Shown here: one piece after another, positions 1 to 64,000 of the stretch
Layout of the letters: each line of letters begins with the position of its first letter
How positions within the stretch are numbered: the stretch's first letter is position 1
Assembly: GCF_036365525.1 (NCBI RefSeq)
Contig: NC_090377.1
Span: forward strand, 115,260,519 to 115,324,518
Length of the DNA stretch: 64,000 bases
Direction: 5' to 3'
Source: Heterodontus francisci
Lineage: Eukaryota
Translations under genes and position numbers: made by a program
The notes under the pieces: generated by a model
Told to the model about the DNA's origin: nothing
The model's input: only the letters and a program-made list of their open reading frames with translations
Databases searched by the model: none

Positions 1-765
1 TTGGTAGGAAAAACAAGGAGAGGCAATATAAATTAAAGGGTACAATTCTAAAGGGGAAGCAGGAGCAGAGGGACCTGGGGATATATGTGCACAAATCATT
101 GAAAGTTGCAGGGCAGGTTGAAAAAGCCGTTAATAAAGCACATGGGATCCTGGACTTTATAAATAGGGGCATAGTGTACAACAAGGAAGTTAAGATAAAT
201 ATACCTGTATAAAACACTGGTTTGGCCTCAACTGGAGTATTGTGTCCAGATCTGGGCACCACACTTTAGGAAGGATGTTAAGGCTTGACAGAGAGTGCAG
301 AAAAGATGCATGAGAATTGTCCCAGGGATAAGGAACTACAGTTACATGGATAGGTTGGAGAAACTGGGGCTGTTCTCCATGGAGAAGGGAAGATTAAGAG
401 GAGATTTGAGACAGGTGTTCAAAATAATGAGGGGACTGGACAGAGTAGATGAGAAGAAATTGTTCCCACTGGCAGAAGGATCCAGAACCAGAGGACACCG
501 AATTAAAGTGATTGGCAAAAGAAGCAACAGTGACATGAGGATAAACTTTTTAATGCAGTGAGTGGTTAGGATCTGGAATACACTGTCTGAGAGTGTGGTG
601 GATGCAAATTCAATTGAAGCTTTCAAAAGAGAATTGGATAATTATCAGAAGAGAAAAAATTTGCAGAGATATGGGAAAAAAGCAGGGGAGTGGGACCAGG
701 TGAGTTGTTCTTGTGGAGAGTCGGCACTGACTCAACGGGCTGAATGGCCACTTTCTGTGCTGTAA
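1..765 (+). mobile_element. CR1-clade LINE 3' fragment
   Basis: ORF pieces LEYCVQ..WAPH, 'RLEKLGLFSMEKGRLRGDL' and 'RTRGH', typical of the CR1 ORF2 C-terminus; frameshifted. Confidence 0.85.
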
Positions 766-774
766 CCAGCCTCC

Positions 775-3420
775 AACAGTTGCCAGGGAGAGGGATGGAG
801 TCGGTAGTTATGGAATGGAGTTTGTTGCAGGGACTGAAGACAATGGCTTCAGTATTCCCAATATTTAATTGGAGGAAATTTCTGCTCATCCAGTACTGGA
901 TAAGCAGTCTGACAACTTAGAGATGGTGGAGGGCTCAAGAGATAGGTGAGGTCGAGCTGGGTATCATCTGCGTACATGTGGAAACTGACACTGTGCTTTT
1001 GGATGATGTTGCTGAGGGACAGCATGTAGCTGAGAAACAGGAGGGGTCTGAAGATAGATCTTTGGGGTATACCAGAGGCGAAGGGGAAGAGAAACCATTG
1101 ATGGCGATTCTCTGGCCAAGATGAGATAGATAAGAATTGAATCAGTTGACAGCAGTGCCACTCAGCTGAATGATGGTGGAGGGGTATTGGAGGAGGATGG
1201 TGTGGTCAACTGTGCAAAAGACTGCTGACAGATCGACAAGGACGAGGAGGGATAGTTTACCTTTGACACAGTCACATAGGATGTCATTTGTGACTTTGAT
1301 AAGAGCTGTTTCGGTACTGTGGCAGAGGTGGAAACCTGATTGGAGGGATTCAAATGTGAAGCTCTGGGAAAGATGGGCACGAATGTGGGAAGCAACAACA
1401 CGTTTGGAGAGGAGAGGAAGTTTGGAGATGGAGCAATAGTTTGTAAGGACGGAGAGGACAAGGATTGTTTTTTTTTAGGAGAATAATGACGGCAGATTTA
1501 AAGGAAAGAGGGACAACACCTGAAGAGAGAGAACCGCTAATAATATCGGCTAACATAGATACCAGGAGGGGAAGCTGGGTGGTCAGCAGTTTAATGGGAA
1601 GAAGGTCAAGAGAGCAGGAGGTGGGTCTCATGGACAAGATGAGCTTGAGGGGAGATAGGAGAGAAATTAGAAAAAGTTGCAAGTTTAGGGCTATGGCTGG
1701 GTGGGGGAAGGGAGGGGAGATCTTTAGAGGAAATTTGGCCTGGTGGGCTAGGGGAAGGGAGAGAAGTGACAGAGAAAGATGATCGGATGGTCTCAATCTT
1801 AGTGACAAAGAAATCCATGAGCTCTTTGTACTTATTGTTGGAGGTGAGGGTGGAGGAGACAGGGGAAAGGGGTTTAAGAAGACGGTTTGCAGTAGAGAAA
1901 AGAAGCCGGGGGCTATCTTTGCATTCCAGGATGATCTGGAATAGTGACCAGTTTTAGCAGATGAGAGCAGGACCTGACAGTGCTTTACGCCAGATCTGGT
2001 GGTGAATGGCTAAACCAGTTGTCCGCCATATCTGTTTAAGTCTGTATCCCTTGGACTTAAGAGAGAGATGAGAGCCATATCAGGGGTAACGGCCAGGGTG
2101 AGAGAGGGTAATGGTTTTAATGGGGATTAGGGCATCGAAGGGGGAGGTGAGGGTGCGGTTGAGCAAATCAATAGCTGCAGAACTGTTGTGGTGAATGGAG
2201 GGTCAAGTAGCTGGACAGTTGGGATTTTAAAAGTGCAATTCTAAGTGAACTGGGGGAGAGTTTTTGCCAGGGGCTGATACAAAAGGAAGTAGGGTTCGAA
2301 GGGGGAATGAGGATGTGGGTGGGAGAGTGATACAAGGAAGTGATCAGAGATGGCCTTATCTGTGATTGATACTATGGGGGTTACAAAACCACATAAGATG
2401 GCAAACTCAAAGGGGGTGGCTGTGAATATGGGTTGGGGAGTTTACATGGAGGGAGAGGTTAAGGTTGGATAAGAGGGCAGTGAACTCAGAGGAAAGAGAG
2501 CATGATGAGTTGAGATGGAGGTTGAAATCATTGAGAATAAGAGGTTGCTCGGTGCAGCGGGGGGGAAAGCAGTGAAGATATCTCGGTGAGAAAATTGGCA
2601 TGGTACTTGGATGGGCGGTACAGAACCAGGATTTTAAATGAGTGGCGAGAGGGGTGGAACTAGGTGAGATGCTCAAAGGAGGAGAAAGTGCCAGAGGAGT
2701 AAGGGGACAGACCAAGGTGCGATTTGATTATAAGAGCCACACTGCCACCGCAACAGTCTGGGAGAGGCAAGTGGTGAAGGGTATAGCCAGGCAGGAAGGC
2801 ATCAGTTAAAGGGAAGGTGTCATCACCCCAGAGCCAGGTTTCCGTCAAGACCAAGTTTGTTGATGCAATCATTCAAAATAAGTTCATGGATTGCAAGGGT
2901 CTTGTTCTTGAATGAACGGACATTCTGGAAGGAGATGTGGAGAGGGAGGTGATAACTGGACCACTAGCAGACTGCATAGGATCAGCACAGGGAAGAGTGA
3001 GTTAGACAGAGGAGAAGATTGGAAAGATCAGCCCCCAGCCAGCATGCTGGGTGCGGAGGTCGGTGAGATGGTAGGATGGGGTAGTTGTGGTTGCTACTCT
3101 TCAGGAGGCAGTGACAGGTTACTTGATGGGTCCTTTGGAGAATGCCAAAAGAAGCATAGAGGGAAGCTGTAGACTTATCTCAGAGGGAGTTAAGCCTGGG
3201 ATGGCGACTGGAGAGCAGGAAGGTCGAGGAGTACTGAAGGATTGGGGTATGGATTTTGGAAGTCAGTGTACCCGAGAGGAGAGAAATGAAAGAAGGCGTA
3301 ACGACAGGAGTTAGAAGGGTCGAGGAGGGGTAGAGAGAAAATAAATAAAAAGAGGGAAGAAAATAATAAAGTGGAAATGGAAGTGATGGGTTTGGGTCCG
3401 GTGTGGCAGCCAAAGTGCAC
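775..3420 (-). mobile_element. L2-clade LINE, degraded (APE endonuclease + RT remnants)
   Basis: Minus-strand fragments 'LVLTETWL', 'LILNDFNLH', 'PTSCSLDLLP', 'GVVPLSFKSAVI', typical of L2 ORF2. Confidence 0.8.
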
Positions 3421-4059
3421 CACTCAAGTTACAAAGGCTGCTTACAAGCATTAACAGCAATTCATATATCCTAGTAGTGACCAAGGAATAGAGACAATAG
3501 GTGAGAGTCCAAAGTTAAAGTCATAAGTCCTGCAATGGGTTAAAGTTAACAAAGCTAATTGGGAGTCAGTGCGCAGCATCAACAAATCGTTGTCCAAGTT
3601 CAGAGACAGGTGTGGCGGGCAAGTGGAGTCCAGAAGTTATTTGAAGGCTGGAGTATCAGAGGACGCACTGATGAAGGAATTCCCATTGGAATAAACATCC
3701 AGGACAGGTGCAGAATCAGTTGCAGGGCAGATGATGACGATCATTGGAGAGATATACAGTTCTGGAAAGAGCACAGCATTAGAGGAGCCATTTAGAACTG
3801 TGTGGCACTAGAGAGGGCACTGTGCCATTCCCCGCCCCAATCCCAATACCTAATCCCATTCACAATACCCAATCCAAGACCATTCCCTATACCCTAAACC
3901 ATTCCCTGCACCAATCCTATAGGATCATAGGAGCAGGAATAGGCCATTCGGCCCTACGAGCCTGCTCCGCCAAATCTCCGATAGCCAATTCCATTTCCTG
4001 ACCCAATTCCATTGCAAGTCCTGATCCCATTCCCAATACCCGATTATTATGTCTCAGTC

Positions 4060-4130
4060 CCTCCCACTGCGCCTAAGCGCTTCCGGTGCAGCAGACAGTG
4101 TTTCCGGTTCATGTGGTAGACGTTTTGACC
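4060..4130 (+). promoter_or_regulatory. NDUFB3 CpG-rich proximal promoter/5'UTR
   Basis: CpG-rich stretch with ETS/GABP-type CTTCCGG (4080-4086) and TTTCCGG (4101-4107) just upstream of the ATG; typical of OXPHOS genes. Confidence 0.55.
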
Positions 4131-4243
4131 ATGGGAGCTGGGCCGGAGCTGCCGGATTACCGGAGCTGGAAGGCAGAGGAGACCCCGCTGGAGGCTGTAC
4201 AGGAGAGGCTGCGGCGGCGGGGCCTGCGGGACCCCTGGGTTCG
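4131..4243 (+). CDS. NDUFB3: NADH:ubiquinone oxidoreductase subunit B3, coding exon 1
   Basis: [37 protein letters not shown](R) resembles NDUFB3 'ELPDYRQWK..TPLE..GLRDPW.R'; GT donor at 4244, phase 2. Confidence 0.93.
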
Positions 4244-4419
4244 GTGGGTGACTGAGAGGGGGCGGTGGGGTAGGGGAAGAACTATCTATGTGACCTCTGT
4301 ATGTGCCTGATTTTTGAGGTTAACTGTGTGTTGTCCATGCCGTGATATTCTGCACTAAGGTTGCGTGGCCTGATTACATTGAGTCTACAGCACCGAGCAG
4401 GCCATTTCCCCACCCTCAC

Positions 4420-4860
4420 TCAACAGTGGCTAGCCCTGTTGCCTCTGAGCCAGAAGGTCATGAGTTCAAGTTCTCCAAAAAAAAATGCAGCAAAAAATCA
4501 AGGCTGATACTACAGTGCAGTACTGAGGGAGTGCTGCACTGTCGGAGATGCCGTCCTTTGGATGAAACTTCAAACAGAAGCCCCATCTGCTCCCTCAGGT
4601 AAACTCAATAGATCCCCTTACGCTATTTCAAAGAAGGGTAGGGGAGTTATCCCTGATGTCATGCTCTTCAATCAACATCACAAAAAGAGATTATCTGGTC
4701 CTTATATTGTTTTTGAGACCTAGCTGTGCACAAATTGCCTGTGGCGTTTCCTACATTACAACAGTGGTTATGCTGCAAGCGCCCCCACTTCCTGGATTGT
4801 AATACACTTTGGGACGTTCTGAGATCAAGAAAGGTGGTGTATAGATGCGTCATTCTTTTT
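4420..4860 (+). mobile_element. tRNA-derived Deu-domain SINE (SacSINE1/AmnSINE-like)
   Basis: tRNA-like head (GAGTTCAAG) then GCAGTACTGAGGGAGTGCTGCACTGTCGGAG core; related copies at ~5560-5750 (-) and ~31430-31830 (+). Confidence 0.65.
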
Positions 4861-4869
4861 AACTGGTCC

Positions 4870-5400
4870 CTGTCAGTGTTTATGCTCTGCACAAGTCTCC
4901 AGCCACTCTACTTATCTTGCCCTATTAGCAACATCCTTCTATTCCTTTTACCCTTGTGTTTATGTAGCTTTTAAATGCATCTGTGTTATTTGCCTCATCA
5001 ATTCCCTGTGGTAGCGAGTTCCACATTCTCGCTACTCTCTGGGCAAAGAGCTTTCTCCTGAATTTCCTTTTGGATTTATTAGTGACAATCTTATATTTAT
5101 AAACCCTAGTTCTGGTCTTCCCCACAAGTGGAAACATCTTTCCAGCTACCCTATGAAACCTTTTCACAATTTTAAAGAACTGTATCAGGTCACTCCTCAG
5201 TCTATGCTTTTCTAGAGAAAATAGACCCATCTGTTCAATCTTTCCTGATAGTTATAACCCCTTGGTTTTATTATCCTTGCAAATCTCTTTCACTTTCTCC
5301 AGTGCCTCTATGCCCTTATGACATGGAGACCAGAAATATGTGCAGTACTCGAAGTGTGTTCCATACAAGTTTAACATAAGTTCTGTGCTTTTCAATTCCA
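4870..5400 (-). mobile_element. CR1 LINE 3' fragment
   Basis: 'GLFSLEKHRLRSDL..RTR..WNSLP' on the minus strand. Confidence 0.8.
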
Positions 5401-6094
5401 TGCTTCTCCATTCTAATTGGTTTTATCAATACTGAAAATTTGTTTGGAACACTTGGAGGCATGCTGGTTACTGAGCTGCTGTGAGCATTTGTTGATGTTG
5501 ATTGCAGGGCGAAAGTACTGACCAGCTCCAGCTGCAGATTCTCTGCTGGTTGGAGTAGGGTTGAGGGATAAATATTGGTTAGAATACTGGGGCTAACTCC
5601 CCTGCTGCTCTTAAAATAGTGCTGTGGGATCTTTTACATCTACCTGAGAGGTGGACAGGGCCTTGGTTTAATGTCTCACCTGAAAGACGGTGCCTCCAAC
5701 AGTGCAGCACTCCTCAGTACTGCACTGGGACTGTCAGCCTAGATTTTTGTTAATTAGGACGATTTGGAGCCTTACGAAAACTCAGCAGTAATTGTGCCTA
5801 TTTGGAAGTGTGCACGCTCTTGATCATGGGCAGTTGCTAAGAGCAATGTCTGTGTGATCCTTCTCCCTCTGACTGTTCACCTTTCCCACTGGCAGGGACA
5901 GGTCTATGTAAGCCCAGCTGTCTGATGGCTGCCTCACTGACCTATGCCCAGGGTGCCACGTGACCGCAAAGCACCGCCACCACTGACTGCTCACAAACTA
6001 CTTAGCACCTGGAGACAGGAAGCAAAGCAGGCATACAAGCCAGCATGCAGAGGAATACTACTGCATGACGCATTGGCTAGACTTCTAGCTGTAC

Positions 6095-6580
6095 ACAGCC
6101 TTGGTCAGACTCTATCTGGAATGCTGCAATCAGTTCTGGACGTGGCACCTCAGGAAGATTATATTGACCTTGAAGGATGTAGAGTGCATATTCACCAGAA
6201 TGATAACAGGGCTAAAGGGGTTAAGTATGAGAAAGGATTGCATATATTCCCTTCAGTTTAGGAGGTTGAGGGGTGATCTAATTGAGGCGTTCAGAATGTT
6301 AAATGACTCTATAGGGGAAATAACTTTGAAATTAGAGCCCCACTCCATTTAGGAGTGGAATCAGGAAGTATTTCTTCACAAAGGATGTAGAAATCTGGAA
6401 CTCACTCCTCCAAAAGGCTGAACTGAAATTTTCAAGACTGAAGTAGATTGATTTCTTTTGTGTATAAGGCTATTAAAGGATATAGTGCAAAGGTGGGTAA
6501 GTGGAGTTGAGGTACAGATCAGCCATGTTCTGATTGAATAGCGGAACAGACCAGCAACTGAATTGCCTCCTCCTGTTCCA
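6095..6580 (+). mobile_element. CR1 LINE 3' fragment
   Basis: 'VRLYLECCNQFW..RRLRGDLIE'. Confidence 0.75.
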
Positions 6581-7660
6581 CATGTAAGCCAACGACACCC
6601 AGCTGTACCTCACCACCACCCGTCTCAACCCCTCCACTGTCTCCATATTGTCATACAGCCTATTTGACATCCAGTACTGGATGAGTAGAAATTTCCTCCA
6701 ATTAAATATTGAGAAGACCGAAGCCATTGTCTTCTGTCCCCACCACAAACTCTTCCCTAGCTACCAACTCCATCCTTCTCCCTGACAACTGTCTTGAGAC
6801 TGAACCAGACTGTTCAACCTTGCTTTTCCCACTCCCTCTGCCCTCCAACTGCACAGTCTTCACACTTGCCCATCCCTCTCCCAGGATTTTCCTTCAGGCT
6901 GTCTATTGTCACCAGTCCAAACAGCAAATCAGTAATTTGTGTTGCTGTTGCTATTGGAAGCCTGTTGTTCAGCTGTTCTAAATATACTTGACTGCACGGC
7001 AGAGCTTGTGGCAGGATTGACCAAGTTTATACCCTCAGGTATTTGACCCTCAGATGAGCTTCCATCGCTAAGACTGCCTATTTCCACCTCTGTAACATCG
7101 CCTGTCTCCATCCCTGCCTCAGCTCATCTGCTGCTGTAAAGCTTATTCATGCCTTTGTTACCTCCAGACCTGACTATTCCAATGGTCTCCTGGCTGGCCT
7201 CCCATGTTTCACCCTCCATAAACTTGTAGTCATCCAAAATTCTGCAGCCTATATCCAAATTCACAGCAAGTCCCGTTCACCCATCTCCCTTGTGTTCACT
7301 GACCTACATTAGCTCCCGGTTGAATGACATCTCGATTTTAAAGTTCTCATCCTTGTTTTCAAATCCAACCGTGGCCTCGCCCTCTCCTAGCACTATAATC
7401 TTCCCCCAGCCTTACAACCCTCTGAGATCTCTGTGCTCCTCTTGCGCATCATCGATTTTATACATTGTGCCATTGGCAGCCGTGCCTTCAGCTGCTAGGG
7501 CCCTAAACTCTGAAATTTCCCCTCTCAACCTCTCTCTTTGCTCCTTTAAGAGTAAACCTACCTCTGGCCATCTACCCTGATAGTTCCTTACGTGACTTGG
7601 TGACAGATTTTGTTGACACTCCTGCGAAGCACCTTGGGGCATTTTACTATGTTAAAGGTT
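6580..7660 (+). mobile_element. L2 LINE 3' fragment interrupted by a ~210-bp insert
   Basis: Degenerate YADD motif (gccaacgacacccagctg), 'FLQLNI.KTE', L2 3' tail; continuity broken at ~6825-7038. Confidence 0.7.
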
Positions 7661-8305
7661 TTTAAAAAATCTTTCATGGGATGTGGGCGTCACTGGCAAG
7701 ACTAGCATTTGTTGCCCATCCCTAATTGTCGTTGACAACTGAGTGGCTTGTTGGGCCATTTCAGAGGGCAGTTAAGAGTCAAGCACGTTGCTGTGGGTGT
7801 GGAGTTGCATGTAAGCCAGACCAGGTAAGGATGGCAGATTTCCTTCCATAAGGAGCATTGGTGAACGAGATGGGTATTTACGACAATTGATAGTCTCAGT
7901 AATGGTGATTATGAAACTCACTTTCAGTTCCAGATTTTCATTAGTTAATTGAATTTATTAAATTCCACCAGCTGCTGTGGTGGGATTTGAACCTGTGTCC
8001 CCCTGGGTATTAGCCTGGGCTTGTGGAGTACTAGTTCAGTGACATTGCCACTACGTCACTGTCTCTCTGACCTATATAACAAGTTGTTGATCAGTTGGGC
8101 ATTAGTGATTTCCCCCTTTCTTTGAGGCATTGGTTGTCTATTGTCACCAGTCTCAACAGCAAACCAGTGATTTGGCTGCAATTGGTATTGGAAGTGCGTC
8201 CTTCAGCTTCTCTAAGTACATGTGACTGCGTGATGGAGTTGTGCCAGGGTTGACAGAGTTCATAGCCAATCCCTTAACTATTTTCTTTGCCTTGTATCTT
8301 CACAG

Positions 8306-8462
8306 CAATGAGGCCTGGAGGTTCAGTGGAGGCTTTGCTAAACCAATTGCCTTTAGCGATATCTTCTTTCGAGGCTTCAAGTGGGGGTTTGCAGCATTTG
8401 TTGTGGCTTTGGGTGTCGAATATGCACTATTATCTCCCAAGAAGAATGGAGGACATCACTAG
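8306..8462 (+). CDS. NDUFB3: NDUFB3 coding exon 2
   Basis: Pyrimidine tract + cacag acceptor; (R)[51 protein letters not shown]; phase matches exon 1. Confidence 0.95.
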
Positions 8463-8575
8463 AGAATGAAAACTGGAGAGCATTGCAATTATGCGGAACT
8501 TTCAGCATCTCCCCACCTTTCCACAGTCGGTGGGCTGTAACTAGTGTATGAGATGAGAAGCAAACTTCTGTATAG

Positions 8576-8581
8576 AATAAA
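8576..8581 (+). terminator. NDUFB3 poly(A) signal
   Basis: AATAAA 113 nt after the stop, followed by U-rich sequence. Confidence 0.7.
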
Positions 8582-8739
8582 ACAATCTTGAATCTGCATC
8601 TGTGCGCTCAATCATATGTTTCTTTTGCAGGTTTTTCTCCATTGATTTCCTCTCCCTCTTTACTCGTGAAGCTGGTGACTATCCTATACCTGTTGCAGTG
8701 CTCATTCTTGTTTTTCCAGAGGGAACTGCGCCATTAGCT

Positions 8740-9640
8740 CTGGTGTTCTCCCAAGGATCTATCCTTGATTCTGTCCTATTGCTCATTTACATGCTGCTCC
8801 TCAGTGACGTCATCCAAAGGCAAGTCAGGTTCCATGTGTATGCTGACGACACCCAGCTATAGCTCTCCACCACCTTTCTTGACCCCTCCACTGTGCTGTC
8901 CAATGGATGAGCTGCAATTTCCTCCAGTTAAAGATTGGGAAAACTGAAGCCTTTACCTTTGGTCCACACCTCTGCCTCCAACCCCTCCCTCGCCACGATC
9001 CAGGCTGTTTGCAATGTCAGTATCCTATTTGACCCTAAGGTGAGCTTCTGACTCCCATATCCTTTCCAGCACCAAGAACACCTACTTCCACGTCTGTAAC
9101 ATCACTGATTTCTGCCCATTTTGGATGAGGGTTTCAGCAGCACATTTATCACTTCCAGACTATTTCAATGCTCTTCTGGCCGGCTTCCCATCTTCCACCC
9201 TACAAAAGCTTGAGCTCGCCCAAAACTGCTGCCTATTTCCTGGCTCACATCGAGTTCCATTCACCCATCACCCTCTGCTCACTGACCTACATTGGCTCCC
9301 AGTCCCCGAATGTCTCTGTTTTAAATTTCTCATCCTTGTGTTCAAATCCTTCTATGAGCTCACCCCTCCCTATCTCTAACCTCCTTGAGCCCTACAACTC
9401 TATACACTATTTCTTGTCCACCCCTGACTGCCTTCACCCCAGCCTTTGGCCATCTAGGCCCTAATTTCCACTGTAAACCCCTCTGCCTCTCCACCTTCTC
9501 CCCCTTTTAAGAATCTCCTTAAAGTTTTTGACCCAGCTTTTACTCACCCATCCTAATATCTCCTTTGCTCATTCAGTTGTTTTGTCTAATTTACACCCCT
9601 GCAAAGTACTTGGTATGTTTTGTGACTTTAAAATTGCTAT
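8740..9640 (+). mobile_element. L2 LINE 3' fragment
   Basis: 'QGSIL..YADDTQL', 'LTDLHWLPV' motifs. Confidence 0.8.
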
Positions 9641-9894
9641 TTGACCATAGCAGCATCACTTCACTGCTATTGTCACCCAGTGTCCATATATCTGCAGTTT
9701 AAGCAGGGGCATTAAGGCCAACTACAACACCCCAAGGCCACTTGTGCTGATGGCTTAAGTTGTTGAGACCAGATAGGGAACTTAATACCTTCCTGATCTG
9801 TGTGGTTAATTAATGTGGTCAGTCACTGCAGGAACACAAATGCAATATTTAAACACCCTGTACAGTGTTGGAGGAATCTTTGCAAATTTTCTCT

Positions 9895-10011
9895 AATGGA
9901 ATTCCCCTTTACTACACAAACGGTTATGTTAGTGACTCAAGTGATTTCCGGTTCTGTGTTAGTAGATCTTTGGATTGACTGTTGGAAGCTCCGAAAGTGC
10001 TGGTGGTAAGT
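9895..10011 (+). promoter_or_regulatory. Candidate inducible promoter and non-coding first exon of CFLAR (distal)
   Basis: NF-kB site GGAATTCCCC (9898-9907), AP-1 TGACTCA (9933-9939), ETS TTCCGG (9946-9951), consensus donor GTG|GTAAGT at 10005/10006. Confidence 0.45.
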
Positions 10012-10223
10012 CTGGCTGCAAGAGGTCCAGTCTGTTGTTTGGGGGAGGGAAAAAAATAATGAAAGTCATGGCCAGAGTCTGCAGGAACAAAGTGGATGTG
10101 TGCAAGTTAATCTTTGGTGCAAATCAATGAGGTGACAGCAAGCTATGTGCTGAGTCGTTCAGCGGAACAGGTACCAGTACAAGGCTCTGACTCCTCCTTC
10201 CTGTGCACAGTGCAGTGAAATAC

Positions 10224-13200
10224 AGGGGGTGTGGGGGATGGGATGGAGGGTGGGTGGTTGATGGGGGGGGGATTGGATGGGGGTGATTGGGGGGTGGAAG
10301 GGGTTTGATGGGTGGTTATGGGGGATGGGGGATTGATGGGAGATGGGGTGGGTTGAGGGTTTGATGGAGCGGGTGATGAGGGATTGGGGATGGGGGTGAT
10401 TGAGGGGGTTGATGGGGATGAGGGGTGATGGTGAATGGGTGTGATCGGTGGGTGGTTGGGGATGATATGGGGTTTGATGGGGGTGGGGGGAGTGATTGGG
10501 GGTTTGATGGGGGTGGGGGGTAATTGGGGGATTTGAAGGGGTGGAGATTGGGGGGTTTGATGGGGAAGAGGGGATGGGGGAAGGTTGGAATTTGAAGGGG
10601 AAGAGGGGGTGTGTGTTGGGGATGGGGATGGAAGGGGGTGGAGAAGATGGGATGTTGAAGGGGAAGGGGGGGTGTTGATGGGGATGGGGGGGAAGGTGGG
10701 GGTGTTGGGGATGGGATGTGTTGGGGGGGGGATGGGGTGTGTGTTGGGAGGGATGGGGGAAGGGTGGGTGTTGGGGGAGGGGGGCATTGATGGGGATGCG
10801 GGGGAAGGGAGGTGGTGTTGGGGATGGGGGGGGAAGGGAGGTGGTGTTGATGGGGATGGGGGAGAAGGGAGGTGATGTTGATGGGGAAGGGGGTGTGGAT
10901 GGGGTGGAAGAGGGGGGTTGTTGATGGGGAAGGGGGTGTTGGGGGGGGGAAGGGGGTGTTGATGGGGAAGAGGGGGGTTGTTGATGGGGAAGGGGGGTGT
11001 TGGGGGGGAAGGAGGTGTTGATGGGGAAGAGGGGGGTTGTTGATGGGGAAGGGGGGTGTTGGGGGGGGAAGAGGGGGGTTGTTGATGGGGAAGAGGGGGG
11101 TTGTTGATGGGGAAGGGGGGTGTTGGGGGGGGGAAGGAGGTGTTGATGGGGAAGAGGGGGGTTGTTGATGGGGAAGAGGGGGGTTGTTGATGGGGAAGGA
11201 GGTGTTGATGGGGAAGAGGGGGGTTGTTGATGGGGAAGGAGGTGTTGATGGGGAAGAGGGGGGTGTTGATGGGGAAGAGGGGTGTTGACGGGGGAAGGGG
11301 GGAAGAAGGGGAGTGTTGACGGGGGGAAGAAGGGGAGTGTTGACGGGGGGAAGAAGGGGAGTGTTGACGGGGGAAGGGGGGAAGAAGGGAGTGTTGACGG
11401 GGGAAGGGGGGGGTGTTGACGGGGGATGGGGGAAGTGGGGATGGGGATGAAGGGGAAGTAGGGATGGGGATGAAGGGAAAGGGGAGATGGGAAGGGGGGG
11501 AATTGGGGATGGGGATGAAGGGAAAGGGGAGATGGGAAGGGAAAGGGGAGATGGGAAGGGAAGGGGGGAATGGGGATGGAGGGAAGGGGGGAATTGGGGA
11601 TGAAGGGAAGGGGGAGATGGGAAGGGAAGGGGGAGATGGGGATGGAGGGAAGGGGGGAATTGGGGATGGAGGGAAGGGGGGAATTGGGGATGAAGGGAAT
11701 GGGGAGATAGGGAAGGGGGGAATTGGGGATGAAGGGAAGGGGGAGATGGGAAGGGAAGGGGGAGATGGGGATGGAGGGAAGGGGGGAATTGGGGATGAAG
11801 GGAAGGGGGAGATGGGAAGGGAAGGGGGAGATGGGGATGGAGGGAAGGGGGGAATTGGGGATGAAGGGAAGGGGGAGATGGGGATGGAGGGAAGGGGGGA
11901 ATTGGGGATGAAGGGAAGGGGGAGATGGGGAAGGGAAGGGGGAGATGGGGATGGAGGGAAGGGGGGAATTGGGGATGAAGGGAAGGGGGAGATGGGGATG
12001 AAGGGAAGGGGGAGATGGGGAGATGGGAAGGGAAGGGGGAGATGGGGATGGAGGGAAGGGGGGGGGGAATTGGGGATGGGGATGAAGGGAAGGGGGAGAA
12101 GAGAAGGGAAGGGGGAGATGGGGATGGAGGGAAGGGAAGGGGGAGAAGGGAAGGGAAGGGGGAGAAGGGAAGGGGGGGATGGAGGGAAGGGAAGGGGGAG
12201 ATGGGGATGGAGGGAAGGGAAGGGGGGGAATTGGGGATGGGGATGAAGGGAAGGGGGGGAATTGGGGATGGAGGGAAGGGAAGGGGGTTGTGGATGGGGG
12301 GATGGAGGGAAGGGAAGGGGGGTGTGGATGGGGGAATGGAGGGAAAGGAAGGGGGGGTGTTGGTGGGGAAGGGGGGGTGTTGGGGAAGGGGAGATGGGGA
12401 TGGGGGAGACGTGGGGATTGATGGGGATGGGGGGAAGGGGAGAGGTTGATGGGGATGGGGGGGCGAAGGGGAGAGGTTGATGGGGATGGGGGGGCGAAGG
12501 GGAGGGGTTGATGGGGATGGGGGGGCGAAGGGGAGGGGTTGATGGGGATGGGGGGGCGAAGGGGAGGGGTTGATGGGGATGGGGGGGCGAAGGGGAGGGG
12601 TTGATGGGGATGGGGGAAGGGGAGGGGTTGTTGGGGATGGGGGGAAGGGGAGAGGTTGATGGGGATGGGGGGGCGAAGGGGAGGGGTTGATGGGAATGGG
12701 GGTAAGGGGAGATGGGGCTGGGGGAGACGTGGGGATGGATGGGGGGAAGGGGGGGTTGATGGGAATGGGGGGAAGGGGAGATGGGGCTGGGGGAGACGTG
12801 GGGATTGATGGGGATGGGGGGAAGGGGAGGTTGATGGGGATGGGGGCGGGGGGAGGTTGATGGGGATGGGGGGGGGCGAAGGGGAGGGGTTGATGGGGAA
12901 GGGGAGGTTGATGGGGATGGGGGGGCGAAGGGGAGTGGTTGATGTGGAAGTGGGGGTTGATGGGGATGGAGGGGGAAGGGGGGGTTGATGAGGATGGGGG
13001 AAAGGGGGGGTTGATGGGTGATGGGGGTGTTGATGGGGGGGCGTTGATGGCTGATGGGGGGGTTGATGGGTGATGGGGGTGTTGATGGGTGATGGGGGGG
13101 TTGATGGCTGATGGAGGGGTGATGGGGGGTTGATGGGGGTGATTGGGGTGATGGGTGATGGGGGGGTGATTGGGGGGTTGATGGGTGATGGGGGTGTTCA

Positions 13201-15670
13201 GGGGGTGGGGTTGATTGGTGATGGGGGTGTTGATGGGTGATTGGGTGGGTGATGGCGGTGTTCAGGGGGCGGGGTTGATGGGGGGGGGTTGATGGGTGAT
13301 GGGGTGTTGATGGGTGATGGGGGGTGATTGGGGGGTTGATGGGTGATGGGGGTGTTCAGGGCGCGGGGTTGATGGGGGGGTTGATGGGTGATGGGGATGT
13401 TGATAGGGGGGTTGCTCGGTGATGGGTGGGGGTGATTGGGGGGTTGATGGGGGTGTTGATGGGTGATCGGTGATGGGGGGGGTGATGGGGTTGTGGATCG
13501 GTGATGGGGGTGTTGATCGGTGATGGGGGGGGTGATTGGGGGGTGTTGATCGGTGATGGGGGGGGTGATTGGGGGGGGGGTTGATGGGTGATGGGGGTGT
13601 TGATCGATGGGGGGGGGTGATTGGGGGGGGGGTTTGATGGGTGATGGGGGTGTTGATCGGTGATGGGGGGGTGATTGGGGGGTGTTGATCGGTGATGGGG
13701 GGGTGATTGGGGGGTGTTGATCGGTGATGGGGGGGTGATTGGGGGGTGTTGATCGGTGATGGGGGGGTGATTGGGGGGTGTTGATCGGTGATTGGGGGGT
13801 GTTGATCGGATGGGGGGGTGATTGGGGGGGGGGGTTGATGGGTGATGGGGGGTGTTGATCGGTGATGGGGGGGTGATTGGGGGTGGGTTGATGGGTGATG
13901 GGGGGTGTTGATCGGTGATGGGGGGGTGATTGGGGGTGGGTTGATGGGTGATGGGGGTGTTGATCGGTGATGGGGGGGTGATTGGGGGGGGGTTGATGGG
14001 TGATGGGGGTGTTGATCGGTGATGGGGGGGTGATTGGGGGGTGTTGATCTGTGATTGGGGGGTGTTGATCGGTGATGGGGGGTGATTGGGGGGTGTTGAT
14101 CTGTGATTGGGGGGTGTTGATCGGTGATGGGGGGGTGATTGGGGGGTGTTGATCGGTGATTGGGGGGTGTTGATCGGATGGGGGGGTGATTGGGGGGGGG
14201 GTTGATGGGTGATGGGGGGGTGATTGGGGGGGGGTTGATGGGTGATGGGGGGGTGATTGGGGGGGGGTTGATCGGTGATGGGGGGGTGATTGGGGGGGGG
14301 TTGATGGGTGATGGGGGGGTGATTGGGGGGGGGTTGATGGGTGATGGGGGTGTTGATCGGTGATGGGGGGGTGATTGGGGGGGGGTTGATGGGTGATGGG
14401 GGTGTTGATCGGTGATGGGGGGGTGATTGGGGGGTGTTGATCTGTGATTGGGGGGTGTTGATCGGTGATGGGGGGTGATTGGGGGGGGGTTGATCGGTGA
14501 TGGGGGGGTGATTGGGGGGGGGTTGATGGGTGATGGGGGGGTGATTGGGGGGGGGTTGATGGGTGATGGGGGTGTTGATCGGTGATGGGGGGGTGATTGG
14601 GGGGGGGTTGATGGGTGATGGGGGGGTGATTGGGGGGGGGTTGATGGGTGATGGGGGTGTTGATCGGTGATGGGGGGGTGATTGGGGGGGGGTTGATCGG
14701 TGATGGGGGGGTGATTGGGGGGGGGTTGATGGGTGATGGGGGTGTTGATCGGTGATGGGGGGGTGATTGGGGGGTGTTGATCTGTGATTGGGGGGTGTTG
14801 ATCGGTGATGGGGGGTGATTGGGGGGGGGGTTGATGGGTGATGGGGGGGTGATTGGGGGGGGGTTGATGGGTGATGGGGGGGTGATTGGGGGGGGGTTGA
14901 TCGGTGATGGGGGGGTGATTGGGGGGTGTTGATCGGTGATGGGGGGGTGATTGGGGGGTGTTGATCGGTGATGGGGGGGGTGATTGGGGGGTGTTGATCG
15001 GTGATTGGGGGGTGTTGATCGGATGGGGGGGTGATTGGGGGGGGGGTTGATGGGTGATGGGGGGGTGATTGGGGGGGGGTTGATGGGTGATGGGGGGGTG
15101 ATTGGGGGGGGGTTGATCGGTGATGGGGGGGTGATTGGGGGGGGGGTTGATGGGTGATGGGGGGGTGATTGGGGGGTGTTGATCGGTGATGGGGGGGTGA
15201 TTGGGGGGTGTTGATCGGTGATGGGGGGGTGATTGGGGGGTGTTGATCGGTGATGGGGGGGGGGTTGATGGGTGATGGGGGTGTTGATCGATGGGGGGGG
15301 TGATTGGGGGGGGGGTTGATGGGTGATGGGGGGGTGTTGATCGGTGATGGGGGGGTGATTGGGAGGTGTTGATCGGTGATGGGGGGGTGATTGGGGGGTG
15401 TTGATCGGTGATTGGGGGGGTGATTGGGGGGTGTTGATCGGTGATTGGGGGGTGTTGATCGGATGGGGGGGTGATTGGGGGGGGGTTGATGGGTGATGGG
15501 GGGGTGATTGGGGGGGGTTGATGGGTGATGGGGGTGTTGATGGGTGATGGGGGGGTGATTGGGGGGTGTTGATCGGTGATGGGGGGGTGATTGGGGGGTG
15601 TTGATGGGTGATGGGGGTGTTGATTGGGGGTTGATGGTTATTGGGGGAGGGTTGTTGGGGTATGGGGGGC
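10224..15670. repeat. 5.4-kb G-rich compound tandem array
   Basis: Successive sub-arrays (gttgatggggaagagggggg; gggaagggggagatggggatgga; gtgttgatcggtgatgggggggtgattggggg), extreme G/C strand skew. Confidence 0.95.
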
Positions 15671-15674
15671 GGTT

Positions 15675-16010
15675 ATAGGGGCCTGTGCGCCCGGGCTCTA
15701 GTCAGAGGAGAGAGCGGATCGTAGGCTGGGATAGGTCCCGTTTCAGCCGGACCCGGATCCAGTGCAGTCCTGAGCGGGGTGCGGAACAGCCCAGATTCTG
15801 GGCCGGAAGCAGTTGTGTGAAGAGCTTTCGGTTTTATTTTCTCTTCGAGGATCGAGCTGAGGTCTAAGTGCAAGCCCGGACACGCGTACGGGTCGGTGTG
15901 ATTCACTCCTGGGTATAATGCCTGAACTCCGCCCCGGGAACCTCCCGTTTCGCTGCTGGGCCCAGACGGAGGAAGATGTTGGAGGCCTAGGCCCTCAGCA
16001 GCAGCGGGTT
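15675..16010 (+). promoter_or_regulatory. CpG-rich candidate CFLAR promoter (proximal)
   Basis: High CpG density, CCGGAAG ETS motif (~15803), TTTCGGTTT IRF-like motif, GC box CCGCCCC and GGGAACCTCCC kB-like motif, 2.2 kb upstream of the first coding exon. Confidence 0.5.
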
Positions 16011-16434
16011 AGAGTTTGTGGCCCAGGCTGGAGACTGGGCTTGTACTTTCTCCAGTATAGAGCGTGGTGGGGGAGGGGGGGATCTAATTGAAATATTTCA
16101 GATGATTAAAGGAGTTGATTGGGTAGAGAGAGAGAACTGGTGGGAGAGCCCAGAACAAAGGGGGCATAACCTTAAAATTAGAGCAGGGAACCAAGGTTGG
16201 TGGACTGAGCTAAGGTACAGGTATAGATGGAACAGGCTTGAGGGGCTGAATGGCCTCCTCCTGTTGCAATCAACAGACCAGGGGAGCTGAAAATCCTGGA
16301 ATCAGATCAGCAACACCTCATTGAAAGCAACGGGAGGAGTGTTGGGTGCTGCTAGATGGACAAATCACAATGGGCTAAATGGCCTTCCTCAGTGGTAACT
16401 ATGTTGGGAGGATGAGGCTCACTGCAGGATAGAC

Positions 16435-16770
16435 AGATACAGATAGATAGAGATACAGCACTGAAACAAGATCTTCGGCCCACCGAGTCTGTGCTGACCA
16501 TCAACCACCCATTTATACTAATCCTACACTAATTCCATATTCCTACCCACCTGTCCCTATATTTCCCTACCACCTACCTATACTAGGGACAATTTATAAT
16601 GGCCAATTTACCTATCAACCTGCAAGTCTTTGGCATATGGGAGGAAACCGGAGCACCTGGAGGAAACCCACGCAGAGACAGGGAGAGCTTGCAAATTCCA
16701 CACAGGCAGTACCCAGAATTGAACCCGGGTCGCTGGAGCTGTGAGGCTGCGGTGCTAACTGTGCCGCAGT
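16435..16770 (-). mobile_element. HE1-like V-SINE
   Basis: Reverse complement has a tRNA-like head (GGTTCAATTC), V-domain GCGTGGGTTTCCTCC..GCTCCGGTTTCCTCCCA and a simple-repeat tail; same family at 41422 and 48528. Confidence 0.8.
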
Positions 16771-18306
16771 GGTGAGCACTTACTGGATAGTGTGGGGTAA
16801 AGAATGTATACAGGCAGCAGAGGAATGGGAAGCTTCAGTCACTCGACTCCAAACTGGGAGTTTCCTGATCAGATCAGCACCAGGAACTCTGAGCAGTCCA
16901 CCGCGGGTGTTCCCACCTTTGGTGTAAACTGGTTAAATCAAATCTGCCGTTTTCCTTCAGTTGCAGGAGTCCCTTTTACCTGGATGACAAGCCCAAAGGA
17001 GGAGGGCCTCTGATGCACAGCCGGTTCATGCATGCAATGGGCAGAGAAGCCATCATAATAGAGGCGGTGGAATGTTTGGGGTCGCTGAGCAGAATGTGGT
17101 TGAACATCGGCATCAGCAAGGAGCAGTAGGTTTGTAAATGGGGAAAGGTCCAAGGAATGAGCTGAAACCTACAGGGGTTATCACTGAGAGAGATGTCAAG
17201 GAGGGGAGGGAAATCAGGACCGGATTAAAATTGTAATATTGAATAAGGAGAATAAACAACCACACAATGAAAATGAATGGGAATAAAACAAACTGGCTCC
17301 AAAATAGATCAGTAAGGAAATGAAACTGGGAATAAGGAAATGTCAACTGTTAGACTAAAGAAAAAGAGCAAGACGGGGGAGTGGTGTTGGGTTTTGCTGA
17401 AAACATGGAATAGGGGTATTGGCGAGAGGAAGAAAACTGGGGGAGAGGGGTAGAGTTTTAATGAAACAGGATATTAGAGGGAGGGAGTTGAGGAGAGGGA
17501 GAGAGATTGGGTAGGGAAGAAGGGTTTTATTGAAACAGGAGACAGACTATTGGCAGATGGGGAGGGGAGACTGAACAATAGAAAATAGCTAACTATTAAC
17601 TGTATATTATCTAATTGTCATGTGTTAAATACAGTGTAAATCTCCTTCTACACTGCCCCATCAAACACTCCCAGGGCAGGTACAGCATGGGTTCAATACA
17701 GAGTAAAGCTCCCTCTACACTGCCCATTAAATGTTCTGACCTAGAATTAAAAGTCTTAATGGAAAGTGTGGAGCCCTCCCCCTTGTTTCTAATACTTGCT
17801 GAGGTTCCATGGGTGTCAGTTGACCTGCAGTATGTCACCCCAAGCATCCACTCTGTGTGTGTTGGTCTGCCACGTGACTGGGGTGTTAATGAGCTGGGTG
17901 AAGATCCTGTCTGCAGTTAGCTACTTCTTGTAGGGATCACTCGCACTGATCAGTGTTGAGAATCTCAGCTGATAAATCTACCCATTGCCTAGCTCCAGCA
18001 TGCTGATGCCTGACTGTGGTCATGATTGAGTGCATCTGAGCAAGTGCAGCTTTAGAATAAAGCCTGGGATTTTTCTCTTGGTCATGGGGCCAGTTGCACA
18101 GCACTTGGAGTATCCTGAACCAAAAAGCATTTATGGTCACTTAATTGATGTTCGTCTCCCCATTTAGGCCTCCTTCTGAGTTTCGTTAGATGCGAGAAAG
18201 GAGAAGTCGGTGGCGTCATCAGAAATGAGATCGCAGCACGAGATTATCAGTCGTTGGAACCTCAGCTTCCTCTAAGGGATCGTTGGGTTGCTTGCTTCAA
18301 CCTTCT

Positions 18307-18611
18307 ATGATGTTTAACCAAGGTGGTAGAGACATCAGAACTCTGGCTGTGGAAATAGCTGGCGAACTGTCACAAGAGGAAAGTGTCACCTTGGTGTATT
18401 TGTGCCTGGATTTTGTCAAAGACTACTCAGCCATTGGGGAAGTGAAACAGCTCTTCGAGATCCTGAGCAAGCAGAACCTGCTGAAGTTCGATTTCCTGAC
18501 TGAACTGCTTTATCGAATAAGGAGATTCGATATCCTGAGAAGAATGAAGGTTGACCTGGTGTGTTTTGAGAGAAGTTTGAGAGCTGGTCAAGGATATGTG
18601 TCTTTATACAG
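18307..18611 (+). CDS. CFLAR: c-FLIP coding exon 1 (DED1)
   Basis: MMFNQ..ELSQEE..LVYLCLD..TELLYRIRRFDILRR..VSLYR; acceptor at 18167/18168, donor AG|GTAAAA. Confidence 0.9.
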
Positions 18612-18969
18612 GTAAAATTAATCTCTGAGTAATGGGATGGGTTCTATCCCTCCTGCCTTTGAAGGAAGCTAGGCTTCTCCATTTCCAACTCCCCTGAATA
18701 TAGCGGATCACGTTCTGTTGGCAGCTGTGCTAAGCAGTTGTTTGCTGCAGTATGTGGCAATTTGTAGTGAATAGAGTCAAGTACAGCAGCAAGGAAGCTA
18801 ATTTTATTCCCCAGGCTATTGTGCTCACAGTCACCCAACATCGCAATGCTCAAATTATCTTTTATGTGTTTTGGCTGGTCAGTGTCACCTTATGTCGGGG
18901 GTGGGGCGCAGTGTCGGTGACTCATCCAGGTAATGGGATGTGGATCCGATCTGAATGTTGATCTGCTCG

Positions 18970-20450
18970 TAGGAATGAGAATTATCCATTCAACCCCTCA
19001 GGTCTGTTCCACAATTCAAGTAGACCATGCTGATCTGTATCTTAACTCCATCTACCTGCCTTGGTTCCGCATTGCTTAAAATTCCCTTGCCTAAGTTGAC
19101 CCCACAGCCTCAAAAGCTTTTTGGGGGACAGCGTTCCAGACTTCCACTGCCTTATGTATGAAGAAGTGCTTCCTGACATCATCCCAGAATGGCCTAGTTC
19201 CAATTCTTGTTCTGGACTGCCCAACCAGCCAAAATAGTTTCTCTTTATCTATCCTGTCAACTTCTTTAATCATCTTAAACACCTCAATTCAATTACTCCT
19301 TAATCTTTCATATTTAAGGGAGTATGAGCCTAGACTATTCAACCTGTTGGTACAAAGATAGGTGGGAAAGCAAGTTGTGAGGAGGACACAAAGAGTCTAC
19401 AAAGAGACATAGATAGGTTAAGTGATTGGGCAAAAATCTGGAAAATGTGAGGTTGTCCAGTTTGATGGGAAGAATAAAAAAGCAGAATATTATTTAAATG
19501 GAGAGAAACTACAGAACGCTATGGTACAGAGGGACCTGGGTGTCCTCGTACATGAACCACGGAAAGTTAGCATGCAGGTACAGCAAGTAATTAGGAAGGC
19601 AAATGGAATTTTGGGCTTTATTGCCAGGGGGATGGAGTATAAAAGTAGGTAAGTCTTGCTAAAACTGTACAGGGCATTGGTGAGACCATACCTAGAGTAC
19701 TGCATACAATTTTGGTCTCCTTGTTCGGGGAGGGATATACTTGCATTGGAGGCAGTTCGGAGAAGGTTTACGAGGTTGATTTCTGGAATTAAGGGGTTGC
19801 CTCATGAGGAAAGGTTGAGCAGTTTGGGCCTATGTTCATTGGAGTTTAGAAGAATGAGAGGTGATCTTATTGAAACATATAAGATTTTGAGGGGGCGTGA
19901 CAGGGTAGATGCTGAGGGGATGTTTCCTCTTGTGGGGGAATCTAGAACTAGGGGGCACAGTTTCAAAATAAGGGGTCTCCCTTTTAAGACTGAGATGAGG
20001 AGGAATTTCTTCTCTCAGGAGGTTGTTAATCTTTGGAATTCTCTTCCCCAGAGAGCAATGGAGGCTGGGTTATTGAATATATTCAAGGCTGAGCTGGACA
20101 GATTTTTGATCTACAAGGGAGTCAAGGGTTCTGGGGGCAGGCAGGAAAGTGGAGTTAAGACCACAATCAGATCAGCCATGATCTTATTGAATGGCAGAGC
20201 AGGCTTGGGGGACCAAATGGCCTGCTCCTGCTCCTGTTTCATATGTTCTTATCTTCGGTGCTCATAATTTAACCTTTTTAGCCCTGGTATCATTCTGGTG
20301 AATCTAAGACAAATATATCTTCCTGCGGTGCCAGAAACTGAATGCAGTACTCTAAATGGGGACAGACCAAGGCTCTACATCTGTAACATAACTTCCACCC
20401 CTTTGTATTTCAGCCTCCTTGAGATAACTTTCCATTAGCTTTTTGAATTA
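18970..20450. mobile_element. Nested CR1 LINEs: + strand copy (~19345-20260) inside a - strand copy
   Basis: 203-aa ORF 'LVRPYLEYCIQFWSP..RTRGH' on +; minus-strand CR1 3' end at 18970-19345 resumes after ~20265. Confidence 0.8.
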
Positions 20451-20533
20451 TTACTGGGGTTCTGGGTAACAGACTGTTGATGCGTTCAGAGTAACTAACT
20501 GATGCTTTGCATCTCTCTCTCTCGGTAATACAG

Positions 20534-20639
20534 GTTGCTGATGATGGACATCAGTGAAAATCTCTCGCAAGAAGATTTGCAATCTATTGTATTTTTATTA
20601 CATTGTCAAGTACCGAAAGGCCGCCAGGAAGCAGTGAAG
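20534..20639 (+). CDS. CFLAR: c-FLIP coding exon 2 (DED2 N-half)
   Basis: cag|G LLMMDISENLSQEDLQSIVFLLHCQVPKGRQEAVK|gtaatt; 106 nt, phase-compatible. Confidence 0.92.
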
Positions 20640-21309
20640 GTAATTTCATCATGACTGTGCTTTCCATCCTGGACTCGGGTCCATTGATGGTGGGTGCAAA
20701 CCGCAGTTTGTGCGTAGGGAAGATAATTTTGGGGTGTGTCAAGTCAGCCCACCATGACCAAACGCTATAACCTGCAGCTCCTTTCATTAACCCAGCTATT
20801 ATCTCCTATTTATTTTAGTTTCACATCGCAGAACAAGAAATTGCATCTTGACAGCATCTCATCACTGCTGTCAGCAAAGCACCAGATGAGTTACAGCCGC
20901 AGCTACTGTATAGATGGATGCTGCAGCCATTTTATGCACAGCAAGATCCCAAAGACGCACTTCATGCATAACAATAAATGGTTATATAGTCTGCAGCACA
21001 GAAAGCACTTGTTTTATTGATGAGTTTCCTCTGTGGCTCCATATGAAATGCCTTTGCATATACACATACACAACATCCACAGCATTGCCCTTTTCCATAT
21101 AGTCCCTCACACTGCTGTCTTAATTTCCGAGCACTAGAACCAGCATTTGCTTCCTCGTTTGTTGGATTAGCCTGATCCAGAAAGCCATCCTGGACACATT
21201 TCCTTTCTGACACTCCCTTTTCTCTTTCATTCTCCTTTCTGTTTCCTCAACTAATTTTTTTCCCTTCAGGTTTTCTCACCCCTTCCCAGAGCACTAGTTT
21301 TTTTTAATA

Positions 21310-23330
21310 TATTATTGTGGAAGTGGGCAAGGTGGTGGTGAGCCGCTGCCTTGAACGGCTGCAGTCCATGTGGTGTACATACACCCACAGTGCTTTGGGA
21401 GGGAGGGAGTTTCAGGTTTTTGACCCAGTGACAGTGAAGGAATGATATAGTTCCAAGTCAGGATGGTGAGTGACTTGGAGGGGAACATGCAGGTGGTGGT
21501 GTTCCCATGCGCCTGCTGTCCTTGTACTCCTGGAGGTTGGGTTTGGAAGGTGCTGTTGAAGAAGACTTGCCAAGTTGCTGCAGTGCATCTTGGAGTACAC
21601 ACTGCTACCACGTAACTTTGGTGAAGGGAGTGAATGTTTAAGGTGCTGGATGGGGTGCCAGTCAAGTGGGCTGCTTGGTTCTGAATGGTTTCGAACTTCT
21701 TGCGAGTTGCCTTATCCAGGCATGTGGAGAGTATTCTGCCAGAATCCTGACTTGTGCTTTTGTAGGCGGTGGAAGGGCATTGGGGAGTAAGAAGGTGAGT
21801 TACCCGCCACGGAATACTCAACCTCCGACCTGCTCTTGTAACCACAGTCTTTATGTGACTGGTCCACTTAGGTTTCTAGCCAATGGTGATCCCCAGGATG
21901 TTGATCGTGGCAGATTCAGCAATGGTAATGCCGTTGATGTCAAGGTTAGACTCTTCGTTGATGGAGATTGTCATTGCCTGGCACTTCTGTGGTTCGAATG
22001 TTACTTGCCACTTATTAGCCCAAGCCTGAATGTCATCCAGGCTTTGCTGCATGTGGACACTTCTGACCTAATGATTGATGAAGCAGCTGAAGATGGTTGA
22101 GCTTAGGCCACTACCTTGAGGAACTCCTGCAGTGATGTCCTGGGACTGAGATGATTAGCCTCCAACAAAACAACCATCTTTCTTTGTGCTAAGTATGACT
22201 TTAACCAGCGAAGAGTTTTTCTTCTGATTCCCATTGACTTCAATTTTGCTAGGGCTCCTTGATGCTACATTTGGTCAAATGCTGCCTTAATGTCAAGGGC
22301 AGTCACTGTCACCTCATCTCTGGAATTCAGCTCTTTTGTCCATGTTTGGACTGAGGCTGTAATGAAGTCTGGAGCTGAGTTGTCCTGTTGGAAGCCAAGC
22401 TGAATATTGGTGAGCAGGTTATTGCTGAGTAAGTGCTGTTTCATAGCACTGTCGACATCCCTTCCATCACTTTACTGATGGTCGAGAGTAGACTGATAAG
22501 GCAGTGATTGGCTGGATTGGATTTGTCCTGTTTTTTGTGGACAGAACATACCTGGGCAATTTTCCACATTGTCTGGTAGATGCTAGTGTTGTAGCTTTAC
22601 TAGCACACCTTGGCTAGGAGCACAGTTAGATCTGGAGCACAAGTCTTCAGCACTGTAGCTGGGATCCTTTCGGGGCCCATCGTCTTTGATGTATCCAGTG
22701 CGCTCAGCTGTTTCTTGATCTCATGTAGAGGGATTCAAATTAGCTGTAGACTGGTATCTGTGATGGTGGGGATGTTAAGTGGAGGCCGAGATTGATCATC
22801 CACTCGGCACTTCTGCTGAAGATCTTTGCAAATGCTTCTGTCTTGTCTTTTACATTCATATACTGACTCCGCCATCATTGATGATGGCGATGTTCATGGA
22901 GCCTCCTCCTCCCATTAGCTCTTTGATTGTCCCCGACCATTCACATTGGATGTGCCTGGAATGTAGTGCTTTGATCTGATCTGTTGCTTGTGGGATCACC
23001 TTAGCTCTGTTTTTTAGCATGCTGCTTCTGCTGTTTTAGTATGCCATAGACCTATGTTGTAGTTTCAGCAGGTTGGCACCTCACTTTTAGGTATGCCTGG
23101 TGCTAGTCCTGGCATGCTTTCCTGAATTGCTCATTGAACCAGGGTTGATCCCCTGGCTTGATGGTAATGGTAGAGTGAGTGATATGCCGGGTCACGACGT
23201 TACAGATTGTAGTTGAATACAATTCTGCTGCTGCTGATGGCCCACAGCGCCTCATGGATGCCCAGTTTTGAGCTGCTAGATCTGTTCTGAATCGATAGTG
23301 CCACCTGACACAATGGAGGATGTCCTTGGT
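21310..23330 (-). mobile_element. Degraded non-LTR retrotransposon
   Basis: Minus-strand RT-like fragments (HLLTPQ, QGSGL, PGPD-like) with many frameshifts. Confidence 0.65.
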
Positions 23331-23769
23331 GTGACGTTACTCTCAGCCCTGTTGAAAAGAAGTCCATCCATCCTGCCCCAGAACTGGGCCTACTGCCCCA
23401 GAAATTGTAACCCTTCCCTCCTACACCATCTCTCCGGCCTTGTTCATCCAGCTTGTTGATCTAACAATTGAATCACCCAATATACTTTTTGAAAACCTTT
23501 TTGTCCACCATTTTTTTTTCTTAGGTGGAATTTCTGATATCTTTTTAAAAAAAAAGTTGTAAACCAAGTTACATATTACATAGCATGTGCGACACAGAAA
23601 CAGGCATTCAGCTCATCGGATTCATGCTGCTATCTTTTATTCACGTGTTTCCTCCCACCCTACTTCGTCTCCCTCTATCAGCATATCTTTCTATTCCTTT
23701 CTCCCTCATGTACTTATTTATCTTCCACTTGAATGCATTTATGCTATTCGCCTCAACAGAGGACAGTTC

Positions 23770-24510
23770 ATAACATAAGAAAGATTGAACTCCATTTTCG
23801 CATCCTATTCTTAGATTTTAGGGCACCACATGAATATATCGATTTCAGTTTTGAATACACTCAATGACTGAGTATCCATAGCTCTCTAGGGTAAAGAATT
23901 CCAAAGATTCACGTCCCTCTGAGTGAAGAAATTTCTCCTTAGCTCAGTCCTAATTGGCTGATCTCTTATTCTGAAACTATGCTCCCTAGTTCTTAGTCTC
24001 CAGCCGGGGAAAACACAATCTCAGCATCAACCCTGTCAAGTCTTTTAAGTATTGTATACATTTCAATGAGATCACCTCTCATTCTTCTAAACTCCAGAGA
24101 GTATGCGCCCATTCTACTCAATCTCTCCTCATTACACAGCCCTCTCATCCCAGGAATCAATCTAGTGAACCTTCATTGCACCTCCTCTAATATATCCTTC
24201 CTTAGGTAAGCAGACAAAAACTGTACACAGTACTTCAGGTATGGTCTCGCCAAAGCCCGATATAATTGCAGCAAAACTTCTTTACTCTTATACCCACTTG
24301 CATCCCCCCCCCTTGCAATAAAGGCTAACAACTATTTGCCTTCCTAATTGCTTGCTGTACCTGTATGTTAACTTACTGTGATTTGCATACAAGGACACCC
24401 AAATCACTCAGAATACCAACATTTACTAGTCTGTCACTTTTTAAAAAAAACAATTCTATGTTTCTACTCGTCCTACGAAAATGGATAATTTCACCCATCC
24501 CCACATTATA
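23770..24510 (-). mobile_element. CR1 LINE fragment (host of the RTE insertion)
   Basis: CR1 3' motifs on the minus strand; continues at ~26730-26830. Confidence 0.7.
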
Positions 24511-24525
24511 TATTGTATATATTAT

Positions 24526-26707
24526 CATCTTCTTCTTCGGCCTCCTTGTCCAGGGAGACAATGGGTAAGCCCCTGGAGGTGGTCAGTGGTTTGTGGAGCA
24601 GCACCTGGAGCGGCTATAAAGGCCAATTCTAGAGTGACAGACTCTTCCACAGGTGCTGCAGAAAAAATTGGTTGTCGGGGCTGTTACACAGTTGGCTCTC
24701 CCCTTGCGCTTCTGTCTTTTTTCCTGCCAATTGCTAAGTCTCTTCGACTCGCCACACTTTAGCCCCGCCTTTATGGCGGTCCGCCAGCTCTGGCGATTGC
24801 TGGCAACTGACTCCCACGACTTGTGATCAATGTTACAGGACTTCATGTCGCGTTTGCAGACATCTTTAAAGCAGAGACATGGACGGCCGGTAGGTCTGAT
24901 ACCAGTGGCGAGCTCGCTTCACAATGTGTCCTTGGGGATCCTGCCATCTTCCATGCGGCTCACATGGCCAAGCCATCTCAAGCGCCGCTGACTCAGTGGT
25001 GTGTATAAGCTGGGGATGTTGGCCGCCTCGAGGACTACTGTGTTGGAGATGCGGTCCTGCCACCTGATGCCAAGGATTCTCCGGAGGCAGTGAAGATGGA
25101 ATGAATTGAGACGTCGCTCTTGGCTGACATATGTTGTCCAGGCCTCGCTGCCGTAGAGCAAGGTACTGAGGACACAGGCTTGATACACTCGGACTTTTGT
25201 GTTCCGTGTCAGTGCGCCATTTTCCCACACTCTCTTGGCTAGTCTGGACATAGCAGTGGAAGCCTTTCCCATGTGCTTGTTGATTTCTGCATCGAGAGAC
25301 AGGTTACTGGTGATAGTTGAGCCTAGGTAGGTGAACTCTTGAACCACTTCCAGAGCATGGTCGCCGATATTGATGGATGGAGCATTTCTGACGTCCTGTC
25401 CCATGATATTCGTTTTCTTGAGGCTGATGGTTAGGCCAAATTCGTTGCAGGCAGCCGCAAACCTGTCCATGAGACTCTGCAGACACTCTTCAGTGTGAAA
25501 TGTTAATGCAGCATCGTCAGCAAAGAGGAGTTCCCTGATGAGGACTTTCCGTACTTTGGTCTTCACTCTTAGATGGGCAAGGTTGAATAACCTGCCACCT
25601 GATCTTGTGTGGAGGAAACTTCCTTCTTCTGAAGACTTGAACGCATGTGAGAGCAGCAGGGAGAAGAAAATCCCAAACAGTGTAGGTGCGAGAACACAGC
25701 CCTGTTTCACGCCACTCAGGATAGGAAAGAGGTCTGATGAGGCACCGCTATGCTGAATTGTGCCTTTCATATTGTCATGGAATGAGGTGATGATGCTTAG
25801 TAGCTTTGGTGGTCATCCGATCTTTTCTAGTAGTCTGAAGAGACCACGTCTGCTGACGAGGTCAAAGGCTTTGGTGAGATAAACGAAAGCAATGTAGAGC
25901 GACATCTGTTGTTCGTGGCATTTCTCCTGTAGCTGACGAAGGGAGAACAGCATGTCAATGGTCAATCTCTCTGCTCGAAAGGCACACTGTGCCTCAGGGT
26001 AGACATGCTCGGCCAGCTTCTGGAGACTGTTTAAAGCAACTCGAGCAAAGACTTTCCCCACTATGCTGAGCAGGGAGATTCCACGGTAGTTGTTGCAGTC
26101 ACCGCGGTCACCTTTGTTTTTATAGAGGGTGATGATATTGGCATCGCGCATGTCCTGGGGTACTGCTCCCTCGTCCCAGCACAGGCAAAGCAGTTCATAG
26201 AGTGCTGAGAGTATGGCAGGCTTAGCACTCTTGATTATTTCAGGGGTAATGCCGCCCTTCCCAGGGGCTTTTCCGCTGGCTAGAGAATCAATGGCATCAC
26301 TGAGTTCTGATTTTGTTGGCTGTATGTCCAGCTCATCCATGACTGGCGGAGACTGGGCTGCATTGAGGGCAGTCTCAGTGACAACATTCTCCCTGGAGTA
26401 CAGTTCTAGGTAGTGCTCAACCCAGCGGTCCATTTGCTTGCGTTGGTCAGTGATTGTGTCCCCTGATTTAGATTTGAGGGGGGCAATCTTCTTGATGGTT
26501 GGCCCAAAAGCTCTCTTAATGCCATCATACATTCCTCTGATGTTTCCGGTGTCTGAGGCCAGCTGAATATGACTGCATAGGTGTTGCCAGTAGTCACTTG
26601 TGCAGCGCCTGACTGTTCTTTGTGCAGCGCTTCTGGCTGCTTTAAGTGCTACGGATGTTAACTCGCTGGGGGCTTTTTTGTAGTTCAGCAGTGCAATGCA
26701 CTTAGCG
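24526..26707 (-). mobile_element. RTE-clade LINE, 5'-truncated, 11-bp TSD
   Basis: RT motifs NYRGISLL, GVKQGCVLAP, LFADD; C-terminal CxxC finger; (AAG)n tail at 24527-24538; TSD GTATATATTAT at 24515-24525 and 26708-26718. Confidence 0.92.
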
Positions 26708-27026
26708 GTATATATTATGTGGATATATTACACTCTGTCCCCTCATCTAAGTCATTGATATGGATTGCAAATAGCTGAGGCTGAAGGACTGACCCTTGCA
26801 ACATTCCACTAATTTACACCCTGCCATCCGGAAAATGACCCATCTATTCCTGGGTACAGATGGGATTGGACTGTTCTAGAACCTGGATGGACAGCAGTAT
26901 CGGGTTTTATTGGGTTGATATTAATCAGTCAGATAATATTGGGTTATAATTTTGAGCATGTTCCTCTCTGTCTGCCATTCAAATTGGGATCTGTTCCCAA
27001 GCTAACGGAGGATTTCTATCTGCTAG

Positions 27027-27162
27027 ACTTTCCTAGATTTAGTTGTCGATCTGGAAAAACTCGGCAAGATTGATGTGAATAATTTGGAAGTGGTGGAAGA
27101 TTGTTTGCAGACTATTGGGAGAATGGATCTGAAAAAGAAGATCTTAAAATACAAACAAATGG
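27027..27162 (+). CDS. CFLAR: c-FLIP coding exon 3 (DED2 C-half)
   Basis: TFLDLVVDLEKLGKIDVNNLEVVEDCLQTIGRMDLKKKILKYKQM; RxDL motif; tag|..|gtgagt; 136 nt. Confidence 0.93.
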
Positions 27163-27429
27163 GTGAGTGTGATTAAGCACTGGGGAGTGGGCAAACACTG
27201 GACAGAATAAACATTGGGGAGTGAACAAACAAGGGAGAATTAACACGGGGCGGGGGGCAAACAAGGGAGAATAAACACTGATGGAGGGGACAAACCACTG
27301 ACGGAGGGGGTAAACACTGACGGAGGGAGCAAACACTGGAGGAGGGGAATTGCTGGGGTTATAATGGTTGGAGGGAGTTGCAGGTTATTGCTGGGATTGT
27401 ATTGGTTAGACGGAGTTACAGTGTATTGC

Positions 27430-29200
27430 AGGGGTTGCCTGACTAATCTGATTGAATTTTTTGAGGAAGTGATTAAAGTCCTGGACAGGGGAATGTCTGG
27501 ATGTTATATGGGCTTCCAGAAGACATTTAATGAAGTCCCTCATAAGAGACTGTTAGATAAAGTTGAAGTTCATGGAATTGAAGGCAAATTATTTACCCAA
27601 TTAGGAAATAGTCTAAGCAGAAGGACACCGAGAGTAGGAATAATGGGCAGGTACTCTATTTAGCAGAATGTGACTAGTGGGATCCCACAGGGATCTATGT
27701 TGGGGCATCAACTATACGCCCTATTCATTAACGACTTAGCTGATGGGATGGAAAGCCACATTGTAAGCAGTGTAGATGGAAGCACAACATTCCAAAGAGA
27801 TATTAATAGATTAAGTGAATGGGCAAAACTGTGGCAAATGGATTTTAATGTAGGGAAATGTGAGGTCATCCATTTTGAACCAAAAAGGATAGAACAGGGT
27901 ACTTTCTAAATGGTGAAAAGCTAGAAACATTGGATGTCCAAAGAGAGTTGGGGGATGGCGGGGGGGGGGGGGTGTCCAGGAACAAAGTTCACTAAAATGT
28001 CGTGAACATGTACAGAAAATAATCAAAAAAGCTAATGGAATGCTGACCTTTCTATCTAGAGGAATAGAAAACAAGGGGGTAGCCGTTATGCTTCAGTTAT
28101 ACAAAGCCCTGGTTAGACCACACCTGGAATACTGAGAGCAGTTCTGGGCACCACAATTTAGGAAGGATATATTGGCATTGGAGGGAGTGCAGTGTAGATT
28201 TACCAGGATGATAGCCAGACTGCAAGGGTTAAGTAAGGGGACAGTAGCATAGTGATAATGTTATGGGGCTAATGCTCTGGAGACATTAGTTCAAATCCCT
28301 GGTTAGACCACACCTGGGGGAATTGAAATTCAGTTAATAAATCTGGAATAAAAAGCTCATCTGATTAAGAGCGACCATGCAACTACTGAAGAGTCGTAAA
28401 ATCTGGTTCACTAATGTCCTTTAGGGAATGAAATCTGCCGTCCTTACCCGGTCTGGTATATATGTGACTCCAGGCCCACAGCAATGTAGTTGACTTTTAA
28501 CTGCCCTCTGAAATGGCTGAACGAGCCACTCAGTTGTATCAAACCGCTTCAGCAAAGTTGAATAAGAATAAAACTGGACAGACCATCCGGCATTCATCTA
28601 GGCACCAGAAAACCCCCTCCCTAACGGCACTGTGGGTGTACCTACACCACACAGACTGCAGCGGTTCAAGAAAGAGACAAACCGCCTGCACAAGGGCAGT
28701 TAGGGATGGGCAATACATGTGCGGCCTAGCCAGTGATGCTCACATCCCAGAAACTAATTAAAAAATTACAAGGAGAGATTACACAAGCTAGAGTTGTGTT
28801 CCCTGGAATTTAGAAAGTTAAGGGATGATTTGATCAAAGTTTTCAAGATATTAAGGGGAACCGATAGGGTAGAGAGAGAATCTATTTCTGCTGGTTGGGG
28901 ACTAAGGGGCATAATTTTAAAAATAAATAGAGCTAGATCTTTCAGGAGTGAAATTAGGAAACAATTCTTCATGCAAAAGGAGGTAGAAGTGTGGAATTCT
29001 CTTCCACAAACAGCAGTTGATGCTAAGTTATTTGTTAACTTTAAATCTGAGTTTGATGGATGTTTGTTAACAAAGGTATTTTTATTAAGGGATACGGGGC
29101 AAAGGCAGGTATATGGAGTTAGGTTAGAGATCAGCCATGATCTCATTGAATTGCAGAACAGACTCGAGGGGCTGATTGGCCTATTCCTGTTCCTATGTTA
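27430..29200 (+). mobile_element. CR1 LINE fragment interrupted by a SINE-like element (~28235-28765)
   Basis: 'CLTNLIEFFEEV', 'SGIPQGS', 'WAKLWQMDFNVGKC', 'SLEFRKLRDDL'. Confidence 0.8.
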
Positions 29201-29305
29201 GATTGGCTAGAGGGAGTTACAGGTTATTGAAAAGGTTAGATTGGTTAAAGGGAGTTGGAGGTTAGTGACGATACTGTTGTAATCTCTGTCCGTTCTCATT
29301 CTCAG

Positions 29306-29400
29306 GTGCGTGTGCTCCTTCTGTGCGAAGATCCGATGCCTATCAGAATGTTATCCCAATTTCTGTTCCCTGTCAGGAGCATGGATTTGAGCGCACTCAG
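29306..29400 (+). CDS. CFLAR: c-FLIP coding exon 4 (linker)
   Basis: ctcag| GACAPSVRRSDAYQNVIPISVPCQEHGFERTQ |gtagat; open and phase-compatible. Confidence 0.75.
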
Positions 29401-29728
29401 GTAGATATCTCTGGCAGTTATTAACAGTGTTGAACCAGTAAAGCATTGGGAATGTTCATAAATAAAGTTGAGTTTTGGAGCCTCCCAGCACCTCCTTTTC
29501 ATATTTCGCACCTCACTCAGCCTTTGATAAATCGAGAGGGTGTTTTATGTCAGAACAAGCGCTGACTGGAGTTTGTGTGTATGTGTGGGATTAGCGGGGC
29601 TGGGTCTCTGGTTAGTGAAGTTGTGTGTGTGTTTGTGTAGTTAGCAGGGTGGGTGGGTGGTTATGCATGGTTAGTTTTCTGGTTCTCGCTGTATCTTTAC
29701 GTTGCTGTCATTCTCACGTACCTATCAG

Positions 29729-29828
29729 CAGGTGAGCACTCTACTGCCGGTGTTTCGAAGCTGCAACAAGGATCAGTTATTGAGACAGCACGTTCACTCA
29801 AACTGCTCGAGATCATCAGAGGCCTCAT
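29729..29828 (+). CDS. CFLAR: c-FLIP coding exon 5 (linker)
   Basis: CAGCAG tandem acceptor; QVSTLLPVFRSCNKDQLLRQHVHSNCSRSSEAS; strong donor gtaagt; phase 0 to 1. Confidence 0.65.
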
Positions 29829-30716
29829 GTAAGTAGCGCAAGCTGAATCCTGATATTAATCTCTGTGCCTGGTCTATGGGAGTAGTCACCTTAGAGTCCT
29901 AGAGTCATTTACGACACAGAAGGAGGCCATTTGACCCACCGAGTCCATGCCGGCTCTCCACAGAACTGTGCAGTCAGTTCCTTCTGCCAACTTTTACTAA
30001 CCCTTGTGTTATGGTTAGAATTTGTGCGCAAACTATGCTCTGTTTAGAATTTAAGGCTTGGAGGATTGTGTTGGGATGGTTTAGGACAGAGAACAGGGGG
30101 AACTTTTTTTCATAAAGGGGTGTGAGGCTGTAGAATTCACTTAGTGATTGAAGCAGACACCATGTCAACATTTAATAATGAGTTAGGTAGGGGTAGAAGG
30201 AAAGGGGAGTAAAGGGATATGGGATTAGGATACCGCTCGTGTGGAGTGTAAACACCACCAGGGACTGGTTGGGTTAAACAGCCTGTTTGTGTTGTGATTT
30301 CAAGGTAACTCTTGTGCTCCGACCACTTCTTGGGCCTGGATGAGCACAGTTAAATGGAGTAACTTCAAAACAATGCAGCAGACTGCTGGGCACCTGAAAT
30401 GGGGGAGAATGCCTGATGTTTCAGTTGCGACCCCTGATCAGATCCAGAATGAAGCTGCAGACTTGCTTAGTCTTGGTCTGACCGTTTTTTGACTGACTGA
30501 ACAGTAAATGGTGGGGTTAAGGTGCTTTGGCACTGCCGGCTCTAGTGACTGGAGCAGAGCCTCCCCCTGAAACCTTCGCGCATTCTAGTGCACAGTCTGG
30601 TTTTGTTCCTCATTAGCTGTTTCTTCATATGTATGTGGAGTTTGGGGATTAACTGAAGGTTTAGTTACAGAGAGGGATCAGCTGCCTCACTTGTCGTACC
30701 TGCTTTTACTCTGCAG

Positions 30717-30805
30717 CTGAAGAGCATCATTCAGAGACACTGAGTAACCCAGTGCCCGAGACGGCCCAGGCTTCTGCACCAGGAACAGAGTGTGGTGTGC
30801 AGCAG
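30717..30805 (+). CDS. CFLAR: c-FLIP coding exon 6 (linker)
   Basis: ctgcag| SEEHHSETLSNPVPETAQASAPGTECGVQQ |gtaaca; phase 1 to 0 closes the frame to the next exon. Confidence 0.65.
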
Positions 30806-31864
30806 GTAACAGTTGTCTCACATCGATGGAAGGACATACACACATCTGTGGGCTGGGCGGGGTAGTGACCCAAATTTGGGGAGGGGGTTCATACATTGGG
30901 GTAAAAAGTGCATGTGGAGGGGAAATGATGGAGCAGAGGAAGAAGGGTTGCACAAGGGAGGAGGATTGAATGCGGGGAAGGTGGAGTGGGATTCTGCATG
31001 GCGATCACAATTCCAAGTGGGGAAATGTGCGACCCTGGCAGATGTTGGATGAGGAGAGGATCACCGGCAAATATCCTGTTGAGGCTCCCGTGTCCTTGGG
31101 TTCTGGGACTGGGTACATGAGGTGGCAAGTGTCCTTAGGACCATACCCTCATGAGAGACAGCCCCTCTGGGTGAGGTGGGGAGTGAGGTTCATGCCTCCG
31201 TCCTCTACAGCGTGGAAACAAACCCCTCCACACTCCCCCCGCCTCCAAACGAATTAGGGATGACAGCTTAGGATCTGCTCTGTGATGAATGGTTCATAAA
31301 CATCGCTGTTTAAACCAGTGCTGTGCTGCAGGCAACTGAGCCCACACCGGCCAATCAGCTTCACCGTCTGTTCTCCAGTGTGGTGCTCGAGTATCAGCTC
31401 AGCACTCCCGTCTTCTCAGCCTGACTTTTATGTGCTAGCGCTCTCATCTCTGAGCCAGAAAACGTGTAGGTTCAAGCACTACTCCCAAAGCCTTGAACAC
31501 AAATTCTAGGCTGGCATTCCTCAATGCCAGTACCGAGGGAGTATTGCACTGTTGGAAGTGCCGTCTTTGGGTTGAGACCCAAAACCAAGGCCCTGTCTAC
31601 TGTCTCATACTCAGGCCTAGGGCAGAATTTAGAGACGAGCAGGGGAGTTCTCCCCAGTGTCCTAGCCAGCATTTATCCCTCAACCAACATTGGTAAATCA
31701 GATGACCTGGTCATTTATCTCTTTGGTTTGTGGGAACTCACAGATCCCGACAACCGTGATTGTACTTCAAAAGTAATTGATTGGCTGTGAAGCACTTCCT
31801 GAAGTTGTGAAAGATGTTATAGGGATACAAGTTGTTCTTTGCAACACTGTGCTCTGTGTTACAG

Positions 31865-31943
31865 AATGTGCTGGAGAAGTACAGGATGCAGAGCACGCCC
31901 CTGGGCCTCTGTTTAATCATTGATTGTATTGGAACCGATGCAG
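31865..31943 (+). CDS. CFLAR: c-FLIP coding exon 7 (start of pseudo-caspase domain)
   Basis: NVLEKYRMQSTPLGLCLIIDCIGTDA resembles c-FLIP 'YKMKSKPLGICLIIDCIG'; ttacag|..|gtaaga. Confidence 0.95.
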
Positions 31944-32495
31944 GTAAGATGCTGTAACCTGGTCTGTGTGTGAGTCCATCAGCCAGTTGTAAGCACTGTG
32001 TGTTGTGACAGTGGTGGTAAGTGACCAGTAGCCTGGGCAGGCTCACCAACTATCTGTGCTTAGACAGCATCGTCAACATAATAGAATGTCCCAAAGTGCT
32101 TCAGATGCCAAGAACTGAATGCCAAGTGATGGAGGGAGAAGGTTATGGGCTTGCTGTGGACTAGGGCACCAGATTGGGAAGTGAAGTTCCAAATGTGTCA
32201 AAGTGGGTAGTGGGCCGAAGCTGAGGGAATGGAATTTGAAAGCAGCTAACCCGGACACACACAGCAGATTGACATTTCCTCTGTGGTACTGATGGAACAG
32301 ATATTGTATGAGGGAGGCCCCCCATTACTAGTGACTCCTTATTCATTATCCCATTACTGGTATATCACCACCCCCCACCCCCATCAATTCCCAATGTATT
32401 GACCCCCCCCACCAAATTCCTTGTGTACTGGACACCCCCTCCCTCCATTCCCTGTGTACTGACTCTGTCCTCTTGCTCTCTGTTGGTTTCTTCAG

Positions 32496-33009
32496 ATTTA
32501 TTGAAGGAAACATTTGAGGCTTTGCAGTTCCGGGTTCTCCTCCACCTGTATGTAGAGCTGGATGATCTGAAGCAGATTCTGAGAGACACGTCAGAACGGA
32601 ATGATCTGGCCGCCCTCGACTGCTTCGTGTGTTGCATTGTGAGCCGCGGGACGCCGGACAGCATATTGGCGATCAATGGGAACAGCCTCAGGCTCTCCTT
32701 TGAACAAATCCAGCAGTATTTCAAAGGGCAGAGCTGTCGGCCCCTACTGGGTAAGCCCAGGCTCTTCTTTATTCAGGATTTCCTCACAGCCACGAGCGAC
32801 TCTGACGATGAATTGGAGACAGACACTGCTTGGAGTAATGGAGATGCCATTCAGGCTGACGGTAATGTCTGGGAGGAAGTAGTCCCTCAGGAAGCAGACA
32901 TCCTGTGGAGTTGCTGCCAGGTGTCTGAGCGTCTGCTCTACCAAGCACCCCAGCAACCATCATCCTTCATGCGCACGTTGTCGGAGTGTCTGCGGAAACA
33001 TCAGCACAG
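32496..33009 (+). CDS. CFLAR: c-FLIP coding exon 8 (pseudo-caspase domain)
   Basis: CCIVSRG (catalytic His to Arg) and GKPRLFFIQDFL (catalytic Cys absent); LETD cleavage-like site; EADILWS; ttcag|..|gtgagt. Confidence 0.95.
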
Positions 33010-34499
33010 GTGAGTTCTGGAGGTGTCAGGTACACCAGGTAAACTCCGAGCCCCCGCCACAGGTAAACCTGGAGCCCACGCCACAGACCATCTTGGACAA
33101 TACTGACTGCTCTTCTCTCTGGTCAAACCCCAACCTCTCATTAACTCGGGAGACGATCTCTCTGTCTTTTCTCTTGTACAACAAAATATTGAATGTGGGC
33201 AGCGTACAGCCCCCACCAGGCTCGATAGAAATGGGTCAGATGGTTATTGAGCAGTGCCTGCTCTATTGGTAATAATAACAGAAAGTTCTGGAAATACTCA
33301 GCAGGTCAGACAGCATCTGTGGGGAGAGACACAGTGTTAACAATTACTTGTCCCATTACCTTTTGCCTTACATTATCATCCCTTTTGTTATTTAATCTCT
33401 CCTGTCTTCCCCCCGCCCCCCCACTTGACCTTCACTGTTGTTCTTTCTCCTCTCTCCCTGCCTCTGTACTTGCTTAAAATCCATTACAACTTTTAACTTT
33501 TTCCAGTTCTGATCAAAGGTCACAGACCTGAAACGTTAACTCTGTTTCTGTCTCCACCGATGTTACCTAACTGGCTGAGCTTTTCCAGCATTTTCTGTTT
33601 GATTTCATGTTTCCACATTCTGCAGTATTTTGCTTTTGCAGATTTTATAGGGATTGGTCAGATGGTTATGTGTCTGCATTGCTGGGTTTCCCCATATGTG
33701 GTCTCATTGATGGCACACGCATTGCTCTCCGTCAAGAACTAACCATGTTTTGTAACAAGAAGGGGTCCACTCCCTGTGTGTTCAGCTGGTGTGTGGCCAG
33801 AGGTAGCAAATAATGCAGGTTTATGCCTGGGTTCCTGGCAGTAGTTACAATGCCTTCCTACTGCACCATATTCTCCTGACAAAACCCTCTCCTCCTCGGC
33901 ACTCCCAACAGTCCCATTTACAATCTGAACCGCTCTTTCCAACCGCATTCTGAATGCCTTCATGGGCCTTCCTCTTGCATAACTAGGTAAGAAAGACTTA
34001 GCGATTAGGTTTTAGCATCAAGCCTAAGCAGAGACAAAGATTTCCTGCTGGAAGCACTTGGTGTGAGAAGGGGCAGAATATAATGTTGCCAAGCAGCCTA
34101 CAGGTTTTGTCCTGTAGCCTGAAGCACTCACCACAAACCACACCCATAACTTAACTTGCTCCTCGACTGGGGAAAGGACCTGAATGGATGCTGTCCCTAC
34201 TCCTGACTTCACAACCTCCCCACGTGTGCGCTTGTCCTGAAAGAAAGACGGGAGAGATTTAGTGGTCGACAAGTAAGAAGCTTTGGGGATGTGCATGTCA
34301 AGATCAAATAGTGACACTGGAGTGAGTAGGTGAAGGCAATACTAGTGAGGAGAGGAGGAGATGCAGAGTGTGGCTTAGGAATAGGGGGAGATGGAGTGAA
34401 ATGTGCTGCAGTGAATGGAGGAGAATGCTGGTACTCAGGAGGGTGGGTGCTGAGTGCTGGGACCCCAAGTAATGCAGGTTATGCACAAAAATGATGGAA

Positions 34500-34770
34500 G
34501 ATTGGAATTAGGAGTCTTAGCTTAGCAACCCGAGTCAGGTCATTTAACTTGCTATAGTGCTCCCATGACCTGGGGGCATTGCTCCTGGTGCTAACACCCT
34601 CTGTCACCTGTGCCAACTGTGGCCGAGCAGCTTAGCAGGATAACTTTCAACCACCTGATAAGAAGAGGACATCTCTCCTGCTCACTCCTCCTGGCACCCA
34701 CTAAAGCAGCAACTTTGTGATAGACCCTCAGTGACAGTTTCCCACAACCAAAATGAACATCCCCTATAAG
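34500..34770 (-). mobile_element. Remnant of a Harbinger-type Myb/SANT ORF
   Basis: Manual minus-strand translation gives 'RRDVLF...VSTRSNAPRSW...KLNDLTR' with stops, like the Myb_DNA-bind_5 pattern. Confidence 0.4.
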
Positions 34771-35475
34771 AGATGTAGGCTGCCTTTAAATGGCACCAGG
34801 ACCCACCGCCCGCCCTTGTTCCATGAGGTGAGCTGCCAATCAATATTGCGATTAGTGCTGGTGGCTCACGTATGGATTCCTAGTTGCACCCATGTGATTG
34901 GATACATGCTCCCTGCACAGCCCCATTCTGAGTCCATGTGAATTTCTATCCCTGTGTGTAGCCACTTGAGACTGGGATTGTGAAAGACTGTGTGTGGTCA
35001 TAAACAGGTCAGCAGGATGGGCAGATAGGGGGCAGCTGCAGCCCAATATGGAAAAGAGTGAGCTACTATATTGAGGTAAGAATAGAAACTCACTTTTAAT
35101 GGTGAAATATTAGATGGAATCAAGGAGCTTGGGGAATGAAGAGACAGGAGCAGACCATTCAGCCCCTTGAGGCTGTTATGGCAGACAGTAGCGTAATGGT
35201 TAAAAAAGCATCGGGATCCTTGGCTTTATTAATAGAGGAGTAGAATACAAAAGCCAGGACGTTATGGTAAACCTTTATAAAACACTGGTTAGACCTCAGC
35301 TGGAATATTATGTCCAGTTCTGGGCACCACACTGTGGGAAAGATGTCAAGGACTTAGAGAGGGTGCAAAACAGATTTACTATGCTATAACAGTGAGAGAT
35401 TCAGGTGTTTGTGCAGCAGGTCTCACAGTCTGTGATTCAGGTGTTTCCACTCTTTCTCTCTCCCTCTCATTCCAG

Positions 35476-35605
35476 GTTCGATTTGGTATCGGTGCTAACC
35501 GAGGTGAACAAACAAACTATGCTGAGAAACCGGCGACTGACCGGTGAGGAGCCTGCGCCCCTGGTCCTCCGACATACCCTGAGGAAAATGCTCATCTTCC
35601 CCTGA
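35476..35605 (+). CDS. CFLAR: c-FLIP last coding exon
   Basis: FDLVSVLTEVNKQ..LRHTLRKMLIFP*; nine exons sum to 1554 nt (517 aa + stop). Confidence 0.92.
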
Positions 35606-35799
35606 TTGCACTCACAGCTCTCACATTACTCTGTAACCTTTGTTAGGAAACAGACTGATCACAATATGAAACCAACTTCACTATTACAAGAGCAGTCTCC
35701 GAGCATTGATGCCTGGGTGCCTAAAGAAGCAAGGCTTGAGGCACTGGGCTCATACAGGAGAGGAGACTCCAGTCCACTGAGAGATCTAGGCTGGGTGAG

Positions 35800-36230
35800 A
35801 GGGGTCTAAACTGGGGTAGAGGGATCAAGGGAAGGGAGGGATCTAGACTGGGATGGAGAGAGAGATCGAGGCTGCATGAGAGGGATCAAGGCAAGGAGGG
35901 ATCTAGACCAGGGTAGAGACACCAAGGCAGGGAGGGATCTAGACTGGAATAGAGGGATTAAGGCAGGGAGGGATCTGGAGTGGGATGGAGGGAGGGATCT
36001 AGACTGGAGTAGAGGGATGAAGGCAGGGAGGGATCTGGAGTGGGATGGAGGGAGGGATCTAGACCGGAGTAGAGGGATGAAGGCAGGGAGGGATCTGGAG
36101 TGGGATGGAGGGAGGGATCTAGACCGGAGTAGAGGGATGAAGGCAGGGAGGGATCTAGATGGGATTGAGTGATCTAGGCTGGGCAGGGAGGGATCTAGAC
36201 TGGGGTAGTGAGATCAAGGCAGGGAGGGGT
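35800..36230. repeat. Purine-rich minisatellite (36+24 = 60-bp period) in CFLAR 3'UTR
   Basis: Lines at 35941, 36001, 36061, 36121 are near-identical. Confidence 0.85.
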
Positions 36231-36285
36231 GGAGGAATGCTGTGTGGACTATCAGAAGCACAGAATGCTGTATTATTTTTCATGT

Positions 36286-36291
36286 AATAAA
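36286..36291 (+). terminator. CFLAR long-isoform poly(A) signal
   Basis: AATAAA ~680 nt after the stop. Confidence 0.6.
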
Positions 36292-36564
36292 ACATTTCAC
36301 TCAACGTGTTCAATTTGAGATCTTGTAACTGCCACTGTCATCGTTACATTTTTCAGTTCTGGGGCCTTTTCATGTTATCCATTAAGTGTCCTAAAAGTGT
36401 GATTACATGTAGTGTAGGTAATAAAGACATCCATTAACCAGAGTACTGGCTACAGTTCTGGGCCCTGGTACCCCCACATCTGGGTACAGGCTACAATTCT
36501 GGAGCATGGTCATCAACAGCTGGGTAGGGGGTACAGTTCTGGGTACTGCGGTGGTCATACCTGG

Positions 36565-37845
36565 AATACATAAGATAAGAGATAGGAGCAGGAAAGGGCC
36601 ATTTGGCCCCTCAAGCCTGCTCTGCCATTCAATAAGATGATGGTTGATCTTCCACATCAACTCCACTTTCCTGTCCTTTTCCCATATCCCTTAATTCCCT
36701 CAGTGCCCAAAAATCTTATCGATCTCAGTCCTGAATATACTCAACGACTGAGCATCCACAGTTCTCTGGGGTAGAGAATTCCAAAGAACCACAACCCTTT
36801 GAGTGAAGGAATTTCTGATCTTAGCCCTAAATGGCCGACCCCCTATCCTCAGACTATGACCCCTTGTTCTAGACTTTCCAGCAGTGGAAACGGCCTCTAA
36901 GAATTTTATACATTTCAATGAGATCACCTCTCATTCTTCTAAAATCCAGTGAATATAGGCCCATTCTACTTAATCTGTCTTCATAGGACAACTCTTACAT
37001 CCCAGGAGTCATAGAGAGATACAGCACTGAAACAGGACCTTTGGCCCACAGAGTCTGTATCTAGTGAATTATCACTGTATCCCCTCAAAAGCAAGCATGT
37101 CCTTCCTTAGATAAAAAGACCAAAACTGTCTGCACTCAGCACCTTGCTGTATGCCTGTGAAACATGGGCAATTTATAGATGCCAGGAAAAGAAGCTCAAT
37201 AATTTCCATCGTCACTGTCTGCGGCGTATTATAGGTATATCCTGCTAAGACAAAATCACAAATGTGGCTGCCCTCTCGAAGGCAGAGCTCCCAAGATTGG
37301 CACTAATCAAACAGAGGCGGCTTTGGTAGTTAGGGCACATCCGTAGGATGGAAGATGGTCGCATACCCAAGGACGTTCTGTATGGTGAGGTAGCCAGGGC
37401 TAGACAACCCAGTGGGGCGCCCAAAGCTTTGCTTCATAGATGCTTGCAAGCATGACGTGAAGGTTCTAAATGTTGACTATCGCAACTGGGAGGCACTAGC
37501 TGGTGAAAGAGGGAAATGACAACACATCCTGTGAACTGGTGTGCACTACCATGATAACCAGTGCCTACAGCAGCTTGGCAACAGGTGCCAACGCCAAAAA
37601 CAACAACTACAGTGTCATTTGGCAGCTTCATGCTGCCATCAGCAAAGGTGCACCAAGAGAAGACACCCTGCTGATTGTCCATCATCTTTCATAGATGGAA
37701 GGATGCCAACCTAACCAGCAATTCCAGGTGTGTGCTCATGAAATACCTATATAATTGCAGCAAAACTTCCTTATTCTTATACTCCAATTCCCTTACAATA
37801 AAAGCTAATGTACCATTTGCCCTCCTAATTGCTTACTGTACCTGC
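36565..37845. mobile_element. CR1 (-) fragment interrupted by an old RTE (+) 3' fragment (~37135-37710)
   Basis: Minus 'KSRTRGHSL..WNSLP'; plus 'GHIRRMEDGRIPKDVLYGE' resembling the RTE at 24.5-26.7 kb. Confidence 0.7.
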
Positions 37846-38284
37846 CAGTATAGTATAGACTAGTATAGAGTTGGGGTCAGCATGCGATGAGTCACCAGGC
37901 ATGAGTGGCCTGCAGTCAGGGAAAGAATAGTTCATTTGTCAGCTCACTGGAGGGCGAGGACTGGCCTGCCAGACAGCTTCCTGTTGCTGTCGATAAGCAT
38001 GGATGAGTCTGGCTCCAATCTGGCAGAGGGTATGTTGTGGAGCTTAACCTCTCCACAGCCCTCTGCTCCATCACCCTGTCATCCTGCAGTCCCAGAGGCA
38101 TTGCCACTGCTGCCCTCCTACCTGTTGCAGCCTTTGTGTGGACCGGTCACTTACTCCTCTGCCCTTCCCCACTCTCACCACCACCATGAGGGTGTAGCAA
38201 CAGTCTCCGGCAAATCCAGGAGCTCGCAACACCCTCCAAAAACAGTCCCTGGTGCTTTGGGAAACTGCAATAGAAAAAAATTGC

Positions 38285-39433
38285 TTGAAAGTTCTGGTGA
38301 TGAGGCATTCCGCCAAATGACTTTGACGGTCTGCTCGGGGAACCATCCGACAGGATCCACCGTTTCCTTTTCCCGTAGGGCCTTGAGGACATTCCGTGCA
38401 GACCACTGCCTGATGGACCGGTGGTCAAAGGTGTTTTCCCGCAGAAACTGCTCCACGAAGGATAGGTGGTACGGCGCCGCCCAACTGCATGGTGCGTTCC
38501 GCGGCAATGTGACCAGGCCCATCCTTCGCAACACCGGGGACAGATAGAACCTCAGCACGTAGTGACACTTGGAGTTTGCGTACTGGGGATCTACACATAG
38601 CTTGATGCAGCCGCACACGAAGGTGGTCATCAGGATGAGGGCCACGTTGGGTACATTTTTCCCGCCCTTGTCCAGAGATTTGAACATCGTGTCCCTCCAA
38701 GCACCAAGACGTAGCTTGGCTGGTGGTGAGAAGGGCCCTCCCCGTCAGATCCTTCATGCACACCCGAAGTCTCGCCCCCTCCGCACAGTGCCCCCGCGTT
38801 GGCTGTGGTGGGGAAGAGACGGTCGCCCACCTCCTCCTGGAATGTGCCTTTGCAAAGCAGGTGTGGAAAGAGATGCAGTGGTTTTTGTCAAGGTTCATCC
38901 CAAGCAGCTCTGTAACACAGGAGTCTGTGCTCTACGGGCTGTTCCCAGGGACGCACACCGAGACAAACATCAACTGCTGCTGGAGGACTATCAATTCGGT
39001 GAAAGACGCCCTTTGGTCTGCCCGAAACTTGCTGGTCTTCCAGCGCAAAGAGTTGTCCACCACCGAATGTTGCAGACTGGCACATTCCAAGGTCCAGGAC
39101 TACGTGCTGAGGGACGCACTAAAGCTTGGGGCAGCCGCAGCAAAGGCTCAATGGGGAAAGACCACAGTGTAAGGTTCCCCCACCAAGCTGGACTGAGGGG
39201 CTGGAACCATGGGAAGCCCCTCGAACTGTATCGTTAATATTCTCAATTGCTGTAAATGTAAAACTGTAATTGACATGACAATTGTGAAACGGAAGGGTTG
39301 GGAAGAAACTCATGACATTATTGAAAGAAACTGATCTCTTTTGCAATGTTTGTATTTTTTCGTGCTGTTTGGAAACTGTTTGGCAATGTAATTTTTACAG
39401 ATTTTTATGAATAAAGTATATTTTGGAAAAAAA
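38285..39433 (+). mobile_element. L1/Tx1-clade LINE 3' end with inverted 5' segment and 16-bp TSD
   Basis: + part (~38698-39433): zf-RVT/CCHC 'CPRVGCGGEETVAHLLLECAF', AATAAA, A-tail; - part (38285-~38697) encodes the ORF2 segment immediately upstream; TSD AATAGAAAAAAATTGC at 38269-38284 and 39434-39449. Confidence 0.88.
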
Positions 39434-39454
39434 AATAGAAAAAAATTGCCTTCC

Positions 39455-40260
39455 CTGCAAGCACTGGGTATTTGCACTGTTTTCCTGGATATTTGCATTG
39501 TTTCCTGGGGTATTTGCACTCTGTTTCCAGGGTTTACCAGGGTAATTGCACTTGGTTTCCTGGGTAATTGCACTCTGTTTCCTGGGGTATTTGCAGTTTC
39601 CCTGGTTAATTGTACTGTGTTTCCCAGGTTATTTGTGTTCTGCTTCCCTGGGTATTTGCACTGTTTCCTGGGGTAATTGCACTTTGTTTCCTAGGGTAAT
39701 TGCAAATTGTTTTTCGGGGTATTTGCACTCTGTTTCCCTGGGTAATCGCACAGTGTTTCCCTGGGTAATTGCACTTTATTTCCTGGGGTAGTTGCACTGT
39801 GGTTTCCTGGGTAATTCCCGGGGCATTTGCACTCTCTTTCCCTGGGTAATTGCACTTTGTTTCCCGGGGTATTTTCACTCTTTTCCCCTTGACGTTTGCA
39901 CTCTGCTTTCTATGGTAATTGCTCTCTGTTTCCGAGGGTGCACTGTGCTTCCCTGGGGCATTTGGACTCCGTTTCAGTCGGTAATTGAACTGTGTTTTCT
40001 CGGGGTAAATGCACTGTGGTTTCCTGGGTATTTGCACTCTATTTCCCCGGGGTAATTGTACTTTGTTTCCCAGGTTATTTGCGTTCTGTTTCCCTGGGTA
40101 TTGCACTCTTTTTCCCAGGGCAGATGCAGTCTGTTTCCAGGGGTATTTGCATTCTAATTCCCGGGGTAAATTCACTGTGTTTCCTCTGGGCAATTGCACT
40201 CTGTTTCTCCGGGATAATGACAATCTGTTTTCTGGGTGTTGTTCAGGGTATTTCCCCGGC
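39455..40260. repeat. Degenerate ~25-bp tandem repeat upstream of the caspase promoter
   Basis: Recurrent tttccctgggta(a/t)ttgcactctg units. Confidence 0.85.
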
Positions 40261-40269
40261 TCCCGGAAC

Positions 40270-40394
40270 CATCACTGCTGCAATGACTCAGCTCTCAGTC
40301 ACCGAACACAAACTTCCGCATCCGATGATGAGGCCGCAGACCGGGCACCGATTCTGGTCGGTTCCGCCGCCGCCGACCCGGTACTCAGGTGAGT
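40270..40394 (+). promoter_or_regulatory. CpG-rich promoter and non-coding first exon of the caspase gene
   Basis: AP-1 TGACTCA 40284-40290, ETS ACTTCCG ~40312, consensus donor CAG|GTGAGT at 40388/40389. Confidence 0.65.
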
Positions 40395-40569
40395 GCTGCT
40401 CGACCGCCGCCGCGACACAAACACAGGGAGCAAATCAGAGCCGCCACGGTCCCGGCCTGTCCCCGATCCGAGGGGCTGGAGCCGGCGGCAATGATACTGA
40501 TACGTTCCGCAACAGCGATACAATGTATCCCCGGCAATGTAACTACTCTCGATCCGGCAACAGTGTAAC

Positions 40570-42285
40570 AGACAGGGTAAATCAGCCAGTATTCCTGCTC
40601 CTGATCACTATCCAGTGATCCCTGAGTTAGAGAGACATGGGAAATCAGCCAGGCTTCCTGCTCCTGATCATTATCCAGTGATCCCTGAGTTAGAGAGAGG
40701 GGAAATCAGCCAGGCTTCCTGCTCCTGATCACTATCCAGTGATCCCTGAGTTGGAGAGAGGGGAAATCAGCCAGTGTTCCTGCTCCTGATCACTATCCAG
40801 TGATCCCTGAGTTAGAGAGAGGGGAAACCAGCCAGTGTTCCTGCTCACTATCCAGTGATCCCTGAGTTAGAGAGACAGGGGAAATCAGGCAGGCGTCCTG
40901 CTCCTGATCACTATCCAGTGATCCCTGAGTTAGAGAGAGGGGAAACCAGCCAGTGTTCCTGCTCCTGATCACTATCCAGTGATCCCTGAGTTAGAGAGAC
41001 AGGGGAAATCAGGCAGGCGTCCTGCTCCTGATCACTATCCAGTGATCCCTGAGTTAGAGAGAGGGGAAATCAGCCAGGCTTCCTGCTCCTGATCACTATC
41101 CAGTGATCCCTGAGTTGGAGAGAGGGGAAATCAGCCAGTGTTCCTGCTCCTGATCACTATCCAGTGATCCCTGAGTTAGAGAGAGGGGAAACCAGCCAGT
41201 GTTCCTGCTCCTGATCACTATCCAGTGATCCCTGAGTTAGAGACAGGGGAAATCAGCCAGGCTTCCTGCTCCTGATCACGATCCAGTGATCTCTGGGTCA
41301 GAGAGACTGGGGAAATCAGCCAATGTTTCTGTTCCTGATCACTGTCAGTGATCCCTGAGTTAGAGAGACATGGGAAATCAGCCAGTGTTCCTGCTCCTGA
41401 TCACTATCAAGTGATCCCTGAGTTTAGTTTAGTTTAGTTTAGAGATACAGCACTGAAACAGGCCCTTCGGCCCACCGAGTCTGTGCCGACCATCAACCAC
41501 CCATTTATACTAATCCTACACTAATCCCATATTCCTACCACATCCCCACCTGTCCCTATATTTCCCTACCACCTACCTATACTAAGGGCAATTTATAATG
41601 GCCAATTTACCTACCAACCTGCAAGTCTTTTGGCTTGTGGGAGGAAACCGGAGCACCCGGACAAAACCCACGCAGACACAGGGAGAACTTGCAAACTCCA
41701 CACAGGCAGGACCCAGAATTGAACCCGGGTCACTGGAGCTGTGAGGCTGCAGTGCTAACCACTGCACCACTGTGCCGCTTAGAGAGAGAGGGGAAATCAG
41801 CCAGTGTTCCTGCTCCTGATCACTGTCCAGTGATCCCTGAGTTAGAGAGACAGGGGAAATCAGCCAGGCTTCCTGCTCCTGATCACTATCCAGTGATCTT
41901 TGGGTCAGAGAGACAGGGGAAATCAGCCAGTGTTCCTGCTCCTGATCACTGTCCAGTGATCCCTGAGTTAGAGATAGACAGGGGAAATCAGCCAGTGTAT
42001 CTGCTCCTGATCACTATCCAGTGATCCCTGAGTTAGAGAGAGACAGGGGAAATCAGCCAGTGTTCCTGCTCCTGATCACTATCCAGTGATCCCTGAGTTA
42101 GAGGGACGGGAAATCAGCCGGGCCTCCTGCTCCTGATCACTATCCAGTGATCCCTGAGTTAGAGAGAGAGGGGAAATCAGCCAGGCCTCCTGCTCCTGAT
42201 CACTGTCTAGTGATCCCTGAGTTAGAGAGACAAGGGAATTCAGCCAGTGTCCCTGCTCAGGATCACTATCCAGTGATCCCTGGGG
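40570..42285. repeat. ~59-63-bp minisatellite filling caspase intron 1
   Basis: Unit gggaaatcagccagtgttcctgctcctgatcactatccagtgatccctgagttagagaga; ~22 copies, split by a SINE. Confidence 0.95.
41422..41778 (-). mobile_element. Full-length HE1-like V-SINE inserted in the minisatellite
   Basis: tRNA head, V-domain, (TAAAC)n tail. Confidence 0.88.
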
Positions 42286-42431
42286 TTGGTGAGATGGGGA
42301 AATATGCCTGGGTGGTGGAGATAGGGTGTGGAAAAGGAAGGGTGTGTTTGTCAGAGTTGGGAGTTCACACGGTCTGTGAAGGGGTTCTAATGCCCATGTA
42401 CTCTCTGCCAATGCAGGCATTTGAAGCCAGG

Positions 42432-42748
42432 ATGGATGACACCAGTTTCCAGTTCCAAGCTCTTCTCAACCACATCAGTGAGAACCTGGGCTCCGATGAA
42501 CTGAAGGCTATGAAGTTTCTTTGCCGAGATTTGTTGAACAGCAACCGGCTTGGAAAGGCTGATTCCGGGCACAAACTCTTCAGCTCTCTGCAAGAGCAGG
42601 GCCTTCTCGATGTGAACGATAACTTCATTGTCGCGGAGCTCCTGTACCGGATCAAACAATTCAAGCTCCTGAAGAAGATGAATTACGACAGACATCAGAT
42701 CTGCAAGGAGCTGAAAGTTCCCGGGAAAGCAAGGATCTCATCATACAG
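42432..42748 (+). CDS. caspase-8/10 coding exon 1 (DED1)
   Basis: MDDTSFQF..LKAMKFLC..AELLYRIKQFKLL..PGKARISSYR; acceptor 42416/42417, donor gtgagt. Confidence 0.93.
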
Positions 42749-43395
42749 GTGAGTTCGATGTTACTCATGGCCGACTGCTAGTTTGCCGACCCTCCTTCAC
42801 ACTCATCTCAGGTGGTTTGCAATGAGGGGAGCTGCTAGGGCTGCCTAAGCTGTGTGACGTCTGGCATTCCCTGCTGCTTCCCACTACAGCTGTCAAATCA
42901 CATGGCCAGCAGTGGTGAGTATTCCCACATCTACAAATGAGCCGATCTCACCAGACACTGAAGCTCCCAATGGAGCAGCGGATTGGGGGAGGGGAACAGG
43001 AGAGAAGGACCACTGTTTAAAACAAAAAGTTACAGTATTTAAACATACCTGTACCTGCCCTGGGAGTGTTTGATGGGACAGTGTAGCGGAAGCTTTCCTC
43101 TGTATCTAACCCTGTGCTGTACCTGCCCTGGAAGTGTTTAATGGGTACAGTGGAAAGGGAGCTTTACTCTGTATCTAATCTGTGCTGCCCTCAGTATGTT
43201 TGATGAGACAGTGAACTGTATGAAAAGTTCTAAACAATATACCTTCACTTTCATTTTTGAAATGGATTTCTAATAGTTGAGTAGTTTTGCACTGAGTCAG
43301 ATTCCTTCTCTGAAGAATTGGAGAGAATTCCATTTGAGCCAGCTTGCTCAGCTGCTGAGACCTGATTTATGTTGTAAACTTGCTTCTAATTGCAG

Positions 43396-43501
43396 ACAGC
43401 TTTTGTTTGAGGTGTCAGAGGATATCACTATGAAGGACTTGGAGACTGTGAAACTTTTCTTGCACAACCATCTATCCAAATCTAAGCTGGAAAGTATCAC
43501 A
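43396..43501 (+). CDS. caspase-8/10 coding exon 2 (DED2 N-half)
   Basis: QLLFEVSEDITMKDLETVKLFLHNHLSKSKLESIT; 106 nt, same size as the CFLAR paralogous exon; donor gtaagt. Confidence 0.92.
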
Positions 43502-43715
43502 GTAAGTGCAATGGGTTGTGTTGTATTTGGTATCTAACACATTCCAGCCTGTATTATCTTGTGTACAGCATAGAATTTTATAGCACAGAGACCACTCAGT
43601 CTATCGCTCCTGCACCTTCTCTGTGAAAGAGCTATCCCCTTAGCTGCATTCCCCTGCCCTTTCCCCATATCTAGTACTTTGTTTTTCACTGAATTTCTTC
43701 TAGAATTTCAAAATT

Positions 43716-44930
43716 AAGAACAAAGAACAAAGAAAATTACAGCACAAGAACAGGCCCTTCGGCCCTCCAAGCCTGCGCCGATCCAGATCCTCTGTCTAAA
43801 CATGTCGCCTATTTTCTAAGGGTCTGTATCTCTTTGCTTCCTGCCCATTCATGTATCTGTCTAGATACATCTTAAAAGACGCTATCGTGCCCGCGTCTAC
43901 CACCTCCGCTGGCAACGCGTTCCAGGCACCCACCACCCTCTGCGTAAAGAACTTTCCACGCATATCCCCCCAAAACTTTTCCCCTCTCACTTTGAACTCG
44001 TGACCCCTAGTAATTGAATCCCCCACTCTAGGAAAAAGCTTCTTGCTATCCACCCTGTCTATACCTCTCATGATTTTGTACACCTCAATTAGGTCCCCCC
44101 TCAACCTCCGTCTTTCTAATGAAAATAATCCTAATCTACTCAACCTCTCTTCATAGCTAGCGCCCTCCATACCAGGCAACATCCTGGTGAACCTCCTCTG
44201 CACCCTCTCCAAAGCATCCACATCCTTTTGGTAATGTGGCGACCAGAACTGCACGCAGTATTCCAAATGTGGCCGAACCAAAGTCTTATACAACTGTAAC
44301 ATGACCTGCCAACCCTTGTACTCAGTACCCCGTCTGATGAAGGAAAGCATGCCGTATGCCTTCTTGACCACTCTATTGACCTGCGTTGCCACCTTCAGGG
44401 AACAATGGACCTGAACACCCAAATCTCTCTGTACATCAATTTTCCCCAGGACTTTTCCATTTACTGTATAGTTCACTCTTGAATTGGATCTTCCAAAATG
44501 CATCACCTCGCATTTGCCCTGATTGAACTCCATCTGCCATTTCTCTGCCCAACTCTCCAATCTATCTATATTCTGCTGTATTCTCTGACAGTCCCCTTCA
44601 CTATCTGCTACTCCACCAATCTTAGTGTCGTCTGCAAACTTGCTAATCAGACCACCTATACTTTCCTCCAAATCATTTATGTATATCACAAACAACAGTG
44701 GTCCCAGCACGGATCCCTGTGGAACACCACTGGTCACACGTCTCCATTTTGAGAAACCCCCTTCCACTGCTACTCTCTGTCTCCTGTTGCCCAGCCAGTT
44801 CTTTATCCATCTCGCTAGTACACCCCGGACCCCATGCGACTTCACTTTCTCCATCAGCCTACCATGGGGAACCTTATCCTTACTGAAGTCCATGTATATG
44901 ACATCTACAGCCCTTCCCTCATCAATCAAC
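43716..44930 (-). mobile_element. Young 5'-truncated CR1 LINE
   Basis: Long open ORF2 C-terminus (SGVPQGSVLGP, FADDTK, RRLRGDL); short tandem tail at ~43716-43735. Confidence 0.92.
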
Positions 44931-45112
44931 ACGCAGATAGGAGGTTTGGTAAACCTTGGGGAGAAGTGTGAAAGATTCCAGGAAGACCACTGGGGTTGGG
45001 GGAATGAGCGAGCCAGGTGGCAGATGCAGTTTAATGTGAAATATATGGAGGAGGAGGAACAAGGAATGAGAGTGTACATTAAATGGAAAGGGACTAGAGG
45101 GTGTGAATGAAC

Positions 45113-46560
45113 AGAGTCATAGAGTTATACAGCACAGAAACAGGCCCTTTGGCCCATCGTGTCTGCGCCGGCCATCAAGCCTATCTATTCTAATCCCATT
45201 TTCCAGCACTTGGCCTGTAGCCTTGTATGCTATAGCGTTTCAAGTGCTCATCTAAATACTTCTTAAAAGTTGTGAGGGTTTCTGCCTCTACCACTCCTTC
45301 AGGCAGTGCGTCCCAGATTCCAACCACCCTCTGGGTGAAAATTTCTTTCCTCAAATCCCCTCTAAACCTCCTGCCCCTTACCTTAAATCTATCCTCAATA
45401 ACCCTTGGCTAATAGAAAAAGTTTCTTCCCATCTACCCTATCTATGCCCCTCATAATTTTGTATACCTCTATCAGGTCTCCTGTCAGCCTTCTCTGCTCT
45501 AAGGAAAATAACCCAAACATGTGCAGTCTCTCTTCATAGCTGAAATGCTCCAGCCCAGGCAACATCCTGGTGAATCTCCTCTGCACCCTCTCCAGTGCAA
45601 TCACATCCTTCCTATAGTGTGGCGACCAGAACTGTACACAGTACTCCAACTGTGGCCTAACTAGCATTTTATACAGCTCCATCATAACCTCCCTGCTCTT
45701 ATATTCTGTGCCTCGGCTAATAAAGGCAAGTGTCCCATATGCCTTCCTAACCATCTTATCTACCTGTGCTGCTGCCTTCAGTGATTTATGGACAAGTACA
45801 CCAAGGTCCCTCTGACCCTCTGTACTTCCTAGGGTCCTACCATCCATTGTATATTCCCTTGCCTTGTTAATCCTCCCAAAATGCATCACCTCACACTTCT
45901 CAGGATTAAACTCCATTTGCCACTGCTCTGTCCATCTTACCAGCCCCTCTATATCGTGCTGTAATCTAAGGCTTTCCTCCTCACTATTTATGACACCACC
46001 AATTTTCGTGTCATCTGCGAACTTACTGATCATACCTCCTATATTCATGTCTAAATCATTAATGTACACTACAAACAGCAAGGTTTCCAGCACCGATCCC
46101 TGCAGTACACCACTAGTCACAGGCTTCCACTCGCAAAAACAACCCTCGACTATCACCCTCTTCCTCTTGCCACTAAGCCAATTTTGGATCCAATTTGCCA
46201 AATTGCCCTGGATCCCATGGGCTCTTACCTTCTTAACCAATCTCCCATGCTGGACCTTATCAAAAGCCTTACTGAAGTCCGTGTAGACTACATCAACTGC
46301 CTTGCCCTCATCTACACATCTAGTCACCTCCTCAAAATTCAATCAAATTTGTCAGACATGATCTCCCCTTGACAAAACCATGCTGACTATCCTTGATTAA
46401 TCCCTGCTTCTCCAAGTGGAGATTAATCCTGTCCCTCAGAATTTTTTCCAGTAGTTTCCCTACCACTGATATTAGACTCACCGGCCTGTAATTACCTGGT
46501 TTATTCCTGCTACCCTTCTTGAATAATGGTACCACATTCACTGCCCTCCCTCTCCTGTAC
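45113..46560 (-). mobile_element. CR1 LINE fragment
   Basis: 315-aa ORF with DFSKAFD, FADDTK; upstream NYRPVSL. Confidence 0.92.
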
Positions 46561-47549
46561 TGGTACCTCTCCTGTGGCCCAAAATAGAGACCCAAAAGTT
46601 CATATACCATAATTCTCTGAAGGGCTGAGTGAAGGGAGATAAAACCATTAACAGAGCAATATCAATTAGGGTTTTTTTGGAGAGTGTAAGAGTTAAGCAG
46701 TAATAAATATATGCCAATTAAATGGTTCGACAAGAGTTTGAGTACTGTGTATAGTTTTTGGTGTCCCATTATAGAAAGGACATTAAGATTATGGAGACAG
46801 TATAATGTGGATTCACTAGGATGATGCCAGGAATGGGAGACTATAGTAATGAGAGACCAGAGACAATTGGACTGTTTCCATCAGAGCAGAGAAAGCTAAG
46901 AGGATATGTAATTGAACTTTTTAAAATTAATGAATGATTTTGTTAGAGTGAATAAGGAAAGACAATTTGTTCTGTTTGAAGAGTCAGTGATGAGGGGTCA
47001 TCAATTTAAAACTGACTTAGAATGAGGAGGGAGGGAGAAGAGCTTCCTTTGTACCGAGGGTTGGTGTATGGGCTTCTTTGCCCCAGGAAGTGGTTGAGGC
47101 AGAAACCATTGCATCTGATCTACATTGACTGTGCAGTCTCAAAGTCGTCAATTTAAAATACTCATCCTCTTGTTCAAATCTTTCCATGACCCTGCCCAGC
47201 CCTATCTCCCAAACCGAAGTCCTACAACTTGTCCTGACTCTCCCTTCCAAACTCTGGCCTTTTCTGCTTCTCTCCTCCCTCTCACTCCGCTATTGGTGGC
47301 TGCGCCTTGAGCTGCCTGGGCCCCAAGTTCCGGAAGTCCCTCCCCACTCCGCCTCTCTATCTCCCTTGTCTCCTTTAACACCATTCACAAAAGCCATCTT
47401 TTAGACCAAGCTTTTGGTTACCCCTCCTACTTTGCTTTTGTACAATCAAAAAATTACTGTTTATATTTAACATTGAGATGTTAATATATCTTTGTCTGAT
47501 TAACCCTTCACTAACAGTTTGTAGTGTAACTGTGATGCCTCTCCCTCAG

Positions 47550-47682
47550 ACAATGCTGGATGCCTTCATTGAAATGGAGAAGGAGGAATTGCTGGAAGAA
47601 GATAATATGGAGCTTCTGAAGGACATCTGCAAGCAACTTGGAGAGTATTTAGTGAAGAAGTTTGATCATTACAGACAGGAAG
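47550..47682 (+). CDS. caspase-8/10 coding exon 3 (DED2 C-half)
   Basis: TMLDAFIEMEKEELLEEDNMELLKDICKQL; ctcag|..|gtaatg. Confidence 0.92.
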
Positions 47683-47929
47683 GTAATGGCCATTGAGCTC
47701 AGCCTAGTGTATGACTGGGGGAAATGTGGAGAATGGTCTGTGAGCATGAGTCTGTGGCCACGACAATGCAAATTACAACACCCCAATTCACTTCCTTAAA
47801 GAGAAGCTCCCTTTCTGCTGTGTGATATAGATTGGTGATTTCATTTAATCGGCCAGCTCTGATTGACTCCCACCTCAATCCTGCCCCCTTATTCCCAGAG
47901 TCCAAACTCTCCAGGGGTAACGAACCACT

Positions 47930-50320
47930 CAGCCCTTTGAGCCTGATCCATCATTCAATAAGTTCATTGGTGAACTGATTACTCCACATTTCCATCTACC
48001 CCCAATAACCTTTCACCCGCTTGCTTATCAATAATCTATCTACCTCTGCCTTAAAAATATTCAAAGACTCTGCTTCCACCGCCTTTTGAGGAAGAGAATT
48101 CTAAAGACTCACGACCCTCTGAGAGAACAAATTTCTCCTCATCTCAGTCTTAAATGGGCGACCCCTTTTTAAACAATGACCCCTAGTTCGAGATTCTCCC
48201 ACAAGGGGAAACATACTTTCCGCATCCACCCTGTCAAGACCCCACAGGATCGTTTATGTTTCAATCAAGTCGCCTCTTACTTTTCTAAATTCCAGCGGAT
48301 ACAAGCCTAGCCTGTCCAATCTTTTCTCATAAGACAGCCTGCCCATTCCAGGTATCAGTCTAATAAACATTCTCTGAACTGCCTCCAATGCATTTACATC
48401 CTTCCTTAAATAAGGAGACCAGTCCTGTACACAGTACTCCAGATGTGGTCTCACCAATGCCCTGTATAACTGAAGCATAACCTCCCTACTTTTGTATTCA
48501 ATTCCCCTCATGATAAACAATAACATTTATTTTATTTATTTAGAGATACAGCATTGAAACAGGCCCTTCGGCCTACTGAGTCTGTGCCAACCAACAACCA
48601 CCCATTTATACTAATCCTACAGTAATCCCATATTCCCTACCACCTACCTACACTAGGGGCAATTTATAATGGCCAATTTACCTATCACCTGCAAGTCTTT
48701 GGTTGTGGGAGGAAACCAGAGCACTCGGCGAAAACCCGCACAGTCACAAGGAGAACTTGCAAACTCCGCACAGGCAGTATCCAGAATTGAACACGGGTCC
48801 CTGGAGCTGTGAGGCTGCGGTGCTAACCACTGCGCCACCCAAATAACATTCTATTAGCTTTCCTAATTACTTGCTGTACCTGCATACTAACCTTTTGCAA
48901 TTCATGCATTAGGACACCCAGATCCCTCTGTATTTCAGAGCTCTGCAATCTCTCACCATTTAGATAATATGCTTTTTTAAAATTCTTCCTGCCAAAGTGG
49001 ACAATTTCCCACTTTCCCACTTTATGCTCCATGTGCCAGGTCTTTGCCCACTCACTTATCCTATCTATATACCTTTGTGGTCCCCTTATACCTTCTTCAC
49101 AAGTTACTTTCCTACCTATCTTTGTGTCATCAGCAAATTTAGCAACCATACCTTGGGTCCCTTCATCTAAGTCATTGATATAAATTGTGAAAATTTGAGG
49201 CCCCAGCACAGATCCCTGTGGCACACCACTCGTTACATCTTGCCAAACAGAAAATGACCCATTTATACCTACCCTCTGTTTCCTGTTAGCCAGCCAATCT
49301 TCTGTCCATGCCAATATGTTACCCCCTACACTATAAACTTTTATTTTCTGCAATAACCTTTGATGTGGCACCTTATCAAATGCCTTCTGGAAATCTAAGT
49401 ACAATACATCTACTGGTTCCCCTTTATCCACAGCACATGTAACTCCCTCAAAGAACTCCAGTAAATTGGTTAAACATGATTTCCCTTTCACAAAACCATG
49501 TTGACTCTGCCTGATTACCTTGATTTTTTCTAAATGCCCTGCTATAACGTCTTTAATAATAGCTTCTAACATTTTCCCTGAGACAGATGTTAAGCTAACT
49601 GGCCTGTAGTTTCCTGCATTCTGTCTTCCTCCCTTTTTGAATAAACAAGTTACATTTGCTATTTTCCAATCTAACGGAACTTTTCCCGAATCTAGGGAAT
49701 TTTGGAAAATTAAAACTAACACATCAACTATCTCACTAGCCACTTCTTTTAACACTCTGGGATGAAGTCCATCAGGACCCGGGGACTTGCAGCCCGCAGC
49801 TCCAACAATTTGTTCAGTACCACTTCCCTGGTGATTGTAATTTTCTTGAGTTCCTCTCTCCCTTCCATTTCCCGAATTACACCTAATACTGGGATGTTAC
49901 TTGTATCATCAATAGTGAAGACCGATGCAAGATATCTGTTCAATTCATTTGTCATCTTCTAATTATCCATTATTAATTCCCCAGACTCATTTTCTATAGG
50001 ACCAATGCTCACTTTGTTAACCCTTTTCTTTTTAAAATATCTATAGAAGCTCTTACTATCTGTTTTTATATTTCTAGCTTGCTTTCTTTTGTACTGTAAT
50101 TTTACCTTCTTTATCAATCTTTTAGTCATTCTTTGCTGTTTTTTATATTCTGTCCAATTCTCTGACCGACCTTCCATCTTTGCGCATTATAGGCTTTTTC
50201 TTTAAGTTTGATATTATCTTTAACTGTTTTAGTTAACCACGGATGGTGGGTCCCACCCGTGGAATTTTTCTTTCTCATTGAAATGTATCTATTCTGCGTA
50301 TTCTGAAATATCCCCTTAAA
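47930..50320 (-). mobile_element. CR1 LINE fragment split by a V-SINE
   Basis: 310-aa RT ORF (NYRPVSL, DFQKAFD, FADDTK) continuing at 48254-48526. Confidence 0.92.
48528..48841 (-). mobile_element. HE1-like V-SINE with 9-bp TSD
   Basis: TSD AATAACATT at 48519-48527 and 48842-48850; (TAAA)n tail. Confidence 0.88.
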
Positions 50321-50384
50321 TGGTAGTTGGGGGGGGGGGGGGTGGTTTCTCAGTTGGCCTCAGTTCCAGCTTGCAGGGGGCAGC

Positions 50385-51140
50385 GGCCAGTGGATGGTGG
50401 GAGGGTAAGCGGATGGTGGTCAGTAGGCAGCGGGTAGTGGATGGTGGTCAGTAGGGGGCAGTGGATGGCGGTCAGTAGGCAGGGGGCAGTGGATGGTAGG
50501 TAGCGGATGGCGGTCAGTGGGGAGCAGGCAGTGGATGGTGGTCAGTAGGCAGTGAGCAGTGGATGGTGGGCAGGTTAAGCGGATGGCAGTCAGTAGGCAG
50601 GGAGCAGGTTAAATGGATGGCGGTCAGTAGGCAGCGGGTAGTGGATGGTGGGCAGGTTTGGATGGCAGTCAGTAGGCAGTGAACAGTGGATGGTGGGCAG
50701 GTTAAGCGGATGGTGGTCAGCGGGCAGTGGATGGTGGGCAGGTTAAGCGGATGGTGGTCAGTAGGCAGTGAGCACTGGATGGTGAGCAGGTTAAGCGGAT
50801 GGTGGTCAGCAGGCAGTGGATGCTGAGCAGGTTAAGCGGATGGTGGTCAGCAGGCAGTGGATGGTGAGCAGGTTAAGCGGATGGTAGTCAACGGGCAGTG
50901 GATGGTGAGCAGGTTAAGCAGATGGTAGTCAACGGGCAGTGGATGGTGGGCAGGTTAAGCGGATGGTAGTCAACGGGCAGTGGATGCTGAGCAGGTTAAG
51001 CGATGGTGGTCAGCAGGCAGTGGATGGTGGGCAGGTTAAGCGATGGTGGTCAGCGGGCAGTGGATGGTGGGCAGGGTAAGCGGATGGTGGTCAGCAGGCA
51101 GGGCAGGTGGCTCATGGTGAGTGCTGGACAGTGGGCAGGG
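50385..51140. repeat. ~40-bp degenerate minisatellite
   Basis: gtggatggtgggcaggttaagcggatggtggtcagcaggca units. Confidence 0.9.
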
Positions 51141-51691
51141 TCGTCCACGAGACGGGCAGTGGTTCCAACCTTCCGTTCAAAATGGCTAAAGAGAGCAACA
51201 AAGATCAGTGACAGCTCACAACAGACCCCGGCACTCTACTCCTCTCCTACAAACATATGATTTTGGAGCAGGAGTAGGCCATTCAGCCCCTTCGAGCCTG
51301 CTTTGCCATTTAACAAGATCATGGCTGATCTGATAATGGCCTCAACTCCACTTTCCTACTATTGCCTACCCCCAATACCCTTAGAATCCCTTGTTAGTCA
51401 AGAATTTATCTACCTCAGCCTCCACCCCTCCCCGCCCCTTTCCTGTCCTCTTCCCTCTCCTCTCCTTTCTCCTCTCCAGGGCCCAGATGGGCTCTATACA
51501 GATCTAGTATTTGGGGCCGTTCCTTCTGTGTCTGCACTGTATTCGACTTCTGGAAATCAATGGGTGCTGGGTCTGACTGTAGGAACAACTACTCCCCACT
51601 CGAGATCCCCTACCCTAGCACAGATGGATAGTTTATATCTAAACTTGTAACTCTGCGGCCCTGTTGCTGATCTGTTCCTTTATTAATTCAG

Positions 51692-51783
51692 CAAGCGGGC
51701 AGGGTGAGAAATCTTCTCCGGTGCTGACTCCGACTCCCGAGACTGCCCCTTATGTTGTGATTCCTCGAGAGCCACCATATGTT
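51692..51783 (+). CDS. caspase-8/10 linker exon 4
   Basis: ttcag| ASGQGEKSSPVLTPTPETAPYVVIPREPPYV |gtcagt; phase 1 to 0. Confidence 0.6.
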
Positions 51784-51854
51784 GTCAGTATGCCTCATGC
51801 TCGTTGTGCTGTTAAGAATGGCTCATGTTCAGGGTGCACAATCTGACTAAGGGG

Positions 51855-52455
51855 ACAGGCACCAACCATGAGTTCAGTGAGAACCTTTATAAAGCTCTGG
51901 TTTGTCCCAGACTGGAGTATTGTGCCCATTTCTGGTAACCACACTTTAGGAAGGATCTGAGGGTCCTTGGGAGGGTGGAGAGGAGATTTACCAGAATGAT
52001 TCCAGGGATGAGGAATTTTAGCTACAAGGTTAGGTTGGAGAAGCTGGGGTTGCAATCCCTGGAGCAAAGGAGATTGAGGGGAGATTTGATAGAAGTGTAC
52101 AAGATTATGATAGGCTTAGATAAGATAGACAAATAAAAGCTGTTTCCATTAGTTGATGGTACCAGGATTAGGGGCCATCGATTTGTGGTTCTGGGCAAGA
52201 GATACATAGGGGATGTGAGGAAGACCTTTTTATGCAGCGAGTGGTAATGGCTGGAACTCGCTGTCCAGGATGGTGGTGGAAGTGAAGATGATGAATGATT
52301 TCAAAAGGAAACTGGATGAACACTTGAGGGAAATAAACTTGCAGGGCTATGGGGATAGAGTGGGGGAATGGGACTGATTGGATTGTTCTGCAGAGAGACA
52401 GCATGGATTTTATGGGCCAAATGGCCGCTTCCTGTGCTGTAATGACTCTGAGAGG
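51855..52455 (+). mobile_element. CR1 LINE 3' fragment
   Basis: LEYC..FW.PH..RRLRGDLIEVYK motifs. Confidence 0.8.
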
Positions 52456-52602
52456 AGGAGGCAATATGAGAAGAGGAGAGCTTTGGGGAGGAAATGTGGT
52501 TGGAGGTGGAGGGAGTGGTTGGGTGGGGGGATGGGGATAATGAGGGTAGGGACTGGTAAGGGATGCAAGATGCTAACAACAGGCCCCTCCCATGCACTCT
52601 AT

Positions 52603-53700
52603 GGGAGCTGGGATAACCCTTCTCCAATAATAGGATTCTCCCCCTCATTGTGAGCTGGGATAAACCCACTCCAAAAATAGGATTCTCCCCCTCATTGTGA
52701 GCTGGGATAACCCTTCTCCAATAATAGGATTCTCCCCCTCATTGTGAGCTGGGATAAACCCACTCCAATAATAGGATCCTCCCCCTCATTGGGAGCTGGG
52801 ATAAACCCACTCCAATAATAGGATTCTCCCCCTCATTGGGAGCTGGGATAAACCCACTCCAATAATAGGATCCTCCCCCTCATTGGGAGCTGGGATAAAC
52901 CCACTCCAATAATAGGATCCTCCCCCTCATTGGGAGCTGGGATAAACCCACTCCAATAATAGGATCCTCCCCCTCATTGGGAGCTGGGATAAACCCACTC
53001 CAATAATAGGATCCTCCCCCTCATTGGGAGCTGGGATAAACCCACTCCAATAATAGGATCCTCCCCTCATTGGGAGCTGGGATAAACCCACTCCAATAAT
53101 AGGATCCTCCCCCTCATTGGGAGCTGGGATAAACCCACTCCAATAATAGGATCCTCCCCCTCATTGGGAGCTGGGATAAACCCACTCCAATAATAGGATC
53201 CTCCCCCTCATTGGGAGCTGGGATAAACCCACTCCAATAATAGGATCCTCCCCCTCATTGGGAGCTGGGATAAACCCACTCCAATAATAGGATCCTCCCC
53301 CTCATTGGGAGCTGGGATAAACCCACTCCAATAATAGGATCCTCCCCCTCATTGGGAGCTGGGATAAACCCACTCCAATAATAGGATCCTCCCCCTCATT
53401 GGGAGCTGGGATAAACCCACTCCAATAATAGGATCCTCCCCTCATTGGGAGCTGGGATAAACCCACTCCAATAATAGGATCCTCCCCCTCATTGGGAGCT
53501 GGGATAAACCCACTCCAATAATAGGATCCTCCCCCTCATTGGGAGCTGGGATAAACCCACTCCAATAATAGGATTCTCCCCCTCATTGGGAGCTGGGATA
53601 AACCCACTCCAATAATAGGATTCTCCCCCTCATTGGGAGCTGGGATAAACCCACTCCAATAATAGGATTCTCCCCCTCATTGGGAGCTGGGATAACCCCA
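52603..53700. repeat. 47-bp minisatellite, ~23 near-identical copies
   Basis: gggagctgggataaacccactccaataataggatcctccccctcatt. Confidence 0.97.
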
Positions 53701-54029
53701 CCCCGAATAAATGCATCTCTGTCACCATCCTTTGACTGTATGAATGGAGACACAGAGGCCCATGATCAGTGTCTGCCAGGGGACAGGGTGTTGGAGAGGG
53801 TACTGCAGAGAGACCCTGTCCCATGTTTGAGTTCTACTGATAGGTACTGGAGCAGGCAGAGGATGGAAGACTGAGAGTGCTGATGGATACTGTGCAGCCA
53901 GAGTGTTACACTGCCCTTTGCTCTTTCACCTGCCACCTGACCAGCTCTGTGTATCCAAAGTTTTCAGTTGATACTTTAGGATTGACAGGGAACCTATCCT
54001 CAGACATAATCGCTTTCTGTTCAATGCAG

Positions 54030-54080
54030 GAATGGCCGAGACCCCTCAGGTTGCTCGAACCCCATAATTCATTATCGGCG
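54030..54080 (+). CDS. caspase-8/10 linker exon 5 (symmetric, possibly skippable)
   Basis: tgcag| EWPRPLRLLEPHNSLSA |gtattg; 51 nt, weak donor. Confidence 0.4.
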
Positions 54081-54720
54081 GTATTGAGACAACTTGCTGG
54101 TGCGTTTAATTACACTACCGGGATTCACTTGGTAGCTTTTATCTTTCCTCTGGTCTTAAGTCTCAAGGGCAATTAGGGATGAGCAACAAATGCTGGCTTT
54201 GCCCGTGATGCTCACATCCCATGAACAAATTAAAAAAAAGACAAGTGACATGCCGTCAAATTACAAAAAAAGATACAATTAACAGATATTGGGTAGAGTG
54301 TGAATCTTGTGTTCCATCCGATCCTGCGTGTTTCCTGTCAGTCAAGTTTAGTTAAAATTGCATCCTGTGTGTGTGTGCCTGAGTGTGACTTTGTGTGTGT
54401 GCCTGAGTGTGACTGTGTGTGTGTGTGTGACTTTGTGACTGTGTGTTTGTGACTGTGTGAGTCTCTAAGTGTGTGTTTATGACTGAGTGTGTGTGCATTT
54501 CCGTGTGAGTGTGTGTGTTGTGTTTGTGAGTGTGTTGGTGGCTTGGCTGTAATGCCCCCAGGTGCGAATAGCTCATTTCTTGCATACAGAGGTTAATGAA
54601 AATCATTTTAACAAGTTGTCCTTCTGCCCCCTACCCTGGTTAGTTGACAGTGACAGACTGGGTCTGCAGACTCCACCTCTAACCTACCCTCTGTTTTATG
54701 TTCATATTTCAGTCTCACAG

Positions 54721-54769
54721 GATCAGCAAGCTCCTGTATCGGATTCACATAGCAACATCACGATTCAAG
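54721..54769 (+). CDS. caspase-8/10 linker exon 6
   Basis: cacag| DQQAPVSDSHSNITIQ G|gtaacc; phase 0 to 1. Confidence 0.6.
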
Positions 54770-55354
54770 GTAACCAAATCCATCTGGAGAGGGGAGAGAG
54801 ATGGACAGTGTTGGAGAGAAGAGAGAGTGAATAGACAGAGAGCTAGGGAGATGCTGAGAGGCAGAAAGCAGATGGTGAAAGCGAGATTGAATGAAAGAGG
54901 AAGGCACTGAGTGACAGAGGAGATGGAGCAAGAGTGAGTGAGTGTGGGAGACTGGGAAAGAGAGAGAAAGGTGAGAAGGCGAGAAAAAGGTAGATGATGT
55001 GTTGGAAAGTAATGAATGTGACTCCCATTTCTAAAAAAAAAAGACAAGCGACATGCCTTCAATTACAGACGAGAGTCTCGCCCTGACTGTATGGAAGGTG
55101 TTTGAGAATATGATGAGGGATCAATGAGGATGTATTGGGAATGGCAGTGTCTGATTGGTGAGAGCCAGCTAGGGTTAGGAGGCGCAGGTCAGGTCTGCCC
55201 AGTGTCCTAGGGTAAGGAGCTCACGTGTCTGATGGCTGAAGGGTGAGGCAGTGGATGGTATCAGTTGCGTTTCAGGAAGGCATTAGATGGAGTGCCACAT
55301 AACAGACTGATTGATAGGGTACATGCCCCTGTGATAGATGGCAAAATATTCATC

Positions 55355-55850
55355 TGATTGAACAGCTTGGGAGGAATGCAGAGGAGATTCACTAGAATGA
55401 TACCCGGTTTCCAAGAGATAGATTATGAGGAGAGATGGCATAAACTAGTCTTGTATTCCCTGGAATATGAATGGTTAAGGGATGATTTTATTGAGGTTTT
55501 CAGGATTTTGATGGGAATTGAAAGTGTAGACAGTGAGAAATATTTTCCACAGGTGGGGCAGTACAGCACAGAGGACATAACCTTAAAATTAGAGCCAGGC
55601 CATTCGGGAGAGAAGTTAGGAAACATTTCTTCACAGTAAGGGTGGCAGAAGTGTGGAACTCTCTCCCATGAAAAGTAGATGCTGGCTCAATTAATAATTT
55701 TAAATCTGACATTGATAGATTTTTGCTAGACCAGAGCATTAAGGGATATGAAGTCAAGGTGGGGGATGGAGTTAAAATACAGATCATGTCATGATCTCAT
55801 TGAATGGCAGAATAGGCTTGAAGGGCTGAATGGCCTTTTGCTGTCCCTGT
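55355..55850 (+). mobile_element. CR1 LINE 3' fragment
   Basis: 'QRRFTRMIPG..YEER..LYSLE'. Confidence 0.8.
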
Positions 55851-56324
55851 GTAAAAAATGTTTTGTGGGGAGGTATCAGGTGGAAACCAATTACCAGTGG
55901 AGACTTCTTGGTCTGGGCGCTGATTGTAATCTCTATAAAGTGACCGAGAGGCTGAAATATTTTCCTCTGATTGTAGGCGACTCCAAACTGGGTGCTGTGC
56001 TGCTCAAATATAATTCAAATTTGTATGGGTCCAGAGAACTTGGATCCAGGAAAGTTCTGCTGGGTGCAGCATTTCAAGGACAAAGAGACAGAATTTAAAA
56101 TTAAAATTGCCTAAAGAAAATTGGGAATTTTTAAAGGCCAGGATTCCGGTATGCTTTATTTAACAGCTTTCTGCCACCTTCAAAGATTTGTGTATGTATA
56201 CCCACAGGTCTTTCTGCTCCTGCACCCTGTTTAAAATTACACCATTTAATTGATATGGCAATGATGTGAATGCAGTCGGAAATGCAGCATTTGCCGATAA
56301 CCTACCCCTTTTGCTTTTTTGCAG

Positions 56325-56389
56325 ATATGAGGGAGCAGGATGGCAATACTTTCCCCAGCCAGAGTATCACCATGAACTCTCAGCTCCAG
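56325..56389 (+). CDS. caspase-8/10 linker exon 7
   Basis: Strong T tract + gcag; DMREQDGNTFPSQSITMNSQLQ |gtggga; phase 1 to 0. Confidence 0.65.
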
Positions 56390-57036
56390 GTGGGAGTAAT
56401 TCACGCACCTGCACCGTTTACTGATTCTCTGCTCTCGTCTAGTCTTTCCTGTTTAGTTTTTTTCATTCAGCTCCTAAAAATTAGAAATACTGATGGAATG
56501 TTAGCTTTTATCAGAAGGGTGCGAGTTACAACAGTGTGGAGGTTATGTTAGTTGTATAGAATTCTAATTAGACCCCATCTGGAGCACTGTGCTCAGTTCA
56601 CTCAGGAAGGATATATTGGCTTTGTAGTGCAGATTCACCAGACTGATACTGGAGCTCGAACGGTTAAATTATGAGGGCAGGTTGCACAGGCTGTCCCCTT
56701 GAATGTAGAAGATTAAGGGTTGATCTCATTGAGGTGTTTAAGCTAATAGAGAGATATTATATTCTCTGGTGGGGGAGTCTAGAATAGGGGGGCATTTTAC
56801 ACAGAGGGTCCTGAAAATCTGGAACTCGCTCTCCTTAAAACCTGTTCATGCTGGGGCTCAATTGAAAATTTCCAAACTGAGAGATTGATTGATTTTTGTT
56901 GGATTAGGGGATTAAGAGATACAGAACCAAGACACACTAGGTGTGTGTGACTGATACTTAACAAACGGAGAATGTTGGGGACTGGATGCAGTGGTAATTT
57001 TCGATATTGTATCTCACACTCTCTTATTTGCAACAG

Positions 57037-57145
57037 AGTCTGGGCAGGTACAAAATGGAGAGTAACCCAAGGGGCTACTGTGTCATAATTAACAACAGTA
57101 ACTTCAAAGAGATGCCAGAACGCAGAGGGACTAACGTGGATGCAG
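57037..57145 (+). CDS. caspase-8/10 exon 8 (large subunit start)
   Basis: SLGRYKMESNPRGYCVIINNSNFKEMPERRGTNVDA. Confidence 0.95.
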
Positions 57146-57251
57146 GTAATTATTGGAATCATTGACTTGTTGTCCCTGAACCTTTGTAGCTCTGGGCCTG
57201 GTGAGTGAGGCTGGAACCGTTTCACTATTGGGCCAACTTCTGTCCCCACAG

Positions 57252-58128
57252 AGCGACTCGAGAGGGTCTTCAGGTGGCTGACGTTCCAGGTGATCCGGTT
57301 CGAGAACCTTACGGCTGAAGAGATGCGAGAGAAAATGAACTGTTACCGGGAGAAGGATCACACGTCCCATGATTGCTTTATCTGCTGCATCCTGACCCAC
57401 GGCGAGAGGGGTGTGATGTGTGGCACAGATGGAGAGCAGATCCCCATTCAAGAAATCACCTCCTTATTCTCGGCCTCACAATGCCACTCCCTCCGGCAAA
57501 AGCCCAAGCTCTTCTTCATCCAGGCTTGTCAGGGCTCCAAAAAACAGGACGGTGTTGGCATCGAGTCCAGCAGGGTTGAGACCGAGTCCAGCAGGGTTGA
57601 GACCGAGTCCAGCAGGGTTGAGACCGAGTCCAGCAGGGTTGGGAGCGAGTCCAGCAGGGTTGGGGCCGAGCCCAGCAGCGTTGGGGCCGAGCCCAGCAGC
57701 GTTGGGGCCGAGCCCAGCAGCGTTGGGACCGAGCCCAGCAGGGTTGAGACCGAGCCCAGCAGAGTTGAGACAGTGCCCAGCAGCGTTGAGACCGAGCCCA
57801 GCAGGGTTGAGACAGTGCCCAGCAGCGTTGAGACCGAGCCCAGCAGCGTTGGGACCGAGCCCAGCAGCGTTGGGACCGAGCCCAGCAGCGTTGGGACCGA
57901 GCCCAGCAGCGTTGGGACCGAGCCCAGCAGCATTGGGACCGAGCCCAGCAGCGTCAGCCCCATGCTGGAGTCGGATGCAGTCAGCAGCACGAGTGCCACC
58001 ATCCCTGATGAGGCAGACTTCCTCCTGGGCATGGCAACAGTGGAGGGATACGTCTCATTCCGACATATTCAACAGGGCACCTGGTATATCCAATCGCTAT
58101 GCGAGAACCTGGAGAAACACTGCCCCAG
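57252..58128 (+). CDS. caspase-8/10 exon 9 (catalytic THG/QACQG, repeat-expanded linker, small subunit start)
   Basis: DCFICCILTHG, KPKLFFIQACQG, IPDEADFLLGMATV, GTWYIQSLC; cacag|..|gtacca. Confidence 0.95.
57563..57961 (+). repeat. In-frame 21-bp coding minisatellite (19 units)
   Basis: Unit gagcccagcagcgttgggacc and variants encoding E(P/S)S(S/R)V(G/E)(T/A). Confidence 0.97.
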
Positions 58129-58149
58129 GTACCAGGCCTGCCCACACTG

Positions 58150-58690
58150 ACGGGGGAAATGGGGCACTGGGAGCACATGTGGTGGGGAGGAGAGAGCGTG
58201 GGCCACACGGGGAAACAGAAAGTGTGGGACACCCGAGGTGAGGCAGACAGTTGGACACGGAGAGAGGGAGACAGAGTGGGACACATGGAGAGAGACACCA
58301 AGAGAGATGGAGTGCATCACACGGGGAGAGAGAGTGAGAGAGAGAGAGAAACTGTGTGTGGGACACACAGGGAGACAGAGAAATGGGAAGAGGGATTGTG
58401 AGACAAATGGGGAGAGAGGGAGTGGGGAGAGAGTGTGGGACACATGGGGAGAGAGAGATATGGGGAGAGGGATTGTGAGACAAATGGGGAGAGAGGGAGT
58501 AGGGAGAGAGAGTGTGGGACACATGGGGAGAGAGGGAGTGGGGAGAGAGAGTGTGGGACACATGGGGAGAGAGAGACATGGGGAGAGGGATTGTGAGACA
58601 AATGGGGAGAGAGGGAGTGGGGAGTGAGAGAATGGGTTATGCACAGTGAGTGTGGGACATACAGGGAGTGAGAGTGTGGGACACAAAGAG
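58150..58690. repeat. Purine-rich degenerate tandem repeat in the last caspase intron
   Basis: Recurrent gtgtgggacacatggggagagaga / gggattgtgagacaaatgggga. Confidence 0.8.
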
Positions 58691-58864
58691 TGGACATGTC
58701 TCGGGGTATCAGGAGTGGTGGTTGGGTGTGTCGTGTATCTCTCCCAGCACAGGCTGCTGGCCTGCTCACTCGGCAGGACTGGCCTGGCCTTGTTGCACTG
58801 GGAGTGACTGCGATGATTGGAGCGCCTGTAACTGTAACTGACGGGACTGTCTGTTCCTTTCCAG

Positions 58865-59024
58865 CGAGGACCTGCTGAGCATTCTGACCATCGTCAACCG
58901 GGATGTCAGTGTGAAAAAAGACAAGAAAGACAAGACTCAAATGCCGCAGCCCCGTTACACCCTCAGGGAGAAACTTTATTTCCCCGTGACTCAAAGCTTC
59001 AGTAATTTCATCAACTGCTCATAG
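58865..59024 (+). CDS. caspase-8/10 last coding exon
   Basis: [43 protein letters not shown]. Confidence 0.94.
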
Positions 59025-59270
59025 CGTCTCCACTGCAGTGCCGGGAGCAGTGAGCTAGGGTCTCCTGTGGATCCTGGGGTCCCTGATGATGTGTGCTGGA
59101 TGGCAGGGGTAGAGATGGTGGATGGAGTCTGTCTGATCTTCTCTGTCTGATGGACTCTTTGTTTCAATGGCATTGCTGCTGCTTAAGCCGAACCCTGGGC
59201 TCTGTGTCTGGGTCTGCTTTGAGCCAAAGTGAAGAGTTTATATATTACACCGTTAGGCAGATTATTTTGC

Positions 59271-59276
59271 AATAAA
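59271..59276 (+). terminator. Caspase poly(A) signal
   Basis: AATAAA 246 nt after the stop with downstream U-rich tract. Confidence 0.7.
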
Positions 59277-60379
59277 CTTGGCAGTGTTTTCTAGCAAATT
59301 TTTTTTACATTTTATAAGAATTAAAAAATTGAAGCAATTGTGAGGGGCTGAGAGTGAGGCTTTAACTTAATGCTGAATGTTCTCTGCACGAGCTCTGACT
59401 TTGTATTTCCCTCTCTGGCTGTAAGATAATCTTGTGCGTTTCTTCCTTGCTGAATCCTCCCTTCCCTCCCCAGCAGTACCTCATCCGAGTGGCCATTCCT
59501 CATCTGCCAACACAGGCAGTTAGTGTGACTGGGTCATTCGACCAGGGCTAGCATTGCAGGCAGGTTAATCCTCTGCTCATTGGCTGCTCCCACCCATTGT
59601 CCAGCAAGGGTGGCTAGATGCAGTGCGGGGCAGGTACCCAGAGTGAGATTCCCTGCCTTAGCCCAGGGGAGCTACTATATTCTGATCACAGACCCACTCT
59701 GAGCTTCTCAGTGAATAATAACGTATTGCACATGTTTCAACTTTGAAGAGTGTCTTACCTTGAAAATATGTATCGAAAGAGCAGATCCACAATTTTAAAT
59801 TAGCAAGTTTATTACCTGACAGAAATTACTGTGACTGTCCCTTCAACACTTGATTACTGGTGCTCTGTTGTGATATGTTCACTCTTCACACCTGCTACTG
59901 TTCACACTCCCTCTATTGTTCACACTCTGCCGCTCACACGCACTCCCTCTGCTGCACGCACTGTCTCATAGATGTCTTTCGTTTCTCTAATTTCTCTCAG
60001 TGTGAGACACTTGGAGGCATAATGTCACCTGCGCTTTAATTATTGTTTGCCTGTGTCAGTGTCTATGTGTATGGTTGTATGCATTTCTGTCTGTGTCTGT
60101 GTGCAAATGCAGATACACAGGTGTGCATGTCTGCGTGTGCTTGCATGTGTTCGTTCATGTCTGTGCACTTGTGTGCATGTAAACGTGAATGTGTATTTAT
60201 GTGTGTGGGTGTATTTCTGTGCCTGCATGTATTTAACCAATAAATTCTCATAGATGTAATCAGTCTTTCCCTGGCTGATGTGCGAAGGCTGAACCCTCAC
60301 CCTCCTGGCTGGAGGATGTCTGCTTATATTGAGAAGTGCCAGCAAAGAGATTGGGCACCTCTGCTATTGTCTTCCATGC

Positions 60380-60572
60380 TCAGTCCCATTGCCCACTGTG
60401 GCTGCTCTCCTTCATTATCTCCTCCACTGGTGTCTCCTGACCCAGAAACTCGATCAGCTCAAAGTAGGAGAAGACCCAGGGCCTGGTGATGCTTTGTGAC
60501 TGCTCCAGACCGATAACCTCCACTAACAGGTTACGATGAAACATTAGGTCACGTTCCATCAGCCCCTTTTGC
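60380..60572 (-). CDS. KIAA2012: KIAA2012-like last coding exon
   Basis: ttccag| (R)QKGLMERDLMFHRNLLVEVIGLEQSQSITRPWVFSYFELIEF..WD*; resembles the KIAA2012 C-terminal 'ISRPWVYSYF' motif; not in the supplied ORF track. Confidence 0.85.
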
Positions 60573-60619
60573 CTGGAAGAAAACAGTAGACAGTCAGTAA
60601 CAGGGAGTGAGATTCAGGA

Positions 60620-60990
60620 GGGGTGGGGGGTGTGCATCACGGGGGGAGAGAGGGTGGGGATCGGGGTGGGGGGGAGAGAGCGAGGGGATGGGGGGAGAGA
60701 GAGTGGGGAACGGCGAAAGTGGGGATCACGGGGGAGAGAGGGTGGGGATGGGGCGGAGAGTGCATGGGGAGCAGGGGGGGGAGAGAGAGTGGGGAGCAGG
60801 GGGGGGAGAGAGAGTGGGGAGCAGGGGGGGGAGAGAGAGTGGGGAGCGGCGGGGAGAGAGAATGGGGAGCGGGGGTTAGAGAGAGTGGGGAGCGGGGGGG
60901 AACGAGGGTGGGGATGGGCGGGGGTGGGGATCGGGGGGAGAGACAGAGAGAGTGGGGATCAGGGATAGAGTGAGTGGGGATCGCATGGGA
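60620..60990. repeat. GA-rich low-complexity repeat
   Basis: ggggagcagggggggagagagagt units. Confidence 0.8.
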
Positions 60991-61179
60991 GAGTGGGGTT
61001 TAGATGGGGGTGAGAGGAGAGAGTTGGTTTGGTGGTACGAGTGGAAAGGTTGCAGTTAGATCATACATGAGAAGTTTCGGGTGCTCTGAGCCCTAGTGTA
61101 ACAGCCACTCAGATATAGGGAGGGTGAGACGGCCAGGCCCCACCTGGAGAAAGAGAGGCTCATGGCAGCTAAAAGGTTC

Positions 61180-63085
61180 TGGTCCAGTCTGGGAGTACAG
61201 TGCTCTGTGTGCCTGGGTTCAGTCCGGGAGTACAGTGCACTGTCTGTCTGAGTCCTGTCCGGGAGAACAGTACAGTATGTGTCTGGGTCCAGTCTGGGAG
61301 TGCAGTGCAGTGTGTCTGGGTCCAGTCTGGGAGTGCAATGCTGTGTGTCTGGGTCCAGTCTGGGAGTGCAGTGCTGTGTGTCTGGGTCCAGTCTGGGAGT
61401 ACAGTGCTCTGTGTGCCTGGGTCCAGTCTGGGAGTGCAGTGCTGTGTGTCTGGGTCCAGTCTGGGAGTGCAGTGCTGTGTGTCTGGGTCCAGTCTGGGAG
61501 TGCAGTGCTGTGTGTCTGGGTCCAGTCTGGGAGTACAGTGCTCTGTGTGCCTGCGTCCAGTCTGGGAGTGCAGTGCTGTGTGTCTGGGTCCAGTCTGGGA
61601 GTACAGTGCTCTGTGTGCCTGGGTCCAGTCTGGGAGTGCAGTGCCGTGTGTCTGGGTCCAGTCTGGGAGTACAGTGCTCTGTGTGCCTGGGTCCAGTCTG
61701 GGAGTGCAGTGCCGTGTGTCTGGGTCCAGTCTGGGAGTACAGTGCTCTGTGTGCCTGGGTCCAGTCTGGGAGTACAGTGCTCTGTGTGTCTGGGTCCAGT
61801 CTGGGAGTACTGAGCTGTGTGTGCCTGGGTCCAGTCTGGGAGTACAGTGCTCTGTGTCTGGGTCCAGTCTGGGAGTACAGTGCTCTGTGTGCCTGGGTCC
61901 AGTCTGGGAGTGCAGTGCTGTGTGTCTGGGTCCAGTCTGGGAGTACAGTGCTCTGTGTGCCTAGGCCCAGTCTGGGAGTACAGTGCTCTGTGTGTCTGGG
62001 TCCAGTCTGGGAGTACAGTGCTCTGTGTGTCTGGGTCCAGTCTGGGAGTGCAGTGCTGTGTGTCTGGGTCCAGTCTGGGAGTACAGTGCTCTGTGTGTCT
62101 GGGTCCAGTCTGGGAGTACAGTGCTCTGTGTGTCTGGGTCCAGTCTGGGAGTGCAGTGCTGTGTGTCTGGGTCCAGTCTGGGAGTACAGTGCTCTGTGTG
62201 CCTGGGTCCAGTCTGGGAGTACAGTGCTCTGTGTGTCTGGGTCCAGTCTGGGAGTGCAGTGCTGTGTGCCTGGGTCCAGTCTGGGAGTGCAGTGCTCTGT
62301 GTGCCTGGGTCCAGTCTGGGAGTGCAGTGCTGTGTGTCTGGGTCCAGTCTGGGAGTACAGTGCTCTGTGTGCCTGGGTCCAGTCTGGGAGTACAGTGCTC
62401 TGTGTGTCTGGGTCCAGTCTGGGAGTACAGTGCTCTGTGTGCCTGGGTCCAGTCTGGGAGTGCAGTGCTGTGTGTCTGGGTCCAGTCTGGGAGTGCAGTG
62501 CCGTGTGTCTGGGTCCAGTCTGGGAGTACAGTGCTCTGTGTGCCTAGGCCCAGTCTGGGAGTACAGTGCTCTGTGTGTCTGGGTCCAGTCTGGGAGTACA
62601 GTGCTCTGTGTGCCTGGGTCCAGTCTGGGAGTGCAGTGATCTGTGTGCCTGGGTCCAGTCTGGGAGTGCAGTGCTGTGTGTCTGGGTCCAGTCTGGGAGT
62701 GCAGTGCTGTGTGTCTGGGTCCAGTCTGGGAGTACAGTGCTCTGTGTGCCTGGGTCCAGTCTGGGAGTGCAGTGCTGTGTGTCTGGGTCCAGTCTGGGAG
62801 TGCAGTGCTGTGTGTCTGGGTCCAGTCTGGGAGTACAGTGCTCTGTGTGCCTAGGCCCAGTCTGGGAGTACAGTGCTCTGTGTGCCTGGGTCCAGTCTGG
62901 GAGTGCAGTGCTGTGTGTCTGGGTCCAGTCTGGGAGTGCAGTGCTGTGTGCCTGGGTCCAGTCTGGGAGTACAGTGCTCTGTGTGCCTGGGTCCAGTCTG
63001 GGAGTACAGAGCTCTGTGTGTCTGGGTCCAGTCTGGGAGTACAGAGCTCTGTGTGTCTGGGTCCAGTCTGGGAGTACAGTGCTGT
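61180..63085. repeat. 33/35-bp minisatellite, ~55 copies, in the last KIAA2012 intron
   Basis: gggtccagtctgggagtgcagtgctgtgtgtct (33) alternating with gggtccagtctgggagtacagtgctctgtgtgcct (35). Confidence 0.97.
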
Positions 63086-63110
63086 TTGGCTGGGACACTG
63101 TGACACTCAC

Positions 63111-63330
63111 CGCAGTAAGAACACTGCTTCCTGCATTGCCTCCTCCATCAGACACTTGCTCCTCTCTCCTTCCTTCCTCCGTCGTTCTTCTTGATACTCC
63201 TTCTCTTGCTGTTCTTTGATCTGCTTCAGTCTCAGGTACTCTAGTCTCTGTGGTTCATCCATTCCCTTCAGGAGCTGTTCCTCCTCCTCCAGCTGCTTCT
63301 GCCATTCCCTCTGCAGTCTCTCTGTCTCCT
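63111..63330 (-). CDS. KIAA2012: KIAA2012-like penultimate exon (charged coiled coil)
   Basis: ETERLQREWQKQLEEEEQLLKGMDEPQRLEYLRLKQ..LMEEAMQEAVFLLR; tctcag acceptor, GTGAGT donor; phase 2 joins the 60572 exon. Confidence 0.85.
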
Positions 63331-63554
63331 CTGAGATTGGAGCAAGGGGACAAACACACACTGCTTAGACACTGCACACACCAGCCTCACCCCTTCACCC
63401 CACCATCCCTTCATCTCTTAACTCGTTCCCACAGGTCTTGTCTCTTTCTGTGCTAAACATCTAAACACCTGGTGTCCTCCAGAACCGCCCATGTGATGTA
63501 TGTTTGGTTAGTCTGCTCCCACCTTAGTATGTTTAGTTAGTTTAGCTAAGAGAC

Positions 63555-64000
63555 ATGTACAAAGGGTCCTGGGTGTTCTTGTCAATAAGTCACTGAAAGC
63601 TAACATGCAGGTGCAGCATGCAGTTAGGAAGGCTAATGGTATGTTAGTCTTTATCGCAAGAGGATTTCAGTACAGGAGTAGTGAAGTCTTGCTTCACTTG
63701 TATAGAACTGTGTGCGGTTTTGGTCTCCTTACTTTAGGAAGGATATTATTGCCATAGAGGGAGTGCAACGAAGGTTCACCAGACTTGTTCCCGGGATGGT
63801 GGGACTGTCCTATGAAGAGAGATTGGGGAAACTGGGCCTGTATTCTCTGTAGTTTTGAAGAATGAGAGGTGATCTCATTGAAACCTACAAAATTCTGAAA
63901 GGGATAGACAGGGTAGATGCAGCTAAGATATTTCCCCTGGTTGGGGGAGTTTAAAAGTTCTCCCTGTGTCTGCGTGGGTTTTCTCCGGGTGCTCCGGTTT
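63555..64000 (+). mobile_element. CR1 fragment followed by a partial V-SINE at the window edge
   Basis: 'VQRRFTRLVPG..YEERL' motifs; tccctgtgtctgcgtgggttttctccgggtgctccggttt from ~63955. Confidence 0.75.

Follow-up and report, generated by a model that had tools for sequence, protein, structure and literature searches.

A gene of the caspase-8/10 family in the horn shark Heterodontus francisci carries, in the linker between its large and small catalytic subunits, a coding minisatellite whose unit, as read from alignment of the DNA with itself and with orthologues, is a tandem copy of the first autoprocessing site (site 1), site 1 itself having been lost. A periodic expansion at the same place marks all eight galeomorph sharks compared, and we consider it rather probable, though well short of certain, that the array is tolerated minisatellite filler in an otherwise normal enzyme whose large subunit ends in a disordered tail. 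Neither long inter-subunit linkers nor linkers with a single site are new, and the array is already contained in the RefSeq protein; the element that appears undescribed is a coding minisatellite shared by a whole clade and derived from an inactivated site 1 in caspase-8/10, no description of a shark caspase linker array having been found in the open-licence literature. Coordinates below refer to the window, that is, the whole 64,000-nucleotide stretch of DNA that was analysed.

The array-bearing caspase gene

Judged by its sequence, the horn shark gene is intact and belongs to the caspase-8/10 family of DED caspases, in agreement with the original prediction. All 607 residues of the RefSeq 'caspase-8-like isoform X2' of Heterodontus francisci were placed on eight exons within the window, and this protein matches the array-bearing exon at 100% over its full length, array included. 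The upstream coding exons (42432..57145, + strand; codon-match ranges 42432-42749, 43397-43501, 47550-47681, 54712-54768, 56324-56389 and 57037-57144) encode two DEDs, a prodomain linker with an EQD/G motif and the start of the large subunit. They are followed by the array-bearing exon (57252..58128, + strand, with AG...GT bounds), which encodes the bulk of the large subunit together with the linker array and the small-subunit start, and by the last coding exon (58865..59024, + strand), which supplies the small-subunit end and a TAG stop. Pfam domains are arranged as tandem DEDs (PF01335 twice, E 2e-42) and then a caspase domain, Peptidase_C14 (PF00656, E 1e-65). The catalytic residues are all kept, His312 in the THG motif (57398..57400, + strand) and Cys355 in QACQG (57521..57535, + strand), and together with the S1-pocket arginines they are intact in 8/8 galeomorphs and two other sharks. 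The best relative of solved structure is caspase-8, both by sequence (E 1e-46) and by fold. A weak match (E 0.009) to the Pristiophorus prodomain linker at 51694-51768 (+ strand) may be an alternative exon outside isoform X2.

Directly after QACQG-SKKQDGVGI the reading frame enters 19 heptads (57554..57952, + strand; consensus VGTEPSS) and leaves them at MLESD/A and an intact small subunit. Tandem Repeats Finder (TRF) recovered the same array as a 21-bp period at 57554-57954 with 19.1 copies, 92% matches, 0% indels and a score of 578, so that program and translation agree with the 19 in-frame units first proposed, heptad by heptad. The translated exon confirms that the array holds no Asp, stop or frameshift. 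Its self-identity at lag 7 is 0.82, a value equalled by 0/2000 shuffles, and its units stand head to tail and in frame with local homogenisation (one H. francisci allele), bringing the linker to 155 aa. The figure of about 133 added residues needs correction: the net gain over Pristiophorus and Heptranchias is exactly 126 aa (18 x 7), because one of the 19 units is the ancestral copy. A cryptic intron inside the array was considered and rejected, a crude consensus scan of 57540-57975 having found no donor-like (at least 4/7) or acceptor-like (at least 12/18 pyrimidines) site.

The register of the unit follows from its flanks and from the DNA itself. The insertion sits precisely between the conserved L2 stem and the second cleavage site (site 2), with ungapped flanks that are 9/13 and 14/23 identical to Pristiophorus. 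Counted from QACQG, the first unit, VGIESSR, aligns without gaps to VGIEAES of Pristiophorus and VVIEADS of Heptranchias, that is, to P6-P1' of site 1. Set against the consensus of the remaining 18 units, it agrees at 17/21 bases when read this way, whereas the six alternative registers give 4-8/21. Because of the ungapped orthologue alignment and the 17/21-base match, we equate the T-E of the unit with the P4-P3 I-E of site 1, with the P1 Asp changed to Ser. The derivation of the unit from the first autoprocessing site was thus rightly proposed; its supposed Glu in place of Asp was not, since the Glu of the unit is the P3 Glu and Ser occupies P1. DNA self-alignment and orthologue flanks ruled out the register on which that substitution depended. 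The former P1 position is now Ser369 (57569..57571, + strand), which is Asp in 217/218 non-galeomorph sequences.

With Ser at position 369 and an array devoid of Asp, site 2, LESD/A at Asp504 (57965..57979, + strand), remains as the sole canonical site of the linker, as had been claimed. The LExD/A motif is present in 19/19 chondrichthyans, including 8/8 galeomorphs, and the distance from site 2 to the small-subunit IPDEADF is equal in the shark gene and in caspase-8. A cut here would expose Ala-Val (AVSS at 57977-57988; AVST, AVCS, AVNT or AVSA in relatives), which may be a loose resemblance to an IAP-binding N-terminus or simply the small P1' residue favoured by caspases.

Linker expansion across galeomorph sharks

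Two homologue searches with 8000 candidates each contributed their best 120 of 246 and best 120 of 356 matches, giving 240 proteins; the linker was measured from QACxG to IPxxADF in 226 of these (14 records left out), using only the last caspase domain in fused models. Among the matches listed, it spans 23-37 aa in 218 non-galeomorph sequences and 29-30 aa in 210 of the 218, a set that comes mostly from birds and mammals, is non-independent, and includes Heptranchias, Pristiophorus, six named rays, two skate-like records and Callorhinchus. The galeomorph linkers measure 47 aa in Scyliorhinus, 59 in Rhincodon, 61 in Carcharodon, 66 in Hemiscyllium, 73 in Stegostoma, 91 in Cetorhinus, 155 in Heterodontus and 270 in Mustelus, and each of the eight extensions shows periodicity at lag 7 (p 0 to 0.0085 against 2000 shuffles). 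The 7-residue-periodic expansion is thus no peculiarity of the horn shark but is common to 8/8 galeomorphs, a point that the original prediction missed. The P1 Asp of site 1 follows the same division, being kept in 0/8 galeomorphs. In well-preserved arrays the best unit consensus is VGTEPSS, VGVDPSS, AGIQSSS or VGVEPSG, while units are degenerate in carpet sharks and the catshark; their number runs from ~4 in the catshark through 19 in Heterodontus to ~35 in Mustelus. Linkers differ about six-fold in length, and their units are not conserved in sequence, even within orders (Scyliorhinus 47 aa versus Mustelus 270; Rhincodon 59 versus Stegostoma 73).

In a tree built with the linker removed (40 rows; five bird/turtle rows left out), the eight galeomorphs form one clade (96/86) with Heterodontus basal, and these sequences are most simply explained by an expansion that arose once, in the ancestor of galeomorphs. 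The available text of a phylogenomic preprint places the split of the galeomorph orders in the Early-Middle Jurassic (10.64898/2026.02.13.705779). Among the caspase-8/10 sequences retrieved, a near-fixed linker length and a near-fixed site-1 Asp are thus both broken by a whole shark superorder. This leaves a natural series of linkers of 29, 47, 59, 61, 66, 73, 91, 155 and 270 aa attached to closely related catalytic domains, with which one can test whether linker length alone explains the need for cleavage in caspase-8/10 homodimers as opposed to caspase-9. If the array is inert, it offers a clean case of a coding minisatellite that has persisted since the Jurassic while its sequence turned over.

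Within the horn shark array, variation looks neutral-like. Among its 11 distinct units, 11 codon alleles are derived; 9 of these are non-synonymous and 2 synonymous, where 23% synonymous would be expected, though a test on ~11 alleles has little power. Neighbouring units are more alike than shuffled ones (1.44 versus 2.57 differences, p=0.0001), the pattern that ordinary turnover of minisatellites produces. Of single-base changes, 6.0% would yield Asp and 2.2% a stop, so that with ~11 derived alleles the probability of seeing no Asp is ~0.5 and that of seeing no stop ~0.8; since both are expected by chance, their absence is uninformative, and the lack of Asp was rejected as a signature of selection. 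Pro at P1' blocks caspase cleavage, and 6/7 of the Asp residues in extensions across species precede Pro. We give this pattern no weight because it reflects about three events and arises partly from the E-P structure of the unit. With length and unit sequence both variable and unit alleles neutral-like, neutral slippage, which had been offered as the alternative to function, fits best.

Pristiophorus japonicus has IEAE/S at site 1, a true Glu-for-Asp change on a normal 29-aa linker and the sole such case among the 218 non-galeomorphs. At P2 of site 2, all 11 non-galeomorph chondrichthyans have Glu (LEED) and 6/8 galeomorphs have Ser, Gln or Pro, a change that possibly made for a better site after the loss of site 1. 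In carpet sharks a new VETD/P or VEPD/P has arisen immediately ahead of site 2; it resembles the caspase-8 motif but has Pro behind it.

Readings of the lengthened linker

Under the reading we favour, a tolerated array in a single-site linker, the P1 Asp of site 1 would have been lost to Ser in the galeomorph ancestor, the 21-bp stretch spanning the site would have become a tandem repeat, and the array would then have expanded and homogenised separately in each lineage. The enzyme would dimerise via its DEDs and cut itself once, at LESD/A (Asp504), freeing L2' as usual. The array would stay behind as a disordered acidic tail, giving a large subunit of ~32 kDa rather than ~18-19 kDa beside a small subunit of 11.8 kDa; these masses place the start of the large subunit at residue 211, which presumes cleavage at the EQD/G prodomain site by homology to human caspase-8. 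Array length and sequence would matter little because the tail sits in a stretch that two-site caspases discard. The disorder originally suggested is borne out as a prediction, with AlphaFold (50-sequence alignment) assigning pLDDT <50 over most of residues 357-515 and modelling the caspase core normally.

Such a linker has close counterparts. Caspase-8 is activated by dimerisation, and the homodimer needs self-cleavage for apoptosis whereas the c-FLIP heterodimer does not; the self-cleavage sites are Asp374/Asp384 in human and Asp387 alone in mouse (PMC13545259), whose single-site linker resembles that of the horn shark. The human linker, of ~30 aa, carries two sites, VETD/S and LEMD, in contrast to the 155 aa built in the shark from tandem copies of a dead site 1. 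By a crude motif split, both sites are present in 95/101 caspase-8-type sequences, while caspase-10-type sequences keep site 1 in 106/106 and the site-2 Asp in 8/106. Single-site linkers are thus common, given that so few caspase-10-type sequences have site 2, and galeomorphs reverse the tetrapod caspase-10-type arrangement. That site 2 is kept in 8/8 galeomorphs suggests that cleavage is still under selection. Further in favour of a tolerated array, Pristiophorus has Glu at site 1 without an array, and tandem repeats make up 21% of the window. Against it stand the near-fixed linker length (29-30 aa in 210/218) and site-1 Asp (217/218), whose joint change is unusual, and the failure of any of the eight galeomorphs to return to the single-unit state since the Jurassic (minimum 47 aa). 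In oysters, moreover, the long linker of a caspase has a measurable inhibitory effect on activation (PMC11543851), so that such linkers need not be inert.

The strongest competing explanation, which we regard as possible but unlikely, is that the long linker is functional: either the uncleaved homodimer would order its active site or site 2 would be reached in cis, with a minimum length selected and site 1 dispensable. It would account for linkers of at least 47 aa in 8/8 galeomorphs, 0/8 of which keep site 1. Models of procaspase-8 in which the intact linker blocks active-site formation are consistent with it (10.1101/2023.01.04.522766, accessible part), as is the statement, in the accessible part of a review, that caspase-9 activity without cleavage is 'probably' due to its long linker (PMC5410359). 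Caspase-9 is likewise an initiator with a longer linker for which that source proposes cleavage-independent activity, but it has a CARD prodomain and a non-repetitive linker and belongs to another subfamily, so the analogy is possible and functional only. In the extended form of this explanation, the array would let an uncleaved homodimer be active, lifting in galeomorphs the self-cleavage rule established for apoptosis by mouse caspase-8, and copy number (~4-35) would tune the threshold between species and perhaps between individuals, a scenario we find doubtful. Site 2, however, is undecayed in every galeomorph (8/8), and the short arrays are degenerate and may persist simply by being unable to slip. 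The association between array and site-1 loss, too, counts as a single event, because both changes map to one branch.

The last point and the undecayed site 2 also weigh against an array acting as an inhibitory or phosphorylation-controlled brake on activation, as in oyster caspase-3/6/7, which we hold to be improbable. Its precedent is the faster activation of an oyster effector caspase on deletion of a 165-aa linker, in the portion of the study available (PMC11543851). As far as that portion goes, bivalve and gastropod caspase-3/6/7 likewise carry lineage-specific long linkers (63-286 aa) of low between-species similarity, and inhibition and a conserved AKT site are shown there; these are effector caspases, however, with a conserved phosphosite, and the description in that portion mentions no tandem repeats (PMC11543851). 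The long-linker effects in caspase-9 and oyster therefore lend support to cleavage-independent activity and to a brake, respectively. Composition would also suit a brake, with Ser+Thr at 15-37% of the extensions and 8 CK2-type and 7 RxxS/T motifs in the Heterodontus array. Yet the other galeomorphs have 0-2 CK2-type sites each; S/T-P sites reach 17 in Mustelus against 0-2 in the remaining species, and net charges across the eight lie anywhere between -1 and -17. A motif scan of the extensions found no kinase motif common to the eight galeomorphs, so the phosphorylation switch first suggested goes unsupported, and a conserved phospho-switch was rejected as a candidate.

Slightly less probable still is that the VETE/S copies of Heterodontus have come to serve as a new, slower first site at which the tail is trimmed off the large subunit, an idea compatible with the array being filler. 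The three copies (57575..57631, + strand; P1 Glu at residues 374, 381 and 388) lie at distances of 5-19 residues from where site 1 used to be and match the human caspase-8 VETD/S except at P1. The prediction was correct that three are present, but they are secondary look-alikes rather than copies of site 1 as such: VETE/S arises from a later change, where the GGG>GAG allele two codons upstream (8/19 units) coincides with TCC (5/19 units), and it occurs in 1/8 galeomorphs, Heterodontus alone. Both its restriction to one galeomorph and its origin in the meeting of two common alleles count against this idea. Caspases-3, -6 and -7 do cut after Glu, more slowly, according to the accessible text of PMC7225963, but this evidence concerns effector caspases, not caspase-8/10.

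Misassembly of the array, or its removal by splicing, is scarcely credible, even though the short-fragment search gave 20 matches of at most 32% query coverage with no short fragment or other allele spanning the array among them: the in-frame expansion stands at the same place in annotated proteins of seven other species, hence in eight altogether, which makes an artefact very unlikely and the array genuine, and the array shows 11 distinct, ordered unit types with no splice-like site in the crude scan of 57540-57975.

Gene identity and genomic surroundings

CFLAR (c-FLIP) lies directly upstream on the same strand (exons within 18307..33013, + strand); the interval up to the caspase, which runs from 42432, contains no further DED or caspase match. 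Its product is likely the heterodimer partner of the shark caspase. Tetrapod caspase-10 likewise adjoins CFLAR, lying between Cflar and Casp8 (PMC13545259), an order given also in the accessible part of a second source (PMC2779465). The shark clade groups with caspase-10 in both trees, at support 94/87 (40 rows) and 98/90 (28 rows), and with CASP8 in neither; the trees place the gene nearer to caspase-10 than to caspase-8, the name in its RefSeq label. Like caspase-8, on the other hand, it has two DEDs and Peptidase_C14, its closest solved structures are those of caspase-8, and its site 2 is placed alike. AU tests, run with a long-branched c-FLIP outgroup, rejected neither sharks with CASP8/18 (p 0.081) nor sharks outside both (p 0.076). 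Because these two alternatives stand, descent from the caspase-10 lineage is favoured, not proven. One gene per chondrichthyan species appeared among the matches listed (best 120 of 246 and best 120 of 356), where a paralogue could rank lower, and the window extends 5 kb past the caspase gene. Shark genes labelled 'caspase-8' should accordingly be used with caution, as they may be caspase-10, with an odd-sized large subunit.

The CFLAR gene at 18307-33013 encodes a pseudo-active site in which Arg replaces His and IQDF replaces IQAC; its own linker carries an LETD/T motif. In Cetorhinus, where the gene order is the same, the gene model fuses CFLAR and caspase and contains a repeated ~60-aa stretch in the CFLAR part; the fusion is probably an annotation artefact. 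Reverse-transcriptase fragments of LINE type lie on the minus strand in introns of CFLAR and the caspase, at 24922-26727, 43799-46342 and 48826-49896. The window further holds large non-coding tandem arrays at 10232-15681, 40566-42282, 52602-53710 and 61181-63094, comprising a G-rich 5-kb tract, a 61-63-bp array, and arrays of 47 bp x 23.6 and 35 bp x 55.7.
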